Program-made: the position numbers and the translations under genes
Notes under the pieces: model-generated
What the model was told of the DNA's origin: nothing
Databases searched by the model: none
The model's input: the letters and a program-made list of their open reading frames with translations, nothing else
In this document: positions 1 through 64,000 of the stretch, in pieces
Position numbering within the stretch: the stretch's first letter is position 1
Layout: each line of letters starts with the position of its first letter
Origin: a phage
NCBI GenBank assembly: GCA_012747475.1
Contig: GCA_012747475.1_3928.1
Strand: one strand, 5' to 3'
Length of the DNA stretch: 64,000 nucleotides

Positions 1-6071: not shown

Positions 6072-6147
6072 GCTCCTATCGTATAATTGGCTATTACGGT
6101 TGCCTTGTAAGCAACTTATCAGGGTTCGAATCCTTGTGGGAGCACCA
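6072..6147 (+). tRNA. tRNA-Thr (anticodon TGT)
   Basis: Acceptor GCTCCTA/TGGGAGC, anticodon stem GTTGC/GCAAC with loop CTTGTAA, T-loop TTCGAAT, A + CCA. Confidence 0.7.
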
Positions 6148-6242
6148 ATTCAGAGGTCAAGTGAAAGACCGCTGGTGTCAACTGAAGACCGTAACAAATT
6201 CCACGGAGTTGAGTTAGCGGCACAACTTCAGACCTCTTTCAT

Positions 6243-6317
6243 ACTCGCTTAGTTTATATGGTAAAACATCACCCTTACAAGATGAAGAAAAAGGTTCAAG
6301 TCCTTTAGTGAGTACCA
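6243..6317 (+). tRNA. tRNA-Val (anticodon TAC)
   Basis: Acceptor ACTCGCT/AGTGAGT, D-stem GTTT/AAAC, anticodon loop CTTACAA, perfect T-arm AAAGG-TTCAAGT-CCTTT, A + CCA. Confidence 0.65.
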
Positions 6318-6318
6318 T

Positions 6319-6396
6319 GTTCCAGTATCCCAATTGGCAGAGGATGCAAGCTCAAACCTTGTATTAGTGACGGTTCGAATCCGTCTTGGAACACCA
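6319..6396 (+). tRNA. tRNA-Leu-like (anticodon CAA), short variable arm
   Basis: Acceptor GTTCCAG/TTGGAAC + A + CCA, D-loop CAATTGGCAGAG, anticodon stem GCAAG/CTTGT with loop CTCAAAC, T-arm GACGG-TTCGAAT-CCGTC. Confidence 0.55.
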
Positions 6397-6401
6397 ATTT
6401 T

Positions 6402-6477
6402 GCAGGATTAGTTCAAATGGATAGAGTAACAGTCTACGAAGCTGTTAATAGGGGTTCGAATCCCTTATCCTGCGCCA
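6402..6477 (+). tRNA. tRNA-Arg (anticodon ACG)
   Basis: Acceptor GCAGGAT/ATCCTGC (perfect), anticodon stem ACAGT/GCTGT with loop CTACGAA, T-loop TTCGAAT, G + CCA. Confidence 0.7.
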
Positions 6478-6496
6478 ATTTAAAGAGGCTATTTAG

Positions 6497-7054
6497 ATGA
6501 GATATTTGAAGTATGCTTCATGGATTTTCTTAGCTTTGTTAGAGCCATTTGCAGCAATCTTAGCAGTTATCTTAGCACCTTTCGTAGTTCCATTCTACAG
6601 TGAGAAGAAAGGACATCTGCCTTTCGGGTTCAGATGGATGGAAACTTATGACAACCCAATTGATGGTGATGAAGGTCACGTTAAAAGATGGGCTAATATT
6701 AGATGGATTGGTAAACTAGGTGTCTACATGCAAAGAGTCGGATGGCTCTGGAGAAACAAAGCTTATAACTTCTCTTACCATGTATTAGGGAGAGATGTAA
6801 AAGATGTTACTAAGTGGAAAGGTAATATCAACGTAAGTTCTGACCCTGAAGATAATCAGACAGGTTATCTCCTAATGTGGAACAGTAATGCTTGGGGATT
6901 ATTCGCTTTTATCCCATCAATTAAAATCTTTGGTAAACAATTTTACTGGAGAATTTATATTGGATGGAAACTAAAAAGTGTTGTCCCAGAAGAAAGAGCA
7001 TTCTCAAGGGAAAGAGTTATGTTGGCATTCTTTATTCATCCACTGAGAAAGTAA
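6497..7054 (+). CDS. hypothetical membrane protein
   Basis: ORF track; AAGAGG SD; hydrophobic N-terminal segment (IFLALLEPFAAILAVILAPFVVPF); embedded in tRNA cluster. Confidence 0.6.
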   Translation: MRYLKYASWIFLALLEPFAAILAVILAPFVVPFYSEKKGHLPFGFRWMETYDNPIDGDEGHVKRWANIRWIGKLGVYMQRVGWLWRNKAYNFSYHVLGRDVKDVTKWKGNINVSSDPEDNQTGYLLMWNSNAWGLFAFIPSIKIFGKQFYWRIYIGWKLKSVVPEERAFSRERVMLAFFIHPLRK

Positions 7055-7062
7055 AGATTTAA

Positions 7063-7138
7063 AGGGGATTAGTTTACAAGGTTAAAACCTCGGTCTTTGA
7101 AATCGAAGAAGTTGGTTCAATTCCAACATCCCCCGCCA
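7063..7138 (+). tRNA. tRNA-Gln (anticodon TTG)
   Basis: Acceptor AGGGGAT/ATCCCCC (A1:C72 mismatch), D-stem GTTT/AAAC, anticodon loop CTTTGAA, perfect T-arm GTTGG-TTCAATT-CCAAC, G + CCA. Confidence 0.65.
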
Positions 7139-7140
7139 AT

Positions 7141-7219
7141 GCTCCATTACTCCAATTGGCAGAGAGGCCAGACTTAAAATCTGTGTTATGTATCGGTTCG
7201 AATCCGATATGGAGTACCA
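7141..7219 (+). tRNA. tRNA-Leu-like (anticodon TAA), short variable arm
   Basis: Acceptor GCTCCAT/ATGGAGT + A + CCA, D-loop CAATTGGCAGAG, anticodon loop CTTAAAA, perfect T-arm ATCGG-TTCGAAT-CCGAT. Confidence 0.55.
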
Positions 7220-7224
7220 AATTT

Positions 7225-7300
7225 AGCGGTATAGCATAACTGGCAATGCAGCAGTCTCTGAAGCTGTCCTATTAAGGTTCAAATCCTTATGCCGCTGCCA
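7225..7300 (+). tRNA. tRNA-Gln (anticodon CTG)
   Basis: Acceptor AGCGGTA/TGCCGCT, D-stem GCAT/ATGC, anticodon stem GCAGT/GCTGT with loop CTCTGAA, perfect T-arm TAAGG-TTCAAAT-CCTTA, G + CCA. Confidence 0.55.
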
Positions 7301-7304
7301 CTTC

Positions 7305-7328
7305 TAAGGATTCTTACGAGAGTCCTTA
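7305..7328 (+). other. hairpin with conserved 12-nt loop TTCTTACGAGAG (copy 2)
   Basis: Stem TAAGGA/TCCTTA; loop shares TTCTTACGAG with hairpin at 3808..3831. Confidence 0.45.
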
Positions 7329-7331
7329 AAT

Positions 7332-7407
7332 GTGGCCTTATCATAAATGGTAATGACCCATGCTGTGAACATGGTCTATACGGGTTCAAATCCCGTAGGT
7401 CACCCCA
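7332..7407 (+). tRNA. tRNA-His (anticodon GTG)
   Basis: Acceptor GTGGCCT/AGGTCAC, perfect anticodon stem CCATG/CATGG with loop CTGTGAA, perfect T-arm ACGGG-TTCAAAT-CCCGT, C + CCA. Confidence 0.7.
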
Positions 7408-7412
7408 ATTTA

Positions 7413-7489
7413 TAGTCCAAGTAGCTTATATGGTTAAAGCGCGTGTCTGAAAAACATGAGAAGAGGGTTCAAATCCCACTGGACTACCA
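7413..7489 (+). tRNA. tRNA-Phe (anticodon GAA)
   Basis: Acceptor TAGTCCA/TGGACTA region, anticodon stem CGTGT/ACATG with loop CTGAAAA, T-loop TTCAAAT, CCA at 3' end (exact acceptor register ambiguous). Confidence 0.6.
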
Positions 7490-7505
7490 ATTTCAAAGGT
7501 GCTTA

Positions 7506-8240
7506 ATGAAAGAGATGACAGAACAAGGTAAGGAGATTTTTAATCTCTTAAAAACTGGTAAAGGGTTTTCTAACCCCCTTATTACTGGTGCAGCAGTTCT
7601 CGGTGGAACCGTAGCTGCCTCCACATCACTTGTAAGCTCTATTAGTTCTGTATCAGACCCTACAGTAAAAGATAAGCTTGTTGCTGCTGGACTTACAACA
7701 GTTCTGCTTAACAGCTTTACCACGAGTCTGGCAAGCACTACATCAACTACCAAAACACTGACAGATTACGGTCAAAAGTCCATTGATGAGTTTTCATCAC
7801 GTATGCAGGTAGCAAAAGGTTATTCTAATGTTATGGGTGCAGCAGGTGAACAAGTTGGCTGTACACCATTTAGTGGTATTATGGGTGTTGCTACAGAGTA
7901 TGGTCAAAAAGCTATTGATACGATTAACAGTGCACTAGATAGTGTTAATGGTGTGTTAAGTGACTTACAAGATGCTATTGACAAAGGTCTTGATACTATT
8001 TCTGATTTAGCTGAGCAAGCTGTTAGTAAGATTAATGAAGGTATTTCAAAAATTACAGCTTATGCAGATGAAGTTGTGCAGATGATTGAAGAAGAAGCTG
8101 CTCTTATTGCAGAGTACCTTAAAACGAATATCAATGGGTTCTTAGCAGGCATCTTACCAGACTGGTTTGATGATGCTTGTAAAACTGGTGTAATTGACAC
8201 TATTGCAACACCAGAAATGAAGAACGCATTACAGAAATAA
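7506..8240 (+). CDS. hypothetical protein
   Basis: ORF 7443..8240 trimmed to the internal ATG at 7506 to avoid overlapping tRNA-Phe; AAAGG SD. Confidence 0.5.
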   Translation: MKEMTEQGKEIFNLLKTGKGFSNPLITGAAVLGGTVAASTSLVSSISSVSDPTVKDKLVAAGLTTVLLNSFTTSLASTTSTTKTLTDYGQKSIDEFSSRMQVAKGYSNVMGAAGEQVGCTPFSGIMGVATEYGQKAIDTINSALDSVNGVLSDLQDAIDKGLDTISDLAEQAVSKINEGISKITAYADEVVQMIEEEAALIAEYLKTNINGFLAGILPDWFDDACKTGVIDTIATPEMKNALQK

Positions 8241-8242
8241 AT

Positions 8243-8335
8243 GGAAGATTAACCCTAAAAGGTAAGGGAGCAGTTTGCTAAACTGCCAGTAGCTGAGAAA
8301 TCGGTGTACCAGTTCAAGTCTGGTATCTTCCTCCA
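8243..8335 (+). tRNA. tRNA-Ser (anticodon GCT), long variable arm
   Basis: 93 nt; perfect acceptor GGAAGAT/ATCTTCC, perfect anticodon stem GCAGT/ACTGC with loop TTGCTAA, T-arm ACCAG-TTCAAGT-CTGGT, T + CCA. Confidence 0.65.
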
Positions 8336-8339
8336 ATTT

Positions 8340-8415
8340 GAATCCGTGACAGAAATGGCTATGTGCCTGTCTGCAAAACAGGTTTATAAGGGTTCGAGTC
8401 CCTTCGGATTCTCCA
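8340..8415 (+). tRNA. tRNA-Cys (anticodon GCA)
   Basis: Perfect acceptor GAATCCG/CGGATTC, perfect anticodon stem CCTGT/ACAGG with loop CTGCAAA, perfect T-arm AAGGG-TTCGAGT-CCCTT, T + CCA. Confidence 0.7.
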
Positions 8416-8455
8416 AGTTATTTTACTCTCTCTCAATTAAAATAATAATAATAAT

Positions 8456-8515
8456 GCCCTGCTATAAGTATTCTTCCTTTCGCTACCGAAGAGTATTTTT
8501 AGACAGGGCTTTTTT
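8456..8515 (+). terminator. rho-independent terminator after tRNA cluster
   Basis: GCCCTG...CAGGGC stem followed by TTTTTT. Confidence 0.5.
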
Positions 8516-8580
8516 ACAGAGTTATACTTTATAGGAAGACTTATACAGTATGTCTCTGACGTACATTGTGGTTTCTCCTT

Positions 8581-8605
8581 GACGGTCTCTGTGCCGTCTT
8601 TTTTA
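8581..8605 (+). terminator. rho-independent terminator
   Basis: GACGG-TCTCTGTG-CCGTC followed by TTTTTT. Confidence 0.55.
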
Positions 8606-8640
8606 AGGGGAAACATGGTTAACTATTTGGAGAAAACATA

Positions 8641-8841
8641 ATGAGCGAGACCGTTTATAAAGAACTTTATGAAGCTAATAAAAAGCTAGAATTTATGCAG
8701 AATACTATCATGGCAATTGCAGACAGATTGTCTGTAGCAACAGGTATTGATATTAAAGAAGCATCTATGGATGCACTTCTTGATGCTGTTGATGCAAAGT
8801 TCGAAGTTAAGAAAGAAGAGACTGCTACAGACTCTGAATAA
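8641..8841 (+). CDS. hypothetical small protein (66 aa)
   Basis: ORF track; GGAGA SD; immediately upstream of terminase. Confidence 0.55.
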   Translation: MSETVYKELYEANKKLEFMQNTIMAIADRLSVATGIDIKEASMDALLDAVDAKFEVKKEETATDSE

Positions 8842-8862
8842 TTCTATTTGCGGAGGCGCTTA

Positions 8863-10464
8863 ATGGACTTAAATGCTGTTAAGCAGAAGCGAGTGGAAGA
8901 TGTTAGGAAAGTCCTAGCTGGAGAGTTGGGGCTTTCTGACGAAGTAAAAGAAATTATCAAATCATTCGGTAAAGACCCCTCTAAATTCCTTCCAACTCAA
9001 ATTCTGACTTTATTAAGATACACACCAGACCAAGTTAGACTTATCTTCAAATTGATGACTGATAAGAACTATGTAGCCCCTCAGCCGGGTTCTCAAGAGG
9101 TCTTTTTAAATACTAATGCCGACTTGGTTCTTTATGGTGGTGCTGCTGGTGCTGGTAAAACTGCTGCATTGTTAATGGACTCTTTAAGATTTATTGAAGA
9201 CCCTAACTATAATGCTGTATATTTCCGTCGAAATACAACACAGCTACAAGGTGGTTTATGGCCTGCTGCAAAGAAACTATTTGGTAAGTTTGGTGGGATT
9301 CCTCACGAGCAGAAAATGACTATCACATTCCCTTCTGGGGCAACTATCAAGTTTACCTACCTAGAACTTGAAAAGCACGCTGAAGGTCATCAGGGTATTG
9401 AATACTCAGCTATTTACTTTGACGAAGGTACACACTTCTCTGCTTCACAGATTTCATACCTACAAACCCGTCTACGTTCTGGTGCTGAAGGCGATTCATA
9501 CATGAAGATTTCCATGAACCCAGACAGAGACCACTTTATTTACGATTGGGTAGAGCCATTCTTAGATGAAGAAGGCTATCCAGACCCTGAAAAGTGTGGT
9601 CGTATTCGATGGTATGTAATGAATGATGGTGTGATGGTTTCTGATTGGGAAAGGGATAAGATTCTTGAAATGTTCCCTCTTGAGATTCCTCAAACATACA
9701 CATTCATCTCTGGTACGATTGATGATAACCCAATCCTTGACTTCTTAGAACCTAAGTACCGTGGTAAGTTGGAAAACAACACCCCTGTAAACGTTGCAAG
9801 ACTTCGTTTCGGTAACTGGAAGGCTCGTGCAGAAGGTTCAAACTATTGGCAAAGACAGTGGTGTGAGATTGTTGATTCACTCCCAGAAGATGTATTTGAT
9901 GTTAGAGCATGGGACTTAGCAGCAACTTTACCATCTGAGATTAACCCTAATCCAGACTGGACAGCAGGTGTTAAGATGGGTAAATCTAAAAAAGACGGTT
10001 GCTATTATATCATTGATGTAGTAAGATTTAGAGATAGACCCTCTGGAGTCGAAACACAAATTAATTTGACTGCTGAAAGTGACGGTAAGCGAACTGGTAT
10101 TTTTATCCCTCAAGACCCAGGCGCTGCTGGTAAATCCTACGCGACATCCCTCATCAGGAAACTTGCCGAGAAAGGCTATCGTGCAAGAGCTAAACCAACA
10201 AATAAAGATAAAGTTACCCGCTTTGCGGGATTTTCTGCTGCTTCTGAAGCTGGACTTGTAAAAGTCTTAAGAGGTAGTTGGAATGAAGCTTACTTTCAAG
10301 AGCTTGAAGGCTTTTGTGGTGATGGCAAAACTAAAGATGACCAAGTGGATGCTACCAGTGATGCTTTCAACAGTCTTAACGAAGTTAAATTATTCAAGCC
10401 ACCATCAATGGGTGCTCACACAGACTTAGTGAGAGGAAACCCATATGAGGGGCTTAGACGTTGA
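8863..10464 (+). CDS. terminase large subunit
   Basis: Walker A LYGGAAGAGKTAA and Walker B-like YFDEGTH; ATG at 8863 with GGAGG SD (ORF track start 8848 is TTG). Confidence 0.85.
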   Translation: MDLNAVKQKRVEDVRKVLAGELGLSDEVKEIIKSFGKDPSKFLPTQILTLLRYTPDQVRLIFKLMTDKNYVAPQPGSQEVFLNTNADLVLYGGAAGAGKTAALLMDSLRFIEDPNYNAVYFRRNTTQLQGGLWPAAKKLFGKFGGIPHEQKMTITFPSGATIKFTYLELEKHAEGHQGIEYSAIYFDEGTHFSASQISYLQTRLRSGAEGDSYMKISMNPDRDHFIYDWVEPFLDEEGYPDPEKCGRIRWYVMNDGVMVSDWERDKILEMFPLEIPQTYTFISGTIDDNPILDFLEPKYRGKLENNTPVNVARLRFGNWKARAEGSNYWQRQWCEIVDSLPEDVFDVRAWDLAATLPSEINPNPDWTAGVKMGKSKKDGCYYIIDVVRFRDRPSGVETQINLTAESDGKRTGIFIPQDPGAAGKSYATSLIRKLAEKGYRARAKPTNKDKVTRFAGFSAASEAGLVKVLRGSWNEAYFQELEGFCGDGKTKDDQVDATSDAFNSLNEVKLFKPPSMGAHTDLVRGNPYEGLRR

Positions 10465-10480
10465 TAGCTAGGTGAGAAGA

Positions 10481-11947
10481 ATGGCAGATATTACAGAAAC
10501 ACAAGAAAGCTTACCACCATTTAGAATGGGTGAAGTAGGTTCTTTGGGTCTGAAGGTTAAGAGTGGAAGAATCTATGAAGAACCTCGTCAGGCACTAAGG
10601 TTCCCTGAAAGTATTAAAACTTTCCAATTAATGATGCGTGACCCTGCTGTAGCAGCATCTGTAAATATTATTAAGATGTTTGTCAGAAAAGTCAACTGGA
10701 GATTTGTACCTCCAAAGGGAAAAGAGCAAGACCCTAAAATGCTTGAAAGAGCAGACTTCTTTAATTCTTTAATGGATGACATGGAGCATGATTGGGCAGA
10801 TTTTATTAATTCTGTAATGTCATTCTGCACTTATGGGTTCTGTGTTAACGAGAAAGTTTATAAGAAGCGTCAGGGTAAAAAAGGAAAGTACCAGTCTAAA
10901 TTTGATGATGGTCTAATTGGATGGGCTAAATTACCAATCAGAAACCAATCAACACTTGATAAGTGGTATTTTGACGAAGACTTTAGAAAAGTTACAGGTG
11001 TTAGGCAGAATCTGAGAAATGTTTCACATATTGCTGGAGCAATTAATCTCGGAGAAAGACCACTAACAAGAAAACTTCCACGAGCTAAATTCATGCTGTT
11101 TAAGTATGACGATGAATATGGAAACCCAGAAGGTCGTTCACCATTACTTAATGCTTATGTACCGTGGAAGTATAAAGTTCAGATTGAAGAGTACGAAGCT
11201 GTTGGTGTCTCAAGAGATTTAGTAGGTATGCCAAAGATTGGTTTACCACCAGATTATCTGGATGAAAATGCAGAACCTGAAAAGAAAGCTTTCGTACAAT
11301 ACTGCAAAACTGTTGTTAACGATATGATTGCTAATGACAGAGCAGGTTTAATCTGGCCTAGATATATCGACCCAGATACTAAAGAGGATATTTTTGAGTT
11401 CTCATTAGTTTCTAGACAGGGTGCTAAAGCATACGATACAGGTTCTATTATTGACAGATATTCCAAGCAGATTATGATGGCATTTATGTCAGATGTTCTT
11501 GCTATGGGTCAGTCAAAATACGGTTCATTCTCTCTTGCAGATTCTAAGACAAGCTTACTAGCGATGTCAGTAGATATTCTGTTGAAGCAAATTAAGAACG
11601 TAATTAACCGTGATTTAGTTGCACAGACTTATGCTCTTAATATGTGGGATGACGAAGAACATGTACAAATCACATATGATGATATCGAAACTCCAGACCT
11701 TGAAGCAATTGGTTCTTATATTCAGAAGACTGTTGCAGTAGGTGCTTTGGAAGTTGACAAAGAACTATCTAACAAGCTTAGAGAGCATATTGGTCTTCCT
11801 CCTGCTGATGAGTCTCAGCCAGTATCTGAAAAGCTTTCTCCAAATAGCCAAAGCCGCTCAGGAGATGGTTATAAGACCGCTGGAGAAGGTACTGCAAAGA
11901 CACCTTCAGCGAAAGACCCAAGCACAGCAAATAAGGCAAATAAATAA
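10481..11947 (+). CDS. portal protein (putative)
   Basis: ~490 aa gene immediately after terminase; ATG at 10481 (ORF track 10472 is GTG). Confidence 0.6.
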   Translation: MADITETQESLPPFRMGEVGSLGLKVKSGRIYEEPRQALRFPESIKTFQLMMRDPAVAASVNIIKMFVRKVNWRFVPPKGKEQDPKMLERADFFNSLMDDMEHDWADFINSVMSFCTYGFCVNEKVYKKRQGKKGKYQSKFDDGLIGWAKLPIRNQSTLDKWYFDEDFRKVTGVRQNLRNVSHIAGAINLGERPLTRKLPRAKFMLFKYDDEYGNPEGRSPLLNAYVPWKYKVQIEEYEAVGVSRDLVGMPKIGLPPDYLDENAEPEKKAFVQYCKTVVNDMIANDRAGLIWPRYIDPDTKEDIFEFSLVSRQGAKAYDTGSIIDRYSKQIMMAFMSDVLAMGQSKYGSFSLADSKTSLLAMSVDILLKQIKNVINRDLVAQTYALNMWDDEEHVQITYDDIETPDLEAIGSYIQKTVAVGALEVDKELSNKLREHIGLPPADESQPVSEKLSPNSQSRSGDGYKTAGEGTAKTPSAKDPSTANKANK

Positions 11948-12447
11948 TGGCTGAAGTTATCTCTATTTCAAATGCTACACGAGTGCATTCGTATAGATGT
12001 GTTCTTATTATCACTGACAAATTATCTGTAGAGGCTGGCTCAAGGGTCAGCCTTTCAGGTTATGTAAGTGATGGTGAAACCTCTGACGTTTTCACTATTT
12101 GCAGGTTACTTGATGCTCCAATGAGTGGAAAACCGTTTATTTCAGGAAATTGTAGTGAAATTGTTAAAATTCCATTTGACAGTTCATGCCTTTTGGGTGT
12201 AAAGTTATATAACTGCGAGAATAAACGTATCAATGTTAATAGCATTGAAGCCGCTTTCATTACCCTCGATACTGCATTTCAATCTCCAATGACAGTTAAT
12301 AAAGAAACAAACAGACTTGAATACATTTTTTCACAAAATGATTACAAAGTACTTGTCAAAGGCAAAGTATATGATATGATTGTAAATGTGGTAGATGAAT
12401 CTGGTAACCATTCAACAATCCTTAAACAAAAAGTAAGGTTTAATTAA
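11947..12447 (+). CDS. hypothetical protein
   Basis: ORF track; start overlaps portal stop. Confidence 0.55.
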   Translation: MAEVISISNATRVHSYRCVLIITDKLSVEAGSRVSLSGYVSDGETSDVFTICRLLDAPMSGKPFISGNCSEIVKIPFDSSCLLGVKLYNCENKRINVNSIEAAFITLDTAFQSPMTVNKETNRLEYIFSQNDYKVLVKGKVYDMIVNVVDESGNHSTILKQKVRFN

Positions 12448-12779
12448 TGGGAACATTAACTATTGATGGTAAGAACAAAATCCTCGCCACGCTAACCCCA
12501 ACGACTATTATTTTACACAATGTAGACCCAACGGCAGACCCTACAGCAAATAAGGTTACTCAGCCAGTGGCTATTTATTTTTCTGAACCGGATAATGGCT
12601 TAATTGCCTCAGAAGATACAGTTAATATTACTGTTCCAGCTTCTGCAACGGTCTCACACTATAGCTTGTGGGATGCTAACGATAAATGCGTGGCAACTGG
12701 TGCTCTTAGCAAACCTCAATTCTTTGCTGAAGAAGGTATCTATGTTATCTCTTCAGTCTCTGTAGATTTAAACAAATAG
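12447..12779 (+). CDS. hypothetical protein
   Basis: ORF track; coupled start. Confidence 0.55.
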   Translation: MGTLTIDGKNKILATLTPTTIILHNVDPTADPTANKVTQPVAIYFSEPDNGLIASEDTVNITVPASATVSHYSLWDANDKCVATGALSKPQFFAEEGIYVISSVSVDLNK

Positions 12780-12790
12780 GGTGAGTAAAA

Positions 12791-14137
12791 ATGAGTTCGA
12801 ATATCTTCAGACTTGCTGATAGATTATTCAACCAACCTTTACTAGCCACTGAATCATTAGCTCACTCAGCAGCAACTTATGTGAATAACAGATTGCTGGG
12901 TGATGTCCAAGCAGCAGTAAACTTTGATAAACCCAAAGGTGACGCAAGAAGTCTTTTAAAAGTAAAAGATGACATTGCTATTATCCCTATTATGGGTGGT
13001 TTAACTCATCGTATGACGTTCATTGATGCAATGTGTACAGGTGGATTAAGCTCTTATGAGGGTTTACGTAGAGGCTTTGACGAAGCTTTAGCAGATGAGT
13101 TAATCAAGACTATTGTTCTGCATATTGATTCTGGTGGTGGTGAAGCTTCAGGTTGCTTTGAATTAGCACGTCACATTATGGCTTCAAGAGGCCAAAAGAA
13201 AATTATTGCTTATGTAGATGAGTTCGCTTGTTCCGCTGCATACGCTCTTGCATCTTCTGCTGAAGAAATTATTGCATCACCAGATGCAGATGTTGGTTCT
13301 ATTGGTGTAATCATGGTTCATCAGGAATTAACTAAGGCATTTGAAAAGAATGGCGTAACAATTAACGTCATCAAAGCTGGTGAGTTTAAAGGTATGGGTT
13401 CACCATTCCAAGCACTCTCAGAAGAAAGCAAAGAAAGACTTCAAAAGAGAATTAATGATACCTACGCAACCTTTACAGGTTTTGTAGCCGAATCTCGTAA
13501 TCTCTCTGAAGAAGCTGTAAAGAATACTGAGGCGAATGTTTATTCTGCTCAGGAAGCTCTTGAACTTGGTTTAATTAACTCAATCATGTCTCAAGATGAT
13601 TTCTTAAATTACTTACAAGGTTCTGAAGAGACTCCTGTAAGTTTAAACGTTAACAATTCAGGTGAAGAAATGACTGAACAAGAAAAGCAAGAACTAGAGG
13701 CTTTGCGTCTTCAGGTTGCTCAAATGAAAGCTAAAGAACAGGAAGCTGCTTTGTCAGATTTGACTAATAAGATTTCTGCTTCTGCTGAAGCTTTTGGATT
13801 TGATGCAAAAGAAGCTGCAACGACTATTTTAGGTGCTGGTCTTGATAACCCTCTGAGTGTTCTGTTTATGAATGCTATGGAAGGTGCTAACCAGAAACTT
13901 AATGAAACTATCGCGTCCCATGCTTCTGCAATGGAAGAAAAAGAATCAGAAATTACCAAGCTGAAAGAAACCGCTGGTGCTGTTCTTGAACATTCTAATG
14001 CTATGGAAGAAATGGGTAATAACGGTGAAGCTGATTTGGTTGAAGAAGAAAAAGAACCAGCTAAGAATGCTTCCGAAGACACCGCTGAACAACGCAAACT
14101 GGCTCTCCAGAATGCTCTAAAATCTCTTATCAAATAA
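12791..14137 (+). CDS. prohead protease (S49/ClpP-like) with C-terminal scaffold-like coiled coil
   Basis: S49-type peptidase core (GGGEASG ... FACSAAYALAS ... KAGEFKG) followed by an acidic coiled-coil tail, like lambda gpC/Nu3. Confidence 0.75.
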   Translation: MSSNIFRLADRLFNQPLLATESLAHSAATYVNNRLLGDVQAAVNFDKPKGDARSLLKVKDDIAIIPIMGGLTHRMTFIDAMCTGGLSSYEGLRRGFDEALADELIKTIVLHIDSGGGEASGCFELARHIMASRGQKKIIAYVDEFACSAAYALASSAEEIIASPDADVGSIGVIMVHQELTKAFEKNGVTINVIKAGEFKGMGSPFQALSEESKERLQKRINDTYATFTGFVAESRNLSEEAVKNTEANVYSAQEALELGLINSIMSQDDFLNYLQGSEETPVSLNVNNSGEEMTEQEKQELEALRLQVAQMKAKEQEAALSDLTNKISASAEAFGFDAKEAATTILGAGLDNPLSVLFMNAMEGANQKLNETIASHASAMEEKESEITKLKETAGAVLEHSNAMEEMGNNGEADLVEEEKEPAKNASEDTAEQRKLALQNALKSLIK

Positions 14138-14148
14138 GGAACACAACA

Positions 14149-14526
14149 ATGGCATATCAAGGTTTTACTAAGTTAGGTAACAGAGAACCTCTGAATGATA
14201 TCATTCTTTGGGAACAGATTACCCCAACAGGCCACTCTCGTAAAGAGTACACCCCACAGGCATCTACAGAATATCGTGTAGGTGAAGTTCTGAAAGCAGA
14301 TGGTACTAAGGTACAAGCTGGAGAAGAAGCCCAAGCAGACTCTGTATGTATCGTTAATTTCTACGCAGACCTGCAACTGTCTTATCATGGTCAGTTGAAA
14401 GTAGTAGGTATCCACCGTGATGCAGAACTGAAAGACCTGCTAACTCTTGAATCGAGCGTTGATGCTGCTGAAGTCAAGAAAGCTCTGGCTGCTAAAGGTA
14501 TTGATTTCGTACCAACTGGCCTGTAA
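14149..14526 (+). CDS. head decoration protein-like (gpD-like, putative)
   Basis: 125-aa ORF between protease/scaffold and major capsid gene, the position of a decoration protein in lambda-like head modules. Confidence 0.45.
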   Translation: MAYQGFTKLGNREPLNDIILWEQITPTGHSRKEYTPQASTEYRVGEVLKADGTKVQAGEEAQADSVCIVNFYADLQLSYHGQLKVVGIHRDAELKDLLTLESSVDAAEVKKALAAKGIDFVPTGL

Positions 14527-14559
14527 TAACAATAATAAGACATTCTGGAGAATTTTACA

Positions 14560-15666
14560 ATGTTGACTAATTCTGAAAAAAGCAGATTTTTCCTTGCTGA
14601 CCTGACTGGTGAAGTCCAGTCTATCCCAAATACTTATGGGTATATTTCCAACTTAGGTCTGTTCCGTTCAGCACCAATCACCCAAACTACTTTCCTTATG
14701 GACTTGACTGATTGGGATGTTAGCTTGCTTGATGCGGTAGACCGCGATAGCCGTAAAGCAGAGACTAGCGCACCTGAGCGTGTTCGTCAAATCAGCTTCC
14801 CAATGATGTACTTCAAAGAAGTTGAAAGTATTACTCCTGATGAGATTCAGGGTGTACGTCAGCCAGGCACTGCAAACGAACTGACTACTGAAGCTGTAGT
14901 ACGTGCTAAGAAGCTGATGAAGATTCGTACCAAGTTCGATATTACTCGTGAGTTCCTGTTCATGCAAGCTCTGAAGGGTAAAGTTGTTGATGCTCGTGGT
15001 ACTCTGTACGCTGACCTGTACAAGCAGTTCGACGTTGAGAAGAAGACTGTTTACTTCGACCTTGACAACCCTAATGCTGACATTGACGCTGCTATTGAAG
15101 AACTGCGTATGCACATGGAAGACGAAGCTAAGACTGGCACTGTAATCAACGGTGAAGAAATTCACGTAGTTGTTGACCGCTTATTCTTCAGCAAACTGGT
15201 TAAACACCCTAAGATTCGTGACGCTTATCTTGCACAGCAGACTCCGCTGGCTTGGCAACAGATTACTGGTTCTCTGAGAACTGGTGGTACTGACGGCGTT
15301 CAGGCTCACATGAACACTTTCTACTACGGTGGTGTTAAGTTTGTCCAGTACAACGGTAAGTTCAAAGACAAGCGTGGTAAGGTTCACACTCTGGTGAGCA
15401 TTGATAGTGTAGCAGCAACTGTTGGTGTAGGTCATGCTTTCCCTAACGTTTCTATGCTGGGTGAAGCTAACAACATCTTCGAAGTGGCATATGGTCCATG
15501 TCCTAAGATGGGTTATGCAAATACACTTGGTCAGGAACTGTACGTATTCGAATACGAAAAAGACCGTGACGAAGGTATTGACTTTGAAGCTCACTCTTAC
15601 ATGCTGCCATACTGCACACGTCCTCAGTTGCTGGTAGACGTTCGTTCTGACGCTAAACCAGACTAA
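14560..15666 (+). CDS. major capsid protein (putative, gpE-like)
   Basis: 368 aa; position after protease and decoration genes; GGAG SD. Confidence 0.65.
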   Translation: MLTNSEKSRFFLADLTGEVQSIPNTYGYISNLGLFRSAPITQTTFLMDLTDWDVSLLDAVDRDSRKAETSAPERVRQISFPMMYFKEVESITPDEIQGVRQPGTANELTTEAVVRAKKLMKIRTKFDITREFLFMQALKGKVVDARGTLYADLYKQFDVEKKTVYFDLDNPNADIDAAIEELRMHMEDEAKTGTVINGEEIHVVVDRLFFSKLVKHPKIRDAYLAQQTPLAWQQITGSLRTGGTDGVQAHMNTFYYGGVKFVQYNGKFKDKRGKVHTLVSIDSVAATVGVGHAFPNVSMLGEANNIFEVAYGPCPKMGYANTLGQELYVFEYEKDRDEGIDFEAHSYMLPYCTRPQLLVDVRSDAKPD

Positions 15667-15687
15667 TATTCTTAAGGAGGGTTATGA

Positions 15688-16137
15688 ATGTGCTATACAG
15701 GCGACCCAGCCAATAACCCTCTTGATAGAGTAAGAATCCTCTGCACAGACACCAATAATGATGAAATTCTTATTGAGCAGTCTGTGCTAGAGTGGTTCTA
15801 TCTAGAATCTGGAAAGGATGAAAAGAAAGCAGCCATCAAAGCTCTTAAATATTTACTCTTTCAAGTAGCCAAGATGGGAGATGAGAAGGTTGGTGGTGTT
15901 TATTTACGTAACTCTTCCAGATTCAAATCTCTGAAAGCTGTTTATGACGACCTTGTTAAAAGCTCTGTTTCAGGACTACCCTATGCAGGTGGTATTAATC
16001 AGTGCGACATTGATATGCGTCGTCAGAATCCTTGCTCTGTCAAGAAATACACAGAATATGGTGATGCTGCCAGATACGAAGGCAGAGATTACTGCAACCG
16101 TGTTAATGGCGTATTTATTATCGAGCGAGATGAATAA
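15688..16137 (+). CDS. hypothetical protein (head completion/connector region)
   Basis: ORF track; gene order. Confidence 0.5.
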   Translation: MCYTGDPANNPLDRVRILCTDTNNDEILIEQSVLEWFYLESGKDEKKAAIKALKYLLFQVAKMGDEKVGGVYLRNSSRFKSLKAVYDDLVKSSVSGLPYAGGINQCDIDMRRQNPCSVKKYTEYGDAARYEGRDYCNRVNGVFIIERDE

Positions 16138-16619
16138 TGGTTAAAAGGGTTATTCACCCCGCTAGAGCAAAATTAGTCGGGGCTATGAAGAACTTGCAAA
16201 CGGCTAATGCTCAAGTTGGGTATTTTCAAGAACAAGGTCAACATAGCTCTGGTTTTTCTTATCCTGCTTTAATGTATTTACAAGAAGTTATTGGGGTTCC
16301 TTCAGCTTCTGGTAAAGTATATCGTAGGTTGTTTGAAATCACTATGATGCTAAACAAACAGACCTTGTTAGAGCAGACTAAGAAGAATCTATATAAGCAA
16401 CTTAGCAGTCTCAACACAGACCCTTCAAATACCTTAGAAGCATTTGCAAAGAATGCTCAAAAGGCAATTAAAAGAGGTTTTGGTAATTCTGCTATACTCC
16501 CTCCTAACGCACCTTCCACAGTCAAGAAAAAAGGCTTTAATGCACCTCTTGTTGAGACAGGTGACTTAAGGGATAACCTTGCTTATAAAATTTCTACTAA
16601 GAAGGGTATTGAGAAATGA
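16137..16619 (+). CDS. hypothetical protein (head-tail joining region)
   Basis: ORF track; coupled start. Confidence 0.5.
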   Translation: MVKRVIHPARAKLVGAMKNLQTANAQVGYFQEQGQHSSGFSYPALMYLQEVIGVPSASGKVYRRLFEITMMLNKQTLLEQTKKNLYKQLSSLNTDPSNTLEAFAKNAQKAIKRGFGNSAILPPNAPSTVKKKGFNAPLVETGDLRDNLAYKISTKKGIEK

Positions 16620-17017
16620 GACTCTTAAACAGACACAGCTTTGTAGTAAAGCGTAAAGTCTCTGAAGACGGTTATTACAATGATGATGGTGATTGGGTAG
16701 CTTCACAAGATATTGTAGAGGTTAACTGTAAAGGTAATATCCAGCCATATATCAAAGGTTCTGTAAAGAATGGTACACAGATTGCTTTACCGGAAGGTAT
16801 CAGGCTTACCGATACAAGAATCCTGTATACTACATATAAACTTAGAACTTCAGATGATGTAGAGTGGAATGAGTCTGACATTGTTATGATTGATGGTCAT
16901 GAGTATGAAGTATTTATGACTATGGATTGGTCACAGCAATTAGCCCATACGTCCCATTATGAATATATCATTATTAGAAGGGATAAAATGAATGCAGTTA
17001 GAAACAGCAGAACTTGA
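16616..17017 (+). CDS. hypothetical protein
   Basis: ORF track; overlapping start. Confidence 0.5.
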   Translation: MRLLNRHSFVVKRKVSEDGYYNDDGDWVASQDIVEVNCKGNIQPYIKGSVKNGTQIALPEGIRLTDTRILYTTYKLRTSDDVEWNESDIVMIDGHEYEVFMTMDWSQQLAHTSHYEYIIIRRDKMNAVRNSRT

Positions 17018-17591
17018 AAAAGGTCTAGTTAGAACCTTAGTGGATGTTATTGGTCACAGACTAGCTCGTGATAAAAATAATAGACCAAACGTAATTAGAG
17101 CTTACCCTTCTGATAACTCAAATGACAAAGGTTTAAAACCTGACCAGCCATTTATTACCGTATATTGTCAAGATGCTGCAACACCTTATGGTTGGGTTCT
17201 TGATAAGTTTGTTGAGGATGATGTAGTTTGCTACAGAATTGCTTTTCAGATTCCTGTACTAATTACGGTGAATGGTAAAGGTGCTCACAGTATTATGCTT
17301 GAGCTTAAACAACGATTAGAGATGAGTTCAGTCAGAGATTTAATTCTTGAAGAGACAGGAGCTACAGTTCTAGACACTGGAGCTATCCCAAATGACTACA
17401 CTTATCTTAATACAGATTTCGAAAATTCTGCACCTCTTGTTGTAACTCTTGTAAAAAATTCAGTCCTGAAAGATGAACGTGGAAGTATTATTGAGCGTGT
17501 CATTGTTGATGGTGAATTAGTTTACGAAGAAGGACAAGAGCCACCAGAATATACTATCCATCTAGATGTAGACTCCAAAGGGGTAAAATAA
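16992..17591 (+). CDS. hypothetical protein
   Basis: ORF track. Confidence 0.5.
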   Translation: MQLETAELEKGLVRTLVDVIGHRLARDKNNRPNVIRAYPSDNSNDKGLKPDQPFITVYCQDAATPYGWVLDKFVEDDVVCYRIAFQIPVLITVNGKGAHSIMLELKQRLEMSSVRDLILEETGATVLDTGAIPNDYTYLNTDFENSAPLVVTLVKNSVLKDERGSIIERVIVDGELVYEEGQEPPEYTIHLDVDSKGVK

Positions 17592-18944
17592 ATGTGGAAT
17601 CCAATTGTTAATGTAGATATTACATTGAACACCGCAGGAACTACAAGAGAAGGTTTTGGGCTGCCACTATTTTTAGCTTCAACAGATAACTTTGAAGAAA
17701 GAGTCCGTGGTTACACTTCCTTAACTGAAGTTGCTGAAGATTTCGATGAAAACTCTGCTGCATATAAGGCTGCTAAACAACTTTGGAGTCAGACTCCTAA
17801 AGTAACTCAGCTTTATATTGGTAGACGTGCTATGCAGTACACTGTATCAATTCCTGATGAGGTTACTGAGAGCACCGACTATTCTTTAACTGTAGCTGTG
17901 AGCGGTGGAGTTTCTCAGCCATTCCAGTACACTTCACAGTCAGAAGATACTGCTGAGAAGGTGCTACAGCAGCTTAAAACTCAGATTGAAGCAGAACCTT
18001 CTGTAAAAGACCTTGTTACTGTCAATGTAACTGGTGCTGGCGGTTCAGCAACAATGGTAATCACCAAAGCTGGTGACAATGACTTCGTGAAGGTTACCAC
18101 TACAGCACAAACAGTGTCAATTGCAAGTACAACTGCTGACACAGCATCGACTGCTCTGGCAGCTATTGAGGCTTATTCAACTGACTGGTATTTCATTGCA
18201 GCAGAAGATAGAACTCAACAGTTTGTCTTAGCAATGGCTTCTGAGATTCAAGCTCGTAAGAAGATTTTCTTTACAGCTAACTCTGATGTAACAGCCCTAC
18301 AAGGTACAGAATTAGCTAGTGCAAATGATGTTCCAGCACAGCTTGCTAAGAGCCAGTACACTCGTACCGTTTGCTTGTGGCATCACACAGCGGCAGAAGA
18401 CTATCCAGAAATGGCATACATTGCTTATGGTGCTCCGTATGATGCAGGTTCAATTGCTTGGGGTAACGCACAGTTAACTGGTGTAGCTGCTTCTCTACAG
18501 CCATCTAATCAGAGACCTCTGACAAGTATTCAGAAGTCAGCTTTAGATGCACGTCACTGTAACTTTATTGACCTTGATGGTGGTGTTCCAGTGGTTCGTA
18601 GAGGGATTACTTCTGGTGGGGAATGGATTGATATTATCCGTGGTGTTGACTGGTTAGAATCAGACCTGAAAACTTCTCTGAGAGACTTGCTAATTAATCA
18701 GAAGGGTGGTAAGATTACTTATGATGATACTGGTATTACCCGTATTCGTCAAGTCATTGAAACCTCTCTGCAAAGAGCAGTCAACAGAAACTTCCTGTCA
18801 TCTTACACAGTTAATGTTCCTAAAGCCTCTCAAGTTGCTTTAGCAGACAAGAAAGCTCGTATCCTGAAAGACGTTACCTTCTCAGGTATCTTAGCAGGGG
18901 CTATCTTGGATGTTGACTTGAAAGGTACAGTGGCTTACGAATAA
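17592..18944 (+). CDS. tail sheath protein (putative)
   Basis: 450 aa, followed by a ~150-aa tube-like gene, chaperone pair and tape measure: contractile-tail gene order. Confidence 0.5.
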   Translation: MWNPIVNVDITLNTAGTTREGFGLPLFLASTDNFEERVRGYTSLTEVAEDFDENSAAYKAAKQLWSQTPKVTQLYIGRRAMQYTVSIPDEVTESTDYSLTVAVSGGVSQPFQYTSQSEDTAEKVLQQLKTQIEAEPSVKDLVTVNVTGAGGSATMVITKAGDNDFVKVTTTAQTVSIASTTADTASTALAAIEAYSTDWYFIAAEDRTQQFVLAMASEIQARKKIFFTANSDVTALQGTELASANDVPAQLAKSQYTRTVCLWHHTAAEDYPEMAYIAYGAPYDAGSIAWGNAQLTGVAASLQPSNQRPLTSIQKSALDARHCNFIDLDGGVPVVRRGITSGGEWIDIIRGVDWLESDLKTSLRDLLINQKGGKITYDDTGITRIRQVIETSLQRAVNRNFLSSYTVNVPKASQVALADKKARILKDVTFSGILAGAILDVDLKGTVAYE

Positions 18945-18959
18945 TAGAGGTAAATTGGA

Positions 18960-19406
18960 ATGGCTATGTATCAGCAATATTCCCCTAAAGACGTTGTGTG
19001 TAGCTGGAATGGTATTGCCATTGAAGGCTTTGCCCCAGACTCATTCTTACGTCTACAGAGAACATCACCACTTGTGACACCAGTTGTAGGTGCGGGTGGT
19101 CAAGTTGCTCTGACAAGAAATGCAGACAAGACAGGTACTATTGAGATTGAGCTAATGCAGACTTCTCTCTCTAACCAGATGCTTTCTGCAATTCAAGCTA
19201 AACAAGACAATATGGAACTTGAAGAAGATATCTCTTCTAACTTCGTAATCTACGACCCATCAGGCTCTGTTCTGGCAACTGGTATTAATGCTTGGTTGCA
19301 GGAATTACCGCAGATTGAACTTGGTCGTGACCAGAACTCTAAAACTTGGATTTTTGGTTGTGAGAAGCTAGACTACACTTCTACAATTCCAGCGTCAAGT
19401 GTTTAA
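18960..19406 (+). CDS. tail tube protein (putative)
   Basis: 148 aa following sheath-like gene; terminator directly downstream. Confidence 0.5.
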   Translation: MAMYQQYSPKDVVCSWNGIAIEGFAPDSFLRLQRTSPLVTPVVGAGGQVALTRNADKTGTIEIELMQTSLSNQMLSAIQAKQDNMELEEDISSNFVIYDPSGSVLATGINAWLQELPQIELGRDQNSKTWIFGCEKLDYTSTIPASSV

Positions 19407-19418
19407 TAAATCCTATAA

Positions 19419-19450
19419 GGGGGAGACTTTAAAAGGTCTTCCCCTTTTTT
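19419..19450 (+). terminator. rho-independent terminator
   Basis: 9-bp stem GGGGGAGAC/GTCTTCCCC followed by TTTTTT. Confidence 0.6.
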
Positions 19451-19479
19451 GTTTCTTTTAAAAGTATTAAGGAATCACA

Positions 19480-19878
19480 ATGAAAACAGAATCTAGAGTA
19501 ATTAATGGTAAGAAAGTAAATATCGTTCTGCTTGGGGCAAGAGATGGTATTAAGATGTCTATGAAGTTGGGTAAAATTGTTGTTCCAACCTTTGCACAGA
19601 TGCTGTCAAGTCTGACTGATAAAGACAAGAAAGAAGCTCCAATGGTTCCATTTAAAGAACTTGTTGAAGCTTGTTTTGACAGAATTGAAGAAATTAACCT
19701 TGAAGAAATGGCTACATTACTATTTCAAGGGGCAACTGTCGATGACTTCCCACTTAATATTGATACGTACTTCCAAGCAAACTACGGTGAGTTTATTGAT
19801 TACTTAGCATTTGCGCTGGAGGCAAACTTCGGAAGTTTTTTCGAAGCAAGCATTTTCAAAAGCCTAACTTCTCAGTAA
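19480..19878 (+). CDS. tail assembly chaperone (putative)
   Basis: 132 aa immediately upstream of tape measure gene; contains slippery heptamer near its 3' end. Confidence 0.5.
   Translation: MKTESRVINGKKVNIVLLGARDGIKMSMKLGKIVVPTFAQMLSSLTDKDKKEAPMVPFKELVEACFDRIEEINLEEMATLLFQGATVDDFPLNIDTYFQANYGEFIDYLAFALEANFGSFFEASIFKSLTSQ
19836..19842 (+). other. candidate -1 programmed frameshift site T_TTT_TTC
   Basis: X_XXY_YYZ heptamer in the zero frame of ORF 19480..19878; the -1 frame is open from here into ORF 19881..20120. Confidence 0.45.
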
Positions 19879-19880
19879 AC

Positions 19881-20119
19881 ATGGGTAACACTCTACAGAC
19901 ACCACTAACTGATGCTGCTGTAGAGGCAACCTATGAAGAAGCAGACGAGATGAAATTTGTGCTTGCTATTTATGGTATGGAAGGGTGTAAAGAAACACTT
20001 GACCAACTCTTTGCTATGACATTCTCTGATTTATTATCATTGAGACAATTTCTTGAGATTCAGAGGTCGTATAAAGAGGAAATTGCTTACAACGAACTTA
20101 GAAGAGCAGGAAAAATGTA

Positions 20120-20120
<1 letters not shown>
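19881..20120 (+). CDS. tail assembly chaperone frameshift extension (putative)
   Basis: 79-aa ORF in the -1 frame relative to 19480..19878, no strong SD of its own, directly upstream of tape measure. Confidence 0.45.
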
Positions 20121-25504
<5,384 letters not shown>

Positions 25505-25505
<1 letters not shown>

Positions 25506-26974
25506 TGGCAGGATTAACTACAACAGGATTACAAACTCTAAGATATCAGGAAATTTTTGATAATATCAAATCAAGACTTCTTAGAGATATTTCACCAAAC
25601 CTTGACGTTTCTGAAGATAGCCAATTAGGTCTCTTCCTAGCTTCAATTGCAAGGTCTTTAGCAGATACACATGAGATTCTATCAGAAATCTATGACGGCG
25701 GGACAATTGACAAGGCTGAAGGATTTAACCTTGATGATATCACAGCTTTGAATGCTGTATACAGATATGTTGCTCAGGCAACAAGGGGTCAGGTTGAGTT
25801 CACTGGAACAACTGGTGCTACCATCTCTTCAACAACAAGATTGAGAAGTACTGCTGGAAATATCTTTTATCCAGTTAACAATATTACCCTTACCCCATCA
25901 TATTGTGTTGAAGCTGTTCTTGAAGTTAACTCTTTACGAACTGATGCAGATTATGTTATTATTATTGATAACGTTATTTTCTCATATAAACCAACCTCAT
26001 CAGACACAATTACCACACTACTAACTAAATTAGCAGAGGCTATTAATGGTGGTATTGTAGCAAAAGCAGAAGTTATCAATGATGGAGCCTCATTAAGAGT
26101 CTATAAAGATGAGGGTGATATTATTGCAAGAACAAACCCTATGGTTGTTACTGCGACAACGTTTCTGACATTTACAAAGATTACAACTATCTCAGATGTA
26201 GTAGCTGAAGAGGTTGGTGCTATTCCTGCTTTAGCTGGGACTCTTATTGAGATTGAAACCACTGTTGATGGCCTTGACAGCATCTATAACAGGTATGACT
26301 TAACAACTGGTAGAAACGAAGAAACTGACACAGAACTTAGACAGAGGTATTTAGAATCCTTAGCAGTTACTGGTGTAGGGACTTTGGATGCAATTGTAGC
26401 TGCTGTTAAAAGGGTTCAAGGTGTCTCAGATGCTTCAGGTGTTGAAAATGATACTGAAGAGACGAACTCAGAAGGTCTTCCACCAAAATCTTTTAAGATT
26501 GTCGTAGTCGGTGGTCAAAATGATAATGTTGCTCAAGCAATCTGGGATACAAAACCTGCTGGTATTAGAGCTTACGGCTCAATTTTTGGTACAGCCCATG
26601 ATTTAGGTGGTTTAGCACATAATATTTATTTTAGCAGACCAACACCAAAATACGCATTTGTTAAAGTCTCTTACTCTTTATATGACGAAGAGAGCTTGAC
26701 AATCCCTGAAGAGGATATCAGAGACAGTATTGTACAAGGTATTAATGCCTACGGAAGAACTCTTAAGGTTGGTAATGACGTTATCCCTAACAGAATCTAC
26801 GGATATATCTATGATGTAATTAAAGGTATTGAGATTAATGAGGTGAAAGTAGCATTATCAAACAGCCAATCAGTTCCACCTAGTGACGGACAATATACTA
26901 CAGCAAGAATTACTGTTGACGGTGACCAATATACTGTTTGGGAAAGTAGCCAGTATACCATCACTAAGGAGTAA
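25505..26974 (+). CDS. baseplate protein J-like (putative)
   Basis: 489 aa; position after W-like gene. Confidence 0.5.
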
Positions 26975-26976
26975 TA

Positions 26977-27831
26977 ATGTTTGAAAAGATTGATAGTGTT
27001 TATTATAAAACACTTGATGAAAGGACTGTAACACAGTTTAAAGATAAATTTATCTATACAAGTATCTTGAAAGCAATCACTGATGAGCTACAAACATTAG
27101 AGGATGTTTGCTGGCAGATGCACACAGAGAGAAATATCAGGACGTCAGTAGGCCAACAACTTGATAATATTGGCTCACTGATTAAAGTTCCTAGACCTTT
27201 AGGTGCAGATGATGAAACATATAGAGCTATGCTTTATATCCAAATCTTCCTAAGACGCTCTGACACCACCCCAACATTCTTGCAAAAAGCAATTATGACA
27301 CTATATGGTGCAACTTTCTCTCAGATTTTTGAGCATATTACTCCTAAGACTGGTGGTATCGTTATCCGTATCAACACTAGAAAAAGCGTTCTAGATGCTG
27401 CATATACGCTGTCAAAGATTTCTGCAACAACTACTGGCTCCGCTGTTATCTTAAGAGATGTTACTTTAAATGGGACTGCTTGGACACCTGTAGAGGTTGC
27501 TGATTCATCACTTGCTATTGTTGATGATAAAGAGAACTGGTTTGTAACTGATGCTAACAGAGGTCTTGTCACAAATAATACTGGTGGCTCTCTGGAGTCC
27601 AACTTAGTAGGTAGTCTTACAGATGCTGGTGTTATTGATGGTTACTTTAGGGTTGACAGAACAGCAAACTCACAGAGTGATGATTATATGACTGTAGATA
27701 GGTCCAATAATAGTGGCTATTTCATCGTTGGTAAAGAAGCTATTGCAGGTGGTGCATATGGAATCATGGCTGAGGTTGCACAAATTGTCAAAGGCAGAAA
27801 AGATAAATCACAACAAGAAGGAAATTCTTAA
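26977..27831 (+). CDS. baseplate/tail protein (gpI-like, putative)
   Basis: ORF track. Confidence 0.5.
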
Positions 27832-28133
27832 TGGCAGTTTTAAATTGGTCTACAAATGAAGTAGATACTGATGGTAACCAGTTAAAAGTTTTACCACCAC
27901 CGGAAGTTCAAGAGACAGGTCTTTTAAAGGGTGAACCTATGGGTAGACAGTGGTTCAACTATATTATCAACTACCTGCTGAATAAAGTAAATGGCACTGT
28001 TGGTGAAGTTCGTTCATATGCAACTGAGCAACCAGATTTAGTAGCTAATGGCTGGAATCTCATTAAGTCTGAGACAGGGACTGCATCAACAAGTACAAGA
28101 AACCTTTACACATATGAATATGTAGGAGCTTAA
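27831..28133 (+). CDS. hypothetical tail-associated protein
   Basis: ORF track. Confidence 0.5.
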
Positions 28134-28135
28134 TA

Positions 28136-29311
28136 ATGGCAGTAGGTGAAATTCAAATTAGTGCCTTGCCACAAGCGGCCTTACCAATTGATTTGAGTGA
28201 TATCTTCCATCTTAAGCAAGGTGTTGAGGATAAAAGATGTACGCTTGAACAGTTGTTAGCACCTCACGCATCTTTGAGGAATAACCCTCATGGTGTAACG
28301 AAATCGCAAGTAGGTCTTGATAATGTTATTAACTCTCTTCAATTAGTTGCAGCTAATAACTTGTCAGACATTGTAAATGTTGCTGAGGCAAGAGCAAATC
28401 TACAAATTATGTCGTCAGAGGAAGTGAATAACTTAATTCAGCAACATATTGACGACAAAAGTAACCCACATAACACAACGAAAGCACAGGTCGGTTTAAG
28501 TAATGTTCAGAACTGGACAACATCTAATCTGTACAATGAAGATGCTGATAAGTACGCTACCGCGAAAGCAGTTAATAATTTATACAAAGCTATCCAAGCA
28601 TCATATCCAGTGGGGACTATTCATCTGTCTGTTAACTCTGCTAACCCATCCACTTACTTGCTTTGTGGAGGTACTTGGGAGTTAGTTTCTAAAGGTAGAG
28701 CACTAGTTGGTTATGATACAGATTCCAGACCTGTTGGTTCAACGTTTGGTTCTCAGACTGTAGCATTAACAAATAATAATTTACCAGCACATACTCACTC
28801 TATCTATCTAACAGGTGGTGGTCATACACACTCTGCAAGTGTATCTATCTCTAGTTTTGATTATGGTTCAAAAAGTACATCAACTTTTGATTACGGTACA
28901 AAAACGACTAATAGTGCTGGTGCTCACACTCACACGTTTAGTGGCACAACAAGTAATGCTGGTAACCACAACCATAGAGTTCCTATGAGGGGTAATGATA
29001 GGGGTGGCACAAACGCTATTACTGCATCTGCTGATGCTGGTGTTGGTAATGCTATGTATACTGATTTAGCTGGTGCTCACACCCATAGCTTCTCAGGTAC
29101 AACTGCATCATCTGGTGCTCATAGCCATACTGTCGCAATTGGTGCTCACAGCCACACTGTTAATATTGGTTCGCACAGTCATACAGGCACTGTTACTGTT
29201 TCTAGCTCTGAGCATACACACTCAGGGACATCTGGTTCTGTTGGTGGTGGTCAAGCTTTCAGTGTTGAGCAGCCATCTTTTGTAGTGTATGTGTGGCAGA
29301 GAACAGCTTAA
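28136..29311 (+). CDS. tail fiber protein with His-rich HxH repeat tip
   Basis: C-terminal AHTHS, GAHSHTV, GSHSHTG, SEHTHSG repeats and shared ending ...AFSV...WQRTA. Confidence 0.7.
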   Translation: MAVGEIQISALPQAALPIDLSDIFHLKQGVEDKRCTLEQLLAPHASLRNNPHGVTKSQVGLDNVINSLQLVAANNLSDIVNVAEARANLQIMSSEEVNNLIQQHIDDKSNPHNTTKAQVGLSNVQNWTTSNLYNEDADKYATAKAVNNLYKAIQASYPVGTIHLSVNSANPSTYLLCGGTWELVSKGRALVGYDTDSRPVGSTFGSQTVALTNNNLPAHTHSIYLTGGGHTHSASVSISSFDYGSKSTSTFDYGTKTTNSAGAHTHTFSGTTSNAGNHNHRVPMRGNDRGGTNAITASADAGVGNAMYTDLAGAHTHSFSGTTASSGAHSHTVAIGAHSHTVNIGSHSHTGTVTVSSSEHTHSGTSGSVGGGQAFSVEQPSFVVYVWQRTA

Positions 29312-29320
29312 TTTCTTTAC

Positions 29321-29341
29321 AGGGGCTTTATAGCCCCTTTT
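29321..29341 (+). terminator. rho-independent terminator
   Basis: AGGGGCT-TTAT-AGCCCCT followed by TTTT. Confidence 0.5.
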
Positions 29342-29357
29342 AAGAGGAAAATTCATA

Positions 29358-31913
29358 ATGGCAGATTACAAATTGAGTCAATTAAACTCAATCGACACAA
29401 TTCGTTCAGAAGACCTATTGCACATCAGAGTTAAGAAAAGACCTGAAATGTTGGGTGATGAAGACCGCAGAATGACCTATCAAGACTTCTTAGCTTCCTT
29501 CAAACTAGAAAGGTTTGTTCAGATTGCTGGAAGTAATATGACTGGGGATTTAGGTATTGTCAAGTTACTTTATGGTGGTAAGGCAGTATTTGACCCTACA
29601 GGTTCTTCTGAAATTACTATTGGGGATGTTTTAAAGACTTTTAAACTTAATGCAAATGGTCTTAAACTAACTATTGCAGATGCTTCAAGGTCAGCAACTG
29701 TTTATCATACTCTGAATAAGCCAAGTCCTAATGAGCTTGGTATGAGAACTAATGAAGAGAATGACGCAAGATATGCAAGACTTGCTATCACAAACACATT
29801 CTCTGGAACTCAAAATATTCAAGGTGATGCTAACTTACTTCGCCTTAGAAACCAAAATGCAAATAATGCACAATACATCGAAGGTGTAAACCTAGATGGT
29901 TCGGCTAGATGGTGGGTTGGTATTGGTAGTAATGGCTCTGATGAAGTAAAGCTGTACAATAACAAATACAACTCAGCCTTGACTGTTGCAAGTAATGTCT
30001 CTGTTAATAAGTCTTTAGCAATCACTGGTCAAGTTCAACCTTCAGATTTCTCTAACTTAGATGCTAGATACTTCACTCAGACAGTTGCTAATCAGAGATT
30101 TGCACAGTTAGCTGCTAATAATAATTTCACGGGCACTAACACGTTTAGTAGAAATCTAACCATCATTAGCGACAGTGCTGCTTTAAGGTTGAAAAATGCA
30201 ACAGCTAGCTCACTATTCATTCAGGGTGTTGACTCTCAGAACACTAACAGGTGGTATGTAGGGAACGGGGATAACACAGCCTCTGTGCTGCTACACAACT
30301 ATGTACACGGTTCAAATATCAGGCTTGATAATGGCTATATCTCAGTCAACCAGAACTTCAGAATCACTGGTCAAGTTCAACCTTCGGATTGGACTAATAT
30401 TGACTCTAGATATATTCCGGCAGCAACATTAAGTACGATTGCAAGAACTAATGCACAAAATACTTTTAATGGTGTACAGAAAGTTGTTACGGATAATGAA
30501 GCCCTAATTGTGAAAAACTCTACTCAGAACAGACCATTGTATATCCGTGGTGTGGACACTGCTAATGTGTCAAGGTGGTGGGTAGGTGTTGGTGGGGCAG
30601 ATAATAATGATGTAACCCTAAATAACAGTTATTCTGGAACCCAATTGGTTCTCGGGAATACAACATCATACATTAACAAAACATTGACTATTGCTGGACA
30701 AGTTCAACCTTCAGATTTCTCTAACTTAGATGCTAGATACTTTACGCAAAGTGCTAGTGATAGTAGATACCTAAGAATCAGAAGCACTAGCTTCAATGTG
30801 GGAAACACTGATAAGTGGGCTAAAATTGCCACTGTTGTGATGCCACAATCAGCATCCACTGCTGTTATTGAGGTATTTGGTGGGTCAGGTTTTAATATTA
30901 ATACACCAAACCAAGCAGGTAAATGTGAAATTGTTCTGCGAACTTCAAATAACAATCCAAAGGGCTTAAATGTTGTTGCTTGGAGAACATCAGAGAACAC
31001 CATTATCAGGGATATTGGTTATGTGAATACTTCTGGAGACACCTATGATATTTACTATCTTGCTGGTACGTATCAAAACAGCACAACGACAAGGGTTCAG
31101 TCTTCTAGTAATGCAAGTGTACAGTTGTTTGAAGTCCCACAGACATTTGATAATGCTCCACAAGGTATTGTGAAGGGTACAATTGCAAAATACTACACAA
31201 GTTTGCAAAAACCAACCCCTTCAGATATTGGTGCATACACTAAAGCAGAAACTGACCAGAAGATTGCAGAAGCAATTAGTGACTCTACAGACCTGAATAA
31301 AATCTATCCAGTAGGTATTGTGACGTGGTTTAACAGTAATGTCAACCCAAACACAGCACTTCCTGGGTTAACTTGGACGTACCTGAATAATGGTGTTGGT
31401 AGAACTATTAGAATTGCAGCAGCAAACGGTTCAGATGTTGCTACAACTGGTGGTTCAGACTCTGTAACGTTGTCTGTTGGTAACTTACCTTCACACACGC
31501 ACAGCTTCTCTGCTACTACTTCATCATTTGACTATGGTACTAAGACTTCTAGCACAACTGGTAACCACAACCACAACAGAGGTACTATGGAGATTACTGG
31601 TTCATTTGGTTACTTCAGAAGTGACGCTAGTAGCTTCTACACAGCAAGTGGTGCATTCTACCTCGGTAGTCAGGCAGGTTCTAAAGGGTATACTGGTAAC
31701 AACTTTACTAATGGTATCCCTGTCAACTTCAACGCATCAAGAAACTGGTCTGGTGTAACGAATACAACAGGTAACCACAGCCACACTGTTGGTATTGGTG
31801 CTCACAGCCACACAGTTAGTGGTAACACAGGTGGTACTGGTTCTGGTTCTGGTTCAGCATTTAGTGTTACTAACCAGTTCTATAAGTTAATGGCTTGGGT
31901 AAGAACTGCTTAA
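29358..31913 (+). CDS. long tail fiber protein with internal repeats and His-rich tip
   Basis: 851 aa; thrice-repeated ITGQVQPSDFSNLDARYFTQ unit; C-terminal SHTHSFS, GNHNHN, GNHSHTV, GAHSHTV motifs; ends WVRTA like the upstream fiber. Confidence 0.75.
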   Translation: MADYKLSQLNSIDTIRSEDLLHIRVKKRPEMLGDEDRRMTYQDFLASFKLERFVQIAGSNMTGDLGIVKLLYGGKAVFDPTGSSEITIGDVLKTFKLNANGLKLTIADASRSATVYHTLNKPSPNELGMRTNEENDARYARLAITNTFSGTQNIQGDANLLRLRNQNANNAQYIEGVNLDGSARWWVGIGSNGSDEVKLYNNKYNSALTVASNVSVNKSLAITGQVQPSDFSNLDARYFTQTVANQRFAQLAANNNFTGTNTFSRNLTIISDSAALRLKNATASSLFIQGVDSQNTNRWYVGNGDNTASVLLHNYVHGSNIRLDNGYISVNQNFRITGQVQPSDWTNIDSRYIPAATLSTIARTNAQNTFNGVQKVVTDNEALIVKNSTQNRPLYIRGVDTANVSRWWVGVGGADNNDVTLNNSYSGTQLVLGNTTSYINKTLTIAGQVQPSDFSNLDARYFTQSASDSRYLRIRSTSFNVGNTDKWAKIATVVMPQSASTAVIEVFGGSGFNINTPNQAGKCEIVLRTSNNNPKGLNVVAWRTSENTIIRDIGYVNTSGDTYDIYYLAGTYQNSTTTRVQSSSNASVQLFEVPQTFDNAPQGIVKGTIAKYYTSLQKPTPSDIGAYTKAETDQKIAEAISDSTDLNKIYPVGIVTWFNSNVNPNTALPGLTWTYLNNGVGRTIRIAAANGSDVATTGGSDSVTLSVGNLPSHTHSFSATTSSFDYGTKTSSTTGNHNHNRGTMEITGSFGYFRSDASSFYTASGAFYLGSQAGSKGYTGNNFTNGIPVNFNASRNWSGVTNTTGNHSHTVGIGAHSHTVSGNTGGTGSGSGSAFSVTNQFYKLMAWVRTA
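30021..30076 (+). repeat. intragenic direct repeat unit 1 in tail fiber gene
   Basis: 43-nt stretch CAAGTTCAACCTTCAGATTTCTCTAACTTAGATGCTAGATACT identical to 30699..30741. Confidence 0.6.
30364..30386 (+). repeat. intragenic direct repeat unit 2 (partial) in tail fiber gene
   Basis: ATCACTGGTCAAGTTCAACCTTC identical to 30021..30043. Confidence 0.5.
30690..30745 (+). repeat. intragenic direct repeat unit 3 in tail fiber gene
   Basis: Near-identical to unit 1. Confidence 0.6.
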
Positions 31914-31992
31914 TCCCTTGTTGACTGATTGTTAAGATGGTGTTAATATTCTTTATGGGTATTCTCACCATCTTGGCTGATGAGGTGATTAA

Positions 31993-32187
31993 ATGCCTAC
32001 AATCCTAGCAATTCTTCTAAAAAATCTAGGTAGCTTCTTCTGGAAACTCATTTTATCCCTTCTGAGTGAATACATGATTGAGAAAGTGTTCTTTAAGCTT
32101 GCAAGATACCTTGCGAGTAAAACAGACACACCTATTGATGATGAGTTCGTAGATAACTTAGAAAAAGCTTTTAAGGGGGAGAAATAA
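31993..32187 (+). CDS. small membrane protein (possible holin)
   Basis: 64 aa, hydrophobic N-terminal segment, after tail fiber genes. Confidence 0.4.
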   Translation: MPTILAILLKNLGSFFWKLILSLLSEYMIEKVFFKLARYLASKTDTPIDDEFVDNLEKAFKGEK

Positions 32188-32559
32188 ATGAAGTGGCTAG
32201 AGGAAGCTTTTAAAAATAATATTGGTGCAATTGTAGTTGGTATTTTTAGTGTTATCGGGATGTATACCACTATGCAAGTTTCAAGTGGTAAGCAAGAAGT
32301 GTCTGTCACAACAAAGTTACAGCAGCTAGATAATTATTCCAAAAGTAACTATTCAGCTATTCGTGATTTACAGTCTGACATGAGACTGATTCAGCTAGGG
32401 ATGGAGAACCAGAAAGTCCAGTTAGAGAATGTTAAGGGTGAGAATGCGAAACTTACCAAAACTCTTGATAAATTCTCTGACAGTGTGAACAATCTGGCCC
32501 AATCAGTATCAGCCTTGCAAGCTATTACTGAAAAGAACACAAAGAATACTGAAAAATAA
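32188..32559 (+). CDS. membrane-anchored coiled-coil protein (possible spanin-like)
   Basis: N-terminal TM helix IGAIVVGIFSVIGMY followed by coiled coil. Confidence 0.4.
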   Translation: MKWLEEAFKNNIGAIVVGIFSVIGMYTTMQVSSGKQEVSVTTKLQQLDNYSKSNYSAIRDLQSDMRLIQLGMENQKVQLENVKGENAKLTKTLDKFSDSVNNLAQSVSALQAITEKNTKNTEK

Positions 32560-32565
32560 AATTTT

Positions 32566-32600
32566 AAGGCTCCCGTAAAAAGGAGCCTTTTTTGTTTTTA
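32566..32600. terminator. bidirectional terminator between convergent gene blocks
   Basis: 8-bp stem AAGGCTCC/GGAGCCTT followed by TTTTTGTTTTT. Confidence 0.55.
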
Positions 32601-33497
32601 CTTACCTACTGACAGAGGTGCTTCAATCTTCCCTGCATGTTGGTAGTTGTTAATACCACCAATAAAATCACTTGCAGTAAGATGTTTCAGGTCACTTAAA
32701 GTATTAAGTGGTAGACCAATCTCAAAAGTTGGTGCATGGAACTCTTCATTGTTCATCAGTTCATAAACCTGCTTCATATGGTTCTGATAAATCTGAGTAT
32801 CCCCAAAGACACCTATCAAGTACCGTGGAGTGTATCCAGTCATCTTACAAAGAACTTCTAAGATGAAGCCGTAAGACGCAATGTTAAATGGAAGTCCTAA
32901 AAAGGTGTCTACAGAACGCTGATACCATTGCAAATCCACTTCACCTTCATTAGTGATATAAATCTGAAACAGAACATGACAAGGTGCTAAAGCCATTGAG
33001 TTTGCTGCAATATCTGCTGCATTCCAAGCATTAACAAGCATGTAACGGTCTGTGATATCACCCTTCATCTTCGTTACTAAGGTCTCTAGTTGGTCTACAA
33101 CACAACCATTATGACCTTCAAAGTTTCTCCACTGAACCCCATAGATTCTCCCACCTGCATCATCTAACCAATCTTGTTCAGAAGAATAATTAGAGCTTAA
33201 CCAGCGTTTAAAATCATCTGACCAGATAGTCCAGCGTTCCCCATCATTTTCACCCCAAGTACGGTAACGGAGTTCACCCAGCTTATTCTCACCATTCAGG
33301 AACCATAAAGCTTCCCCAATAACTTGCCGTGTAAACACCTGTTTAGATGTTAAGAGTGGGAAACCAGTCCTCATATCAAAGCGAAACTTAGGTGGAGCAA
33401 ATGCAGAGATAACATCTCCAGTTCGTGTAGTACGCAATTCACCAACTGATAAAACATGGTTCAGGATATCTTTGTAACTTGTATCTGCTTGTGACAT
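32598..33497 (-). CDS. thyA: thymidylate synthase
   Basis: GFPLLTSKQV..., LWFLNGE, active-site LAPCHVLFQ motif. Confidence 0.85.
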   Translation of the reverse strand: MSQADTSYKDILNHVLSVGELRTTRTGDVISAFAPPKFRFDMRTGFPLLTSKQVFTRQVIGEALWFLNGENKLGELRYRTWGENDGERWTIWSDDFKRWLSSNYSSEQDWLDDAGGRIYGVQWRNFEGHNGCVVDQLETLVTKMKGDITDRYMLVNAWNAADIAANSMALAPCHVLFQIYITNEGEVDLQWYQRSVDTFLGLPFNIASYGFILEVLCKMTGYTPRYLIGVFGDTQIYQNHMKQVYELMNNEEFHAPTFEIGLPLNTLSDLKHLTASDFIGGINNYQHAGKIEAPLSVGK

Positions 33498-33498
33498 A

Positions 33499-34044
33499 TC
33501 AAAAGTGTCCTTTTACTTGTGGAACATAAATTTCAAAGGTTGCTTTACCATCCTCTGATGGTTTTGACTGTACCTTTGTAAATACACTGTTATCATACAG
33601 CTTCTCAAAGAAGTTTTCAAAAGGTAAATACACAGTGGCCTCTTCAGTAACTTTATGGAAAACTGTATGGAAAACTACACCAGCATATGGTAAAGCATTG
33701 ACAAGGACACCTGCACCACCAATTACAAAGACATCTTCATCAATAGAGCTATCGAGATACTTCAAAAATGCTCCAAAGGATTCTTTGCTGGCCTTAGCAT
33801 ACATTACCTCATCTTTGCCAAAGTCTATGCCTAAGTATGGTACAGAATTTGTTAAGATGAGGTTTGCACGTTCTGGTAAAGGTTTACTACCCAGAGTCTT
33901 GAAAGTCTCATTACCCATCACTACTAAGTTGTTTTTAGTGAGTCTCTTAAACTCTTGCATATCCTGTTTATGTCGAGGCCACGGCATACCAGTTGGAGTA
34001 CCAAACTCCCCATTTTCACCACTTGCAAAGATTAATTTAATCAT
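33499..34044 (-). CDS. folA: dihydrofolate reductase
   Basis: MIKLIFA...GMPW...VVMG..TFK..G.PLP.R.N.ILT pattern; adjacent to thymidylate synthase. Confidence 0.75.
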   Translation of the reverse strand: MIKLIFASGENGEFGTPTGMPWPRHKQDMQEFKRLTKNNLVVMGNETFKTLGSKPLPERANLILTNSVPYLGIDFGKDEVMYAKASKESFGAFLKYLDSSIDEDVFVIGGAGVLVNALPYAGVVFHTVFHKVTEEATVYLPFENFFEKLYDNSVFTKVQSKPSEDGKATFEIYVPQVKGHF

Positions 34045-34301
34045 TTTGTAAATCCTTTCTTAATGAACCAGTTGATAACATTCTTCACAGCTTTATTGCT
34101 ATGGTAGATTAAGTGTGGTGTAGGTTGGTATGAACCATAAGCCCAGAAAGCAATGATTTCATTACACCCTGTACACCTTGTACTCTCTTCAGCGATATGA
34201 CCGTTGACTATTTCACTTACCTCACCTTGCAAGTCTGTACATCCACAATGTGGACATCGGATAGGTGTTCCATCAGACTCATAGCAGTGTTCAATTTTCA
34301 T
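34041..34301 (-). CDS. zinc-ribbon protein (CxxC...CxxC)
   Basis: CPHCGC ... CTGCN motifs; coupled starts and stops. Confidence 0.55.
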   Translation of the reverse strand: MKIEHCYESDGTPIRCPHCGCTDLQGEVSEIVNGHIAEESTRCTGCNEIIAFWAYGSYQPTPHLIYHSNKAVKNVINWFIKKGFTK

Positions 34302-34817
34302 TTATTTAACCTCAAAAACTGGTTCAAGAACCAATATAAAGTCTACACAGTCATCTTCTTCATCCAGAATACCATCAAAGTTCTTAGGAACGAAGTCGAA
34401 GAGGCTCATCACAAAACAGTCAGAAGTAACCTTTATAGTTCCTCCCATGTTCTCTACAGTTAACACTGTACGACTTTCTTTTACCTCCCTCAGAAGATTA
34501 CCCACAAAGTCATCTAAGAAGTACTTCATCAATGACTTAAAGCCTTTAGGATAATCTGTACCAGAGTATGTTTCAATCTGAGGCACAAGCTTAACATTTA
34601 TACTAGTCTTTGTTAAGAATGCACTAGAGAACATACTATCAGGTAGCTTACAAACAGTCTTTCCAGTACCTTCATGTTCAATCTCAACAAAACCAGCTTC
34701 ATCGCCACATGTAACTATTTTAAAAGATGCTTCATTCTCATACTGTGAAGCCATAAACTTTTTAAGCATCTCTTTAAGGAAATCTGCATGAGCATCTTGT
34801 AAGTAGACATCAATCAT
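34302..34817 (-). CDS. hypothetical protein
   Basis: ORF track. Confidence 0.55.
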   Translation of the reverse strand: MIDVYLQDAHADFLKEMLKKFMASQYENEASFKIVTCGDEAGFVEIEHEGTGKTVCKLPDSMFSSAFLTKTSINVKLVPQIETYSGTDYPKGFKSLMKYFLDDFVGNLLREVKESRTVLTVENMGGTIKVTSDCFVMSLFDFVPKNFDGILDEEDDCVDFILVLEPVFEVK

Positions 34818-34830
34818 AGTTAATCACCTA

Positions 34831-35190
34831 TTATGGGAACAGACACTTAATGTCATCGTTTTTGAAAACAAAACTCGTGTAGTTATGACCATCAACATCC
34901 AGCCAAACAGCCTGAACATCCACACCATCAAGATTCTGGTAAAGCTCTTTGATGAAGTGGTCTTTCACAATCTGACTGCTAGTTGTTTCCAGCTTAATGT
35001 TCGAGATTGCTGAACCTACAGCCATATAGCCCATGACACGTTTCTTCTCAGTATGCTTAATCTTACCATCTTTGTAAGCCATAATGAGATTGGAGAGAAT
35101 CTTCACACCATAATACTTTTCAAGGTGAGTGGGTACGCCATAAAAGCCTAATGCAAAGTTTTCAGAGTGGATAATGTTTTCACGTTTCAT
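34831..35190 (-). CDS. hypothetical protein
   Basis: ORF track. Confidence 0.55.
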   Translation of the reverse strand: MKRENIIHSENFALGFYGVPTHLEKYYGVKILSNLIMAYKDGKIKHTEKKRVMGYMAVGSAISNIKLETTSSQIVKDHFIKELYQNLDGVDVQAVWLDVDGHNYTSFVFKNDDIKCLFP

Positions 35191-35191
35191 A

Positions 35192-35521
35192 TTAATCTGC
35201 CAACCTTAAATTGAAATTAACACCAAATTTTTCACATACTTCCAACATATACTCAAGGGAAACATTCCCAGTGAGGTGGATTATGTTGGATACACGAGCC
35301 TGAGAGATACCACAAATTTTAGCAACTTGCTCTTGAGAAAGACCTCTGGATTTAATCTCTCTCTTAAAACGATGTGCAACGAAGTCTCTCATTTCGTCTA
35401 CATCCATTGGACAAACATAACTCTCCATTTCAGCCTCTCTATCAGCCTCCCAATCATCTTGTGGAGCATAAGGGTCAAAAACTTCATTCATCTTTCTTCT
35501 TCCGTTTGCGTGAAGTGTCAA
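35192..35521 (-). CDS. HTH (XRE-like) transcriptional regulator
   Basis: C-terminal helix-turn-helix LSQEQVAKICGISQARVSNI. Confidence 0.6.
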   Translation of the reverse strand: MTLHANGRRKMNEVFDPYAPQDDWEADREAEMESYVCPMDVDEMRDFVAHRFKREIKSRGLSQEQVAKICGISQARVSNIIHLTGNVSLEYMLEVCEKFGVNFNLRLAD

Positions 35522-35696
35522 TCAATGAATCTATGTTTGTAGCCCTAACCTTTTCACGTTCATCGTTAAGATAATCGTCAAGAGCTTTTTCAATCTGTGA
35601 ATCATCTTGACAGATAACTGTAAAGACTGTAAAGCCATCTGTATCATCAATTATCTTACCATAACCGCTTCTGGGATGTAACTTTTTAAGGGCCAT
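35484..35696 (-). CDS. hypothetical small protein
   Basis: ORF track; overlaps neighbour by 38 nt so true start may be internal. Confidence 0.4.
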   Translation of the reverse strand: MALKKLHPRSGYGKIIDDTDGFTVFTVICQDDSQIEKALDDYLNDEREKVRATNIDSLIDTSRKRKKKDE

Positions 35697-35697
35697 A

Positions 35698-36081
35698 TCA
35701 AATACCTGTGCAGCTTCTGTTTTCTAAGAAATACTCAACACCATACATAGCTTTTTGCATCAAATCCTCTTTAAACTGGATGCGATGATTAAGCATAGTC
35801 TGTACATCAATATCATCATGGTGCTTCTCTTTAATATTTGCAGATTGCAGGAAATACTCTGCGAGAACACGATACTGATAGTCAGTTACCTTATCAGTCA
35901 TCTCTGTCAAAGACTCTTCAGAGATTGGTTTAAGTAGCTCGCCATTAGCTAGAGCAACACCTTTTACAATCTGGCAAGTGTCTTCTGGAACACCTGATAA
36001 ATCCACATTTGGAAGTTCTGTTGCATTGACTGGTAAATTCATTACCATAACCATTGCAGCAGCTAATAAAATCTTTTTCAT
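35698..36081 (-). CDS. secreted protein with signal peptide
   Basis: N-terminal MKKILLAAAMVMVMNLPVNA signal-peptide-like segment. Confidence 0.55.
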   Translation of the reverse strand: MKKILLAAAMVMVMNLPVNATELPNVDLSGVPEDTCQIVKGVALANGELLKPISEESLTEMTDKVTDYQYRVLAEYFLQSANIKEKHHDDIDVQTMLNHRIQFKEDLMQKAMYGVEYFLENRSCTGI

Positions 36082-36512
36082 AATGACCTCAAAGTTATAT
36101 TAAATTTTGTATTACATTGATTGTAAAAATAAGCTATAACACCTGACTTGTCAACAGATTTTATAGCTTATTTGGCAGATTTTTTATAAGGCTACTGCCA
36201 TCCTTCCATACCAGACCACACCATGCAAAACCAGACTTCACATCGCCTTGCTGTGCAATACATTACTTAAAAACCCTCTTAGAAGACTCTTAAGTGATGC
36301 TGGTGAGTACACGTTGGTTTATGCTGCTCAGTATACTCACCAAATTTTCTATGTCAACAACTTTATATAAAAGCCCTGATAGCTATATGTGTTACAAAAC
36401 AAAAGATTGTGAACAAAACACCCATTGCAAAGGATGTGTTCAAAAGTTTACTTGTGATGTAAGACAATATAAAGACAACTAATGCAAACAGAATGATTGT
36501 GCTTAACATATT

Positions 36513-37613
36513 TTACTCATAATCCCTAATAACTAGCCCGACAGGGAACTGTAAAGACCCCTTACGAGTCATCTTCTGGAACTGAACCGTTAAAGGTTTA
36601 CCGATAAATTCTTCAGGATGTTCAGCAAGATACTGTTTCTTCTCATGAGTAGTCTTCCATGAGACATCTACAAAGACGTTAGGAAGAGTCTCTACAACGA
36701 ACTTACCATGACCACGCTTATCAGTCTTGACACTAGTCACTTTAAACTCTTCAGTGTGCATCTTCTTATGTTTAATCAAGAAGTATGAACGGTGACAACA
36801 CTCATAGAAGGAGTCTTCAGAGATTGAACGGTACATTGCACCTTCAAACTTAGCTTCAACCCACTTATCATGAGCTTCATCAAACTCTTCCCAAGAGTTA
36901 ACACGGATAGTCTGTACAGGAACAACTCTACAGGTATCACCAAGCTCAATAATGGGTGAGTTATCAATAACTTCACGACGCTCAGGCCAAGTTTTTGAAT
37001 TGTCACAGATATCATACCAGTAGAATTTAAGAAGGTGACGGTCTGGATTGTCAGCATTCTTAATCATAGATACAATATCTTCTAAGTCCCATCCATGAGC
37101 ATAAATCTCACCATCAAAGTCTTCTACTTGTGGATGCAATTTAAGCAACAAAAGCAAATCTGGGATTAGTTCTTCTGGGACGTTGTAAATAGTATTCTCA
37201 CGAGAATAAGCCGTGAAACTAACTGAATCATCACCTCTTGAAATTCTACAACGGACACCATCAAGTTTTGGTTGAGCATCAGCAGGGAACTTCAGATACT
37301 TTGCATGGCTAACCTTTGCAGCATCATGAGCAAGCTGTACACCTACCTTCTCAGTATTCTGTGCAGACTCTTTTGTGTAAGCGTAACCTTTACGGTCTAC
37401 TTGTTTCTTATACTTAGCAGAAACTTCAAAGAGAGCTTGCTGTTCAGCGTTACGCTCATTCTTTTTACCGATGTTTTTAGGTTCTGCTGTATACTCTTCA
37501 AACATCATCTTGCCATTTTCTTTACCGTAGGTTGTAATAACTTTGTCACCTACAGCAACGCATGACCAGACGTTGAAGGAGCCATCTTTATTTTGTTTGT
37601 ACAGAATTGTCAT
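36513..37613 (-). CDS. ATP-dependent DNA ligase
   Basis: Motif I PKLDGVRC (KxDG), DGEIY, EGAMYR, HKKMHTEEFK; start set at ATG 37613 with AGAGGA SD rather than track start 37649. Confidence 0.8.
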   Translation of the reverse strand: MTILYKQNKDGSFNVWSCVAVGDKVITTYGKENGKMMFEEYTAEPKNIGKKNERNAEQQALFEVSAKYKKQVDRKGYAYTKESAQNTEKVGVQLAHDAAKVSHAKYLKFPADAQPKLDGVRCRISRGDDSVSFTAYSRENTIYNVPEELIPDLLLLLKLHPQVEDFDGEIYAHGWDLEDIVSMIKNADNPDRHLLKFYWYDICDNSKTWPERREVIDNSPIIELGDTCRVVPVQTIRVNSWEEFDEAHDKWVEAKFEGAMYRSISEDSFYECCHRSYFLIKHKKMHTEEFKVTSVKTDKRGHGKFVVETLPNVFVDVSWKTTHEKKQYLAEHPEEFIGKPLTVQFQKMTRKGSLQFPVGLVIRDYE

Positions 37614-37614
37614 T

Positions 37615-37806
37615 TTATTCCTCTGAGTGATACCAAGTGTTGCAAGCATTACATGCGTAAAGCTCTAAGTCATTTTTATCTGGTTTATGGAAACAGTTTG
37701 CTCCACAGTAGCAACGAAACGGCTTTCCACCAACTGTCAGGATGAAGGATTGAACCTTTCCATCAGGGGTCCGTACAGCATTTTTATGCTTATCTTCTTT
37801 GTTCAT
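37615..37806 (-). CDS. small zinc-ribbon protein, paralog A (63 aa)
   Basis: KNAVRTPDG...FRCYCGANCFHKPD...YACNAC; clear paralog of 38131..38334. Confidence 0.6.
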   Translation of the reverse strand: MNKEDKHKNAVRTPDGKVQSFILTVGGKPFRCYCGANCFHKPDKNDLELYACNACNTWYHSEE

Positions 37807-37885
37807 TTATCTCTTACCTCACAAGCTATGCAGCCTTTTGAGTAGAAGGAGTGCCAAGCATGTCCACCAAAGTCTTCTTTGGTAA

Positions 37886-38134
37886 TTAAATTGAATTTAT
37901 AGCTTCCATGTGTTTTTCGTAGAAATCTAAACATTTTTCATCTTGCTCCTTTATGTAACTATCATAAAATTCAGGTGATTCTGGTCTTTCACCAAAGGAA
38001 ATAACCTTTAGGTAGTACTTCTCATATGTGGAGCTGTCTAACCAAGAATCAAATAGTAATTTCTTAGTATTAGTCTTTGGAGGGATTACCAAGCTTTTCT
38101 CATACAATTCCTTCATCTCTTGAGTTATCTTCAT
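37886..38134 (-). CDS. hypothetical protein (82 aa)
   Basis: ORF track; ATGA overlap with upstream gene. Confidence 0.55.
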   Translation of the reverse strand: MKITQEMKELYEKSLVIPPKTNTKKLLFDSWLDSSTYEKYYLKVISFGERPESPEFYDSYIKEQDEKCLDFYEKHMEAINSI

Positions 38135-38334
38135 TGCATACCCTTAATCTTACCTAAGAACCTTACACCACAATTATTACACTCGTATATGTCTAAATTT
38201 GTGTTATCAGGTTTATGAAAACAGTTTGACCCACAACGACACCGGAATAGCTTACCATCAACACGAAGAATGAATGTTTCAAGCTCACCATCTTCTGTAA
38301 GAACTGCGTTCTTAAATTTATTACCTTTACCCAT
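38131..38334 (-). CDS. small zinc-ribbon protein, paralog B (67 aa)
   Basis: KNAVLTEDG...FRCRCGSNCFHKPD...YECNNC. Confidence 0.6.
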   Translation of the reverse strand: MGKGNKFKNAVLTEDGELETFILRVDGKLFRCRCGSNCFHKPDNTNLDIYECNNCGVRFLGKIKGMQ

Positions 38335-38494
38335 TTGTACTCTCGCCTGTGTCAGATTTCATATAAGACCTATCACTACGTCTTTTAATGAAATGTACAA
38401 CGCATTTCGGTGTATCTTTTGCATCTTTGATGTGCAACCTTTCGAAACTACGCACTGTGAAGGTTGCATCTGTCATTGTTTGTTTAGATTTCAT
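38327..38494 (-). CDS. hypothetical small protein (55 aa, not in ORF track)
   Basis: Hand-translated minus-strand ORF MKSKQTMTDATF...; ATG overlaps upstream stop (ATGA) and its stop overlaps the next start. Confidence 0.4.
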   Translation of the reverse strand: MKSKQTMTDATFTVRSFERLHIKDAKDTPKCVVHFIKRRSDRSYMKSDTGESTNG

Positions 38495-38697
38495 TTTCTC
38501 TTACCACTAATCTCTACGTCAATAACTTGAACATCACCAGCAACATCAAACTTATGAATGATACTTTCCACAGTGTAAGTCCAACCCTCGATGCGAACTA
38601 ACTCACCTTCTCGTGGGACTATTGGATTGCGTTGAGCTACAGTTGTAGTGGAGTGAACAACATCATAACGATAGATATAGTTTACTAATACTTCCAT
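38491..38697 (-). CDS. hypothetical protein
   Basis: ORF 38491..38796 trimmed to internal ATG at 38697 (GAGG SD) to avoid overlap with lipoprotein gene. Confidence 0.4.
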   Translation of the reverse strand: MEVLVNYIYRYDVVHSTTTVAQRNPIVPREGELVRIEGWTYTVESIIHKFDVAGDVQVIDVEISGKRK

Positions 38698-38707
38698 CGT
38701 AAAAACC

Positions 38708-38965
38708 TCACTCAATAACCGTGGTATGTGATTGACCATTTTTGCCATAGCTATAAGATGTTGTTGTTTGAGAGTTTGGGCATCTGACAACAACAATATC
38801 TCTGCTTATAGCATCACCATTGAGTTTGTAGATTTTGCAGTCTTGCATCTCTGGAGGGAGGCTGTAAGAAGCATCTTTGTTTTCATAAGATGGGTTGCAG
38901 CCAGCCAGAAAAATTACTCCAAGTGCAACCATTGCTTTCACACAACTCTTAACCTTATTGTTCAC
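38708..38965 (-). CDS. lipoprotein (signal peptide + lipobox)
   Basis: MNNKVKSCVKAMVALGVIFLAGC: signal peptide with lipobox cysteine. Confidence 0.6.
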   Translation of the reverse strand: MNNKVKSCVKAMVALGVIFLAGCNPSYENKDASYSLPPEMQDCKIYKLNGDAISRDIVVVRCPNSQTTTSYSYGKNGQSHTTVIE

Positions 38966-39097
38966 GATAGTCTACCTCTCTGTATGTTTTTAAATAGTGA
39001 GTGATGAGTTCTGGTAATTCACTACGTTTAACGTTTGAACGAAGAAGTGTCCAGTCAAAACCTTTACCAACCCTTCCCCAGAGACTGTACATCTTCT

Positions 39098-39331
39098 TCA
39101 TAGCAACTCCAGAATATCAATACGTTCACCTTTGAGTACTCCAGTACGGTCTCTTGCAATCTTACCGTCAACAATAAGGATGTGTGCAGACCTTAAAGAT
39201 TCACTATTAAAACCTTTTACGAACTTACTAGGCATCACTACAATAAGCATCTCCTGAATTAACTCTGGAGTATAGCAATTGTCGTGAAGTTGCTGAATAA
39301 CGTCTGCAAGTGTCATTTTTGATGTCTCCAA
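39098..39331 (-). CDS. hypothetical protein
   Basis: ORF track. Confidence 0.5.
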   Translation of the reverse strand: METSKMTLADVIQQLHDNCYTPELIQEMLIVVMPSKFVKGFNSESLRSAHILIVDGKIARDRTGVLKGERIDILELL

Positions 39332-39522
39332 TATTCAATATCAATAAGTTCTTGTGCAATGCTTTTCAGATTACCTTTCAAGAAAACCTTCTCAGAACCT
39401 GACAGAGAAGAATTGTCAATTAGCCTGTTCATTCTCTCAAACAACTTCTGCTTACGGCTCTTGATAGTTTCCTTCGAAGCACCTTTCATCATCGCTGCAT
39501 GGGTTCTTCCACGGTGGCTCAT
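39313..39522 (-). CDS. hypothetical protein
   Basis: ORF track. Confidence 0.5.
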   Translation of the reverse strand: MSHRGRTHAAMMKGASKETIKSRKQKLFERMNRLIDNSSLSGSEKVFLKGNLKSIAQELIDIEYWRHQK

Positions 39523-39583
39523 AAGTCCTCCTATACAAGATACAGTATAAGGTACTCTTCCATGAGCACCTTGTCAATACTAA

Positions 39584-42283
39584 TTAGTGAACCTCAAGCC
39601 AGCTTTTACCAACCTTACCAGTACCTGTAACAAGTGTTTCTTTCTTAAGCCCTAAGTTTTTAGAAGCTTGTCCATAATACCAATCCGTAACTGCTTTCAC
39701 TTCTGCCGTCATACTTTCTGGACATTCCCAACTTGTCTCGTCGTGATAGGAGCACAATAAACGAGCACCTATGGCTGGTTTACGACCGTTCAACTTCATC
39801 AAACCTTCGTCAATCATACGACGGCAAGCAAGGTTAATTGCCTCGTTCTGAATCTGACTTTCCGAACCCATGAGCAAATAATTCAATAACTTATGTGGAG
39901 ATTTACACCACAACCAAGCTCCAGCAACCTTTACAAAACCCCCTTTAGAAATTGCAGCAGTCTTACCAAACACCTCTTCAAGTGCCTTTTTAGTTGCTTT
40001 GTAGTCAGCTTCCAAGTCATCTAGCAGCTTCTTAATTTTAGGCAAACGGATAAAGTAAGTCTGTTTAGTCAGCGCACCTTCCTGAGTAGTTGCAGCCTTA
40101 ATCGTCTTAGCAAACTTCTCATCACCTGCACCGAACAGCAGTGCATAGATACCATTCTTAGCTTTCTTACGACCTTTGCTAATCTCATGAAGAAGATTCT
40201 CATCCTGAGTAGCTCGACAAGTCAAGATATCCTGCTCATCATTCAAGCTAAAGTAAATACTGTTCAGTGTATGTGCATCAGTCCCTGAATAGACAACGTA
40301 CAGGTCATTCTCAGAGTCATAGCGAAGGTACTTATCAATCTCTGGGTTTAGGTACTCATCAAAATGTTTGCAGTAATAGCGTCCATCTTCTTGACGAATA
40401 AACTCAATCTCTTCTTTACCTTGCGTTACCGCTTTGGTGAAGTCTTTGTCACCCATAAAGTTACAAAGGAGAACTAGCTGGGCTGAGTTCATGTCTACAG
40501 AGACAACATTAGTACCTTCTTCACAAATCCACACTGCCCTCATTGGTTCCCCATAGACAGCAGCACCAGACGGTACGTTTACAATACCATATTGTGTCAT
40601 ACGTCCAGTTGAAGTACCAAATACCATTGCACCAGCACTAAGGCGACCATCTGGACGAATCTGGTTCAACCAACCTTTTTCATCATCCTTTGAATTCTCA
40701 ATAGTTCTTCGTCTGTGCATCAAAGTGTAGTACTTAGCAATCTTCTGTCCAAGCTCACCTTCAATCGTATCATAAGATGATTCAGTAAGTTTTGGTGAAG
40801 TACGGATTAAGCAAGGCTCAAGCAAATCTGTGTATTTCTTCACAGACCAGTTATGCTCAATGTACTGTACACCTTCATGCTCAACATAGCTCAAACCACA
40901 CCGCTCAACCATTTCCTGCCACTTAGGATGTTTTGTAATCATCTTTTTATTGTCTTTGAAACGACAAACTTTGACAGGGCGACCATCTGAGTCTTTCTTG
41001 TAATTCCAGTCATCTGGAATCCAACCAACTGATTTCAAGTAGTCTTTAACAACTGCTACCTGAGTCATACGAGAAACTTCAAACTCAATTGGTGTATATG
41101 GTGCATCAATCAAACCTGTGTAGCGACTCGACTCAAGCTCAAAGTGGTTAACAACGTGGCTATTATAGTACTTCACAGTTTTGACTGTTTTTACTGGCTT
41201 CCAGTCTTTGCATTTCTTACCAATCTTTGCGTTCAACTCATTGCAAATTGCACGAGCATCCTTCATTGCTACAAAGCCTTCCTTGTACTCTTCACCAGTT
41301 ACAGAGTTGGTTGGTGTATAGCAATTTCTCTTTTCAATGTTAAAAATCTTTGTAGTTGGCTTACCAAATGGCTTGATTTCGTATGTCTGCATCTCGCCGT
41401 TACGTACCTGCTGACGATACTTTGTTTTAGGGTACTTGGTAATTCTCTTCAGTCCATCTGCATGACCGAATGTTTCAACATACTCATTCCAAGCTTTTGC
41501 AAACTCTTCTCCAGTGACTTTACCTTTGGTCTTAATAGTTGGAGGTAGATGTGGTTCAACCTCTGAGGCAAGCTCATTAGTCAACTTGTCAAGCTCCTTT
41601 ACATGGAACTCCATAAGCTCCTTATCAGCTTTCCAACCATTGATAGCTTGTTGACTCATCCAGAAAGATGTTTCTTTAGCTCGCATGTAGGTTTCATAAG
41701 TGTCTATGCCACACTTCTTAAGCTTGAGATACTCATTATCAAGTGCCCGTTTAGTTTTGGCGTTAATACGAATATCTTCTACAACACGAGTGAAGATTTC
41801 TGCATTCCACACACCCCAATGCTCAATCTCTGGCTTACGAACACCAACACGAGCACCCCATGCAGCCAAACCATGAGCACCTTTATAACCCTTTGGAGTT
41901 GGTCTATCCATCCACTGAACACGAGACTGGATAAGAGAATCCTGAAAGAAATTACTCCACGGCTTACATTTTGGATTATCAAAGTTCCATAAATCCGGTG
42001 CAATGTGATTGAAAACCCACCAGTCATAACCGAGGCCATTATGGATACAAAGTCGTTTTGCCTTTAACGCAAACTCAACACCTTCACGTAAACCACCCTT
42101 AATGTACTTAGTGTACTTGTGACCGAGGATAGGCTCATCTGTGAAGACCCATACAGGTGGCTCTTCATCGTCAGATTTATAGTCTGCAAAAGCCATTACG
42201 TGAACTTTAGTGAACTCAAGGAGTAAACCATCAGTTTCTGTATCACCAACTAAATGTAAGTTCTTAAAATCTACGTTTTCCAT
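39584..42283 (-). CDS. DNA polymerase, family A, with 3'-5' exonuclease domain
   Basis: Exo motif LVGDTETDG; polymerase motifs KAKNGIYALLFGAG and YHDE; start set at ATG 42283 with AGGGAG SD. Confidence 0.85.
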   Translation of the reverse strand: MENVDFKNLHLVGDTETDGLLLEFTKVHVMAFADYKSDDEEPPVWVFTDEPILGHKYTKYIKGGLREGVEFALKAKRLCIHNGLGYDWWVFNHIAPDLWNFDNPKCKPWSNFFQDSLIQSRVQWMDRPTPKGYKGAHGLAAWGARVGVRKPEIEHWGVWNAEIFTRVVEDIRINAKTKRALDNEYLKLKKCGIDTYETYMRAKETSFWMSQQAINGWKADKELMEFHVKELDKLTNELASEVEPHLPPTIKTKGKVTGEEFAKAWNEYVETFGHADGLKRITKYPKTKYRQQVRNGEMQTYEIKPFGKPTTKIFNIEKRNCYTPTNSVTGEEYKEGFVAMKDARAICNELNAKIGKKCKDWKPVKTVKTVKYYNSHVVNHFELESSRYTGLIDAPYTPIEFEVSRMTQVAVVKDYLKSVGWIPDDWNYKKDSDGRPVKVCRFKDNKKMITKHPKWQEMVERCGLSYVEHEGVQYIEHNWSVKKYTDLLEPCLIRTSPKLTESSYDTIEGELGQKIAKYYTLMHRRRTIENSKDDEKGWLNQIRPDGRLSAGAMVFGTSTGRMTQYGIVNVPSGAAVYGEPMRAVWICEEGTNVVSVDMNSAQLVLLCNFMGDKDFTKAVTQGKEEIEFIRQEDGRYYCKHFDEYLNPEIDKYLRYDSENDLYVVYSGTDAHTLNSIYFSLNDEQDILTCRATQDENLLHEISKGRKKAKNGIYALLFGAGDEKFAKTIKAATTQEGALTKQTYFIRLPKIKKLLDDLEADYKATKKALEEVFGKTAAISKGGFVKVAGAWLWCKSPHKLLNYLLMGSESQIQNEAINLACRRMIDEGLMKLNGRKPAIGARLLCSYHDETSWECPESMTAEVKAVTDWYYGQASKNLGLKKETLVTGTGKVGKSWLEVH

Positions 42284-42342
42284 TTTTACTCCCTCTAAAA
42301 TCATTAACCTCATACATTACTGCAAAAAATTATAAAAAGCAA

Positions 42343-42367
42343 GTTGACAATGTACTTGACAAGGTGT
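42343..42367 (+). promoter_or_regulatory. conserved tandem-TTGACA element GTTGACAATGTACTTGACAAGGTGT (copy 2)
   Basis: Second copy of the 25-mer at 863..887; TTGACA 42344-42349, 17-bp spacer, TTAATC. Confidence 0.45.
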
Positions 42368-42540
42368 TAATCTTTGCGAAGTGGGTTTTTACTTAAAAGG
42401 TTACTTAACAGTTTAACTATACAGATACTTTAAAACTCTTAAAAGATTATTTAATAGCTTTTAAAAAGCTTTAAAGTATAACGTATAGAATACGTTAAGA
42501 TAAAAGATTAAAACTTAATAGTTACTTAAAAGAGGCTTAC

Positions 42541-42963
42541 ATGCAGAAAATGTTTGTTCACCCAGACATAGCTGACTTTGTTAGAGCTTTGCAGAAGTTG
42601 GAAGAACTTGACATTGCTGCTCAACGGGAATATGCTCACCATCACAGGAGAATGGTTGATATACAACATGAAATAGAGTTGTCTGAAAACTATGAAGATG
42701 ACTTAAAATGCTCTGTATTTGAGCATATGAAAGATGTTGCTACAGCTAGACGTAAAGCTAAAGACACAGTTGCTTTACTAGATTCTCTTAAAAAGAGGTT
42801 GCAAAGTGGTACAGACCTGTGTAATCTAGCATCACTGATTAATGATGTTGAAACTTCTTGGGATAGACATTACTATCCACGTTCTGAAAAGACACTTGAC
42901 TTTTCTTCATCCGAAAACTTAAAATGTTCTAGAAAGAAACTTAACCAACTGAGAGAGAAATAA
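42541..42963 (+). CDS. hypothetical protein
   Basis: ORF track. Confidence 0.55.
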   Translation: MQKMFVHPDIADFVRALQKLEELDIAAQREYAHHHRRMVDIQHEIELSENYEDDLKCSVFEHMKDVATARRKAKDTVALLDSLKKRLQSGTDLCNLASLINDVETSWDRHYYPRSEKTLDFSSSENLKCSRKKLNQLREK

Positions 42964-42964
42964 T

Positions 42965-43765
42965 ATGAATATCGATGTAGAAAAGATGCTTGAAGAAAAA
43001 GGTATTGACGAAGCATTTTTAATCAATGCCGTAGAAAGCATGGCTATGATTCTTCGTGGGAACAACTACACAGAACAGTTTATGCCTTCAAGCTATAACT
43101 TGCCTGAAGACAAGTCTGATAACGGTGCTTTTGCAGAACAGGTTAACATGATGCTTTGCGACAAAACACTTGCTCTGGCATCTATTGCGGTTGGTGTTGA
43201 TGCTCTTGCAGAGTTCATTTTTTATGAGATGCAGAGAAATGACTATATCAGGATGTCAGACGAAGATAAGGAACTATTGCTGACTAAGGACACTGATTTC
43301 ATTATTGATACGCTTATCTCATCAACAAGTGCTGTTATGGCTGTTCTTGAGAAGCGTATGGAAGAGAAACTTTCACGATATGAAAAACTTGATTGGGGTG
43401 TAGAAGAATTAAACCCACGAATCAAAGAGATTATCCAGCAAACTAAAGAGTCTTTGGAAGAAGCTGTTGAAAATGACTCTGTAGCTGATATAGAGCCACT
43501 TCAGGTGAAAGTTGCACTAATGATTCCAGCTATCTCTACGATGATGAATATCGTTGCACTAATCCAACTTTCACAGATGATGGGTGTGAGTATTGAGTTT
43601 ATTGAAGAGATGACTGGTGGCGTCAGTATGCAAGCAATCAATGATGTTTTGGTGAACATTGGTGCTTCCATCATTGAAGAGAAACTACGCATTAACTTCG
43701 GTGATGATTTTGTGAAGCAACTCTCAGCTATGGCTGAAAAAGAGTCTGCTGAGCAACTACACTAA
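42965..43765 (+). CDS. hypothetical protein
   Basis: ORF track. Confidence 0.55.
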   Translation: MNIDVEKMLEEKGIDEAFLINAVESMAMILRGNNYTEQFMPSSYNLPEDKSDNGAFAEQVNMMLCDKTLALASIAVGVDALAEFIFYEMQRNDYIRMSDEDKELLLTKDTDFIIDTLISSTSAVMAVLEKRMEEKLSRYEKLDWGVEELNPRIKEIIQQTKESLEEAVENDSVADIEPLQVKVALMIPAISTMMNIVALIQLSQMMGVSIEFIEEMTGGVSMQAINDVLVNIGASIIEEKLRINFGDDFVKQLSAMAEKESAEQLH

Positions 43766-43782
43766 GTCTTTATAAATCTTAC

Positions 43783-43808
43783 AAGCCTCCTTAGTTGGGG
43801 GCTTTTTA
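43783..43808 (+). terminator. rho-independent terminator
   Basis: 8-bp stem AAGCCTCC/GGGGCTT followed by TTTT. Confidence 0.5.
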
Positions 43809-43826
43809 GTAATTAATGGAGATAAA

Positions 43827-44570
43827 ATGAGTAATATTATCGCATTTACTGGAAAGGCACGTTCTGGAAAAGACACCTCATGTTCTATTGTGAAGAACAT
43901 TTTAGAGGATGAGTATGGCTACAATGTTGAAGTAATGGCCTTTGCAGACAACCTTAAACTATCTGCATCAAAGATATTTGACTTGACTTGGAATGACCTG
44001 TACGGTGAAACTAAAGAGACTCCACAGGTTTTTGACTTATCATATCCTGAACTGATGTTTAAAGTTACGGAAGCTATGGAGTTCACCTTCAGAGATGAAC
44101 GTTACCATATGGACTTCAAGCTTATGTCAGAGTTAACCGGACGATTAATCATGGAGCTTAAGAAGGTTGCTAAACCTACCCTATTAACACGTCTGGGATT
44201 TAGTAAAAAGTATAAATTCTCATCAAGACAAATTCAACAGATTTGGGGTACTGAAGTTGTCCGTAAAGTAATGGGCGACAAGTTCTGGTCTAAAGACCTT
44301 GAAAAAAGAATGGTTAGATTCCATGAAATGTGCTCACTTAGAAATCAATATGGTTTTGTCTTAATCAATGATTTAAGATTTGACTCTGAAGCTGAATGGC
44401 TGAGTAGATTTGCACACCAAACTATTGAAGTAAAAAGAGATAATGTGGACAAAGTTTCATCACATGTTTCAGAAAATGGGATTTCTACAAAATATGAGCG
44501 TGACATTATTCATAATAATGGTACTCTTGCAGACCTTGAGAACAAGCTAAGAGCCATCATTAAAGTTTAA
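43827..44570 (+). CDS. dNMP kinase-like P-loop protein
   Basis: N-terminal P-loop IIAFTGKARSGKDT, reminiscent of T4 gp1 (from memory). Confidence 0.55.
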   Translation: MSNIIAFTGKARSGKDTSCSIVKNILEDEYGYNVEVMAFADNLKLSASKIFDLTWNDLYGETKETPQVFDLSYPELMFKVTEAMEFTFRDERYHMDFKLMSELTGRLIMELKKVAKPTLLTRLGFSKKYKFSSRQIQQIWGTEVVRKVMGDKFWSKDLEKRMVRFHEMCSLRNQYGFVLINDLRFDSEAEWLSRFAHQTIEVKRDNVDKVSSHVSENGISTKYERDIIHNNGTLADLENKLRAIIKV

Positions 44571-44578
44571 AAGAGAGA

Positions 44579-44779
44579 ATGAAGATGAGAGTAAAAGACA
44601 ATTTTAAAGTTATTGACCACCGTTTAGTGGAACTCTCATCTCTTTCCAATGAGGTAATGATTGAACGTCTTAAGAGAGTTGAATCACGAAGGAAAGAGAT
44701 TGCAGATGAAATTCATGAACTGGACAAGATTGAAAATGGATTGAAGGCAGAACTACAACGAAGAGGTGCTAATGTCTAA
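44579..44779 (+). CDS. hypothetical small protein
   Basis: ORF track; coiled-coil-like. Confidence 0.45.
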   Translation: MKMRVKDNFKVIDHRLVELSSLSNEVMIERLKRVESRRKEIADEIHELDKIENGLKAELQRRGANV

Positions 44780-46757
44780 AGGTCGTAAATTGAAAGAGGC
44801 TGGTCAGTTTATTGGTCATTGTGCATGTCCACGTTGTGGTTCATCAGATGCTGGTTCAATCTATCATCATGACGATGATTCTTATTCGATGACTTGCTTT
44901 AGTTGTAACAAAGGTTTCCCAGAGTGGGATTTTGATAAAGGACAAATCGTGAGCACTTATTCTACTGGTTCAGACAATAAAAACCGTACTTTCCGTGGAA
45001 TGGATTTAGACGATGTAAAAGAAAACCTAGAAGCGATGGACTTGAAAGACAGGAAGATTCCTGCAAAAGTCCTTGAACGCTTAGGTATCAAGGTTGACAT
45101 TGACAGTGATGGTGAAATTGACGCACATTTCTATCCAACTTACAAACGTAATGAAGATGGTAAGCTAGAACATGTTGGTTACCGTGTTCGTCACCGTTAC
45201 CCAGAAGACCATCCAAAAGAGCACCTACGTGGTAAGCTAAAAGACTTTTCTGGTGGTGTTGGAGACATTAAAGGTGAACTGGCAATGTTCGGTTCATGGA
45301 TTGCTCCAGAAGGTGGTAACCGTCTATTCATCTGGGAAGGTGAGATGGAATGTGCGACAGCAATCTATATGACTTCTCTTGCGATTAAAGATAAGTCTCG
45401 TCGTAAGAATTACTGTCACGTATCTGTACCATCAGGTGCAAACATTAAGTCTATCAAAGACAACTATCAGTACATCACATCATTTGATGAGATTTACTTG
45501 TGCTTTGATAACGATGAAGCAGGTGCTAAAGCTACCAAAGAGGCTGCTGGTATCCTACCTATTGAGAAGGTTCGTTTATTCCAGTATCCAGAAGGTGTAA
45601 AAGACCTTAACGAATGGTGGACAAAGTTCTATAAAGAGAAAGACACAGTTCTTGAAGGGTTTAAGCAGCGTATCTACAATGCGCCCCGTTACTGCCCTGC
45701 TGGTATCAAGAACTTCGCAGATGGTTTTGAGGCAATGAAGAATCGTGGTCAGATTCCATTGATTCCTTTCCCAGAATCTTTCGGAGATTTGAACAGGCTG
45801 ACTTATGGCGGTTATGGTTTAGGTGAGATTACAACTCTGGCAGCACCATCTTCAGTGGGTAAATCAGCATACACTCGTGAAATGATTTATACTGCTTGGA
45901 AAGATACCGATTACAATATTGGTGTAATTCCGGTCGAAGATACCTATGAAGAGTTGATGGAGATGCTTTGTGCAATCCACCTGAGCAAGCAGATTTCTGA
46001 GATTCCTTATGACGAACGTGATTGGGATGAATTGAAGGAAGCACATGCAGAACTGTCTAAAGGTCGTCGTATCCACATCGTAGACCATCAAGGGGCAATT
46101 GACCAAGATAACCTGCTGGAATTTGTTGATTATCTGGTTAACAGTTTAGACTGTAAGATTATTATTCTTGACCCTATTACGTTGGCTCTGTCACGTTCAG
46201 ATACGGATGAAGAGGAAGTTTTGTCTGAGCTATTGCGTCGTTGCAAACGCTACCAGTATGCACAGGTTAACGTCTGTCACGTTCGTAAAAGTGCAGGTGG
46301 TCAGAAGGCTAACTCTGAAGGTGGAGATATCTCTGAAGAGGATATTAAAGGCTCTGGTGCGTATTTCCAGATTTCTATGAACAACATTCTGTTAATGCGT
46401 AACAAGGTTGACCCAGACCCTGTTAAGAAAAACTTGACAAAAATCAAGTTAACTAAATGTCGTCGTCACGGTAAGTCAACGGGTATTGCTGGTCATACTT
46501 GGTACAATCCAGATACAGGACGCCTTATCAAAGCATCTGGTTGTGGGGTTGACATTGATGGTGCAGCAGAAAATATTCGCCAACAGTTTGGTATTGGTGA
46601 AGCTGAAGACCATTACGATGACTCTTTACCACATTATGAGGATGAAGTGTTTGACCGTGAGACTGGTGAAGTCTATACTGAAGAGCAGCGTCAAAGCTCA
46701 ACGATTCCACCTGTATTAAGTGAGGATGCAGATGACTGCCCGTTCGAAACTGAGTGA
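44772..46757 (+). CDS. DNA primase/helicase (T7 gp4-like)
   Basis: N-terminal zinc ribbon CPRCG...CFSCNKG, TOPRIM DNDEAG, helicase Walker A APSSVGKSA; ATG at 44772 with AAGAGG SD. Confidence 0.85.
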   Translation: MSKGRKLKEAGQFIGHCACPRCGSSDAGSIYHHDDDSYSMTCFSCNKGFPEWDFDKGQIVSTYSTGSDNKNRTFRGMDLDDVKENLEAMDLKDRKIPAKVLERLGIKVDIDSDGEIDAHFYPTYKRNEDGKLEHVGYRVRHRYPEDHPKEHLRGKLKDFSGGVGDIKGELAMFGSWIAPEGGNRLFIWEGEMECATAIYMTSLAIKDKSRRKNYCHVSVPSGANIKSIKDNYQYITSFDEIYLCFDNDEAGAKATKEAAGILPIEKVRLFQYPEGVKDLNEWWTKFYKEKDTVLEGFKQRIYNAPRYCPAGIKNFADGFEAMKNRGQIPLIPFPESFGDLNRLTYGGYGLGEITTLAAPSSVGKSAYTREMIYTAWKDTDYNIGVIPVEDTYEELMEMLCAIHLSKQISEIPYDERDWDELKEAHAELSKGRRIHIVDHQGAIDQDNLLEFVDYLVNSLDCKIIILDPITLALSRSDTDEEEVLSELLRRCKRYQYAQVNVCHVRKSAGGQKANSEGGDISEEDIKGSGAYFQISMNNILLMRNKVDPDPVKKNLTKIKLTKCRRHGKSTGIAGHTWYNPDTGRLIKASGCGVDIDGAAENIRQQFGIGEAEDHYDDSLPHYEDEVFDRETGEVYTEEQRQSSTIPPVLSEDADDCPFETE

Positions 46758-46827
46758 TAGTTATGAAAGAGAGGGGTTCACACCCTTCTTTGAAGAAAAA
46801 AGTTTAAATAAATTTCAGGAAGAGTGT

Positions 46828-46856
46828 TTGACAAAGATTGATAGGTTCTATAGAAT
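46828..46856 (+). promoter_or_regulatory. sigma70-like promoter TTGACA-17-TAGAAT
   Basis: TTGACA 46828-46833, 17-bp spacer, TAGAAT 46851-46856. Confidence 0.5.
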
Positions 46857-47009
46857 GCTCCTCATGAAATGCAATGGGGAAGTTGAGATAAAAGAAGACT
46901 TCCACCAGAGCATGATTACAGTCATCATTTCGCTGCCTCAGCATAACATTAGTTGGCTGTTTATAATGAAAGAAAATGTGTTTGAATATCAAGTATATCG
47001 GAGAATATC

Positions 47010-47159
47010 ATGAAACACTCTAAAGCATTTGAAAAAGTTTTTGGGGATTCCTTAAAAGCCACTGCTGGAAAACCAGCAAAATACTATGAAGAAAAACGTG
47101 TAAGAACTGGAAAAACTGCACGTAAAGCAGCTTCTAAAGATAAGCACAACTTCCAGTAA
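47010..47159 (+). CDS. small basic protein (49 aa, not in ORF track)
   Basis: Hand-translated MKHSKAFEKVFGDSLKATAGKPAKYYEEKRVRTGKTARKAASKDKHNFQ; GGAGA SD. Confidence 0.4.
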   Translation: MKHSKAFEKVFGDSLKATAGKPAKYYEEKRVRTGKTARKAASKDKHNFQ

Positions 47160-47166
47160 TTAGTAT

Positions 47167-47195
47167 TTGACAATAGAGTATCAACAAACTAGAAT
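47167..47195 (+). promoter_or_regulatory. sigma70-like promoter TTGACA-17-TAGAAT
   Basis: TTGACA 47167-47172, 17-bp spacer, TAGAAT 47190-47195; upstream of SSB-like gene. Confidence 0.5.
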
Positions 47196-47231
47196 TGGTA
47201 CTCTTCATAAATTGAGATAGAGGTTTAAATA

Positions 47232-48089
47232 ATGTCTAAAGTTGTTAAAATGAAAGCTCCGGTAGAGAAGTACAACGGTACTGAACGCCAAACTCTGCGT
47301 TACCTGCTGAAAGATGTCTGGTTTTATTACCTGAACACTTCACCACGTCCGGGAAAAGGTAAGTCTATTGATAAGAAATTCCCAGGCAAAGACTGCAACT
47401 ACAGCGTATCAATTCTGGCAGAAGACGGTAACAAACTGTTTAAAGAGTTTACTAAGTCTAAGAAAAATCCAGAAGGCTGGGATAAAGTCACGACTGAAGC
47501 AGTTGATGCAGACGACTTCGAAGAGAAGTTTGGTTGTAAACCACCTTTTGAAGCAGACACTTACTACATCTTGAAAGTAAGTCGTGCAGCAGCTTATAAA
47601 GATGGTGCTGTATGGACAGCTAAACAGTCATTCCCTGTAATGCTGATTGAAGAAGTAAATGGTAAGCGTGTAGCTGTTAAGCAGCCGATGAAGAAAATCA
47701 AAGCTCAAGCATCTGATAAACATGAAGATGACAAGAACTATGATGTAATTCATCCAGATATTGCAGTTGGTAACGGTTCTTTTGGTAGTGTGATTCTTTC
47801 TACTCACTTCTACACTTTTGAGAACAATGTTCTGACAAAACCTATTCAGGAACAGTTTATCATTGATACTCTTGTACCTTACACTGGTGGTAACGGTGCT
47901 AACGGTGAACCTGAACTGGATGAAGATGAATTGGCTATGCTTGGTCTTGATGGTGTTGAAGATAACGGTGAAATCACTGAAGAAGACGCAACAGACCACA
48001 AACCTTCGAACGATTCTGATGATGGCGATGATGAAGACTTGCCGGACCCAGATGACGAAGAAGATGAAGACTTCGATACAGAAGACTAA
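47232..48089 (+). CDS. single-stranded DNA-binding protein-like (acidic C-terminal tail)
   Basis: Acidic tail DDEDLPDPDDEEDEDFDTED as in T7 gp2.5-type SSBs; replication gene context. Confidence 0.5.
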   Translation: MSKVVKMKAPVEKYNGTERQTLRYLLKDVWFYYLNTSPRPGKGKSIDKKFPGKDCNYSVSILAEDGNKLFKEFTKSKKNPEGWDKVTTEAVDADDFEEKFGCKPPFEADTYYILKVSRAAAYKDGAVWTAKQSFPVMLIEEVNGKRVAVKQPMKKIKAQASDKHEDDKNYDVIHPDIAVGNGSFGSVILSTHFYTFENNVLTKPIQEQFIIDTLVPYTGGNGANGEPELDEDELAMLGLDGVEDNGEITEEDATDHKPSNDSDDGDDEDLPDPDDEEDEDFDTED

Positions 48090-48107
48090 TCTCTAAAAGT
48101 TACTTTA

Positions 48108-48136
48108 AAGCCCTGTACTTAGTATGGGGCTTTTTC
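48108..48136 (+). terminator. rho-independent terminator
   Basis: AAGCCC...GGGCTT stem followed by TTTTT. Confidence 0.45.
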
Positions 48137-48151
48137 ATATGGAGAGTCATA

Positions 48152-49192
48152 ATGGAGAAGTACACATTAACAAAGCTTCCCGATTCAGTTACACATGTCT
48201 TTATTGACTCTGATAGTATTGCCTATAAAGGTGCTTGTGTAGTTGAGAAAGCAAAATATAAATATGTCAATAAACTCACAGCAGAAGAATCTGAGCCATT
48301 TGATAATGCGAAAGATGCTGCAAGATGGTTAGCAGACCAGAGAATCCTTGTGGAAGAACTTGGACTGACATTTGATGAAGATGAATGGGAAAGACAGACT
48401 TGGAAAGAAGCTAAGAGTGAGAAAGAAGCTATCATGGCTACTCAACAGGTGCTTCAGGAATGGCTTAAGATTGTTGGTAAAGAAAGAACTTGGGTAGGTT
48501 ATTTAACAGAGAAGGGTGTGCATAAACATAAAGACATTAAAGGTCTTGAGCACCAATATCAAGGTAATCGTAAAGATGCTGTCACACCAACACACTTAGT
48601 CGCTTGTCGTGAATACCTTTTATCCAGACCAGAGTTCAAGCTCTTAAAGGGGGGCTTCGAAGCCGATTCAATCGTAATTGCTAAAGCTGAAAAGATGGGT
48701 AAGAAGGCTGCTCTTATGAGTATTGACAAAGACCTTCGACAAGCTGAAGGAACTTATTGTATTGATATGACTTATGAAAAATCACCACTAATCTTTATTG
48801 CTGATAATAATATTGGTGATATCTGGGATTGCCCTATCAAATCAAAACCAAAAGCTGCAAAAACAGTTGGTGTAGGTTTTAAATTCTTGTGCTATCAGGC
48901 TGTTGCTGGAGATAATGCAGACAACTACTTCGGACTTAAAGGTGCTGGTAAAGTGACTGTGATGAATGCTTTAGATGGTAAAGAGACCTACAAAGAGTGT
49001 CTTGATGCTATCTATGAACTCTATGCTAAAAAAGACTCTTACACCTATGTATCATGGGATGGACAGACAGTTACAAAGACACCGTTAGAGCTAATGGAAC
49101 AGCATTTCTGGATAGCTTATCAAGAAAGAAATCCAAAAGATAATTTCTCTTTTAAGAAATATAATTGGGAGCCGTGTATGAATGAAGATTAA
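48152..49192 (+). CDS. 5'-3' exonuclease / flap endonuclease-like protein
   Basis: N-terminal VFIDSDSIAYKGA resembles the FEN/5'-3' exonuclease LLVDGNSLAFRAFYA motif. Confidence 0.45.
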   Translation: MEKYTLTKLPDSVTHVFIDSDSIAYKGACVVEKAKYKYVNKLTAEESEPFDNAKDAARWLADQRILVEELGLTFDEDEWERQTWKEAKSEKEAIMATQQVLQEWLKIVGKERTWVGYLTEKGVHKHKDIKGLEHQYQGNRKDAVTPTHLVACREYLLSRPEFKLLKGGFEADSIVIAKAEKMGKKAALMSIDKDLRQAEGTYCIDMTYEKSPLIFIADNNIGDIWDCPIKSKPKAAKTVGVGFKFLCYQAVAGDNADNYFGLKGAGKVTVMNALDGKETYKECLDAIYELYAKKDSYTYVSWDGQTVTKTPLELMEQHFWIAYQERNPKDNFSFKKYNWEPCMNED

Positions 49193-49679
49193 AGGATTTG
49201 GCAATTGCCCCACCTATGGTCATTGGGTGTCTTTATGTGGGGAAGTTGACCCCACTAAACATTTTGGTTTTGTCTATTTAGTACACTGTAAGAAAACCGG
49301 ACAATATTATATCGGAAAGAAACAGCTTAATAGTGTGACTAAAAGAAAAGTTTCTGGCAAGACTCGGAAGAAGGTAGTCACTAAGGAGAGTGATTGGATG
49401 ACTTATGAAACTTCTTCTGAGTATATTAAAAAAGATATTGAGAGCTTTGGAAAAGAATTTTTTGACTTTTACATTATCCAAACCTACTACACGAAAGGTG
49501 GTCTAGTTTATGGCGAAGCAAACCTTCAACATAAATTCGATGTAATGACAAAAAGGATTGACTCTAAGCTCAGACTCTTCTACAATGCCAATATTGCAGC
49601 AATTAAGTTTATCACTAAAGAAACTTATGAAGATGCTGAAAAAAGAATCCATAAGGTAATGAAAGCAAATTGTGCTTGA
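49182..49679 (+). CDS. GIY-YIG endonuclease-like protein
   Basis: GFVYLVHCKKTGQYYIGKK GIY-YIG signature. Confidence 0.5.
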   Translation: MKIKGFGNCPTYGHWVSLCGEVDPTKHFGFVYLVHCKKTGQYYIGKKQLNSVTKRKVSGKTRKKVVTKESDWMTYETSSEYIKKDIESFGKEFFDFYIIQTYYTKGGLVYGEANLQHKFDVMTKRIDSKLRLFYNANIAAIKFITKETYEDAEKRIHKVMKANCA

Positions 49680-49700
49680 TAACTATTGAGAGAGAATAAA

Positions 49701-49931
49701 ATGTTTAACAAAAGTAAAGCTGTGAGTCATGTAGCAAAGGTTGACAGCAAGATTGAAGAACTTGAGCGCATTCTTGCAAATGCCAGAGAGTCAATAATTA
49801 AAGAAGTTGAAGCTGTTGAATCTCAAATGCAGCACCTAATGCTTAAACGTCAAGAGTTACGTGAGCATCTGGAATATATTGAAACACGAGAGCTAAAAGT
49901 TAACAGATTTTTAAGGAGTCCGAATGTTTAA
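49701..49931 (+). CDS. hypothetical protein
   Basis: ORF 49686..49931 with ATG at 49701 preferred (GAGAGA SD). Confidence 0.5.
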   Translation: MFNKSKAVSHVAKVDSKIEELERILANARESIIKEVEAVESQMQHLMLKRQELREHLEYIETRELKVNRFLRSPNV

Positions 49932-50679
49932 CTCAAGAGAATCAGTAAAAAACTGGAATCTTCGTTGTGGAAACACCCAAAAGCAACCTTACAGCAATGA
50001 GTATTGGGAATCTTTGAAATCTCAATCTCTGTGTATGCTTGAGGAAGCAAAAGAGCTTGTAAAAGCAATTGAAGAGAAAGACCCCATTGAGACACTGGAT
50101 GCTCAGGCAGATTTGCAATATGTTCTTGATGGTTTTATTTACCTGTCACAACATGACCATAATGGTGCTATGGAAGCTGTTTGCCATAATAATGACCTGA
50201 AGTACACAGACGACTATGAAGAAGCTTTAAAACGTCTTGCAGATATTGAGAAGCGTACTGGTCAAGAGTGTATCATCAGAATGTCAGTAGTTGATGGTAA
50301 AGAATGGTATGCAATTGTTCGTGCAGCCGATGGGAAGATTATGAAGCAATCTAATCTCCCTAAAGTTCAGCTTGGTGAATACATTGTAGAACTTGAAAGC
50401 CAAGAACTTTTTGTGGTAGTCTCTGACACATGCGTTATCTGCAAAGGTATTGTATGTAGCTTAAAGGATTTGGGTGTAGATGGTTTTGTAGAAGTTAATC
50501 CAATTACCTCTAAAGCAGATAAAGATTTCTGTAAAGAGAATGGACTATGGATTGCAGATATTGTCTACTATGATGGTGAGCAGTTCCATGTAACCTCATA
50601 CCCGAAACTGAATTATGATGCTAATAACCTGAAGTGCTGGTTAAAAGGGGTTGGTTATAATGGATTCACAGAACATTAA
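49924..50679 (+). CDS. hypothetical protein
   Basis: ORF track. Confidence 0.55.
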   Translation: MFNSRESVKNWNLRCGNTQKQPYSNEYWESLKSQSLCMLEEAKELVKAIEEKDPIETLDAQADLQYVLDGFIYLSQHDHNGAMEAVCHNNDLKYTDDYEEALKRLADIEKRTGQECIIRMSVVDGKEWYAIVRAADGKIMKQSNLPKVQLGEYIVELESQELFVVVSDTCVICKGIVCSLKDLGVDGFVEVNPITSKADKDFCKENGLWIADIVYYDGEQFHVTSYPKLNYDANNLKCWLKGVGYNGFTEH

Positions 50680-50983
50680 TAAAGAAGGTGTGGCTCAGAA
50701 GAGCCACTTCTCAAACTACAATATTTCTATGACGGTGTTTATGAATGACCCGTTACTTGAGAAGTATGGTGAGACTCCAGATACACTTCTGGATAATGAA
50801 CAAGTTTTAAAAGCAGTCCTGTACAAATACGGGATTGATATTGAGAAAGAGTATTCTTTTGAAATCTGTCAACACAGGAATACTTTTGGTAAAGTTGTAA
50901 TGGCTCCACTCTTCATGGGTGTAGAAAGAACTGACTATGGTTGGTTATATCTAAAAAGAAACTTGGAGAAATACCGTGTCTAA
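50660..50983 (+). CDS. hypothetical protein
   Basis: ORF 50651..50983, internal ATG at 50660 preferred. Confidence 0.5.
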   Translation: MDSQNINKEGVAQKSHFSNYNISMTVFMNDPLLEKYGETPDTLLDNEQVLKAVLYKYGIDIEKEYSFEICQHRNTFGKVVMAPLFMGVERTDYGWLYLKRNLEKYRV

Positions 50984-51308
50984 AGCAAAAAAGTTATCTT
51001 ATGATGACATTATCTCAGGTGCTAAATTAGGTGTTGATAGTATCGGACAAGATGTTAAGCACGGAGACACAGTTATGTACTGTGACGACCGAAGAGGCAG
51101 AAGTGCAATCTTGTTTGGAAGAGTTGTTTGCAAGATGCGAGGTAATTACGTTGTTGAAGACATGAATGTGGATGTCACAAAACAGCTTGAAATAATTATG
51201 AATAGTAATATATCATGGTTCGTCAATTGTATGCACACTTCGTCAGTCACAAAGGTAAGTGATAAGTTTTACGATATGTGGCAGAATGAGCAAATTTTCA
51301 AGATTTAA
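50976..51308 (+). CDS. hypothetical protein
   Basis: ORF track. Confidence 0.5.
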   Translation: MSKAKKLSYDDIISGAKLGVDSIGQDVKHGDTVMYCDDRRGRSAILFGRVVCKMRGNYVVEDMNVDVTKQLEIIMNSNISWFVNCMHTSSVTKVSDKFYDMWQNEQIFKI

Positions 51309-51354
51309 ACTAGGGAGCCTCTTCGGAGGCTCTTCTCATCTGTAGGATTCAAAA

Positions 51355-53589
51355 ATGATTAAGACAATTAAAAAATCAAACGGTACAGTAGTAAGCTTTG
51401 ACCCAGAAAGACTGAATAAGTGGGCATCATGGGCAGATAAGCGTGGAATTATCTGGTCAGAAGTCACTATGGAAGCCATGAAGCGTGTCTATGAGGGTTG
51501 CACTACAAAAGAGATGCACCAAGCCATGATTGATGTTTGTGTTGATAAACAAACTCAAGAGTACTCAGATATGGCTGGACGGCTACTTCTGGGGATTATC
51601 TACAAAGAAGCCTTTGGAGGCTTTACTAAGGTTCCTACGCTGGTTACCTTCGTTAAAAATATGGAGAGAGCAGGACTTTGGGAGAAGATGGATTATTCAC
51701 AGGAAGAGCTTGAATATCTGCAAGGTTACATCGTACACTCAAAAGATATCTCTTACGGCTATGCAGTATTGAAACAGTTCAGAGACAAGTATGGTATCCG
51801 TGATATTAAAACTGGAAGACTTTTTGAGTCACCACAATTTATGTTTATGGGTATGGCTATGAAAGCCTTTGAGAAGCAACCAAAGCACCGTAGACTGCAA
51901 GATGTTATCAAGCTGTACACTTACCTATCTGACCTGAAGATTAACGCTCCTACGCCTTATTTAAACGGTTTAAGAGCAACTAAATCAGGCTATGCGTCAT
52001 GCTGTTTGATTAAGGCAAATGATACTGCTGAATCACTTGGTATTGCTGCAAAGGTTGCTTATGATATGACTACAAAGCAAGCTGGTATTGGGATGCTGAT
52101 GGAGACTCGCACTATTGGTGATGGTATCCGTCAAAATACTATTGAGCACATGGGTAAGCTACCTTATTACAAGCTTGTACGTTCATCTGTAGAGGCAAAT
52201 AAACAGAAGAGTCGTGGTGGTTCAGCTAATAACTTCTACACTGCTCTAGACCCGCAGATTGAAGATTTACTGCGTTTGAAGCACCCTACAACGGTTCCTT
52301 CTAAACGTATTAATGAGATGGACTACTCATTCGGCACAAACGATTATTTCTGGCAGTGTGTTCAGTATGATACAGATTGGTTGCTATTCTCTTACAAAGA
52401 TGCACCAAAACTCTATGACATGTTCTACACAGCATCTGCTGATGAGTTTGCTATGGCAGTTGGTCATGCAGTACATTCAGGTGTTAAGCACAGACGGGTA
52501 AAGGCTCGTGAAATTGCTAAGCTGTTTATTCAACAGCGTTATGCTACAGGTCGTGTGTATCCATTCTTCACTAACAATGCAAACACACATACACCATTTA
52601 AAGAACCATTGAAGATGTCAAATCTTTGTATGGAAATTGTATTGCCAGTGTATGGTTTTGAGAAAGAGACAGACCTTTACAGAGACGATGCTGTGAAAGA
52701 GGATGGTGAGGTGGCTCTTTGCTTCCTAGCTAGTTTGGTTGCAGGGAGAATTTCAGAAGATGAATACGCTGACGTTGCTTATTATGCTCTTGCAATGGTT
52801 GACTCCGTTATTGACCTTATGGATTATCCGTATCCGTCGATGCGCAACCATGTTCAGAAGCGTCGTTCTGTTGGGATTGGCCTTACGAATGTGGCTCATT
52901 ACCTTGCGAAAAACTATGTGAACTACTCTTCAAGAGCAGGTAAGACAAAGCTTCATGAGCTTGCTGAAATGCACTCTTACTACTTGCACGAAGCTTCTTT
53001 AAGACTTGCTAAAGAACGTGGTGTGCCTGAATATATGCAGTTCACTAAGTATCCTGAAGGCTGGGTTCCTCCGAAGACAGCTAACAAGAAGATTGATGAG
53101 AAGCATGATGCAAAACTAAGATATGATTGGGATGACTTAGCACAACGTATTAAAGAGAACGGTGGAATCCGTAACTCTGTATTAGAAGCTTACATGCCTA
53201 ACGAGAGTTCTTCGCTGGCGACTAATACAACAAACGGCTTGTACCCAATTCGTGACTTTATTTTAACTAAAAAGTCTGCAACTGGTAACGTACTGTTTAT
53301 TGTTCCAGATTATGAAGAGTTGAAGTATGTCTATGAAATTGCTTGGGATATTGACACCTTTGACCTGATTGATTGTTATGCAATTGTTCAAAAGTTCACT
53401 GGTCAAGCTATCTCTTCAGATTTCTATGTTGACTACGCAAAAGCTAAGAAGGTATCATTGACTCAAGCTTTGAAGTACATGATTTATGCTAACTCAGTAG
53501 GTATGAAAACCATGTATTACCTTAACAGTCGCATCGGTGTAGGCAAGTCTGCACTGCAAGATGCCTATTGCGAGGGTTGTGGTGTTTAG
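51355..53589 (+). CDS. nrdA: ribonucleotide reductase class Ia, large subunit
   Basis: N-terminal ATP-cone, active-site NLCMEI, C-terminal cysteine pair CEGCG. Confidence 0.9.
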   Translation: MIKTIKKSNGTVVSFDPERLNKWASWADKRGIIWSEVTMEAMKRVYEGCTTKEMHQAMIDVCVDKQTQEYSDMAGRLLLGIIYKEAFGGFTKVPTLVTFVKNMERAGLWEKMDYSQEELEYLQGYIVHSKDISYGYAVLKQFRDKYGIRDIKTGRLFESPQFMFMGMAMKAFEKQPKHRRLQDVIKLYTYLSDLKINAPTPYLNGLRATKSGYASCCLIKANDTAESLGIAAKVAYDMTTKQAGIGMLMETRTIGDGIRQNTIEHMGKLPYYKLVRSSVEANKQKSRGGSANNFYTALDPQIEDLLRLKHPTTVPSKRINEMDYSFGTNDYFWQCVQYDTDWLLFSYKDAPKLYDMFYTASADEFAMAVGHAVHSGVKHRRVKAREIAKLFIQQRYATGRVYPFFTNNANTHTPFKEPLKMSNLCMEIVLPVYGFEKETDLYRDDAVKEDGEVALCFLASLVAGRISEDEYADVAYYALAMVDSVIDLMDYPYPSMRNHVQKRRSVGIGLTNVAHYLAKNYVNYSSRAGKTKLHELAEMHSYYLHEASLRLAKERGVPEYMQFTKYPEGWVPPKTANKKIDEKHDAKLRYDWDDLAQRIKENGGIRNSVLEAYMPNESSSLATNTTNGLYPIRDFILTKKSATGNVLFIVPDYEELKYVYEIAWDIDTFDLIDCYAIVQKFTGQAISSDFYVDYAKAKKVSLTQALKYMIYANSVGMKTMYYLNSRIGVGKSALQDAYCEGCGV

Positions 53590-53644
53590 TTTTAATAACT
53601 ATGAGGGTCGTAAAAGACCCTCTAAAATTAACTTTGGAGAGACT

Positions 53645-53902
53645 ATGAAAGACTTAATAGCAAATCACGAGTTGCCTATATACTTGCTCCACAAACCTCG
53701 GAAAACGATGTACTATGTGAGTAGCACAGACATGATGATAAAACAAAATGATGATTCATGGGTCGCTGGTGTCTCTTACATCTCTACAGCAGATGGTAAA
53801 ATCTATGCAAGACCTTATGACATGTTTAACAAAGAAAATTGGGAAGTTTTAGATAGAAAACAAGCCTTAGAGATGATAAAGAAAGGAGAAGTCACACTAT
53901 GA
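53645..53902 (+). CDS. hypothetical protein between nrdA and nrdB
   Basis: ORF 53561..53902 trimmed to ATG at 53645 (GGAGA SD) to avoid overlap with nrdA. Confidence 0.45.
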   Translation: MKDLIANHELPIYLLHKPRKTMYYVSSTDMMIKQNDDSWVAGVSYISTADGKIYARPYDMFNKENWEVLDRKQALEMIKKGEVTL

Positions 53903-54972
53903 TTAACCAACACCCAATCTTTTTAGGTGGTGAGAGAAAGACATTTGACTCACTTAACAAGCACTACCCAAAAATCTTTGAGCTATATAAACAACAAAAA
54001 GCACAAGACTGGTCAGAAGATGAGTTTCCTTTTGAACAATCACGTCTTGATTTTGAGAGTGTACCAGCATCAATGTCAGGTGTAATGCTTGAGATTCTTA
54101 AGTGGCAGTGGGAAGCAGACACCCAAGTTGCTAAGAGTTTAGCGTTTGCTTTTGCACCATTCATCTCTGATGACATTTATGCAACTGCAATTATGAAACA
54201 GTCTGATATTGAAAACCTACACGCTCTGACTTACTCGGAGATTGTAAGACAGTGTATTAAAAATCCTGAAACAATCTTAGATGAGATTAACCAGAACATT
54301 GCTGTACAAGACCGATTAAAAACTGTGAATCGTGTTCTTGAAGAATTGCTGGATGAAGGTATAAACTATCGACTGAGTTATGTCCGTGACTCACTTCTGG
54401 ACAAAGACCCTTTACACTTCCATAAAGTGATTCTGAAAGGTCTATTTGCAGTGACTGCACTGGAAGGTATATCTTTTATGGCATCCTTTGCATGTACTTT
54501 TGCACTTGATGCTCAAGATAAATTTCAGGGTATTGCTCAAGCTGTCCAGAAAATTATGCTTGATGAAATCATTCACACTAAAATTGATATTGAAGTTTTA
54601 AAAGAAACTTTAAGAGATGATGAGTGGCAAAAAGCTTTTCAACAAATTCTACCAGAGATTAAAGTAATCTTAGATGAAGTAGTTGAAAGTGAAGAGAAAT
54701 GGTCGTATTATATCTTCTCCGAAGGACGTGCTATAGTTGGTTTAAATACAAAACTTCTTCATGAGTGGGTTTACTATAACGCTGCCCCACTGTATGATAT
54801 GTTTGGCATTCCCAGAGATTTTGTAGCTCCTAAAGAACCACCTTTGAAGTATATGATTAAGAAGATGGAAATTGATAAAGAGCAGAATGCTAATCAGGAG
54901 CAACAGAACGGTGCGTACCTGTTGAATACTGTTGTAGATGATTTGAATAGTGGATTTTTAGAGGTTCCTTAA
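53899..54972 (+). CDS. nrdB: ribonucleotide reductase class Ia, small subunit
   Basis: 357 aa with ExxH iron-ligand motif (DEIIHTK); directly downstream of nrdA. Confidence 0.85.
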   Translation: MINQHPIFLGGERKTFDSLNKHYPKIFELYKQQKAQDWSEDEFPFEQSRLDFESVPASMSGVMLEILKWQWEADTQVAKSLAFAFAPFISDDIYATAIMKQSDIENLHALTYSEIVRQCIKNPETILDEINQNIAVQDRLKTVNRVLEELLDEGINYRLSYVRDSLLDKDPLHFHKVILKGLFAVTALEGISFMASFACTFALDAQDKFQGIAQAVQKIMLDEIIHTKIDIEVLKETLRDDEWQKAFQQILPEIKVILDEVVESEEKWSYYIFSEGRAIVGLNTKLLHEWVYYNAAPLYDMFGIPRDFVAPKEPPLKYMIKKMEIDKEQNANQEQQNGAYLLNTVVDDLNSGFLEVP

Positions 54973-55214
54973 TGACTTATGTGATTTACTCCAAAACTGG
55001 ATGCCCTCAGTGTGAGACTGCAAAGAATTTTGCAAAAGCTCGTGGTATTGACCATGTTGTGAGAATGTTAGGGCAGGATTATGAACTGTCAGACCTGATG
55101 GATATTGCACAGATGCCAGTTCGTCAGATGCCATTCATCATGAAAACTGATGGACAAAACCTAAAACCTGTTGGAACGCTACAGAATTTTATGGCAGAGG
55201 TGAATAATGCTTAA
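54972..55214 (+). CDS. glutaredoxin/NrdH-like redoxin
   Basis: CPQC active site near N-terminus; coupled to nrdB. Confidence 0.65.
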   Translation: MTYVIYSKTGCPQCETAKNFAKARGIDHVVRMLGQDYELSDLMDIAQMPVRQMPFIMKTDGQNLKPVGTLQNFMAEVNNA

Positions 55215-55413
55215 ACGCCTTTGGGAAGGTCTGGTTGTTGATGCACCAGCCATTGTGATTGGTATGCTTGTTGTTAACCTATTTACTGATTTTGAACAAG
55301 GTTCATTGTTTGGAGCCATGTTACTATGGGTTATCTTTGAAATATTAGAGATACAGTTAGGCATCACTGAAAAACTAAGAAAACTCGTTTCGAAGTTTTC
55401 TAAAAAGATTTAA
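55207..55413 (+). CDS. small membrane protein
   Basis: Hydrophobic 68-aa ORF. Confidence 0.45.
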   Translation: MLKRLWEGLVVDAPAIVIGMLVVNLFTDFEQGSLFGAMLLWVIFEILEIQLGITEKLRKLVSKFSKKI

Positions 55414-55420
55414 AATGAAA

Positions 55421-55443
55421 GGGTCTCTTCGGAGACCTTTTTA
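55421..55443 (+). terminator. rho-independent terminator
   Basis: GGTCTC-TTCG-GAGACC followed by TTTTT. Confidence 0.6.
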
Positions 55444-55461
55444 GCATGTAAAGGGGCAATA

Positions 55462-57606
55462 ATGAACAAAGTACAGATTATTAAAAAGAATGGCTCACTC
55501 GAAGAACCTGATATCAAAAAAGTTTTATCAGCAGTCACAAAGTCAGCTAATAGGGTTGGGTATAAAGAACTCCCACCAGATGTTACTCAAGCTCTTGAGT
55601 CAGCATTTATGAGGATTTTGGTAAAGTCCACTAAGCAGAATAATTTGCTTATCTCGGTAAATGATATTCACAGTATTGTTGAGGGTGCTTTGGCAGAGGT
55701 CAATCACGAGATTTATGAGTCTTACTCAACATACAGAAATTACCGTAAAGAGGTTGCTCAAAATTGGGACGAACTCTACCAGAAGACTAAAGATACACTC
55801 TTCTTAGGTGACCGTGAAAATGCTAACTTTGACAGCAGTTTAATTTCTACGAAAGGTTCAATTATCCGTGGTTACCTGACTAAAGAAATCTTTAAACAGT
55901 ATCATCTAACACCAGAGGAACTTGAAGCCATTGAGAAAGGCTTTATCTATATCCACGATTTGAGAGACCTGATTTTTGGTGGTATTAACTGTTGCCTGTT
56001 TGACATTGGTAAAGTACTAAAAGGTGGCTTTGAAATGTCCGGCATTGAGTACTGTGAACCTAAATCTGTACTGTCAGCGTTGCAGGTTATTGGTGACGTA
56101 GTACTTTCAGCAACTGCACAGCAATTTGGTGGTTTTACTTTAGCAGAGATTGATAAGGTACTTGTACCGTATGCTAAGAAGTCTCTACGCTATCATGCTG
56201 AGAAAGCATCATCTTATGGTATTCCTAAAGAGCATTACCACAATTATGTAATGGAGCAGTTACAAATTGAACTGACTCAAGGTTTTCAGTCACTTGAGAT
56301 GAAACTAAATACCGTACCTTGTAGCCGTGGTGATTTTGCATTCACAACTTTAACATTTGGTTTACTTGACTCAGATATGTCTAATGAGGATAATCGACTA
56401 CAATACATGATTGCAAGTACTCTCCTAGATGTTCGTATGAATGGACAAGGCAAGAGTAAAAAACCTGTTGTATTCCCTAAACTGGTTTATATTTATGACC
56501 AGAAGAGACATGATGAGAATATCTGTCAAGGTCACCTGTACAGTAAAGCTATTGAGTGTTGCTCTAAAGCAATGTACCCAGATTTCTTAAGTGTGTCTGG
56601 TCATGGTGCTGTAGCAGAGGCTTTTGAGCGTTCTGGTAAGGTAATTTCACCGATGGGTTGCAGAGCCTTCTTATCTCCATATTTTAATGAGGATGGGGAA
56701 GAGTTTTACGTTGGTCGTGCTAACATTGGTGCTGTATCTTTGAACTTGCCAATGATTTACCAGTACTCTAAAGAGAATGGTTTAGATTTCTGGAAAGAGC
56801 TTGATAAGTACCTAGAGATGATTCGCAACTTCCACAAGAAACGCTACGAAATGATTGCTAATATGCCAGCAAGTTCTAACCCTCTTGCGTTCACACAAGG
56901 TGGTCTGTACAAAGGAACTAAGAAACCTACTGACAAGGTTGGTTGGGATATTGTGAAGTCCTTCACAGCTTCTTTTGGTGTTACTGCGCTTGATGAGTTG
57001 TCTGTTCTTGCTGAAGGTAAACGACTTCATGAAGTTGGAAGCTATAGTTTTGCATATGATGTTCTGGCATACATCAACATGAAAACCGAAGAGTTTAAAA
57101 ATGAAGATGGCTTCTTATATGCCGTCTATGGTACTCCAGCAGAATCACTATGTGGGACTCAGCTAAAACAGTTCAGAGATATGTTTGGGGTTATCAAAGG
57201 TGTTTCCGATAAGGAATACTTTACAAACAGTTTCCATATGAATGTTGCAGCAGACATCTCACCATTTGAGAAGCAGGACTTAGAAGAGTCATTCTTCCAT
57301 ATCTGTAGAGGCGGTAGAATCCAGTATGTAAGAGTAGCTAACCCAGAAAACTTATCAGCACTTAAAAGTTGTATTACAAGAGGGATGTTGAAAGGTTTCT
57401 ATCAGGGACTTAACTTTGACTTAGCAATCTGTGAGCATTGTGGTAACAGACCAAAATCAGATGTTGAAGAGTGTGAAGTTTGTCACTCACATGATATCTC
57501 TGTGATTAACAGAGTGTGTGGGTATCTTGGATGGACTAAGATTAAAGGTGAATCCCGAATGAACGATGCAAAAATCGCTGAGATTCGTGATAGAGTCTCT
57601 ATGTAA
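55462..57606 (+). CDS. nrdD: anaerobic ribonucleotide reductase (class III)
   Basis: Glycyl-radical motif NRVCGYLGW near C-terminus; zinc ribbon CEHCG...CEVCHSHD. Confidence 0.9.
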   Translation: MNKVQIIKKNGSLEEPDIKKVLSAVTKSANRVGYKELPPDVTQALESAFMRILVKSTKQNNLLISVNDIHSIVEGALAEVNHEIYESYSTYRNYRKEVAQNWDELYQKTKDTLFLGDRENANFDSSLISTKGSIIRGYLTKEIFKQYHLTPEELEAIEKGFIYIHDLRDLIFGGINCCLFDIGKVLKGGFEMSGIEYCEPKSVLSALQVIGDVVLSATAQQFGGFTLAEIDKVLVPYAKKSLRYHAEKASSYGIPKEHYHNYVMEQLQIELTQGFQSLEMKLNTVPCSRGDFAFTTLTFGLLDSDMSNEDNRLQYMIASTLLDVRMNGQGKSKKPVVFPKLVYIYDQKRHDENICQGHLYSKAIECCSKAMYPDFLSVSGHGAVAEAFERSGKVISPMGCRAFLSPYFNEDGEEFYVGRANIGAVSLNLPMIYQYSKENGLDFWKELDKYLEMIRNFHKKRYEMIANMPASSNPLAFTQGGLYKGTKKPTDKVGWDIVKSFTASFGVTALDELSVLAEGKRLHEVGSYSFAYDVLAYINMKTEEFKNEDGFLYAVYGTPAESLCGTQLKQFRDMFGVIKGVSDKEYFTNSFHMNVAADISPFEKQDLEESFFHICRGGRIQYVRVANPENLSALKSCITRGMLKGFYQGLNFDLAICEHCGNRPKSDVEECEVCHSHDISVINRVCGYLGWTKIKGESRMNDAKIAEIRDRVSM

Positions 57607-57615
57607 AACTTGACA

Positions 57616-57656
57616 AGGTGATGTGGGTCTTGATAGGCTTACATCACCTTTTTTAT
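57616..57656 (+). terminator. rho-independent terminator after nrdD
   Basis: 9-bp stem AGGTGATGT/ACATCACCT followed by TTTTTT. Confidence 0.6.
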
Positions 57657-57760
57657 TGGATGTTAGATATGGCAGAAAGTATTATTGGGTTGTTCATAGG
57701 TTCTGTCTTACTAGGGTTCTTTTTAGGACTCTCTTATTGTGAATTGAAAGGTAAGTTAAA

Positions 57761-57961
57761 ATGTTTAAGATATCAAAAGCGTTGATATACATACTCCATA
57801 TTCTAGTCTTCTTCTTTGGGGTTAGTGTTATGGTATGGGGTTTTTCAGACCCACAATGGAGTTTCTCATATCATGGTCAGATGGATTTATGGTCATGCTT
57901 CAAACCATTTTTAGGGTTAGTCATAGCATTCAGTGCATTACCAACTAAGGTGAAATTATGA
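57761..57961 (+). CDS. small membrane protein
   Basis: Hydrophobic 66-aa ORF. Confidence 0.45.
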   Translation: MFKISKALIYILHILVFFFGVSVMVWGFSDPQWSFSYHGQMDLWSCFKPFLGLVIAFSALPTKVKL

Positions 57962-58353
57962 TTAAGTTGAGCCAAAAACAGTTAGAGTGGATTAAAGATT
58001 ATGCCTCAGAGTGTGGCTCTTGTGAAAAGAATCACGTAAGATACTCAACATTCCACACGGTCTTCACATTGTATATCGGCGACAATGTTCTAAGTGATTC
58101 TGTAGAAGATGGTGTAGCATTGCCTAATGAATTGCTTGACAAATTAGCTGTAGTCACTGGAACTTGGTCTGAAGAAGATGGTCACGAACTATCTGATGAT
58201 GTTGTCTTCTACAGTCTTGAAAACATCATGAATCCAGAGTACATTATGCTAATGACTTGCGCACAAGATTGTGTACCATTACAAAACTTCATTAAAGAGC
58301 ACTGTGAAGAATTTATTACTAAACAGGTTCCTTGTCAGGTGGTGTTTGAATGA
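57958..58353 (+). CDS. hypothetical protein
   Basis: ORF track; coupled. Confidence 0.5.
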   Translation: MIKLSQKQLEWIKDYASECGSCEKNHVRYSTFHTVFTLYIGDNVLSDSVEDGVALPNELLDKLAVVTGTWSEEDGHELSDDVVFYSLENIMNPEYIMLMTCAQDCVPLQNFIKEHCEEFITKQVPCQVVFE

Positions 58354-58649
58354 GTAAAACAATTCGAAGAAAAGGTTTAAAGAACGTTCATGGACTTTAT
58401 GAGTGGAGAAATGAGGTACGTAACAGAGAAAATGCTTCAGATGTCTACTTCCATTCTGATATGATGTCCAGAAAAGGTGGCTCTTATGACTTTACAAGTC
58501 AGCCTTGTAGAGAGATTAAGAAGGCTACTAAACGTCTTACAAGAACACAAATAAGGCAGCTTTCTAAGACATCCTTCTTAGATGAAGATTTTGATATTGA
58601 TAGCAAGTCTCCAAAGAAAGCCGCTAAGAACACTTATATGTATTGGTGA
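58350..58649 (+). CDS. hypothetical protein
   Basis: ORF track; coupled. Confidence 0.5.
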   Translation: MSKTIRRKGLKNVHGLYEWRNEVRNRENASDVYFHSDMMSRKGGSYDFTSQPCREIKKATKRLTRTQIRQLSKTSFLDEDFDIDSKSPKKAAKNTYMYW

Positions 58650-58657
58650 GGTACTAG

Positions 58658-59143
58658 ATGAATTACATGGAGATTAGGCCATTTGACACAGCCAATGGTG
58701 AAGGGGTTCGTGTAAGCCTCTTCGTAGCTGGTTGTAAGCATCACTGTGAAGGTTGCTTTAATAAGGAATCTTGGAAGTTTAATGCTGGTAAAGAGTTCAC
58801 TTATGCAAACCTTTATGGCATCATTAAGTTAATGGATGATAATGCCATCAGTGGGCTGTCAATACTTGGTGGAGAACCTCTGGATGATAGAAACATTCAA
58901 GAGGTTACCAACATATGCAAACGTATTAAAACCGTTTACCCAGAAAAATCTATCTGGCTCTGGACAGGTTTTCAGTTACATGAAAAAATTCACCTTGATG
59001 TGATGAAATATGTTGACGTGGTGATTGATGGTAAGTATGATTCATCTAAACCAACAGTTAAACCATATCGTGGTTCTGATAACCAAAACCTCTGGAGAAA
59101 AGAGTATGGGTGGCAAGGTGATTGTCAGTGGAGAGCAGAGTGA
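58658..59143 (+). CDS. nrdG: anaerobic ribonucleotide reductase activating protein (radical SAM)
   Basis: CxxxCxxC motif GCKHHCEGC; size about 160 aa. Confidence 0.8.
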   Translation: MNYMEIRPFDTANGEGVRVSLFVAGCKHHCEGCFNKESWKFNAGKEFTYANLYGIIKLMDDNAISGLSILGGEPLDDRNIQEVTNICKRIKTVYPEKSIWLWTGFQLHEKIHLDVMKYVDVVIDGKYDSSKPTVKPYRGSDNQNLWRKEYGWQGDCQWRAE

Positions 59144-59245
59144 TTATTCTGGCAAATGGACTAAGGTATAACTCCAATTGGTATCACTGAAGAAGAACTT
59201 CATAAGTTCTGTATTAAACTTTAATGAGAGAGAGAGAGACTAAAA

Positions 59246-59512
59246 ATGGGAATTTTAGGTAATATGAAAGCTGGATTCTTGAAGGCACTGGCAAAAGCAG
59301 CAGCAATTGTTTCTATGACTGGAAAGCAGGTCGGTGTAGATGCTTCAGCGGTTGCACAGGTTCTTACAAGCCAAATTGAACAGCAGCCTTACATCTATGT
59401 AGGCCGTGGCAAAGGTGGTAAGAAACAAGCCCACCGTCCGTCTGGTGCAGCAGCTATTAAACGAGCAGCTAAGAAAGCTCGTAACCGTAAACGTAATAAG
59501 AAGGCTAAATAA
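59246..59512 (+). CDS. hypothetical protein (basic C-terminus)
   Basis: ORF track. Confidence 0.5.
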   Translation: MGILGNMKAGFLKALAKAAAIVSMTGKQVGVDASAVAQVLTSQIEQQPYIYVGRGKGGKKQAHRPSGAAAIKRAAKKARNRKRNKKAK

Positions 59513-59514
59513 TC

Positions 59515-59835
59515 ATGAGCAAAGTTTATAACACTCGTAAATTACAGATTTTCTTACTGTGCCAGTTTATGGCTAGAGAGCATAACTCCTACTATTGTGG
59601 TACAGGATTCATTAGTGATAATGATGGCTCATATCTCCCATTCAAAGAGGCTGTAAAACTCTTCAATGAAGAGAAAAGCTCTGAGAAAGATATTGAAAAG
59701 GTTAAATTAGCCTATAGTAAGAAAGATAAGAAGATTATCTGCCTAGATAACTTTGTGAAAGTTACCAAAGAAACTAAAGAGTTAATGGAAGAAAGTGAAA
59801 TTCCATTCACAAGAATCTTGAAAGTAGCTCAGTAA
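59515..59835 (+). CDS. hypothetical protein
   Basis: ORF track. Confidence 0.5.
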   Translation: MSKVYNTRKLQIFLLCQFMAREHNSYYCGTGFISDNDGSYLPFKEAVKLFNEEKSSEKDIEKVKLAYSKKDKKIICLDNFVKVTKETKELMEESEIPFTRILKVAQ

Positions 59836-59846
59836 GCAGATACTAT

Positions 59847-59877
59847 AAGGGAACTGTAAAGGTTCCCTTTTTATTTT
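59847..59877 (+). terminator. rho-independent terminator
   Basis: AAGGGAAC-TGTAAAG-GTTCCCTT followed by TTTTT. Confidence 0.6.
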
Positions 59878-59886
59878 GGAGATAAT

Positions 59887-60402
59887 ATGTATCTGTCAAA
59901 TCTGAAACGTTCTGCTGCAATGTCAGTGTTAAGACTCAGTTTTGAGGAACGTCAAGAGTTCATTGACTCTCACCAATACGACCCTTCCAACTCCAATTAC
60001 ATGATTCTCTGGAATCGTGAGAGTACTCGTGAAAGAGCATTATTTCGATATTACCCACACTATACCATAGACAACCTATATGAATGCTTTGTTGTGAAGA
60101 ACACCATTACAGTACTCAATAAACTTTGCAGATACACAGGCAGTCAATCCTTCACATTAGGTCACCACAAACCTGTTACAAAAGGTGGTGAACATCACTG
60201 TGCAAACTGGTTTATCCAGACTAAACTTGATAACCAGAAGCAAGGGGATAGTCTTTTAAGTACCCCTAAGATGACCTACGAAGAGCAAGAGAAATATATC
60301 AAAAATAATATGCCAGATGTGCTTGACAACAACTATACAGATTTGGCAATATCTCTCCTGTTGAAGTTCGAGACAGTTTATAGGGCAACTTACAATGGCT
60401 AA
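59887..60402 (+). CDS. HNH-like endonuclease domain protein (putative)
   Basis: GHHKPVTKGGEHHCANW motif suggestive of an HNH nuclease fold. Confidence 0.4.
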   Translation: MYLSNLKRSAAMSVLRLSFEERQEFIDSHQYDPSNSNYMILWNRESTRERALFRYYPHYTIDNLYECFVVKNTITVLNKLCRYTGSQSFTLGHHKPVTKGGEHHCANWFIQTKLDNQKQGDSLLSTPKMTYEEQEKYIKNNMPDVLDNNYTDLAISLLLKFETVYRATYNG

Positions 60403-60673
60403 AGAGAAGTGGGAGATTTTACCATTAGTTAGCGAAGGTGGTAATGGTTGTGAAATGTATATGATACGGGGTCATGTTCCAGAACCAATTGCACTTGAGA
60501 TGGTAAACAACTTTACAGATGGTTCTTACAAAGACTTAGGAGAACCAACTATAAAGCATCAATGGGTCAAGCCTGTACCAGACAGCACAGGTAACTGTAG
60601 TGTGCTTTATCACGTTGTAGACCCCGTGAAATGCAAATCTGCAATGGCAGTAACAAATGTAACTTTTGATTGA
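60395..60673 (+). CDS. hypothetical protein
   Basis: ORF track. Confidence 0.5.
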   Translation: MAKEKWEILPLVSEGGNGCEMYMIRGHVPEPIALEMVNNFTDGSYKDLGEPTIKHQWVKPVPDSTGNCSVLYHVVDPVKCKSAMAVTNVTFD

Positions 60674-61566
60674 GAGAGAAAACTATGAAAACATCTATCC
60701 GTGTTACAGTTCATTCACCAACTAAAGGTACTCATGAAGAAGAGTTTAACATCGTCCAATTCCCTTCTGGTGAGATTGGTGGACACTTTTCGCCAGAGTT
60801 TGTTGATTTTACTGCTTATGCAGCATCATCCATCAACAATGTGATTATGATTGTAAAAGGTTATGACAAGGACACATTGTTTGCTGTGGCACTTGCTAAA
60901 GAAGCAATTGATGATTTAATTCCTCATGATTATGCTTTAAAGACTGTCATCTTTTACTACCTACCGAATGCACGTTATGACCGTCACATGTTTAAAGGTG
61001 ACGCAGCAGCTTTAAAGGTTTTTGCTAAACAAATTAATGCAATGGGGTTTGGTGCAGTCTGTGCAGTTGACCCTCACAGCTATGTACCAGATAACCTGTT
61101 TAACTGCTTCCAGAGTATTCCTCAAAAGGAAATTGCAGTCCACTATGCAAATGACCCACTGATTGATTACTTAGTAGCCCCAGATGCAGGTGCTGCTAAG
61201 AAGATTGCAGAGACTGCTAAAGAGGTGGATAAACCATATATCACAATGTCTAAAGTACGCAACCTTAAGACTGGTGAAATTACTGGTATGCGAATCCTTG
61301 ATGATGTTGATTTGACAGATAAAACCGTCATGATTCTGGATGATATCTGTGATGGTGGTCGAACCTTCATAGAAGCAGCTAAACATCTTCGTGAAGCAGG
61401 TGCAAAACGTGTGGAACTCTATGTAACACACGGTATCTTCTCTAAAGATGTTGAAAACCTTCTTGACAATGGCATTGACCACATCTACACTACAAACTCT
61501 TTAGGGGAAGCTAAAGACCGTGGCTTAACACATTATGGTCAAGTTACTGTAGCAAACCTTGATTGA
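60670..61566 (+). CDS. ribose-phosphate pyrophosphokinase-like protein (PRPP synthetase or ADP-ribose pyrophosphokinase Adps)
   Basis: 298 aa PRPP-synthetase-like sequence (binding-loop-like ILDDICDGGRTF); immediately upstream of a NAMPT-like gene. Confidence 0.75.
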   Translation: MREKTMKTSIRVTVHSPTKGTHEEEFNIVQFPSGEIGGHFSPEFVDFTAYAASSINNVIMIVKGYDKDTLFAVALAKEAIDDLIPHDYALKTVIFYYLPNARYDRHMFKGDAAALKVFAKQINAMGFGAVCAVDPHSYVPDNLFNCFQSIPQKEIAVHYANDPLIDYLVAPDAGAAKKIAETAKEVDKPYITMSKVRNLKTGEITGMRILDDVDLTDKTVMILDDICDGGRTFIEAAKHLREAGAKRVELYVTHGIFSKDVENLLDNGIDHIYTTNSLGEAKDRGLTHYGQVTVANLD

Positions 61567-61575
61567 AACTTTATA

Positions 61576-61596
61576 GGGGCTTAAAAGCCCCATTTT
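61576..61596 (+). terminator. hairpin between the Prs-like and NAMPT-like genes
   Basis: GGGGC-TTAAAA-GCCCC followed by ATTTT. Confidence 0.45.
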
Positions 61597-61611
61597 GAGA
61601 GAGATTAAAAG

Positions 61612-63393
61612 ATGACTAAATCACTTTATGCAGTACCAGCAGGTTTAAACGCAGATGCTTACAAATCTGGTCATGTTTACCAGTACCCTAGTGCAACAGA
61701 GTACTTGATGTTCAACCTGACACCACGTAGTGACAAATGGTTTAACAGCCCCTTAGCAATTGATGGTGTAGTAGCTTTTGGTATTCAACGTTTCGTTAAA
61801 GATTACTTGATAGACCACTGGAACGCCACTTTCTTTGAACGTGATAAAAAAGAAGCCATTGATGAAATCTTAGAAGTCATGAATGGTGTTCTGGGTAAAG
61901 ATGCTATCGGTCGAGAGCATTGGGAAGCACTTCACGACTTAGGTTATCTACCAGTTGAAGTATACGCTGTAGAAGAAGGTACAGTTGTTCCTATGCGTGT
62001 ACCAATGATTGTCTTCCAGAACACTGTTTCAGGTTTCCATTGGGTAGCGGGATATCTGGAAGATGCTTTCTCTGCTGAGATTTGGAAGGCTTGTACCATT
62101 GCAACTATTGCATTGCATTATAAACGCATCTGTAAGAAGTGGGCTGACCTTACTTGCGACAATGACTTACATTTACCTTATCAGTGCCATGACTTTGCTA
62201 TGCGTGGTATGTCCGGCTTTACTGATGACGCATTTAACGCTGTAGGCCACTTAACCAGCTTTAAAGGGACTGATAGCTTCCCTGCTGTATATACAGCTAA
62301 ACGCATCTACGGACAGTCTTACCCAGTCTCTGATATTGGTGGTTCTGTACCAGCCACTGAACACTCTGTAATGTGTGCAAACATTGCTTGGGAAGGTGGT
62401 AATGAGTTGGTTGAAGAAGAAAGACGCTTTAAAGGTGAGTTACAAACCTTCCGTCGTTTCTTAACAGAAACTTACCCAACGGGTATTGCAAGTATTGTTT
62501 CAGATACTTATAACTTCTGGAGAACTGTGTCAGAAATCTTACCAGCACTCCGTAAAGAAATTATGGAACGTGACGGTAAACTGGTGATTCGTCCTGACTC
62601 TGGAGACCCTGTACATATTGTCACAGGTTATAAAGCAATCCACTTAGAGTGTGCTAAAAAGGCTTATTATGAGCACCTAAGCAAGCTGGAAGCCAGTGAC
62701 ACAATGCTGAATGCTGTTCTGAACATGAAGCTTGAAAACATCAGCTATGGTATCGCTGGATGGCTACTGTCAGAAGGCTACGAAATGGTTGTTGATAGAG
62801 AAGACTTTGAAGTTGCTGATACAGTGATGTTGAAGAACGCTTATATGGTTGGTTCTGCAAACGTTGTAACACGCCCTGTAGCAGAGATTGATGGAGCTAT
62901 TAAGACCTTGTATAACATCTTTGGAGGAACTATCAACTCTAAAGGTTTTAAGGTACTGGATGAGCACATTGGACTTATCTATGGTGACTCTATCACGTTG
63001 GAACGTGCAAACGAAATCCTGAAGCGTCTGTATGAAATGGGTTTTGCAAGCTCTAACGTAGTGTTTGGTGTAGGCTCTTACACTTACCAGTACATGACTC
63101 GTGACACCTTTGCATTTGCTGTCAAAGCAACTCTTGCAAGCATTGGTGGTAAAGAGATTATGCTTGCAAAAGACCCTAAAACAGATAGTGGTGTTAAGAA
63201 GTCTGCTTTTGGTGGTGTAGCACCTATGTGGGATGGTGATAAGCTGAAAGCTGTAGATGGACTCGGAATCCAGAGTTTTGCAGATGCACTTGACCATCCA
63301 GCTTGTGCTTTACGTTTAGTCTTTAGCAACTCTGAGCAGTTCGGTTACACATCTCTTGGTGATATTCGAAATAATATTGACAAGCAGCTTTAA
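61612..63393 (+). CDS. nicotinamide phosphoribosyltransferase-like protein (NAMPT or nicotinamide ADP-ribose transferase Namat)
   Basis: 593-aa NAMPT-family-like protein; paired with Prs-like gene. Confidence 0.75.
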   Translation: MTKSLYAVPAGLNADAYKSGHVYQYPSATEYLMFNLTPRSDKWFNSPLAIDGVVAFGIQRFVKDYLIDHWNATFFERDKKEAIDEILEVMNGVLGKDAIGREHWEALHDLGYLPVEVYAVEEGTVVPMRVPMIVFQNTVSGFHWVAGYLEDAFSAEIWKACTIATIALHYKRICKKWADLTCDNDLHLPYQCHDFAMRGMSGFTDDAFNAVGHLTSFKGTDSFPAVYTAKRIYGQSYPVSDIGGSVPATEHSVMCANIAWEGGNELVEEERRFKGELQTFRRFLTETYPTGIASIVSDTYNFWRTVSEILPALRKEIMERDGKLVIRPDSGDPVHIVTGYKAIHLECAKKAYYEHLSKLEASDTMLNAVLNMKLENISYGIAGWLLSEGYEMVVDREDFEVADTVMLKNAYMVGSANVVTRPVAEIDGAIKTLYNIFGGTINSKGFKVLDEHIGLIYGDSITLERANEILKRLYEMGFASSNVVFGVGSYTYQYMTRDTFAFAVKATLASIGGKEIMLAKDPKTDSGVKKSAFGGVAPMWDGDKLKAVDGLGIQSFADALDHPACALRLVFSNSEQFGYTSLGDIRNNIDKQL

Positions 63394-63407
63394 AAGTATA
63401 TGATAAG

Positions 63408-63430
63408 AGGCTCCTACGGGAGCCTTTTTA
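63408..63430 (+). terminator. rho-independent terminator
   Basis: AGGCTCC-TACG-GGAGCCT followed by TTTTT. Confidence 0.6.
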
Positions 63431-63443
63431 ATTTCTGGAGAAG

Positions 63444-63791
63444 ATGATGGATAACCTTTCTATATGGTTTAACAAGAAACCTGTGCAACCGAAATACTTA
63501 CAAGTTGCCTATACAGACATCCTTGAAGTTCTCGGTAAAGAAAAGTTTGAAAAGTTTTGTGAAGGTATCTACAATCACCACTGCCAATTTGCTACAAAAG
63601 AAGGTATGTTTATCATAGAACAGTTCTTTGGCAGAGACCCAGATGACTACGAAGAGATTAGCTTTGTAATGAAATACATGATAGAGTATATTGAAAATCG
63701 TGGATTCGAAGTTAATCCTGAATTTTATGAACATGAGGGTGTACCTTTAGCAAAAGGTTTCGATGGCATACTCATTAACTGGACTTGGTGA
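63444..63791 (+). CDS. hypothetical protein
   Basis: ORF track. Confidence 0.5.
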   Translation: MMDNLSIWFNKKPVQPKYLQVAYTDILEVLGKEKFEKFCEGIYNHHCQFATKEGMFIIEQFFGRDPDDYEEISFVMKYMIEYIENRGFEVNPEFYEHEGVPLAKGFDGILINWTW

Positions 63792-63796
63792 AAACT

Positions 63797-64000
63797 ATGA
63801 AAATCAAAGAGATGAACATCAACATTATCTTAGAAGAACGTTGGGAGAACATTAAGAAACCTGAAGATGGTAAAAAGTTCCTTAACAAAATTTTAGTAGC
63901 AGCTAAAGAAGAACTGACTGGCAAGATTGCAGCAGCAATCACAATAAAAGTTTGTGTAAAAGGTCTTCCAGACCACCACCAATTTGCACTTGACGAGTTT
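63797..64000 (+). CDS. hypothetical protein (partial, runs off right window edge)
   Basis: ATG at 63797, frame open to end of window (MKIKEMNINIILEERWENIKK...). Confidence 0.4.
   Translation, partial: MKIKEMNINIILEERWENIKKPEDGKKFLNKILVAAKEELTGKIAAAITIKVCVKGLPDHHQFALDEF

Follow-up and report, generated by a model that had tools for sequence, protein, structure and literature searches.

The window analysed here is a 64,000-nucleotide stretch of phage DNA (contig GCA_012747475.1_3928.1 of GenBank assembly GCA_012747475.1), in which two tail assembly chaperone frames, G and T, lie between the tail tube gene and the tape measure gene. Sheath, tube, G, T and tape measure follow one another on one strand (Table 1), and the start of the tape measure gene overlaps the T stop (ATGTAATG). 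In the records of wV8 and Meda, a terminator is annotated at the equivalent of the terminator-like hairpin found here between the tube gene and G. The phage is a Felix O1-like E. coli phage of the genus Felixounavirus, whose current placement is Andersonviridae, Ounavirinae. In a Megablast search, region 17500-22400 matched 298 phage records, the best matches being the Escherichia Felixounavirus phages KEP3 and wV8 and the O157 typing phages, which are 98-99% identical. Over 721 nt around the site discussed below, Escherichia typing phage 1 shows 99.9% identity.

Table 1. Features of the chaperone locus, in window coordinates.
Feature	Position	Strand	Basis or detail
Sheath gene	17592-18944	+	DUF3383, phrog_205
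Tail tube gene, 148 aa	18960..19406	+	Pfam KPP10_Orf10 3e-7, phrog_280 1e-47
Intrinsic terminator-like hairpin and T-run, between tube gene and G	19417..19446	+	13-bp stem, then TTTTGTTTCT
G (alias TAC-N), tail assembly chaperone, zero-frame product, 132 aa, 14.8 kDa	19480..19878	+	Pfam, phrog
Overlap in which zero and -1 frames are both open, 26 codons	19800..19878	+	sequence reading
SD-like GGAGG, candidate stimulator via 16S rRNA pairing	19818..19822	+	13 nt before heptamer (14 nt before 19837)
Slippery heptamer T_TTT_TTC	19836..19842	+	zero-frame codons AGT (19834), TTT (19837), TTC (19840)
-1 frame part of the predicted GT fusion, 92 codons and stop	19842..20120	+	linker RSKHFQKPNFSVN, then T domain
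Candidate downstream RNA structure, 121 nt	19846..19966	+	closing stem 19846-19858/19951-19966, 13 bp, 3-nt bulge; inner hairpin 19880-19935
79-aa ORF as gene callers annotate it	19881..20120	+	ATG 19881, without SD
Tape measure protein gene, 742 aa	20120..22348	+	Pfam TMP_3 2e-17, phrog_4036 E = 0

The G start codon is preceded by the Shine-Dalgarno (SD) sequence AAGGA (dG -6.1). Its product matched the Pfam family Phage_TAC_15 (PF21822) with 71.5 bits, against a curated gathering cutoff of 22 (E = 1.2e-19), and residues 9-124 aligned to positions 1-124 of the 127-position profile. A match to phrog_1613 was obtained at 8e-49.

An earlier note on this DNA had placed the heptamer T_TTT_TTC in the zero frame of the ORF upstream of the tape measure gene, and the codon phase agrees with it: the zero-frame codons run GGA AGT TTT TTC GAA, so that the heptamer is phased X_XXY_YYZ. 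The same note had described the -1 frame as open from the heptamer into a 79-aa ORF. This is what we find, since the -1 frame has a stop at 19797 and then, from 19800 on, none until 20118-20120, with ATG 19881 in that frame. The 17,987 codons of the window contain 43 in-frame heptamers of the form X_XXY_YYZ (Y = A or T), and ~0.06 are expected per 26-codon overlap; the heptamer taken by itself is thus weak evidence, being mildly unusual. It is, nevertheless, the only one of the 43 that leads into a long -1 ORF (92 codons, the next longest being 33). The motif U_UU.U_UU.C is classed as frameshift-prone in E. coli, and H_HH.U_UU.Y is among the efficient motifs (Sharma et al. 2014, PMC4066793). 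According to the same study, U_UU.U_UU.C is under-represented in E. coli, shifts at >0.1% without a stimulator and is used in IS elements (PMC4066793).

The 79-aa ORF matched phrog_4963, 'tail assembly chaperone', at 3e-55, and conservation of the T domain at the protein level spans Ounavirinae and Vequintavirinae. Its start codon is poorly equipped for initiation, as the earlier note had held when it found no convincing SD there. The anti-SD duplex 5' of ATG 19881 has a calculated energy of +0.7 kcal/mol, whereas 69 ORFs of the window have a median of -5.8, and 96% of them a stronger duplex. It is also weaker than the median over all ATG triplets. Moreover, this start is not kept among relatives. 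We consider it most likely that the 79-aa ORF is not an independent gene.

We compared the locus with those of Mooglevirus, Suspvirus, Kolesnikvirus (phiEa21-4, Roscha1), Yersinia phage P778, Hafnia phage SarahDanielle and Pectobacterium phage Wc4-1 and, from Vequintavirinae, with those of Cronobacter CR8 (Certrevirus) and Escherichia Av-05 (Avunavirus). Amino acid identity of G to the window protein falls from 83% to 25% across these lineages. All of them have a zero-frame TTTTTTC at the homologous position, and the -1 extensions, 92-124 codons long, end at the tape measure gene. An alignment of nine lineages contains 8 columns in which the amino acid is invariant; 6 of these use two to four codons, and the two Phe codons of the heptamer, always TTT TTC, are the only codon-invariant columns. 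The codon that precedes them always ends in T (AGT or TGT). Overlap windows of relatives restrict where the shift can occur: that of P778 begins one codon before the heptamer, where the -1 frame opens, and ends nine codons after it, where the zero frame closes. In phiEa21-4, CR8 and Av-05, the -1 extension contains no ATG, GTG or TTG before the conserved T domain, so that in Kolesnikvirus, Certrevirus and Avunavirus T would be made only as a fusion. The second ORF is unannotated in the phiEa21-4 record, and the annotated T starts of P778 and the Hafnia phage are TTG or GTG codons that cut into conserved sequence.

At the nucleotide level, 202 of 299 phage records match the 70 nt surrounding the site with at least 99% identity, as compared with 3 of 299 that do so over the 721-nt gene pair. 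For Erwinia phages, blastn detects a single stretch, 19825-19865. A scan of IMG/VR with the G alignment gave 80 confirmed loci, which form 20 clusters at 50% identity and range in locus GC content from 0.37 to 0.65. Loci were sought by the peptide pattern E[AVK]N[FY][GSK][SC]FF, on the assumption of fully degenerate back-translation. T_TTT_TTY is present in 80 of the 80 loci (72 TTTTTTC and 8 TTTTTTT), a count that is conditional on the loci keeping the S/C-F-F peptide. Within the motif, Ser has no codons other than AGT and TCT and the first Phe is always TTT; the -1 extensions measure 76-116 codons. By chance, this codon-level result would be expected in roughly 1 in 6 cases per lineage, and what is observed is far from that. 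As judged from these alignments, conservation of the heptamer in the relatives is far beyond chance and protein-coding need.

A tandem slip at the heptamer is predicted to yield a fusion of 213 aa and 24.3 kDa, reading ...ANFGSFF-RSKHFQKPNFSVN-MGNTLQ..., in which ...EANFGSFF would be joined directly to RSKHFQKPNFSVNMGNTLQ... at the junction. The peptide spanning the junction would be ANFGSFFRSKHF..., or ANFGSFFR... after Glu-C digestion. Fusions of this kind are already on deposit. In Salmonella phage Meda (Meda_064/065), precisely this region is covered by a two-piece CDS, 'Tape measure chaperone frameshift product', and Citrobacter phage Moogle (CPT_Moogle67/68) has the equivalent two-piece frameshift CDS. 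In an exact-sequence look-up, the fusions predicted from the TTTTTTC slip were identical to the deposited proteins AXY86324.1 (Meda) and AIW03804.1/YP_009145710.1 (Moogle), with which the 212-aa chaperone of Citrobacter phage Michonne (YP_009177317.1) shares a 90% cluster. The exact fusion sequence of the window is absent from the protein collection because the closest records annotate two separate ORFs; wV8, Pr103Blw and other inspected records likewise list two separate chaperone CDS. [quoted passage not shown] The 2010 Felix O1 paper does not mention a frameshift (PMC3185647), and the searchable literature yielded no reporter or protein-level demonstration of the fusion in Felix O1-like phages. 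One further article that the search returned (PMC6669636) concerns unrelated frameshifts in host genes and was set aside. The frameshift is thus already known in this phage group, from annotation and from publications based on sequence analysis. Between the annotated cases (Meda, Moogle, Michonne, Mijalis) and the window, genes, heptamer and junction are the same and nothing substantive differs, the window DNA being 96-99% identical to Felixounavirus records.

Phase, open frame, the missing SD, conservation and family membership can all be read directly in the DNA, and from them we infer the slip itself. The G/GT-type chaperone arrangement proposed in the earlier note draws support from gene order, the Phage_TAC_15 match, the phase, the deposited fusions and the codon-level conservation of the heptamer. 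We put the probability at about 0.87 that the site is a genuine programmed -1 frameshift of the Felixounavirus tail assembly chaperone pair, leading from G to a G-T fusion.

An alternative is that G and T are two independent genes, with T (79 aa) made from ATG 19881 by termination-reinitiation and no need for a fusion. The geometry can allow coupling, since the G stop (TAA, 19876-19878) is followed by AC and then by the ATG; most GenBank records annotate two CDS, and in Moogle an ATG in the -1 frame has a good SD (dG -7.2). ATG 19881, however, lacks SD pairing and is predicted to lie inside a stem (19880-19886/19929-19935), and the T starts that are absent or truncating in the relatives described above speak against it as well. 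Separate genes would also leave unexplained why every lineage keeps an open -1 frame through the heptamer and why the T_TTT_TTY codons are invariant. With the G stop only 2 nt before ATG 19881, some reinitiation giving free T is possible in Felixounavirus; as a full account of the locus we hold two independent genes to be highly improbable. A slightly greater, still very small, probability goes to transcriptional slippage, in which RNA polymerase would add an extra U at the T6 run and so place G and T in one frame in a minority of the mRNA. The site is a homopolymer run, at which ribosomal and transcriptional slips cannot be told apart by sequence, and the record of phage CL1 contains a T7 run and a fused 213-aa ORF. 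T7 was found 0 times and T6 20 times in IMG/VR, however, so that the T7 of CL1 probably reflects a homopolymer error. Just 5' of T6 there is a weak hairpin (19816-19832), and a terminator scan flagged the pair as terminator-like, but this hairpin is not conserved across lineages. Efficient slippage by bacterial RNA polymerase needs about 8-9 or more identical bases, whereas the T run is 6-7 nt in 80 of 80 relatives and never longer. The site also fits the rule for tandem slips exactly, with cognate re-pairing of tRNA-Phe (PMC4066793).

The shift could also take place within the overlap at the in-frame tetramer U_UU.C (19854-19857, ATT TTC), giving ...FFEASIF-QKPNF..., rather than at the heptamer. 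U_UU.C is the second most shift-prone tetramer of E. coli when a stimulator is present (PMC4066793), and it is kept in most Ounavirinae. It is missing, however, in Wc4-1, CR8, Av-05 and most metagenomic relatives, all of which keep the heptamer, and tetramers alone are barely shifty (PMC4066793). Of the readings considered here, we find this one the least credible.

For the preferred reading, a tandem slip at the heptamer, we searched for elements that might stimulate it. The SD-like GGAGG upstream of the heptamer would form an anti-SD duplex of -9.3 kcal/mol, and its spacing falls within the 6-17 nt range of Sharma et al. 2014 (PMC4066793). A conserved Glu codon is GAG, which gives GAGG, in 19 of 24 lineage representatives, where local GAG/GAA usage would predict 9.8 (Poisson-binomial P = 6.7e-5, with lineages treated without phylogenetic correction). 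The slip is probably helped by this candidate stimulator 13 nt upstream.

The earlier note had also proposed looking for a stimulatory structure downstream. A clade-specific candidate was found, the 121-nt fold of Table 1; none is conserved family-wide. The fold starts 4 nt after the heptamer and has a minimum free energy of -36.3 kcal/mol, compared to -24.0 +/- 3.35 kcal/mol for shuffled sequences (z -3.67, 0/200). SUSP2 (z -4.5) and Moogle (z -2.9) are predicted to form it too. Across 17 unique alleles the arms show no variation, and for this reason covariation support is absent. Through the stem mentioned above, the inner hairpin would bury ATG 19881. When 150 nt were refolded for each lineage, structure was significant only in Felixounavirus, Suspvirus and Mooglevirus; Kolesnikvirus and Hafnia gave a weak signal with other pairing partners. 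Conservation of the 3' arm does not extend to Kolesnikvirus, Hafnia, Yersinia, Pectobacterium or Vequintavirinae, and the 121-nt structure had no family match in Rfam. A fold of the short downstream window 19843-19902 gave z +1.17, and RNAalifold, applied to 7 Ounavirinae in an alignment that ends before the long-range 3' arm, returned -0.12 kcal/mol with zero covariation. A hairpin at the slip site itself (19827-19846, -10.7 kcal/mol) was rejected as a candidate (z -0.62, not conserved). We regard the 121-nt structure as a clade-specific candidate that, on these fold predictions, may contribute to the slip. The upstream GAGG/GGAGG appears from the comparison of lineages to be the better supported stimulator. 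It is conceivable, if rather doubtful, that across the whole Phage_TAC_15 family, in phages of hosts ranging from 37% to 65% GC, the shift is driven by the upstream GAGG/GGAGG and not by downstream structure, possibly joined by the nascent peptide E-[AV]-N-[FY]-G-S-F-F, which is unusually conserved and ends at the slip site, and that Felixounavirus and two sister genera added the 121-nt structure, which hides a vestigial ATG 19881.

In the mechanism that we propose, the majority of ribosomes would read G to its stop and produce the 132-aa chaperone. In a minority, the two tRNA-Phe, in the P site on UUU and in the A site on UUC (19837-19842), would slip back by one base and re-pair cognately with U_UUU_UU. 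CGA at 19842 would be read after the slip, and translation would continue in the -1 frame to 20120 to give the 213-aa G-T fusion. The efficiency of the slip and the chaperone mechanism are inferred as well. By analogy with gpG/gpGT of lambda and gpE/gpE+E' of P2, G, alone or as part of GT, would form a coat on the tape measure protein, the presumed client of the pair, while the T domain would bring in the tail tube protein, its expected partner, and neither chaperone would end up in the virion. Virion proteomics of Felix O1 detected gp63, gp64 (the homologue of the window tube protein), gp67 and gp68, and did not detect gp65 and gp66 (PMC3185647). Because gp65 and gp66 fall between gp64 (tube) and gp67 (tape measure), we take them to be the two chaperone ORFs, and their absence from virions is consistent with chaperones that stay outside the virion.

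As in lambda, an abundant short product and a rare fusion, neither of them in virions, would be expected from the window. The lambda heptamer is G_GGA_AAG. Unlike the phage studied here, lambda is a siphovirus, and no detectable sequence similarity to the window fusion was found in a PDB sequence search, which returned chance-level matches only (E above 0.5). The lambda ratio is 30:1, and the roles of its G and T domains have been reviewed (Atkins 2016 review). P2 is reportedly contractile-tailed, with its chaperone pair between the tube and tape measure genes. Its gpE/gpE+E' pair is said to depend on a -1 slip of the poly-T type, E' having no initiation site of its own, and this frameshift is reported to have been verified experimentally at about 10%. 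The P2 chaperones belong to a different protein family from those of the window, for which the frameshift is predicted from sequence. The SD-like element upstream of the -1 signal, here a candidate stimulator, recalls E. coli dnaX and IS911. Both of those signals additionally employ a hairpin or branched structure close downstream, whereas that of the window is clade-specific and without covariation.

For annotation, the 79-aa ORF belongs in a join() CDS that gives the 213-aa frameshift product. A join() is already present in a few records (confirmed for Meda, Moogle and Michonne), and the other inspected records list two ORFs. The locus is one more case of the near-universal chaperone frameshift of long-tailed phages, and as such answers no open question. 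What the present comparison adds is family-wide evidence, at the codon level, that T_TTT_TTY is under selection, extended to Vequintavirinae and GC-rich metagenomic relatives, together with the suggestion that the stimulator kept in the family is an upstream SD-like GAGG. Caution is advised with the public phage CL1 record, in which the T7 run fuses the two ORFs.

In the tail assembly chaperone ORF G, an eight-residue peptide, E-[AVK]-N-[FY]-[GSK]-[SC]-F-F, leads up to the slip at T_TTT_TTC, and its last residue falls exactly at the slip site in the IMG/VR relatives retrieved by this pattern (loci L034-L113). This peptide is the best-conserved stretch in the entire G family and holds four of its eight invariant residues. 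The codons that specify it are variable and selection therefore acts at the level of the peptide. Its conservation may reflect chaperone function or an effect of the nascent chain on shifting. A second slippery motif, an in-frame tetramer within the overlap of the two reading frames, is kept in most Ounavirinae and is not kept outside them. The tRNA species slipping at the heptamer would be tRNA-Phe(GAA), which the phage itself encodes.

Features of the chaperone region and the tRNA array (window coordinates)
Feature	Position	Strand	Remark
tRNA array	3048-8415	+	25 genes
tRNA-Phe(GAA)	7414-7489	+	member of the array
Strong terminator-like hairpin	19417-19446		13 bp + T-run; between tail tube gene and G
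Slippery tetramer U_UU.C (ATT TTC)	19854-19857		12 nt 3' of heptamer
Predicted hairpin over ATG 19881	19880-19935		CAUGGGU (includes the ATG) paired with ACCUAUG

The slip site of Escherichia phage CL1 (Felixounavirus, OK040806.1) has a run of seven T instead of six (positions 657-663 of its locus L009, near record position 84507). This places G and the 79-aa ORF T in one frame, giving a 213-aa ORF annotated as 'tape measure chaperone'. In IMG/VR, the six-T variant was counted 20 times and the seven-T variant not once. The additional T in CL1 probably arose as a sequencing error in the homopolymer; were it real, the GT fusion would be the sole product, with no separate G.

The inner part of the predicted hairpin at the start of T is an 8-bp stem, CUCUACAG/CUGUAGAG. 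At the equivalent position in the related phages Moogle and SUSP2 a hairpin is retained, with a stronger inner stem (CCCC/GGGG). As modeled, this structure would mask the vestigial start codon of T. The hairpin upstream of G is labelled a terminator in the wV8 and Meda records, and would leave the chaperone and tape measure genes less strongly transcribed than the sheath and tube genes.

The Felixounavirus chaperone region was found, at 96-97% identity, in records assigned to Staphylococcus (phage SA1, GU169904.1, 147 kb; S. hyicus, WP_252560994.1) and Campylobacter (phage A132, MG065664.1), for which contamination or chimeric assembly is the most likely origin, rather than a true host jump. 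Several records name both chaperone ORFs 'head closure protein' or 'tail completion protein' (VpaE1_ev108, LR597658.1; VpaE1_ev78, LR597663.1; SUT_S920, OQ871557.1; C600M2, OK040807.1), and these names appear to be shifted or wrongly transferred labels.

Follow-up and report, generated by a model that had tools for sequence, protein, structure and literature searches.

Two adjacent fiber genes, lying at positions 28136-31913 of the phage DNA analyzed (64,000 nucleotides, hereafter the window), raise two questions: what is the meaning of the His-X-His (HxH) motifs clustered at the end of both products, and do the repeats found in the longer product change its length. The locus very probably encodes two Felixounavirus baseplate fibers with tips of the T4 gp37 type, shaft repeats in the long fiber, and linkers acting as recombination patches. 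Homology, motif conservation, a mosaic pattern and two deletion variants are the basis shown in the analysis.

Source phage and fiber genes

Judged from its sequence, the window belongs to a Felixounavirus (Felix O1/wV8-like myovirus; coliphage). DNA identity to phage wV8 is 97.5%, in the window as in the tail fiber genes, and the phage is a near-twin of wV8. The short tail fiber (STF) gene (28136..29311, + strand, 391 aa) is orthologous to wV8 gene 83 and Bas63 gp26, the long tail fiber (LTF) gene (29358..31913, + strand, 851 aa) to wV8 gene 82 and Bas63 gp27; the start of the first ORF and the end of the second are exactly the coordinates stated in the first-pass annotation. STF matches phrog_2097 tail fiber (E=2e-139), LTF matches phrog_4277 over its full length (E=0). 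Baseplate_J and baseplate wedge ORFs are located immediately upstream, and 27 syntenic STF/LTF loci were found in IMG/VR; both genes show the synteny and the full-length family similarity expected of Felixounavirus STF/LTF orthologues. In a promoter/terminator scan of the interval 27700-32700, counts did not exceed those of shuffled sequences, except for one bidirectional hairpin, at 32566-32589.

Both fibers end with a gp37-type tip

STF contains nine HxH motifs (first His at residues 219, 230, 264, 278, 315, 329, 338, 347 and 360), LTF four (713, 737, 807 and 816). Shuffling of residues yields on average 1.40 and 0.15 motifs, respectively, and the observed counts were reached in 0/20,000 shuffles of either protein, so the clusters described in the first-pass annotation are real. 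The same holds for the common terminus ...AFSV...W(Q/V)RTA, present in both fibers (STF ends with ...GGGQAFSVEQPSFVVYVWQRTA, LTF with ...GSGSAFSVTNQFYKLMAWVRTA), kept at the STF end in 29/29 relatives, and, as QFYKLMAWVRTA, conserved at the LTF end in nearly all relatives. Aligned over 221 positions, the C-terminal modules of the two fibers share 32% identity (E=5e-17). In alignments of 59 and 69 diverse homologues the HxH columns vary little or not at all (at least 90% conserved), and the His columns remain invariant in homologues with 40-50% identity.

Both modules match the T4 gp37 tip (PDB 2XGF), either directly (STF E=1.8e-26, LTF E=6e-7) or as family profiles (STF 1e-28; LTF 3e-29, the latter spanning chain residues 22-239 of 242). 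In the alignments, the HxH motifs of both fibers pair one-to-one with those of 2XGF, and gp37 has its C-terminal ...IAFNYIV... opposite the ...AFSV...(F/Y).. of both fibers. Statements on gp37 made here are drawn from the summary of the Bas63 paper (PMC12609058) and from the 2XGF alignments. HxH motifs of the T4 gp37 tip coordinate iron, and in tips of this type the chain turns around at the head to come back to the collar (PMC12609058). The shared metal-binding tip suggested earlier is supported by the homology of both C-terminal modules to 2XGF, from which metal binding is predicted. More precisely, the His-rich part is the needle shaft; the true tip, or head, is formed by an insert free of His that separates the ascending run of HxH from the descending one, and is flanked by 4+5 motifs in STF and 2+2 in LTF.

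In STF, the collar (T4 gp10/gp37 type, residues ~145-218; 28568..28789, + strand) is supported by Pfam, alignment to 2XGF and 2FKK, and Foldseek. PF21939 (Gp10_C) matches residues 154-276 with 67.2 bits, above the gathering threshold (cutoff 27), and Foldseek matches the gp10 C-terminal domain with a probability of 0.97. The ascending strand (28790..28984, +) carries four HxH (219, 230, 264, 278), in near-invariant His columns of the family alignment, and two FDYG(S/T)K repeats. The His-free head (residues ~284-314; 28985..29077, +), identified as the gap between the HxH runs and presumed to contact the receptor, has the lowest pLDDT of the AF2 model and differs in sequence among relatives. 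The descending strand (29078..29308, +) has five HxH (residues 315-362), followed by the C-terminal segment ...QAFSVEQPSFVVYVWQRTA.

The LTF collar (residues 641-712; 31278..31493, +) is 94-100% conserved within Felixounavirus relatives. Its Gp10_C score (23.6 bits) is under the cutoff of 27; homologues of LTF carry PF21939, and the LTF family profile aligns this region to the 2XGF collar. An ascending needle with two HxH (713, 737) and one FDYGTK repeat (31494..31577, +) leads to a His-free head of the wV8 type (residues 741-806, 66 aa; 31578..31775, +), which is modeled with low pLDDT, and whose identity to relatives is either 95-100% or ~20%. The descending needle (31776..31910, +) has two HxH (807, 816), followed by the C-terminal segment ...SAFSVTNQFYKLMAWVRTA.

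By analogy with T4 and Bas63, from which trimerization, metal binding, doubling back of the chain and head-receptor contact are carried over, each fiber would be a homotrimer, in which the collar is followed by an ascending HxH-rich strand and a small His-free head meeting the receptor; the descending HxH strand would run back, and the C-terminal segment return to the collar. Three HxH at one level of the trimer would provide six His for a single metal ion, which is Fe in T4; the ions would stiffen a six-stranded beta-barrel needle, with up to nine metal sites in STF and four in LTF by motif count. AF2 single-chain models of the tips, built on 59 and 69 aligned homologues, are of moderate or low confidence (pLDDT 72.5 and 63.4), and in them a long beta-hairpin is seen, the C-terminal strand being predicted with confidence; they describe a monomer, say little of an interdigitated trimer, and were left out of the evidence for the needle. 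A Foldseek search of these models against PDB returned nothing at E<=0.001, the collar alone matching T4 gp10.

The same organization is known in Bas63 (JohannRWettstein), where cryo-EM showed each of the two fibers to have a collar, an HxH needle and a head (PMC12609058). Genus, gene order and two-fiber layout (gp26/gp27) are shared, as is the gp37-like collar, needle and head at the end of both fibers; in both phages tips and repeat domains are the variable parts. HxH motifs are nine in STF and four in LTF here, seven and six in Bas63 (PMC12609058), and in the LTF tip of the wV8 type the needle is shorter and the head, with 66 aa, larger. The T4 gp37 tip (2XGF, Bartual et al. 2010) features the same collar, His-X-His needle and head, and a doubled-back chain, predicted for the fibers here as well. 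Yet the fibers analyzed here carry an additional collar-proximal NLP(A/S)HTHS, missing in T4 gp37 in the alignment, and their head sequences are unrelated to the T4 gp37 head.

T4 gp37 has seven HxH and requires the chaperones gp38 and gp57A. Genes corresponding to these chaperones were not identified beside the fibers analyzed here; no recognizable separate tail fiber chaperone gene adjoins them, the two downstream ORFs matching PHROGs of unknown function. This, with the very strong conservation of the terminus in both fibers and across the genus, would fit the alternative that the AFSV...W.RTA end and the His-rich region are an intramolecular chaperone, cleaved after trimer folding as in proteins of the endosialidase or T5 pb1 type. 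The proposal, of which the chaperone module was already suggested in the first-pass annotation, is very improbable. A Pfam search at E<=0.1 gave neither fiber a match to Peptidase_S74 or to another chaperone domain, and the terminus is aligned to the very end of mature T4 gp37 as seen in the 2XGF crystal structure. The chain of a gp37-type tip, after coming back to the collar, remains in the fiber (PMC12609058). That HxH clusters and repeated motif simply reflect composition, with no structural meaning, was also examined, the first-pass annotation having raised the point. Besides His, these segments have a high content of G, S and T; the region was in part masked by the BLAST low-complexity filter, near-identical matches covering 94% of the query. 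Such a low-complexity reading has practically no chance of being correct: it is refuted by the shuffles, by His columns that stay invariant at 40-50% homologue identity, by the one-to-one alignment of HxH to 2XGF, and by the match of the repeat units to a curated Pfam family (E=9e-81). A gp37-type tip is the reading retained for both fibers.

Shaft repeats of the long fiber

The first 135 residues of LTF (29358..29762, +) are 93-99% identical in Felixounavirus relatives and 75-81% in Citrobacter and SUSP-type phages; by analogy with Bas63 (PMC12609058), they may form the baseplate-binding domain. A ~110-aa unit is then repeated three times, at residues 136-244, 245-357 and 359-467 according to our own unit HMM. 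Unit 1, matching PF20744 gp37_trimer, spans 29763..30089, unit 2 30090..30428, and unit 3 (residues 358-467 by these coordinates) 30429..30758, all on the + strand. PF20744 recognizes three stretches in LTF (266.5 bits, cutoff 21.7, E=9e-81), and residues 275-344 of unit 2 match residues 368-442 of T7 gp17, in the pyramid domain (4A0T, 7BOZ; E ~1e-6). The shaft would consist of three sequence-related ~110-aa domains of either the beta-helix or the T7 pyramid type.

Each unit ends with the motif GQVQPSD(F/W)xN(L/I)DxRY, starting at residues 224, 338 and 447. Linker motifs 1 (30027..30074, +) and 3 (30696..30743, +) read GQVQPSDFSNLDARYF, motif 2 (30369..30416, +) reads GQVQPSDWTNIDSRYI. Copies 1 (AITGQVQPSDFSNLDARYFTQ) and 3 (TIAGQVQPSDFSNLDARYFTQ) are a near-identical pair; copy 2 (RITGQVQPSDWTNIDSRYIPA) differs from both, so that the threefold repetition of the motif reported previously holds loosely, near-identity being confined to copies 1 and 3. 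The identical DNA stretch noticed in these two copies exists, but is 44 nt long rather than 43 (30030-30073 = 30699-30742, within motifs 1 and 3), and is the sole exact direct repeat of at least 30 nt in the 64-kb window. In the two copies 14/16 codons are alike, a similarity with p ~2e-4 from codon usage alone.

In the Bas63 LTF, beta-helix repeats are joined by triple-helix linkers (PMC12609058), to which we infer that the GQVQPSD(F/W)xN(L/I)DxRY linker corresponds. A shaft of repeated beta-helix domains with conserved linkers is common to both phages, but five domains are found in Bas63 (PMC12609058), three are detectable here, by sequence. T4 gp34/gp37 shaft repeats and the T7 gp17 pyramid (PF20744; 5NXH, 4A0T) are similarly tandem trimeric beta-structured domains with short conserved connectors. 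Here a single polypeptide holds the three units and also the tip; in T4, shaft and tip are divided among four proteins.

Linker motif 3 marks the border between the conserved shaft and an exchangeable distal half; the similarity of several phages, in DNA as in protein, ends there, and in Si3 the LTF gene is split at this motif. The middle domain beyond it (residues 468-640; 30759..31277, +) is related to distal T-even gp37: in tblastn searches LTF residues ~375-637 match gp37 of T2-like and T4-like phages, and a weak match to PF12604 was found. Among relatives, this domain is either at least 73% or ~24% identical.

Number of units

T4 gp37 host range was reportedly expanded, in work of 1996 by Tetart, through duplication of a small domain. 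This precedent, the 44-nt exact repeat linking copies 1 and 3, and two natural two-unit variants with junctions inside the motif would agree with a model in which unequal recombination between the near-identical motif copies often alters the number of units, and with it the length of the fiber, as an adaptation to host range. The variants are P0038, in which a clean 327-nt deletion joins motifs 2 and 3, motif 2 being its left arm, and S19cd, which has two units and a junction within the motif. P0038 is one SPAdes metagenome contig with ~6.7x coverage, which leaves a small chance of an assembly error. Frequent adaptive changes in length are nevertheless improbable. Three units are found in 249/251 phage records, in 119/120 protein clusters, and in all intact LTFs of the 27 IMG/VR loci; fibers with one or four units were not encountered, and the Bas63 paper reports that repeat number is not variable across the genus (PMC12609058). 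Fiber length is probably constrained, because retracted fibers dock on the tail sheath (PMC12609058). Recombination between copies 1 and 3 of the 44-nt repeat would remove two units. The comparison of length variants suggested in the first-pass annotation uncovered two two-unit fibers, three units being otherwise the rule. Its view of recombinogenic repeats stands as far as recombination at the motif is concerned, given the two deletions, the mosaicism of the units and the swaps between positions 1 and 3, but not for copy number, which is almost fixed at three.

Probable exchange of cassettes at the linkers

The identity of LTF to relatives varies independently in unit cores, middle domain and head, being in each segment about 20-55% or at least 73%. 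DNA identity peaks at LTF gene nucleotides ~661-750, ~991-1080 and ~1321-1380, and falls to 35-50% in the unit cores. About 29 core types, mixed combinatorially, were found in 27 phages, and the unit 1 core is exchanged among relatives independently of other units. Two core types are each found at position 1 of one phage but at position 3 of a different one; unit 3 of L004 and unit 1 of L025 are 95.6% identical. Motif copies 1 and 3 are alike at 42.0/48 nt within genomes vs. 40.5/48 between genomes (permutation p ~0.001, phylogeny ignored). Conserved motifs, as the sequence comparisons indicate, mark the breakpoints of cassette exchange; linker DNA stays alike while unit cores diverge, and linkers therefore probably serve as homology patches. 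The usual outcome would be the swapping of unit cores and distal half between co-infecting relatives, the exchange of a core between positions 1 and 3 would be occasional, and the loss of a whole unit rare.

Selection on linker DNA as a recombination signal was considered and dropped. In 15-codon windows, synonymous codon identity at linkers (0.69-0.76 vs. 0.68 for the gene overall) is not an outlier, and synonymous-site conservation is lower in linkers than in the N-terminal 140 codons; a level close to the gene background leaves special selection on the DNA unsupported.

Motif-mediated swapping of modules in distal fiber genes of T-even phages is said to have been described by Tetart et al. 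in 1996 and 1998. As in those genes, short conserved motifs would be the homology patches for the swapping of specificity-determining segments; in contrast to them, cassettes here include the cores of shaft domains and not the adhesin tip alone, and cores move between positions 1 and 3. PMC8614997 concerns Tequatrovirus, not Felixounavirus. What the Bas63 paper describes as "substantial sequence variation" of the shaft (PMC12609058) appears here as cassette mosaicism with breakpoints at linkers, and the mosaic pattern of LTF accounts for the low conservation of shaft repeats noted as "unexpected" for Bas63 (PMC12609058).

Implications

The shared gp37-like HxH tip and the LTF shaft repeats were already published for Bas63 in 2025 (PMC12609058); the finding is real but ordinary, and has little weight as a discovery. 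Its practical value is in phage engineering. Natural junctions that the phages tolerate lie at the linker motifs, the collar and the C-terminal segments, and there shaft cassettes, distal half or head could be swapped to retarget therapeutic or diagnostic phages of the Felix O1 type. More speculatively, and with the odds clearly against it, linkers may be built-in recombination joints for the combinatorial shuffling of cores, also out of register from position 1 to 3 or back, the many divergent core alleles being kept because the shaft meets a variable host surface (e.g., O-antigen, LPS) or host defence, and not by mere drift. If this were true, the fiber shaft, beyond the tip alone, would be a determinant of host range.

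Tail fibre genes and their surroundings

Two neighbouring plus-strand ORFs, 28136-29311 (391 aa) and 29358-31913 (851 aa), together take up exactly the region noted. They are preceded by genes of Baseplate_J-like (25505-26974) and baseplate wedge type (26977-27831) and by an ORF of 100 aa. At the DNA level the fibre genes share 97.5% identity with genes 83 and 82 of wV8, an Escherichia phage, and with several phages used to type E. coli O157; a nucleotide search retrieved 240 matching phage records, nearly all Felixounaviruses from Escherichia, Salmonella, Shigella and Citrobacter. By PHROG both products are tail fibres, the first falling in phrog_2097 (E=2e-139), the second in phrog_4277 (E=0 over the full length). 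Judged from these DNA matches and family assignments, the window stems from a myovirus of the Felix O1 type, and the two genes encode the short (STF) and the long (LTF) tail fibre of this phage.

Two small ORFs, 31993-32187 (64 aa) and 32188-32559 (123 aa), lie 3' of the LTF gene, and are members of phrog_402 and phrog_4038, both PHROGs of unknown function. In the record of Salmonella phage S19cd a note cites a 'holin' BLAST match for the second ORF, the product field reading hypothetical protein. Both are followed by a bidirectional terminator-like hairpin (32566-32589). The coding strand flips to minus directly after the fibre module (32598-34044); here a 299-aa ORF (32598-33497, minus) has as its S19cd counterpart a gene annotated as thymidylate synthase, and a 181-aa ORF (33499-34044, minus) is, by eye, a putative dihydrofolate reductase. 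GC skew reverses its sign around 32-42 kb of the window. No tail-fibre chaperone gene is recognisable adjoining the fibre genes at this locus.

gp37-type tips

The first-pass annotation, confirmed in its observations with small corrections only, had pointed to clustered HxH motifs in both fibres. Nine are found in STF and four in LTF, numbers reached in 0 of 20,000 residue shuffles (shuffled means 1.40 and 0.15, respectively). The similarity it had seen between the C-terminal modules and termini holds as well, at 32% identity over 221 positions (E=5e-17), STF ending in ...QAFSVEQPSFVVYVWQRTA and LTF in ...SAFSVTNQFYKLMAWVRTA. In the alignments of STF and LTF homologues the His columns are either invariant or conserved to at least 90%. 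As single sequences, STF residues 145-362 and LTF residues 707-827 match the T4 gp37 receptor-binding tip (2XGF; E=1.8e-26 and 6e-7), and the STF collar matches the T4 gp10 C-terminal domain (2FKK; E=2.6e-6). The homology of both tips to 2XGF is strengthened by family profiles, which matched at E=1e-28 for STF (59 homologues, as far as Erwinia, Yersinia, Pectobacterium and Hafnia phages) and at E=3e-29 for the LTF tip (69 homologues, chain residues 22-239 of 242 covered). By this homology the proposal that the module binds metal appears right.

In the gp37-type fold the chain turns back at the head and rejoins the collar, and the needle is six-stranded (PMC12609058). In STF an ascending HxH run (residues 219-283) and a descending one (315-364) enclose a His-free head (~284-314); in LTF the runs span residues 713-740 and 807-822, the head residues 741-806. 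The His-rich region, earlier called a tip, does belong to a gp37-type module, but the position of the runs around a His-free insert marks it as the predicted needle shaft, the insert being the tip proper. By analogy with the gp37-type fold, the final segment of each fibre, up to the terminus, would rejoin the collar.

The alternative suggested for the shared module, an intramolecular chaperone, could draw on the likeness of the two termini, but is unsupported: the Peptidase_S74 domain was not detected in STF or LTF by a Pfam search at E<=0.1, and the LTF-tip profile alignment pairs ...SGsaiSVTNsFIK... of the family with ...NTVKNIAFNYIV... of gp37, so that the conserved terminus noticed earlier aligns with the extreme C-terminal end of gp37. 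Single-chain AF2 models (pLDDT 72.5 for the STF tip, 63.4 for the LTF tip) feature a long hairpin, a weak head and a confident last strand, within the limits of a monomer, which cannot represent an interdigitated trimer. Under the same limit, Foldseek comparison of these models to the PDB gave no hit at E<=0.001, the sole match being that of the collar to T4 gp10 (probability 0.97).

A small (S/T)xFDYG(S/T)K repeat is found on the ascending needle, in two copies in STF (28850-28904) and one in LTF (31521-31544). Homologues carry one to three copies, and this repeat therefore varies in number.

Shaft repeats and linkers

The motif GQVQPSD(F/W)xN(L/I)DxRY, described earlier as present three times in LTF, does occur at three sites (starting at residues 224, 338 and 447), but only copies 1 and 3 are near-identical, copy 2 (GQVQPSDWTNIDSRYI) being divergent. 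Each copy forms the conserved end of a ~110-aa unit, of which LTF has three (residues 136-244, 245-357 and 359-467). The three units match Pfam PF20744 (gp37 trimerization region; E=9e-81); unit 2 matches the T7 gp17 pyramid domain (4A0T, 7BOZ; E ~1e-6), and unit 3, with the middle domain behind it, the T-even distal subunit gp37. The repeated 20-residue motif is most likely an inter-domain connector.

The identical DNA stretch noticed earlier is real, and is 44 nt long (30030-30073 and 30699-30742), one base more than the 43 reported. It is the sole exact direct repeat of at least 30 nt within the 64-kb window. Fourteen of 16 codons are identical in both copies (p ~2e-4 under codon usage alone), and copies 1 and 3 have 42.0 of 48 nt alike within a genome, 40.5 between genomes (permutation p ~0.001, uncorrected for phylogeny). 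At synonymous sites the linkers are conserved (0.69-0.76) about as much as the LTF gene on average (0.68) and less than the N-terminal 140 codons, which counts against a special DNA-level signal.

Copy-number change or cassette exchange

Fibre genes classically exchange modules through motifs, as T-even gp37/gp38 do. The suggestion that the LTF repeats are recombinogenic was correct as to the kind of process, but a change in copy number is not what usually results. The number of units is nearly fixed at three, as in 119 of the best 120 protein clusters and in every intact LTF of 27 syntenic IMG/VR loci; the three-unit N-terminal region is colinear in 249 of 251 phage records. A one-unit fibre, the expected product of the 44-nt repeat, was not seen among the fibres compared. 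Two units are found in S19cd and in P0038, an LTF relative encoded by a 23-kb SPAdes contig (ENA assembly ERZ1505402), whose DNA is ~95% identical to that of the LTF gene in the window. P0038 is short by exactly 327 nt, the crossover falling within GG(T/A)CA(A/G)GTTCAACCTTC(G/A)GATT, common to motifs 2 and 3; in S19cd the two units are followed by an unrelated middle domain, the join lying within the motif.

Exchange, not copy-number change, is the main recombination signal as read from the alignments. Measured against the window LTF protein, the N-terminus (residues 1-135), the collar (641-712) and the C-terminus (807-851) are 93-99%, 94-100% and 87-96% identical within Felixounavirus relatives, and 68-82% identical in Citrobacter and SUSP-type phages (L013, L015, L016). 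The middle domain (468-640) is at least 73% or else ~24% identical among relatives, the head (741-806) 95-100% or else ~20%, and units 1, 2 and 3 each vary independently; in the HY02-type locus L014 they are 54%, 98% and 32% identical, and the tip 100%. DNA identity peaks at the linkers (gene nt ~661-750, ~991-1080 and ~1321-1380) and drops to 35-50% in unit cores. Similarity to several phages ends at the third motif (query nt 2606-2621 or residues 447-472).

About 29 unit-core types, defined at >=70% identity, are freely combined in the 27 phages. Two of these types are placed first in one phage and third in another (unit 3 of L004 and unit 1 of L025, 95.6% over 68 aa; unit 3 of L023 and unit 1 of L021, 82%), and no core among those of the 27 phages is common to position 2 and another position (maximum 54%), a pattern in keeping with the likeness of motifs 1 and 3 and the divergence of motif 2.

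Split and possibly exchanged fibres in relatives

In Salmonella phage Si3 (L012) LTF is encoded by two ORFs, 2250-3611 and 3658-4593. The first encodes a 453-aa shaft protein ending where the third linker motif would start; the second, of 311 aa and with its own ATG, comprises middle domain, collar, needle and head. LTF is likewise in two pieces (541 and 259 aa) in L023. The split may reflect either a true two-subunit fibre or a frameshift. Many database 'tail fiber' proteins of 239-405 aa, from ~86-89-kb contigs, match LTF residues 620-851 only.

In L006, L012, L017 and L027 the tip modules of STF and LTF share 69-75% identity with each other, vs. 42% in the window, and Si3 STF and LTF have a common head sequence, GGRYGGDSIGGK(P/H)RVQVSGTEQVSS; both observations suggest that the STF and LTF genes of a single genome have exchanged sequence at these four loci.

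Tail fibre proteins of bacterial genomes (Erwinia, Providencia, Photorhabdus, Mixta, Serratia and Morganella) contain a version of the LTF tip cassette (residues 620-851, window 31215-31910) that is 40-49% identical across ~90% of the cassette, often in fusion with fibre domains of P2 type (PF12571, PF03406); the carriers are probably prophages or tailocins. A complete Felixounavirus-type LTF (61% identity, full length) is found in GU169904.1, labelled Staphylococcus phage SA1 (H50), and one or two Campylobacter-labelled records match too; all these records are probably mislabelled or mixed.

Relation to the Bas63 fibres

The main points are all known from the cryo-EM study of the Felixounavirus Bas63 (Sci Adv 2025, PMC12609058), the differences found here being of degree. 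Both Bas63 fibres have a gp37-like tip made of collar, HxH needle and head, and conserved connectors join the repeated shaft domains of the Bas63 LTF; across the genus, tips and shaft repeats are the variable parts, and repeat number is constant (PMC12609058). HxH motifs are seven and six in Bas63, in contrast to nine (STF) and four (LTF) in the window, where the LTF tip, of wV8 type, combines a short needle with a head of 66 aa. Unlike the constant number reported, two rare two-unit variants exist, and the 'substantial sequence variation' of the shaft resolves, in the alignments compared here, into a mosaic of cassettes whose breakpoints lie at the linkers.

Follow-up and report, generated by a model that had tools for sequence, protein, structure and literature searches.

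Felix O1 and Bas63 provide described counterparts of the locus analysed here. In Felix O1, RT-PCR placed the transcript maximum of ORF81 at 10 min and those of ORFs 80, 83, 84, 87, 88, 89, 90, 93 and 96 at 25 min (PMC3185647), and phages of this type are reported to adsorb to LPS as receptor (PMC8300805). For Bas63, whose gene numbers equal its locus tags, a single preprint (PMC11482910) is the source of the Hhe result: it reports g40, which encodes the zinc-ribbon protein and lies upstream of the ligase gene, as a trigger of Hhe defence, toxic only in cells with Hhe, and as more dispensable in several defence strains. The same preprint calls Bas63 gene 32 Lar-like and finds it conditionally essential by host strain, being less needed in DH10B.

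The window, the whole 64,000-nt stretch of DNA analysed, belongs to a Felix O1-like phage (Felixounavirus). Its DHFR-to-DNA polymerase block matches 260 phage records at 90-96% identity, nearly all of them Felixounavirus, and one-to-one gene maps link it to pSJ21, Bas63 (genes 32-45) and Felix O1 (ORF82-94). The block is the middle of a leftward transcription unit running from DNA polymerase to thymidylate synthase, in which roughly 16 small accessory genes surround an ATP-dependent DNA ligase (Table 1). The accessory genes include three zinc-ribbon proteins, namely two diverged tandem paralogs and one weakly Lar-like protein, together with an XRE regulator and three envelope-directed proteins (a lipoprotein, a Sec-secreted protein and a small membrane protein); for about eight open reading frames, relatives of known function were not detectable. 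We assign a probability of roughly 60% to the best explanation as a whole, that is, to identity, content, evolution, zinc-ribbon mechanism and lipoprotein reading taken together.

Table 1. Features of the DHFR-to-DNA polymerase block, in window coordinates.
Feature	Coordinates	Strand	Family or counterpart
86-aa CxxC...CxxC zinc-ribbon protein, weakly Lar-like	34041..34301	-	phrog_2993; Felix O1 ORF82, Bas63 gene 32
171-aa protein	34302..34817	-	phrog_4422, E 3.6e-91; Felix O1 ORF83
119-aa protein	34831..35190	-	phrog_4116; Felix O1 ORF84
XRE-type helix-turn-helix regulator, 99 aa from ATG	35192..35491	-	Pfam HTH_3; phrog_1373 'transcriptional regulator'
70-aa protein	35484..35696	-	phrog_4473; Felix O1 ORF86
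127-aa protein, N-terminal Sec-type signal peptide	35698..36081	-	phrog_4332; Felix O1 ORF87
Conserved non-coding spacer, 281 nt	36082..36362	-	two sigma70-like sites, hairpin then U-run
48-aa hydrophobic membrane protein, two segments	36363..36509	-	phrog_22006; Bas63 0038
ATP-dependent DNA ligase, 366 aa from ATG at 37613	36513..37613	-	Felix O1 Gp88
Zinc-ribbon paralog A, 63 aa	37615..37806	-	phrog_5768
Doubtful 43-aa ORF	37803..37934	-	partial phrog_20095 match
82-aa protein between the two paralogs	37886..38134	-	phrog_32421
Zinc-ribbon paralog B, 67 aa	38131..38334	-	phrog_5768
55-aa protein	38327..38494	-	phrog_25478
68-aa protein	38491..38697	-	phrog_4427; Felix O1 ORF90
85-aa lipoprotein precursor, GTG start	38708..38965	-	phrog_902; Felix O1 ORF91
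48-aa protein	38955..39101	-	phrog_2381; Felix O1 ORF92
72-aa protein	39098..39316	-	phrog_4230; Felix O1 ORF93
69-aa basic protein	39313..39522	-	phrog_5180; Felix O1 ORF94

A first-pass annotation had described this interval as a dense, tightly coupled island of about 15 small early genes between DHFR and DNA polymerase, and its observations were confirmed in part. Both flanking genes are present, and the frames it named were recovered on the minus strand at the same positions, but the count is 17-18; many of the genes are indeed small, yet the 366-aa ligase, the largest gene, had gone unmentioned, and the interval is therefore not purely a small-protein island. Tight coupling holds at the junctions, which range from -11 to +13 nt and often form ATGA overlaps, and is broken by the spacer. 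The genes form two translationally coupled runs, from polymerase to the 48-aa membrane protein and from the secreted protein to thyA, with the spacer and its sigma70-like sites standing between them. As for the label 'early', the sequence does not show it, and most of the Felix O1 orthologues tested peak at 25 min.

Within the spacer, one promoter-like site (36357..36330, TTGACA-16-TATACT) matches at 11/12 positions and a second lies at 36154..36126. Because a promoter scan returned 27 sites against 30.0 +/- 4.3 in shuffled sequence, and hence no excess, the support for these two sites comes from conservation and not from statistics: the spacer is nearly invariant among Felix O1, Bas63 and pSJ21. 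Its fold has a z score of -3.27, and it matches no Rfam family. A bidirectional terminator at 32566-32589 corresponds to t79/t80 of Felix O1 (PMC3185647).

Among the individual genes, the ligase scores 33.7 bits against Pfam DNA_ligase_A_M (cut-off 26.2), matches phrog_114 at E 3.6e-97, falls below threshold for DNA_ligase_OB_2 (23.5 bits, cut-off 28) and displays the KLDG adenylation motif in its translation; records of relatives annotate it likewise, and it is a housekeeping replication gene. The XRE-type regulator and the signal-peptide protein proposed in the first pass both stand. The regulator reaches 39.4 bits against HTH_3 (E 6.1e-10, cut-off 23); its frame extends to a TTG at 35521, the ATG start being taken as in the pSJ21 and Bas63 annotations, and the gene for the 70-aa protein overlaps that start by 8 nt. 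The secreted protein begins MKKILLAAAMVMVMNLPVNA/TELP, a typical Sec signal as read from the translation, carries two Cys in its mature part and has no PDB match. Neither the 171-aa nor the 119-aa protein matches Pfam or any PDB sequence. The start of the 68-aa protein was set by the match of phrog_4427 to residues 34-101 of a longer frame; the phrog_4230 match of the 72-aa protein likewise begins at residue 6 of a longer frame, with ATGA overlaps on both sides, and the 69-aa basic protein is the first gene past the polymerase, 61 nt from its stop.

Small-gene content differs among close relatives. The 48-aa membrane protein is absent from Felix O1, the 82-aa protein is present in pSJ21 and absent from Felix O1 and Bas63, and the 55-aa protein is absent from all three. 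The 43-aa frame shares 49 nt with the 82-aa gene, has an AAGGAG upstream and an ATGA overlap with paralog A, and lacks annotation in pSJ21.

Zinc-ribbon paralogs A and B are identical at 33/59 residues (56%, E 1e-25), which bears out the paralogy proposed earlier; their metal motif is C-x-C...C-x-x-C, where CxxC...CxxC had been read, with C32, C34, C52 and C55 invariant. Felix O1 and Bas63 have one zinc-ribbon gene where the window has two, and theirs is a recombinant of the form 5'-B::3'-A: nucleotides 30-120 of Felix O1 ORF89 agree with copy B at 89/90 positions and nucleotides 120-180 with copy A at 59/60, whereas A and B share only 111/180 nucleotides with each other. The 5' two-thirds of B and the 3' half of A are nearly identical to both ORF89 and Bas63 gene 40. 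It follows that whatever lies between the tandem paralogs is lost or regained when the two recombine homologously. Of 226 phage records, only about 10 have two copies.

Both paralogs are members of a widespread domain family that has no name, retrieved in 460 representative clusters by profile search at E<=1e-3 (104 at E<=1e-10) and in 407 clusters by alignment search. Over 79 family sequences, C32, C34, N37, F39, H40, P42, C52, N53 and C55 are invariant, and the AlphaFold model of paralog B is confident (pLDDT 87.5). The domain is fused to Lar (PF14354) in two proteins, at E 3e-11 and 2.5e-8 and above the gathering score, and further partners comprise a dATP/dGTP pyrophosphohydrolase, NUDIX and a Tad2-like domain; since 78 of the 85 long members carry N-terminal extensions with no recognisable domain, the fusion evidence depends on few proteins. 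Genomic contexts vary: one member, on a contig of 332 kb, adjoins an N6-adenine methyltransferase, another phage contig places one within a ligase/SNF2/polymerase module, and Pseudomonas and Cupriavidus prophages hold members between a cI-like repressor and erf/recT-yqaJ-ssb genes. Several GenBank records name paralog B 'DNA ligase', a name for which there is no domain support.

Together with the Hhe report, these data suggest that the pair act as small cytoplasmic, metal-stabilised binding modules of the early-to-middle phase, most likely binding some conserved component of host DNA processing or defence in the manner of anti-restriction or anti-nuclease factors; the Hhe helicase-nuclease defence would then sense either that activity or the zinc-ribbon protein itself. 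The third zinc-ribbon protein, which is encoded beside DHFR, carries a true CxxC...CxxC motif and had not been singled out in the first pass, could be a Lar-type restriction-alleviation factor. It falls short of curated Lar thresholds (NCBIfam TIGR03655, E 1.6e-3, 18.7 bits against a cut-off of 39.6), matches ECs_2282_CxxC at E 2.5e-4, and gives no match to Pfam Lar_restr_allev at E<=1. The proposal that the block holds anti-defence or host-interaction genes thus draws some support from Bas63 genes 32 and 40 and from the Lar and Tad2-like fusions, and the earlier interpretation is supported in part.

Other readings of the zinc-ribbon proteins have to be set against this one. They could be replication or repair accessory factors with no anti-defence role, for example nick- or DNA-end-binding partners of the adjacent ligase, in which case Hhe would sense a replication-associated protein. 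Copy A does end 1 nt before the ligase ATG, in a helicase/polymerase module another family member is found three genes away from an ATP-dependent ligase, prophage members adjoin erf/recT, yqaJ and ssb, and the GenBank label points the same way; however, that label lacks domain support, ligase fusions number 0 among the 150 best representatives (mostly 51-234 aa), a ligase is missing from most contexts, and those fusion partners that can be recognised are Lar, Tad2-like and nucleotide hydrolase domains, with no repair enzyme among them. We regard this possibility as unlikely. A role in host takeover through binding of RNA polymerase or the translation machinery, modelled on the cellular zinc-ribbon factors TFS/Rpb9 and on ribosomal zinc-ribbon proteins, is more doubtful still, given that no structural score rose above noise for a fold of 50 residues and that neither context nor fusion indicates transcription. 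Least probable is the view that most of the small frames are dispensable filler, left over or hitch-hiking selfishly without any selected function, and that the duplication behind the paralogs was neutral. Close relatives do lack the second zinc-ribbon copy and the genes for the 48-aa, 55-aa and 82-aa proteins, yet all frames fall in PHROG families with strong scores, the orthologues tested are transcribed, and the nine invariant zinc-ribbon positions across 79 diverse sequences, together with a lipobox kept across genera, indicate purifying selection. Unexpressed or housekeeping genes had been named in the first pass as the outcome that would speak against its reading; the ligase is of the latter kind, while the small-gene orthologues tested are transcribed.

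The lipoprotein is genuine, as the first-pass annotation had held: a positively charged N-terminus and hydrophobic core precede an L-A-G-C lipobox with Asn at +2, and the mature part has two conserved Cys. Its family spans unrelated phages of Vibrio, Acinetobacter, Klebsiella and enterobacteria (592 phage records, 298 of them Vibrio); lipobox and both Cys are retained in the Vibrio and Acinetobacter homologues, which sit among small genes, the Vibrio copy adjoining replication genes. Its structure model is unreliable (pLDDT 53.8). We propose that it would modify the envelope without dependence on any particular receptor. The comparison drawn earlier was with receptor-masking lipoproteins of other virulent phages. 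On such a reading it would be a superinfection-exclusion factor, shielding the receptor that the phage itself uses from within the periplasm, as T5 Llp and the Cor proteins do with FhuA. A small outer-membrane-type lipoprotein with two Cys, encoded within a leftward replication and nucleotide-metabolism unit, fits such a role, and T5 Llp is also a small lipoprotein made shortly after infection. Nevertheless, there is no similarity to sequences of solved protein chains at E<=10 (Llp structures are published, PMC9586334), the gene and the tail-fibre genes are some 6 kb apart, so that it is not beside a receptor-binding protein gene, the hosts of the family cannot have one common receptor, and LPS, the reported receptor, cannot be plugged by a periplasmic lipoprotein; the earlier comparison is not supported, and receptor masking is improbable.

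The block as a region is a known, ordinary and well-conserved accessory stretch of Felix O1-like phages, and its one moderately interesting lead is the duplicated zinc-ribbon gene, whose large family a published screen ties to a bacterial anti-phage defence.

The block at 34041-39522, between the DHFR and DNA polymerase genes, contains one lead worth following, namely an unnamed family of zinc-ribbon domains that has been linked to Hhe, a bacterial anti-phage defence. The region as such is of little importance, being a standard and long-sequenced part of Felix O1-type genomes. It matches 260 phage records by megablast, 147 of which cover at least 80% of the interval, mostly at 90-96% identity; because these matches are almost all Felix O1-like phages of Escherichia, Salmonella, Shigella and Citrobacter, the source of the window is placed by its sequence in the genus Felixounavirus or close beside it, an identity that 25 plus-strand tRNA genes in three clusters also fit. 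None of the matching records is identical, the best reaching 97% coverage at 93% identity, or 88% at 96%. Since the block entered the databases with the Felix O1 genome and is common to hundreds of isolates, it is, as a region, ordinary and already known.

From frd to the DNA polymerase, gene content and order are those of Felix O1 ORF82-ORF94 (NC_005282) and of genes 32-45 of Bas63 (Escherichia phage JohannRWettstein, MZ501086), the ligase, XRE regulator, secreted protein and lipoprotein being common to all three blocks; the Felix O1 counterparts of thymidylate synthase, DHFR, ligase and polymerase are ORF80, ORF81, ORF88 and ORF96. The window has two zinc-ribbon copies as well as an 82-aa and a 55-aa gene, whereas both relatives lack these two small genes and possess a single zinc-ribbon gene; its 48-aa membrane gene is missing from Felix O1, and the related phage pSJ21 combines both zinc-ribbon copies and the 82-aa gene with the absence of the 55-aa gene. 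The polymerase-to-thyA stretch is a conserved unit of Felix O1-like phages in which small accessory genes alternate with those for the ligase and the XRE regulator, and the accessory content differs from isolate to isolate. An HNH endonuclease gene separates block and polymerase in Felix O1 (ORF95), Bas63 (0046) and pSJ21, whereas in the window a short gap alone precedes the polymerase stop; with the polymerase intact at 909 aa, this gap looks like an unoccupied homing site. The polymerase gene of pSJ21 is annotated in two pieces.

The first-pass annotation had described the block as a dense island of about 15 small, tightly coupled early genes, a description that is mostly correct but leaves things out. 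All the ORFs that it named are present on the minus strand, and consecutive junctions of -11 to +13 nt, with many ATGA overlaps, confirm the tight coupling, but the run is broken by a non-coding spacer. The small genes exist, yet the ORFs number 17-18, one of them doubtful, and the largest gene of the interval, omitted from that reading, encodes an ATP-dependent DNA ligase with a KLDG motif (phrog_114; Pfam DNA_ligase_A_M, 33.7 bits against a cut-off of 26.2). The XRE / Cro-C1 type assigned to the HTH regulator is confirmed, PF01381 HTH_3 reaching 39.4 bits (cut-off 23) over residues 53-103 of the longer form of the ORF. When all 18 ORFs were scanned against Pfam, NCBIfam and PHROGs, curated thresholds were reached by just two proteins, the ligase and the HTH regulator, and all the others fell into PHROGs of unknown function; PDB sequence searches with the 171-aa, 127-aa and 119-aa proteins returned no match.

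Features of the window referred to in the text
Feature	Coordinates	Strand	Size	Remarks
tRNA genes	3048-8415	+	25 genes
Terminator	32566-32589			Perfect bidirectional hairpin after thyA; sequence identical to Felix O1 t79/t80
86-aa protein	34041-34301	-	86 aa	Felix O1 ORF82, Bas63 gene 32
XRE regulator	35192-35491	-
Secreted protein	35698-36081	-	127 aa
Spacer	36082-36362	-	281 nt	Between 48-aa gene and secreted-protein gene
Spacer hairpin with U-run	36173..36127
Strong sigma70-like site	36357..36330			11/12 consensus positions
DNA ligase	36513-37613
Overlap of extended ligase frame with copy A end	37615-37649		35 nt	Upstream ATG at 37649
Zinc-ribbon copy A	37615-37806	-	63 aa
Doubtful ORF	37803-37934		43 aa
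Zinc-ribbon copy B	38131-38334	-	67 aa
Lipoprotein	38708-38965	-	85 aa	Felix O1 ORF91
Gap before polymerase stop	39523-39583		61 nt

Two points of gene calling concern the surroundings of copy A. The 43-aa ORF is doubtful as a real gene; it shares 49 nt with the 3' end of the 82-aa gene, is preceded by AAGGAG, has a stop that overlaps the copy A start (ATGA), is without annotation in pSJ21, and matches phrog_20095 over its C-terminal 27 residues only. The ligase frame remains open upstream as far as an ATG within copy A; the equivalent upstream ATG is the annotated start in Bas63, and the downstream ATG in Felix O1 and pSJ21. One cluster of the zinc-ribbon family (P0004) looks like a frame-shifted read-through from the zinc-ribbon gene into this upstream extension of the ligase.

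Genes 96 to 80 of Felix O1 have been treated as one leftward transcription unit (PMC3185647). The tested Felix O1 orthologues are expressed, but because most of their RT-PCR maxima fall at 25 min (ORFs 80, 83, 84, 87, 88, 89, 90, 93 and 96), against 5 min for ORF95, the HNH endonuclease absent in the window, and 10 min for ORF81 (PMC3185647), the designation of these genes as early is only loosely correct. The spacer that interrupts the run hardly differs between the window, Felix O1, Bas63 and pSJ21, the Bas63 version bearing a (GGTTAGGTAT)n insertion. It contains two sigma70-like sites; the ~170 nt after the strong one fold better than shuffles (z -3.27), and the loop of its U-run hairpin includes the -35 of the second promoter-like site. 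The spacer might give rise to a small RNA, which would run for roughly 200 nt from 36322 to about 36127, or to a regulated leader; Rfam and tRNA scans of it gave no match. Some relatives carry two or three partial copies (361 places in 231 records); the window has one, a search for a second having found none.

The two zinc-ribbon proteins are paralogs, as the first-pass annotation had proposed (33/59 identical residues, E 1e-25; both phrog_5768). The CxxC...CxxC motif that it assigned to them has to be replaced by CxC...CxxC, with ligand cysteines C32, C34, C52 and C55 arranged in two knuckles and invariant in 79 sequences; a few relatives have CxxC in place of CxC as the first knuckle. Copy B occurs by tblastn at 236 places in 226 phage records, so that about ten records have two copies. 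In Felix O1, nt 30-120 of the single gene (ORF89) are identical to copy B at 89/90 positions and nt 120-180 to copy A at 59/60, the two copies themselves agreeing at 111/180 positions, and the single gene of Bas63 follows the same pattern. Because the 5' part is thus nearly identical to B and the 3' part to A, while A and B differ widely in sequence, the single-copy gene of both phages is a 5'-B::3'-A recombinant, with the crossover in the common CFHKPD-coding stretch. Such a hybrid is the expected product of homologous recombination between tandem paralogs, with loss of the intervening genes; tandem zinc-ribbon paralogs, that is, recombine into single hybrid genes. The 67-aa protein is called 'DNA ligase' in several records (e.g. 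OK539833, MN850619) and in one NCBI/UniRef cluster. Identification of either copy as an ATP-dependent DNA ligase, or as a detached domain of one, was rejected, neither a ligase domain nor a ligase-length fusion having been found, and the name is probably a propagated annotation error stemming from the position beside the real ligase.

Neither paralog matches a Pfam or NCBIfam model, and a sequence profile search of the PDB with the domain brought up nothing but spurious matches to C2H2 fingers. When 1.84 billion representative proteins were searched exhaustively with a profile, 460 clusters (at 50% identity) passed E<=1e-3, of which 104 also passed E<=1e-10; an alignment-based search of 90% clusters yielded 407. 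The family motif is G-K-x-F-R-C-x-C-G-C-N-V-F-H-K-P-D ... Y-x-C-N-x-C, with nine positions invariant over 79 sequences. In more than half of the representatives the domain forms the C-terminus of proteins of 95-234 aa, and a recognisable extra domain is present in 7 of the 85 longer proteins: Lar in two, and dATP/dGTP pyrophosphohydrolase, NUDIX, Tad2-like, RyR and DUF7128 in one each. In both Lar fusions (P0026, P0209) the Lar match exceeds the gathering score and spans residues 3-61 and 3-72, respectively, which lie in the N-terminal half only; the C-terminal half is a separate unit, formed by the paralog domain. On the 332-kb metagenome contig Ga0394877_0000015 (L009, 3805-5405), which is probably from a jumbo phage, a Lar fusion gene immediately follows an N6-adenine methyltransferase gene (N6_Mtase/Eco57I), an arrangement suggestive of a compact anti-restriction pair. 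Free-standing members occur in Pseudomonas aeruginosa and Cupriavidus prophages between a cI-type repressor gene and erf/recT, yqaJ and ssb genes, another member lies inside a ligase/SNF2/AAA_24/polymerase module, and others stand in runs of unannotated small genes. This is a large family without a Pfam model or a solved relative, placed in temperate phages among anti-restriction and recombination genes.

A third zinc-ribbon protein, on whose ribbon the first-pass annotation was silent, is the 86-aa protein beside DHFR, which has a true CxxC...CxxC. It scores 18.7 bits (E 1.6e-3) against the Lar model TIGR03655, below the cut-off of 39.6, its match to the ECs_2282 CxxC family is also sub-threshold, and Pfam Lar_restr_allev (PF14354) gives no match at E<=1; a profile-profile comparison with the paralog family returns 54% probability over the two knuckles. 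As these matches are sub-threshold, the Lar label is plausible rather than established. The Bas63 orthologue, gene 32, has been described as Lar-like, and the phage can do without it more readily in DH10B than in three other strains, which possess type IV restriction systems that DH10B lacks (PMC11482910). The 86-aa protein may be a Lar-type factor.

The link between the paralogs and Hhe comes from the PhageMaP preprint, in which a Bas63 knockout library was analysed with gene numbers that equal locus tags (PMC11482910); the numbering agrees with g79 and g80 as NAD-salvage enzymes and with g84 and g85 as rIIA and rIIB. Gene g40 was more dispensable in several defence-carrying strains, and its expression alone impaired growth only in cells with the Hhe helicase-nuclease system, in a single growth assay of that preprint (PMC11482910). 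What Bas63 gene 40 encodes is the zinc-ribbon hybrid, B::A of the window copies, and it is for this hybrid that Hhe toxicity is reported.

The preferred reading is that the zinc-ribbon domain is most likely a small binding module whose target would be a DNA-processing or defence component conserved in hosts; this would fit the strongly conserved non-ligand residues, the Lar and Tad2-like fusions, the early-operon position in prophages and the Hhe result. A bolder reading is given a probability of roughly one in four: the domain would represent a new, widespread phage anti-defence family that inhibits a host nuclease-helicase (type I restriction enzyme or RecBCD), Hhe would have evolved to detect it, and tandem copies and hybrids would vary the sensed surface. 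The adjacent ligase gene and the family member within a ligase-containing module bring to mind a cofactor of ligation or repair, and a small zinc ribbon might conceivably bind RNA polymerase or the ribosome; both proposals have less support than a defence-directed role, with its Lar and Tad2-like fusions and Hhe-dependent toxicity. Less supported, too, is the idea that the small ORFs are neutral filler. The anti-defence and host-takeover functions that had been suggested for the island were generic in wording and, as functional labels, mostly remain so, but they find partial support for two genes. Given the family size, the fusions, the prophage position and the activation of Hhe by the Bas63 orthologue, the zinc-ribbon gene is a concrete candidate with which to work out what Hhe senses and possibly to define a new anti-restriction or anti-nuclease domain, and for this the A, B and hybrid series among natural isolates provides ready-made variants.

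Among the envelope proteins, the lipoprotein call was sound: the 85-aa ORF has a GTG start, a charged N-terminus, a hydrophobic core and a lipobox LAG/C, its segment MNNKVKSCVKAMVALGVIFLAG/C conforming to the pattern [LVI][ASTVI][GAS]C. Across ten relatives the G-C is invariant and preceded by L-[ASTV], and homologues in Vibrio and Acinetobacter phages have LVGC and VVGC. The protein belongs to phrog_902 and is found by tblastn in 592 phage records, 298 of them from Vibrio phages, others from Acinetobacter, Klebsiella and Erwinia phages. Homologues in an Acinetobacter phage (Obolenskvirus) and in a Vibrio phage of 114 kb retain the lipobox and both cysteines of the mature part and are likewise sited among small genes, flanked in the Vibrio phage by origin-binding protein, helicase and NAD-dependent ligase genes; in the Acinetobacter phage an 'immunity protein' gene is the only named neighbour. 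Asn follows the lipidated Cys, a residue that under the usual E. coli sorting rule predicts outer-membrane localisation, which is therefore predicted here. All close relatives (P0006-P0016) bear a precomputed Pfam label, PF16225, which a Pfam-A scan did not report for them or for the distant homologues even at E<=10. The 127-aa secreted protein does begin with a typical Sec signal peptide; searches of Pfam and PHROGs, and for this protein also of the PDB, found no informative relatives of it or of the 48-aa membrane protein.

The proposed likeness of the lipoprotein to receptor-masking lipoproteins (Llp/Cor) found no support. A profile of the ten relatives, run against all PDB chains at E<=10, found only an unrelated methyltransferase at E 1, and the structure model, with a pLDDT of 53.8, is below usable confidence. 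Llp and Cor genes sit beside the gene of the receptor-binding protein; in Bas63 the lipoprotein gene is at ~29.3 kb, within the replication unit and well beyond the last tail-fibre gene, which stops at ~23.0 kb. Because the family spans phages of unrelated hosts, masking of one receptor is hard to reconcile with it, and LPS is the reported receptor of Felix O1-type phages (PMC8300805). Placement, host spread, receptor type and the PDB result all count against receptor masking, which has less support than an alteration of the envelope that would be independent of the receptor.

Set against known systems, the lipoprotein resembles T5 Llp and Cor as a small phage-encoded lipoprotein of a virulent phage with Cys in its mature part, and departs from them in lacking both detectable sequence similarity and a neighbouring receptor-binding protein gene, in belonging to a family found in phages of unrelated hosts, and in a reported receptor that is LPS and not an outer-membrane protein. 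Clusters of small, non-essential early genes are familiar from virulent phages, as in the early ORF clusters of T4 and the pre-early region of T5, and from the PL accessory region of lambda. The block shares with them dense, translationally coupled small genes that vary among close relatives and are enriched in host-interaction functions, but its small genes are interleaved with polymerase, ligase, DHFR and thymidylate synthase in one transcription unit, and the tested Felix O1 orthologues peak at 25 min and not immediately.

Closer parallels exist for the zinc-ribbon proteins. Like Lar of the Rac prophage and Ral of lambda, they are small early phage zinc-ribbon proteins; the 86-aa protein matches the Lar family weakly and has a Bas63 orthologue described as Lar-like and host-dependent, and the paralog domain is fused to true Lar domains. 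Unlike Lar (PF14354, TIGR03655), all three proteins stay below the curated thresholds, and the paralog domain has a motif of its own, FRCxCGCNVFHKPD...YxCNxC. Phage proteins may also serve as defence triggers, as with RecBCD inhibitors sensed by retrons and Ocr sensed by PARIS. The Bas63 zinc-ribbon protein is a candidate for this class: in one preprint growth assay it was toxic alone in the presence of Hhe, which is how 'guarded' anti-defence proteins behave.

Follow-up and report, generated by a model that had tools for sequence, protein, structure and literature searches.

The recently discovered NARP1 pathway is an important finding: with it, phages rebuild NAD+ from what SIR2, TIR and DSR-type defences leave behind. 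In the proposed mechanism, a host NADase defence (SIR2-HerA/Nezha, DSR, type I Thoeris or similar) would cleave NAD+ into ADP-ribose and nicotinamide; Adps would then pyrophosphorylate ADP-ribose with ATP to ADPR-PP, and Namat would join ADPR-PP to nicotinamide, giving NAD+ directly without NMN or an NMNAT. Both the chemistry and the protection against defences are documented in the literature, for Bas63 by genetics and metabolomics and for SPbetaL1 by enzymology and crystal structures. Deletion of genes 79-80 of phage Bas63 resulted in ~20-fold fewer plaques on SIR2-HerA, and ADPR-PP was detected in Bas63-infected cells, while the Bas63 protein failed to purify; the SPbetaL1 enzymes convert ADPR and ATP to ADPR-PP, and ADPR-PP and nicotinamide to NAD+, and SPbetaL1 Adps yielded no Prs-type product (bioRxiv 10.1101/2024.02.11.579819). 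Preference for ADPR-PP over PRPP with direct NAD+ formation has been established in vitro only for the enzymes of SPbetaL1, DyoEdafos and P. foliorum (bioRxiv 10.1101/2024.02.11.579819; PMC12774641), and the evidence for Bas63 Namat consists of in vivo genetics and metabolites only (bioRxiv 10.1101/2024.02.11.579819).

The core of Adps and Namat is shared by two extended forms, NARP1-AP (Adps-Adpp-Namat, Vibrio phage Gary) and RyDEP-extended NARP1 (phage DyoEdafos). NARP2 of Vibrio phage KVP40 (Nampt NadV and the bifunctional Nmnat NatV) likewise employs a NAMPT-family enzyme to counter NAD+ depletion, but it uses PRPP, goes via NMN and needs Nmnat. E. coli Prs (b1207), human NAMPT and H. ducreyi NadV (9ke8) share their folds and catalytic chemistry with the gene pair described here, the common chemistry being pyrophosphoryl transfer from ATP and phosphoribosyl-type transfer to nicotinamide.

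The window (the whole stretch of 64,000 nucleotides analyzed in this study) is collinear with Bas63 at ~94-96% nucleotide identity and carries an adps gene immediately followed by a namat gene. This pair very probably forms the core NARP1 operon of a Felixounavirus, an assignment based on sequence and structure analysis (orthology, gene order, and published catalytic and selectivity residues). The original prediction had invoked a phage pathway in which a Prs homolog pyrophosphorylates ADP-ribose and a NAMPT homolog joins the product to nicotinamide; this scheme agrees with the literature, and the NARP1 reading itself holds, as the genes are orthologues of Bas63 genes 79-80, where the pathway was defined, and the Namat determinants are present. 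Bas63 (JohannRWettstein; bas63_0079-0080) belongs to the same genus and carries its operon at the same position, after nrdD, nrdG and five small ORFs, with the same two-gene order, a 45-nt spacer and a conserved hairpin. Its nrdD contains an intron with a homing endonuclease, which is absent from the window. The pair is thus a re-identification of a described pathway in the genus of the discovery lineage and not a new system, the genes being nearly the same as those of the type case. A literature search retrieved nothing linking Felixounavirus with NARP1 by name.

Both ORFs of the original prediction are present, but the 298 aa length given for the first one is probably five codons too long. 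The mechanical ORF (60670..61566, +) opens with a TTG that overlaps the upstream stop codon and was rejected as start, while in Bas63 and wV8 the orthologues begin at the ATG corresponding to 60685. This ATG is also favored because the Shine-Dalgarno-like motif GAGAGAGA (60672..60679, +; read directly from the sequence), which lies 5 nt upstream of it, is correctly spaced for it; the motif is repeated upstream of the namat ATG (61597-61604). Given the orthologue starts, the overlap with the upstream stop and this motif, Adps is most likely a protein of 293 aa (60685..61566, +). Neither ORF is a chance one, since both have Pfam and PHROG matches and conservation of the pair extends over 254 phage records. 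Arno162 and SB18, which are distant relatives with the long form, and the metagenomic contig L010 show the pairing as well.

We annotate adps as encoding an ADP-ribose pyrophosphokinase of the Prs family by orthology, Pfam (Pribosyltran, 1.3e-11; Pribosyl_synth, 4.8e-10) and PHROG (phrog_619, 4e-97). The protein shares 229 of 293 residues (78%) with the product of Bas63 gene 79 and 291 of 293 with wV8 Adps (EU877232_00148), which is tabulated with ‘Namat within 10 genes: Yes’ (Sup. Table 1 in Osterman et al., bioRxiv 10.1101/2024.02.11.579819). It is closer to the biochemically validated SPbetaL1 Adps (36% identity, 100 bits; 272 aa with a shorter N-terminal region) than to E. coli Prs (29%, 62 bits), and these identities and scores would place it with the phage Adps clade, apart from cellular Prs. 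The same separation was described for the clade queried with Bas63 Adps (Fig. 3C), 97% of whose members have a Namat homologue within 10 genes (bioRxiv 10.1101/2024.02.11.579819). In the window, Namat is the next gene downstream.

The comparison of active sites between Prs and Adps called for in the original prediction was made, and it shows that the catalytic-loop lysine and the Prs motifs are kept and that the loop with the lysine differs from that of E. coli Prs. The lysine, K190 (codon 61252..61254, +), lies in SKVRNLKTGEI and aligns with SPbetaL1 K162, where the K162A active-site mutant was designed because this residue corresponds to Lys197, which is essential in B. subtilis Prs (bioRxiv 10.1101/2024.02.11.579819). 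The loop pattern K-x-RN-x-x-TGEI is common to four Adps. Residues F26/G29/E30 (FxxGE), R97/D99/R100 (RxDR), H131 and D219-D220 are invariant across E. coli Prs and three other Adps, so that the protein has both the flexible-loop lysine and the ATP-binding motifs that mark the Prs fold of NARP1 Adps.

The namat gene (61612..63393, +) encodes a nicotinamide ADP-ribose transferase of the NAMPT family of 593 aa, annotated by orthology and by PDB sequence and fold matches. The protein is identical to the product of Bas63 gene 80 at 582 of 593 positions (98%), the latter being equally long and having both of the insertions described below. Pfam matches are NAPRTase (7.9e-35) and NAMPT_N (2.4e-5, at the cutoff), and the PHROG match is phrog_448 (3e-202). 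SPbetaL1 Namat (9w5w/9w5x) is the top match in PDB both by sequence (1e-128) and, for an AF2 model with a pLDDT of 93.6, by fold (TM 0.95, E 3e-54), with NadV and mammalian NAMPT ranking behind it. SPbetaL1 NARP1 (Adps WIT26982, Namat WIT26983) has the same architecture, catalytic core, clamp-helix motif and loop lysine, with a Namat identity of ~38-46%; its Namat is only 491 aa long and lacks both insertions.

The core of the active site is preserved. D15, Y17, F195, R198, D221 and A248 align with SPbetaL1 D13, Y15, F189, R192, D215 and A242, and R327, D329 and G458-D459 with R306, D308 and G360-D361, while H251 aligns with the catalytic histidine. These residues for nicotinamide and ribose-phosphate binding and catalysis are all invariant in 33 aligned homologues; two contact residues differ conservatively from SPbetaL1 Namat (S190 to A196, A362 to S460). 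H251 (codon 62362..62364, +; motif ATEHSVM) is what we take to be the NAMPT-family catalytic histidine, equivalent to His247 of human NAMPT. Namat and Nampt have in common the residues that bind NMN and the catalytic histidine that is phosphorylated (PMC12774641), and the two are told apart by the clamp around the adenine. The selectivity-clamp loop (SCL) of Namat has Arg, Lys or Tyr at its third position and an adenine-stacking residue, which is the next residue when the position is Lys, as exemplified by Bas63 (PMC12774641). In the window, the SCL reads PRSDK42W43 (K42-W43 codons 61735..61740, +), with K42 aligned to SPbetaL1 R40, which itself stacks on the adenine, and W43 next to it as in Bas63. 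The selectivity-clamp helix (SCH) signature GSYTYQYMTRD (residues 488-498; 63073..63105, +) aligns with SPbetaL1 G390-D400 and fits the consensus GSX-phi-X-phi-X-phi-TRD with aromatics at positions 3 and 7 (PMC12774641), these being Y490 and Y494; the third phi is Met instead of the usual Asn or Val. Human NAMPT, with ~24% identity in a structural alignment, lacks this aromatic motif. All Namat-specific determinants published in PMC12774641 were therefore found when NAMPT and Namat active sites were compared, as the original prediction had advised.

These clamp motifs bear on a different reading, in which the pair serves ordinary salvage or a NARP2-like route: the Prs-like enzyme would make PRPP, the NAMPT-like enzyme NMN, and a host or phage NMNAT (NadR, NadD, or via PncC) would complete NAD+. 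The names given by Pfam, PHROG and NCBIfam, i.e., Prs and NAMPT/NAPRT, agree with it, and Namat scores above the NF006629 equivalog cutoff. NCBIfam names cannot discriminate, however, because the validated SPbetaL1 Namat passes the same model; despite its experimental validation, it is captured by a ‘nicotinate phosphoribosyltransferase’ equivalog. NCBIfam has no dedicated Adps or Namat models, and only its generic Prs and NAPRT models match. On the Prs side, Adps fails all Prs equivalog cutoffs (best score 104 bits against a cutoff of 296) and passes only the broad TIGR01251 subfamily model, marginally (122.6 vs. 113), whereas E. coli Prs reaches 533 bits with NF002320; the validated SPbetaL1 Adps likewise remains below every Prs equivalog cutoff. 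Salvage also fits the side activity of Namat from PRPP to NMN, which in vitro reaches about half that of human NAMPT (PMC12774641), and by analogy the Namat of the window may produce some NMN besides NAD+. Against this, the Bas63 anti-defence effect is independent of host pncC and nadR, and the SPbetaL1 Adps made no product of the Prs type (bioRxiv 10.1101/2024.02.11.579819). An NMNAT, which the original prediction did not see, was not found by Pfam in the 18 window ORFs scanned either, and the annotation of the whole collinear Bas63 genome contains none. With an Adps partner, the adenine clamp and no Nmnat found, the locus departs from NARP2, which is defined by a phage Nmnat gene and no Adps. 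We regard the salvage reading as very improbable and retain NARP1. The practical value of this assignment lies in annotation, as public records, PHROGs, Pfam and NCBIfam still label these genes Prs and NAMPT/NAPRT. Since family-model names mislabel both enzymes, sequence signatures are needed to call NARP1 correctly, and the SCH consensus (Namat) and the K-x-RN-x-x-TGEI loop (Adps, observed here) are usable for this purpose.

The wV8-type form of adps deserves separate consideration. Relative to Bas63, the N-terminal ~150 codons constitute a sharply bounded, divergent allelic block (60693..61142, +) with 57-81% nucleotide identity amid flanks of ~94%; the encoded N-terminal region is wV8-type in the window and FelixO1/Bas63-type in Bas63, while the C-terminal halves are ~97% identical. 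Identity over the block is bimodal across the 254 records, with 141 at ≥90%, 15 at 80-90% and 98 at 60-80%. Such divergence, and the coexistence of both classes in the genus (141 vs. 98 records), could mean that the wV8-type allele and the Bas63 allele that was tested do not function alike, with differences, for instance, in substrate range, in regulation or in the response to a host factor, the pair then being NARP1-like rather than equivalent. We find this extremely improbable: the family-invariant ATP-binding and catalytic motifs all lie in or beside the block and are conserved in both alleles, the window's allele is the majority form and always adjoins a highly conserved namat, the authors of NARP1 catalogued it without distinction (bioRxiv 10.1101/2024.02.11.579819), and mosaic recombination blocks are routine in Felixounavirus. 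We infer NARP1 activity for this phage's own proteins, including the Adps with its wV8-type N-terminal allele, for which this step matters most.

The original prediction had pointed out that the NAMPT-like protein is about 100 aa longer than usual. The extra length is real and is due to two internal insertions (residues ~258-275 and ~340-427) and not to a terminal extension. Insertion A (62383..62436, +) varies in length across the Ounavirinae-type clade and is missing from SPbetaL1 Namat and homologues of ~495 aa. Insertion B (62629..62892, +; ~85 residues) forms a confidently predicted compact alpha/beta subdomain after the RPDSGDP strand, which is conserved down to 46% identity; a search with this subdomain returned no fold relative, and other Namats carry an unrelated insertion at the same site.

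Accessory NAD+ genes were sought by Pfam in 18 ORFs of the window, a set that does not comprise every small ORF, ~23 kb of the genome being located outside the window. Nudix, Macro, RyR and CTP_transf_like domains had no match in these 18 ORFs, and Macro and RyR had none in the flanking ORFs at 59246-60673 and 63444-63791. With no Macro- or RyR-domain gene in or beside the operon, the locus differs from NARP1-AP and RyDEP-extended NARP1. Bas63 has an Adpp-like Macro gene (bas63_0095) ~7.8 kb downstream of its operon, at a position beyond the window, and the Macro protein is conserved across the genus. The Namat insertion subdomain, the bimodal Adps N-terminal alleles and this distal gene are modest leads for specialists. 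For insertion B, a separate function is conceivable; it might, for example, dock Adps so that the labile ADPR-PP is channelled, regulate the enzyme or help it to escape a host inhibitor. The two deep Adps allele classes could reflect counter-selection by hosts, and the unlinked Macro protein might serve as a NARP1-AP in dispersed form and overcome aRES as well. That Felixounavirus NARP1 exceeds the published two-enzyme minimum through these elements (Namat insertion, Adps allele classes, unlinked Macro protein) nevertheless seems rather unlikely to us.

Two small ORFs precede adps (59887..60673, +), encoding proteins of 171 aa (phrog_3500, weakly HNH-like) and 92 aa (phrog_4726), whose orthologues are bas63_0077 and bas63_0078; Pfam detected no Macro or RyR domain in them. 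They overlap each other (60395-60402) and adps (60670-60673), and a terminator-like site is located just upstream of them (59847-59869). They probably belong to one transcription unit with adps and namat. The latter two are encoded on the same strand and are separated by a gap of 45 nt (61566 to 61612), which contains a hairpin (GGGGCU-UAAA-AGCCCC, followed by AUUUUG; 61576..61597, +). The region 61555-61625 folds with an MFE of -15.1 kcal/mol (z = -2.6), and Bas63 has an identical stem and a single loop substitution. As a terminator this hairpin was discarded, its T-run being too short to be called by the consensus scan; we regard it as no more than a leaky terminator or an element for RNA stability. 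The same scan identified a terminator-like stem-loop with a T-rich tail 12 nt past the namat stop (63405..63436, +), which consists of a 10-bp stem with five GC pairs followed by TAATTTCT.

Both open reading frames (ORFs) of the pair are clearly genes and lie on the plus strand exactly where the original prediction had placed them (60670..61566, 298 aa when counted from a TTG codon, and 61612..63393, 593 aa). The Prs-like ORF (adps) matches the Pfam families Pribosyltran (1.3e-11) and Pribosyl_synth (4.8e-10) as well as phrog_619, ‘ribose-phosphate pyrophosphokinase’ (4e-97), while the NAMPT-like ORF (namat) matches NAPRTase (7.9e-35), NAMPT_N (2.4e-5) and phrog_448 (3e-202). The predicted position of adps stands, but its length is probably wrong. 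Since the TTG at 60670 overlaps the stop codon of the upstream ORF, the orthologues of phages Bas63 and wV8 begin at an ATG equivalent to 60685, and a GAGAGAGA motif, which also precedes the namat ATG, ends 5 nt before this codon, the Prs-like protein is most likely 293 aa long.

The pair had been proposed to represent NARP1, in which Adps produces ADPR-PP from ADP-ribose and Namat joins it to nicotinamide to rebuild NAD+. The paper describing this pathway began with the operon of Escherichia phage Bas63 (genes 79-80): without both genes, Bas63 plates ~20-fold lower on SIR2-HerA with a deeper NAD+ depletion, and ADPR-PP (m/z 720.010) was seen only with operon and defence together. Because the Bas63 protein failed to purify, the homologues from Bacillus phage SPbetaL1 were used for enzymology (Osterman et al., bioRxiv 10.1101/2024.02.11.579819). 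The window Namat is identical to the product of Bas63 gene 80 at 582 of 593 positions without gaps, and Adps shares 229 of its 293 residues with the product of gene 79 and 291 with the wV8 protein. The latter is listed with ‘Namat within 10 genes: Yes’ (Supplementary Table 1), and the Namats of wV8 and HY02 are marked ‘Adps-associated’ (Supplementary Table 2; 10.1101/2024.02.11.579819). This orthology to the genes from which NARP1 originated settles the interpretation of the locus, which belongs to the already known type lineage of NARP1. Together with the Adps motifs and Namat clamp described below, it makes it very likely that the pair functions as NARP1. Modest leads are left in an insertion subdomain of Namat (residues ~340-427), the dimorphism of Adps alleles and a distal Macro gene.

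The 5' ~450 nt of adps (60693-61142) form a sharply bounded mosaic block with 57-81% identity to Bas63, flanked by sequence of ~94% identity. The block is bimodal among 254 Felixounavirus-type records, with 141 at or above 90% (wV8-type, including the window), 15 at 80-90% and 98 at 60-80% (FelixO1/Bas63-type). The allele tested genetically in Bas63 therefore differs from that of the window, although neither has lost its catalytic motifs. Judged from its unaligned sequence in Supplementary Table 1, FelixO1 Adps looks chimeric, with a Bas63-type N-terminus and a window-type middle.

In the alignment, K190 of the window Adps is the equivalent of SPbetaL1 K162, the residue picked for an active-site mutant (10.1101/2024.02.11.579819), and the family-invariant FxxGE, RxDR, His and DD motifs are kept. 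The catalytic loop is Adps-like, with the pattern K-x-RN-x-x-TGEI (an observation of the present alignment and no published criterion) common to all four aligned Adps, whereas E. coli Prs has KRRPRANVS. By identity and score, the protein resembles SPbetaL1 Adps (36% identity, 100 bits) more than E. coli Prs (29%, 62 bits). It scores below every NCBIfam Prs equivalog cutoff (e.g., 104 bits versus 296), as does the validated SPbetaL1 Adps (106 bits; E. coli Prs, 533 bits), and barely passes the broad subfamily model TIGR01251 (122.6 versus 113).

Namat and Nampt share a catalytic core, to which Namat adds an adenine ‘selectivity clamp’ seen in the SPbetaL1 structure: a helix with the motif GSX-phi-X-phi-X-phi-TRD, whose third and seventh positions are aromatic, and a variable loop with Arg, Lys or Tyr as third residue, being Lys followed by a stacking residue in Bas63 (PMC12774641). 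PDB entry 9w5w is SPbetaL1 Namat (tblastn, 100% identity). Mapping through a HMMER alignment and a 33-sequence alignment located all three elements in the window Namat, namely the core (D15, Y17, F195, R198, D221, A248, H251, R327, D329, G458-D459), the clamp helix (GSYTYQYMTRD, residues 488-498) and the loop (PRSDK42W43), which has the Bas63 arrangement. Namat crystal structures are also the best match to its AlphaFold2 model (pLDDT 93.6, pTM 0.91; E 3e-54, TM 0.95 on target), with H. ducreyi NadV and mammalian NAMPT ranking behind them.

Plain NAD+ salvage, or the Nampt-Nmnat route NARP2, would need an NMNAT. The names ‘Prs’, ‘NAMPT’ and ‘nicotinate phosphoribosyltransferase’ carry no weight here, since the NCBIfam equivalog that the window protein passes is also passed by the validated SPbetaL1 Namat. 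Against these routes, and as originally predicted, no NMNAT domain is present in 18 window ORFs (Pfam) or in the complete Bas63 annotation. Across these ORFs, eight of them neighbouring and ten larger and unannotated, the same scan gave no hit to a CTP_transf_like, Nudix, Macro or RyR domain. The locus is a two-gene NARP1 core, different from NARP1-AP, which contains a Macro gene, and from RyDEP-extended NARP1.

Four tightly packed co-oriented genes (ORF171, ORF92, adps and namat) are bordered by terminator-like hairpins at 59847-59869 and 63405-63428, from which we infer a single transcription unit. The adps-namat gap, occupied by an HNH homing-endonuclease gene in relatives, holds a GC-rich hairpin (GGGGCU-UAAA-AGCCCC) followed by AUUUUG; the region 61555-61625 folds with an MFE of -15.1 kcal/mol (z = -2.6), and the stem is kept in Bas63. 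ORF171 (59887-60402; phrog_3500), separated from adps by one gene, runs into the next ORF and probably shares a transcript with NARP1; its HNH-like signature is weak (HHKPVTKGGEHHCANW...; phrog_2214 3e-4, DUF7167 0.003). Another nucleotide-metabolism gene, a 251-aa ORF at 49924-50679 with a MazG/PRA-PH-type pyrophosphohydrolase domain (Pfam PF01503, 2.6e-5), has no evident link to NARP1.

Beyond the window, ~7.8 kb from NARP1, Bas63 gene 95 (‘putative phosphatase’, 261 aa, MZ501086 63278-64063) encodes a Macro domain. Its N-terminal ~155 residues align with the full length of a validated ADPR-1''-P phosphatase, the Adpp of Vibrio phage Gary (27% identity, E 1e-13). Gene 95 is absent from the aRES paper's list of operon-linked Macro genes and occurs in full-length form in 258 phage records, about as many as have the NARP1 locus. 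Its product may belong to a dispersed NARP1-AP, but Macro domains have many activities.

The locus is matched by 254-258 phage records (megablast), nearly all from Felixounavirus, the FelixO1-like myoviruses of Escherichia, Salmonella, Shigella and Citrobacter, with SP22, wV8 and JLBYU32 being closest (97-98% identity). Bas63 (Escherichia phage JohannRWettstein, MZ501086.1) is collinear with the whole window at ~94-96% identity but circularly permuted, with 7-8640 corresponding to Bas63 78860-87100 and 8641-64000 to Bas63 1-56061. Identity is lowest (72-88%, with gaps) at 29113-31562 and 36260-39577, in tail-fibre genes and small early genes around DNA ligase, which are common hot spots for host range and mosaicism. 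The window nrdD (55462-57606, 714 aa) is in one piece, whereas the Bas63 annotation joins two nrdD segments around a homing-endonuclease gene, bas63_0068; at 56659, within nrdD, the window lacks ~740 bp present in Bas63 (47827-48569). Felixounavirus sequence also occurs in two ‘Campylobacter phage’ records (MG065664.1 is among such records; A132 is 95.8% identical across the adps block) and in one labelled ‘Staphylococcus’, all probably mislabelled or contaminated.
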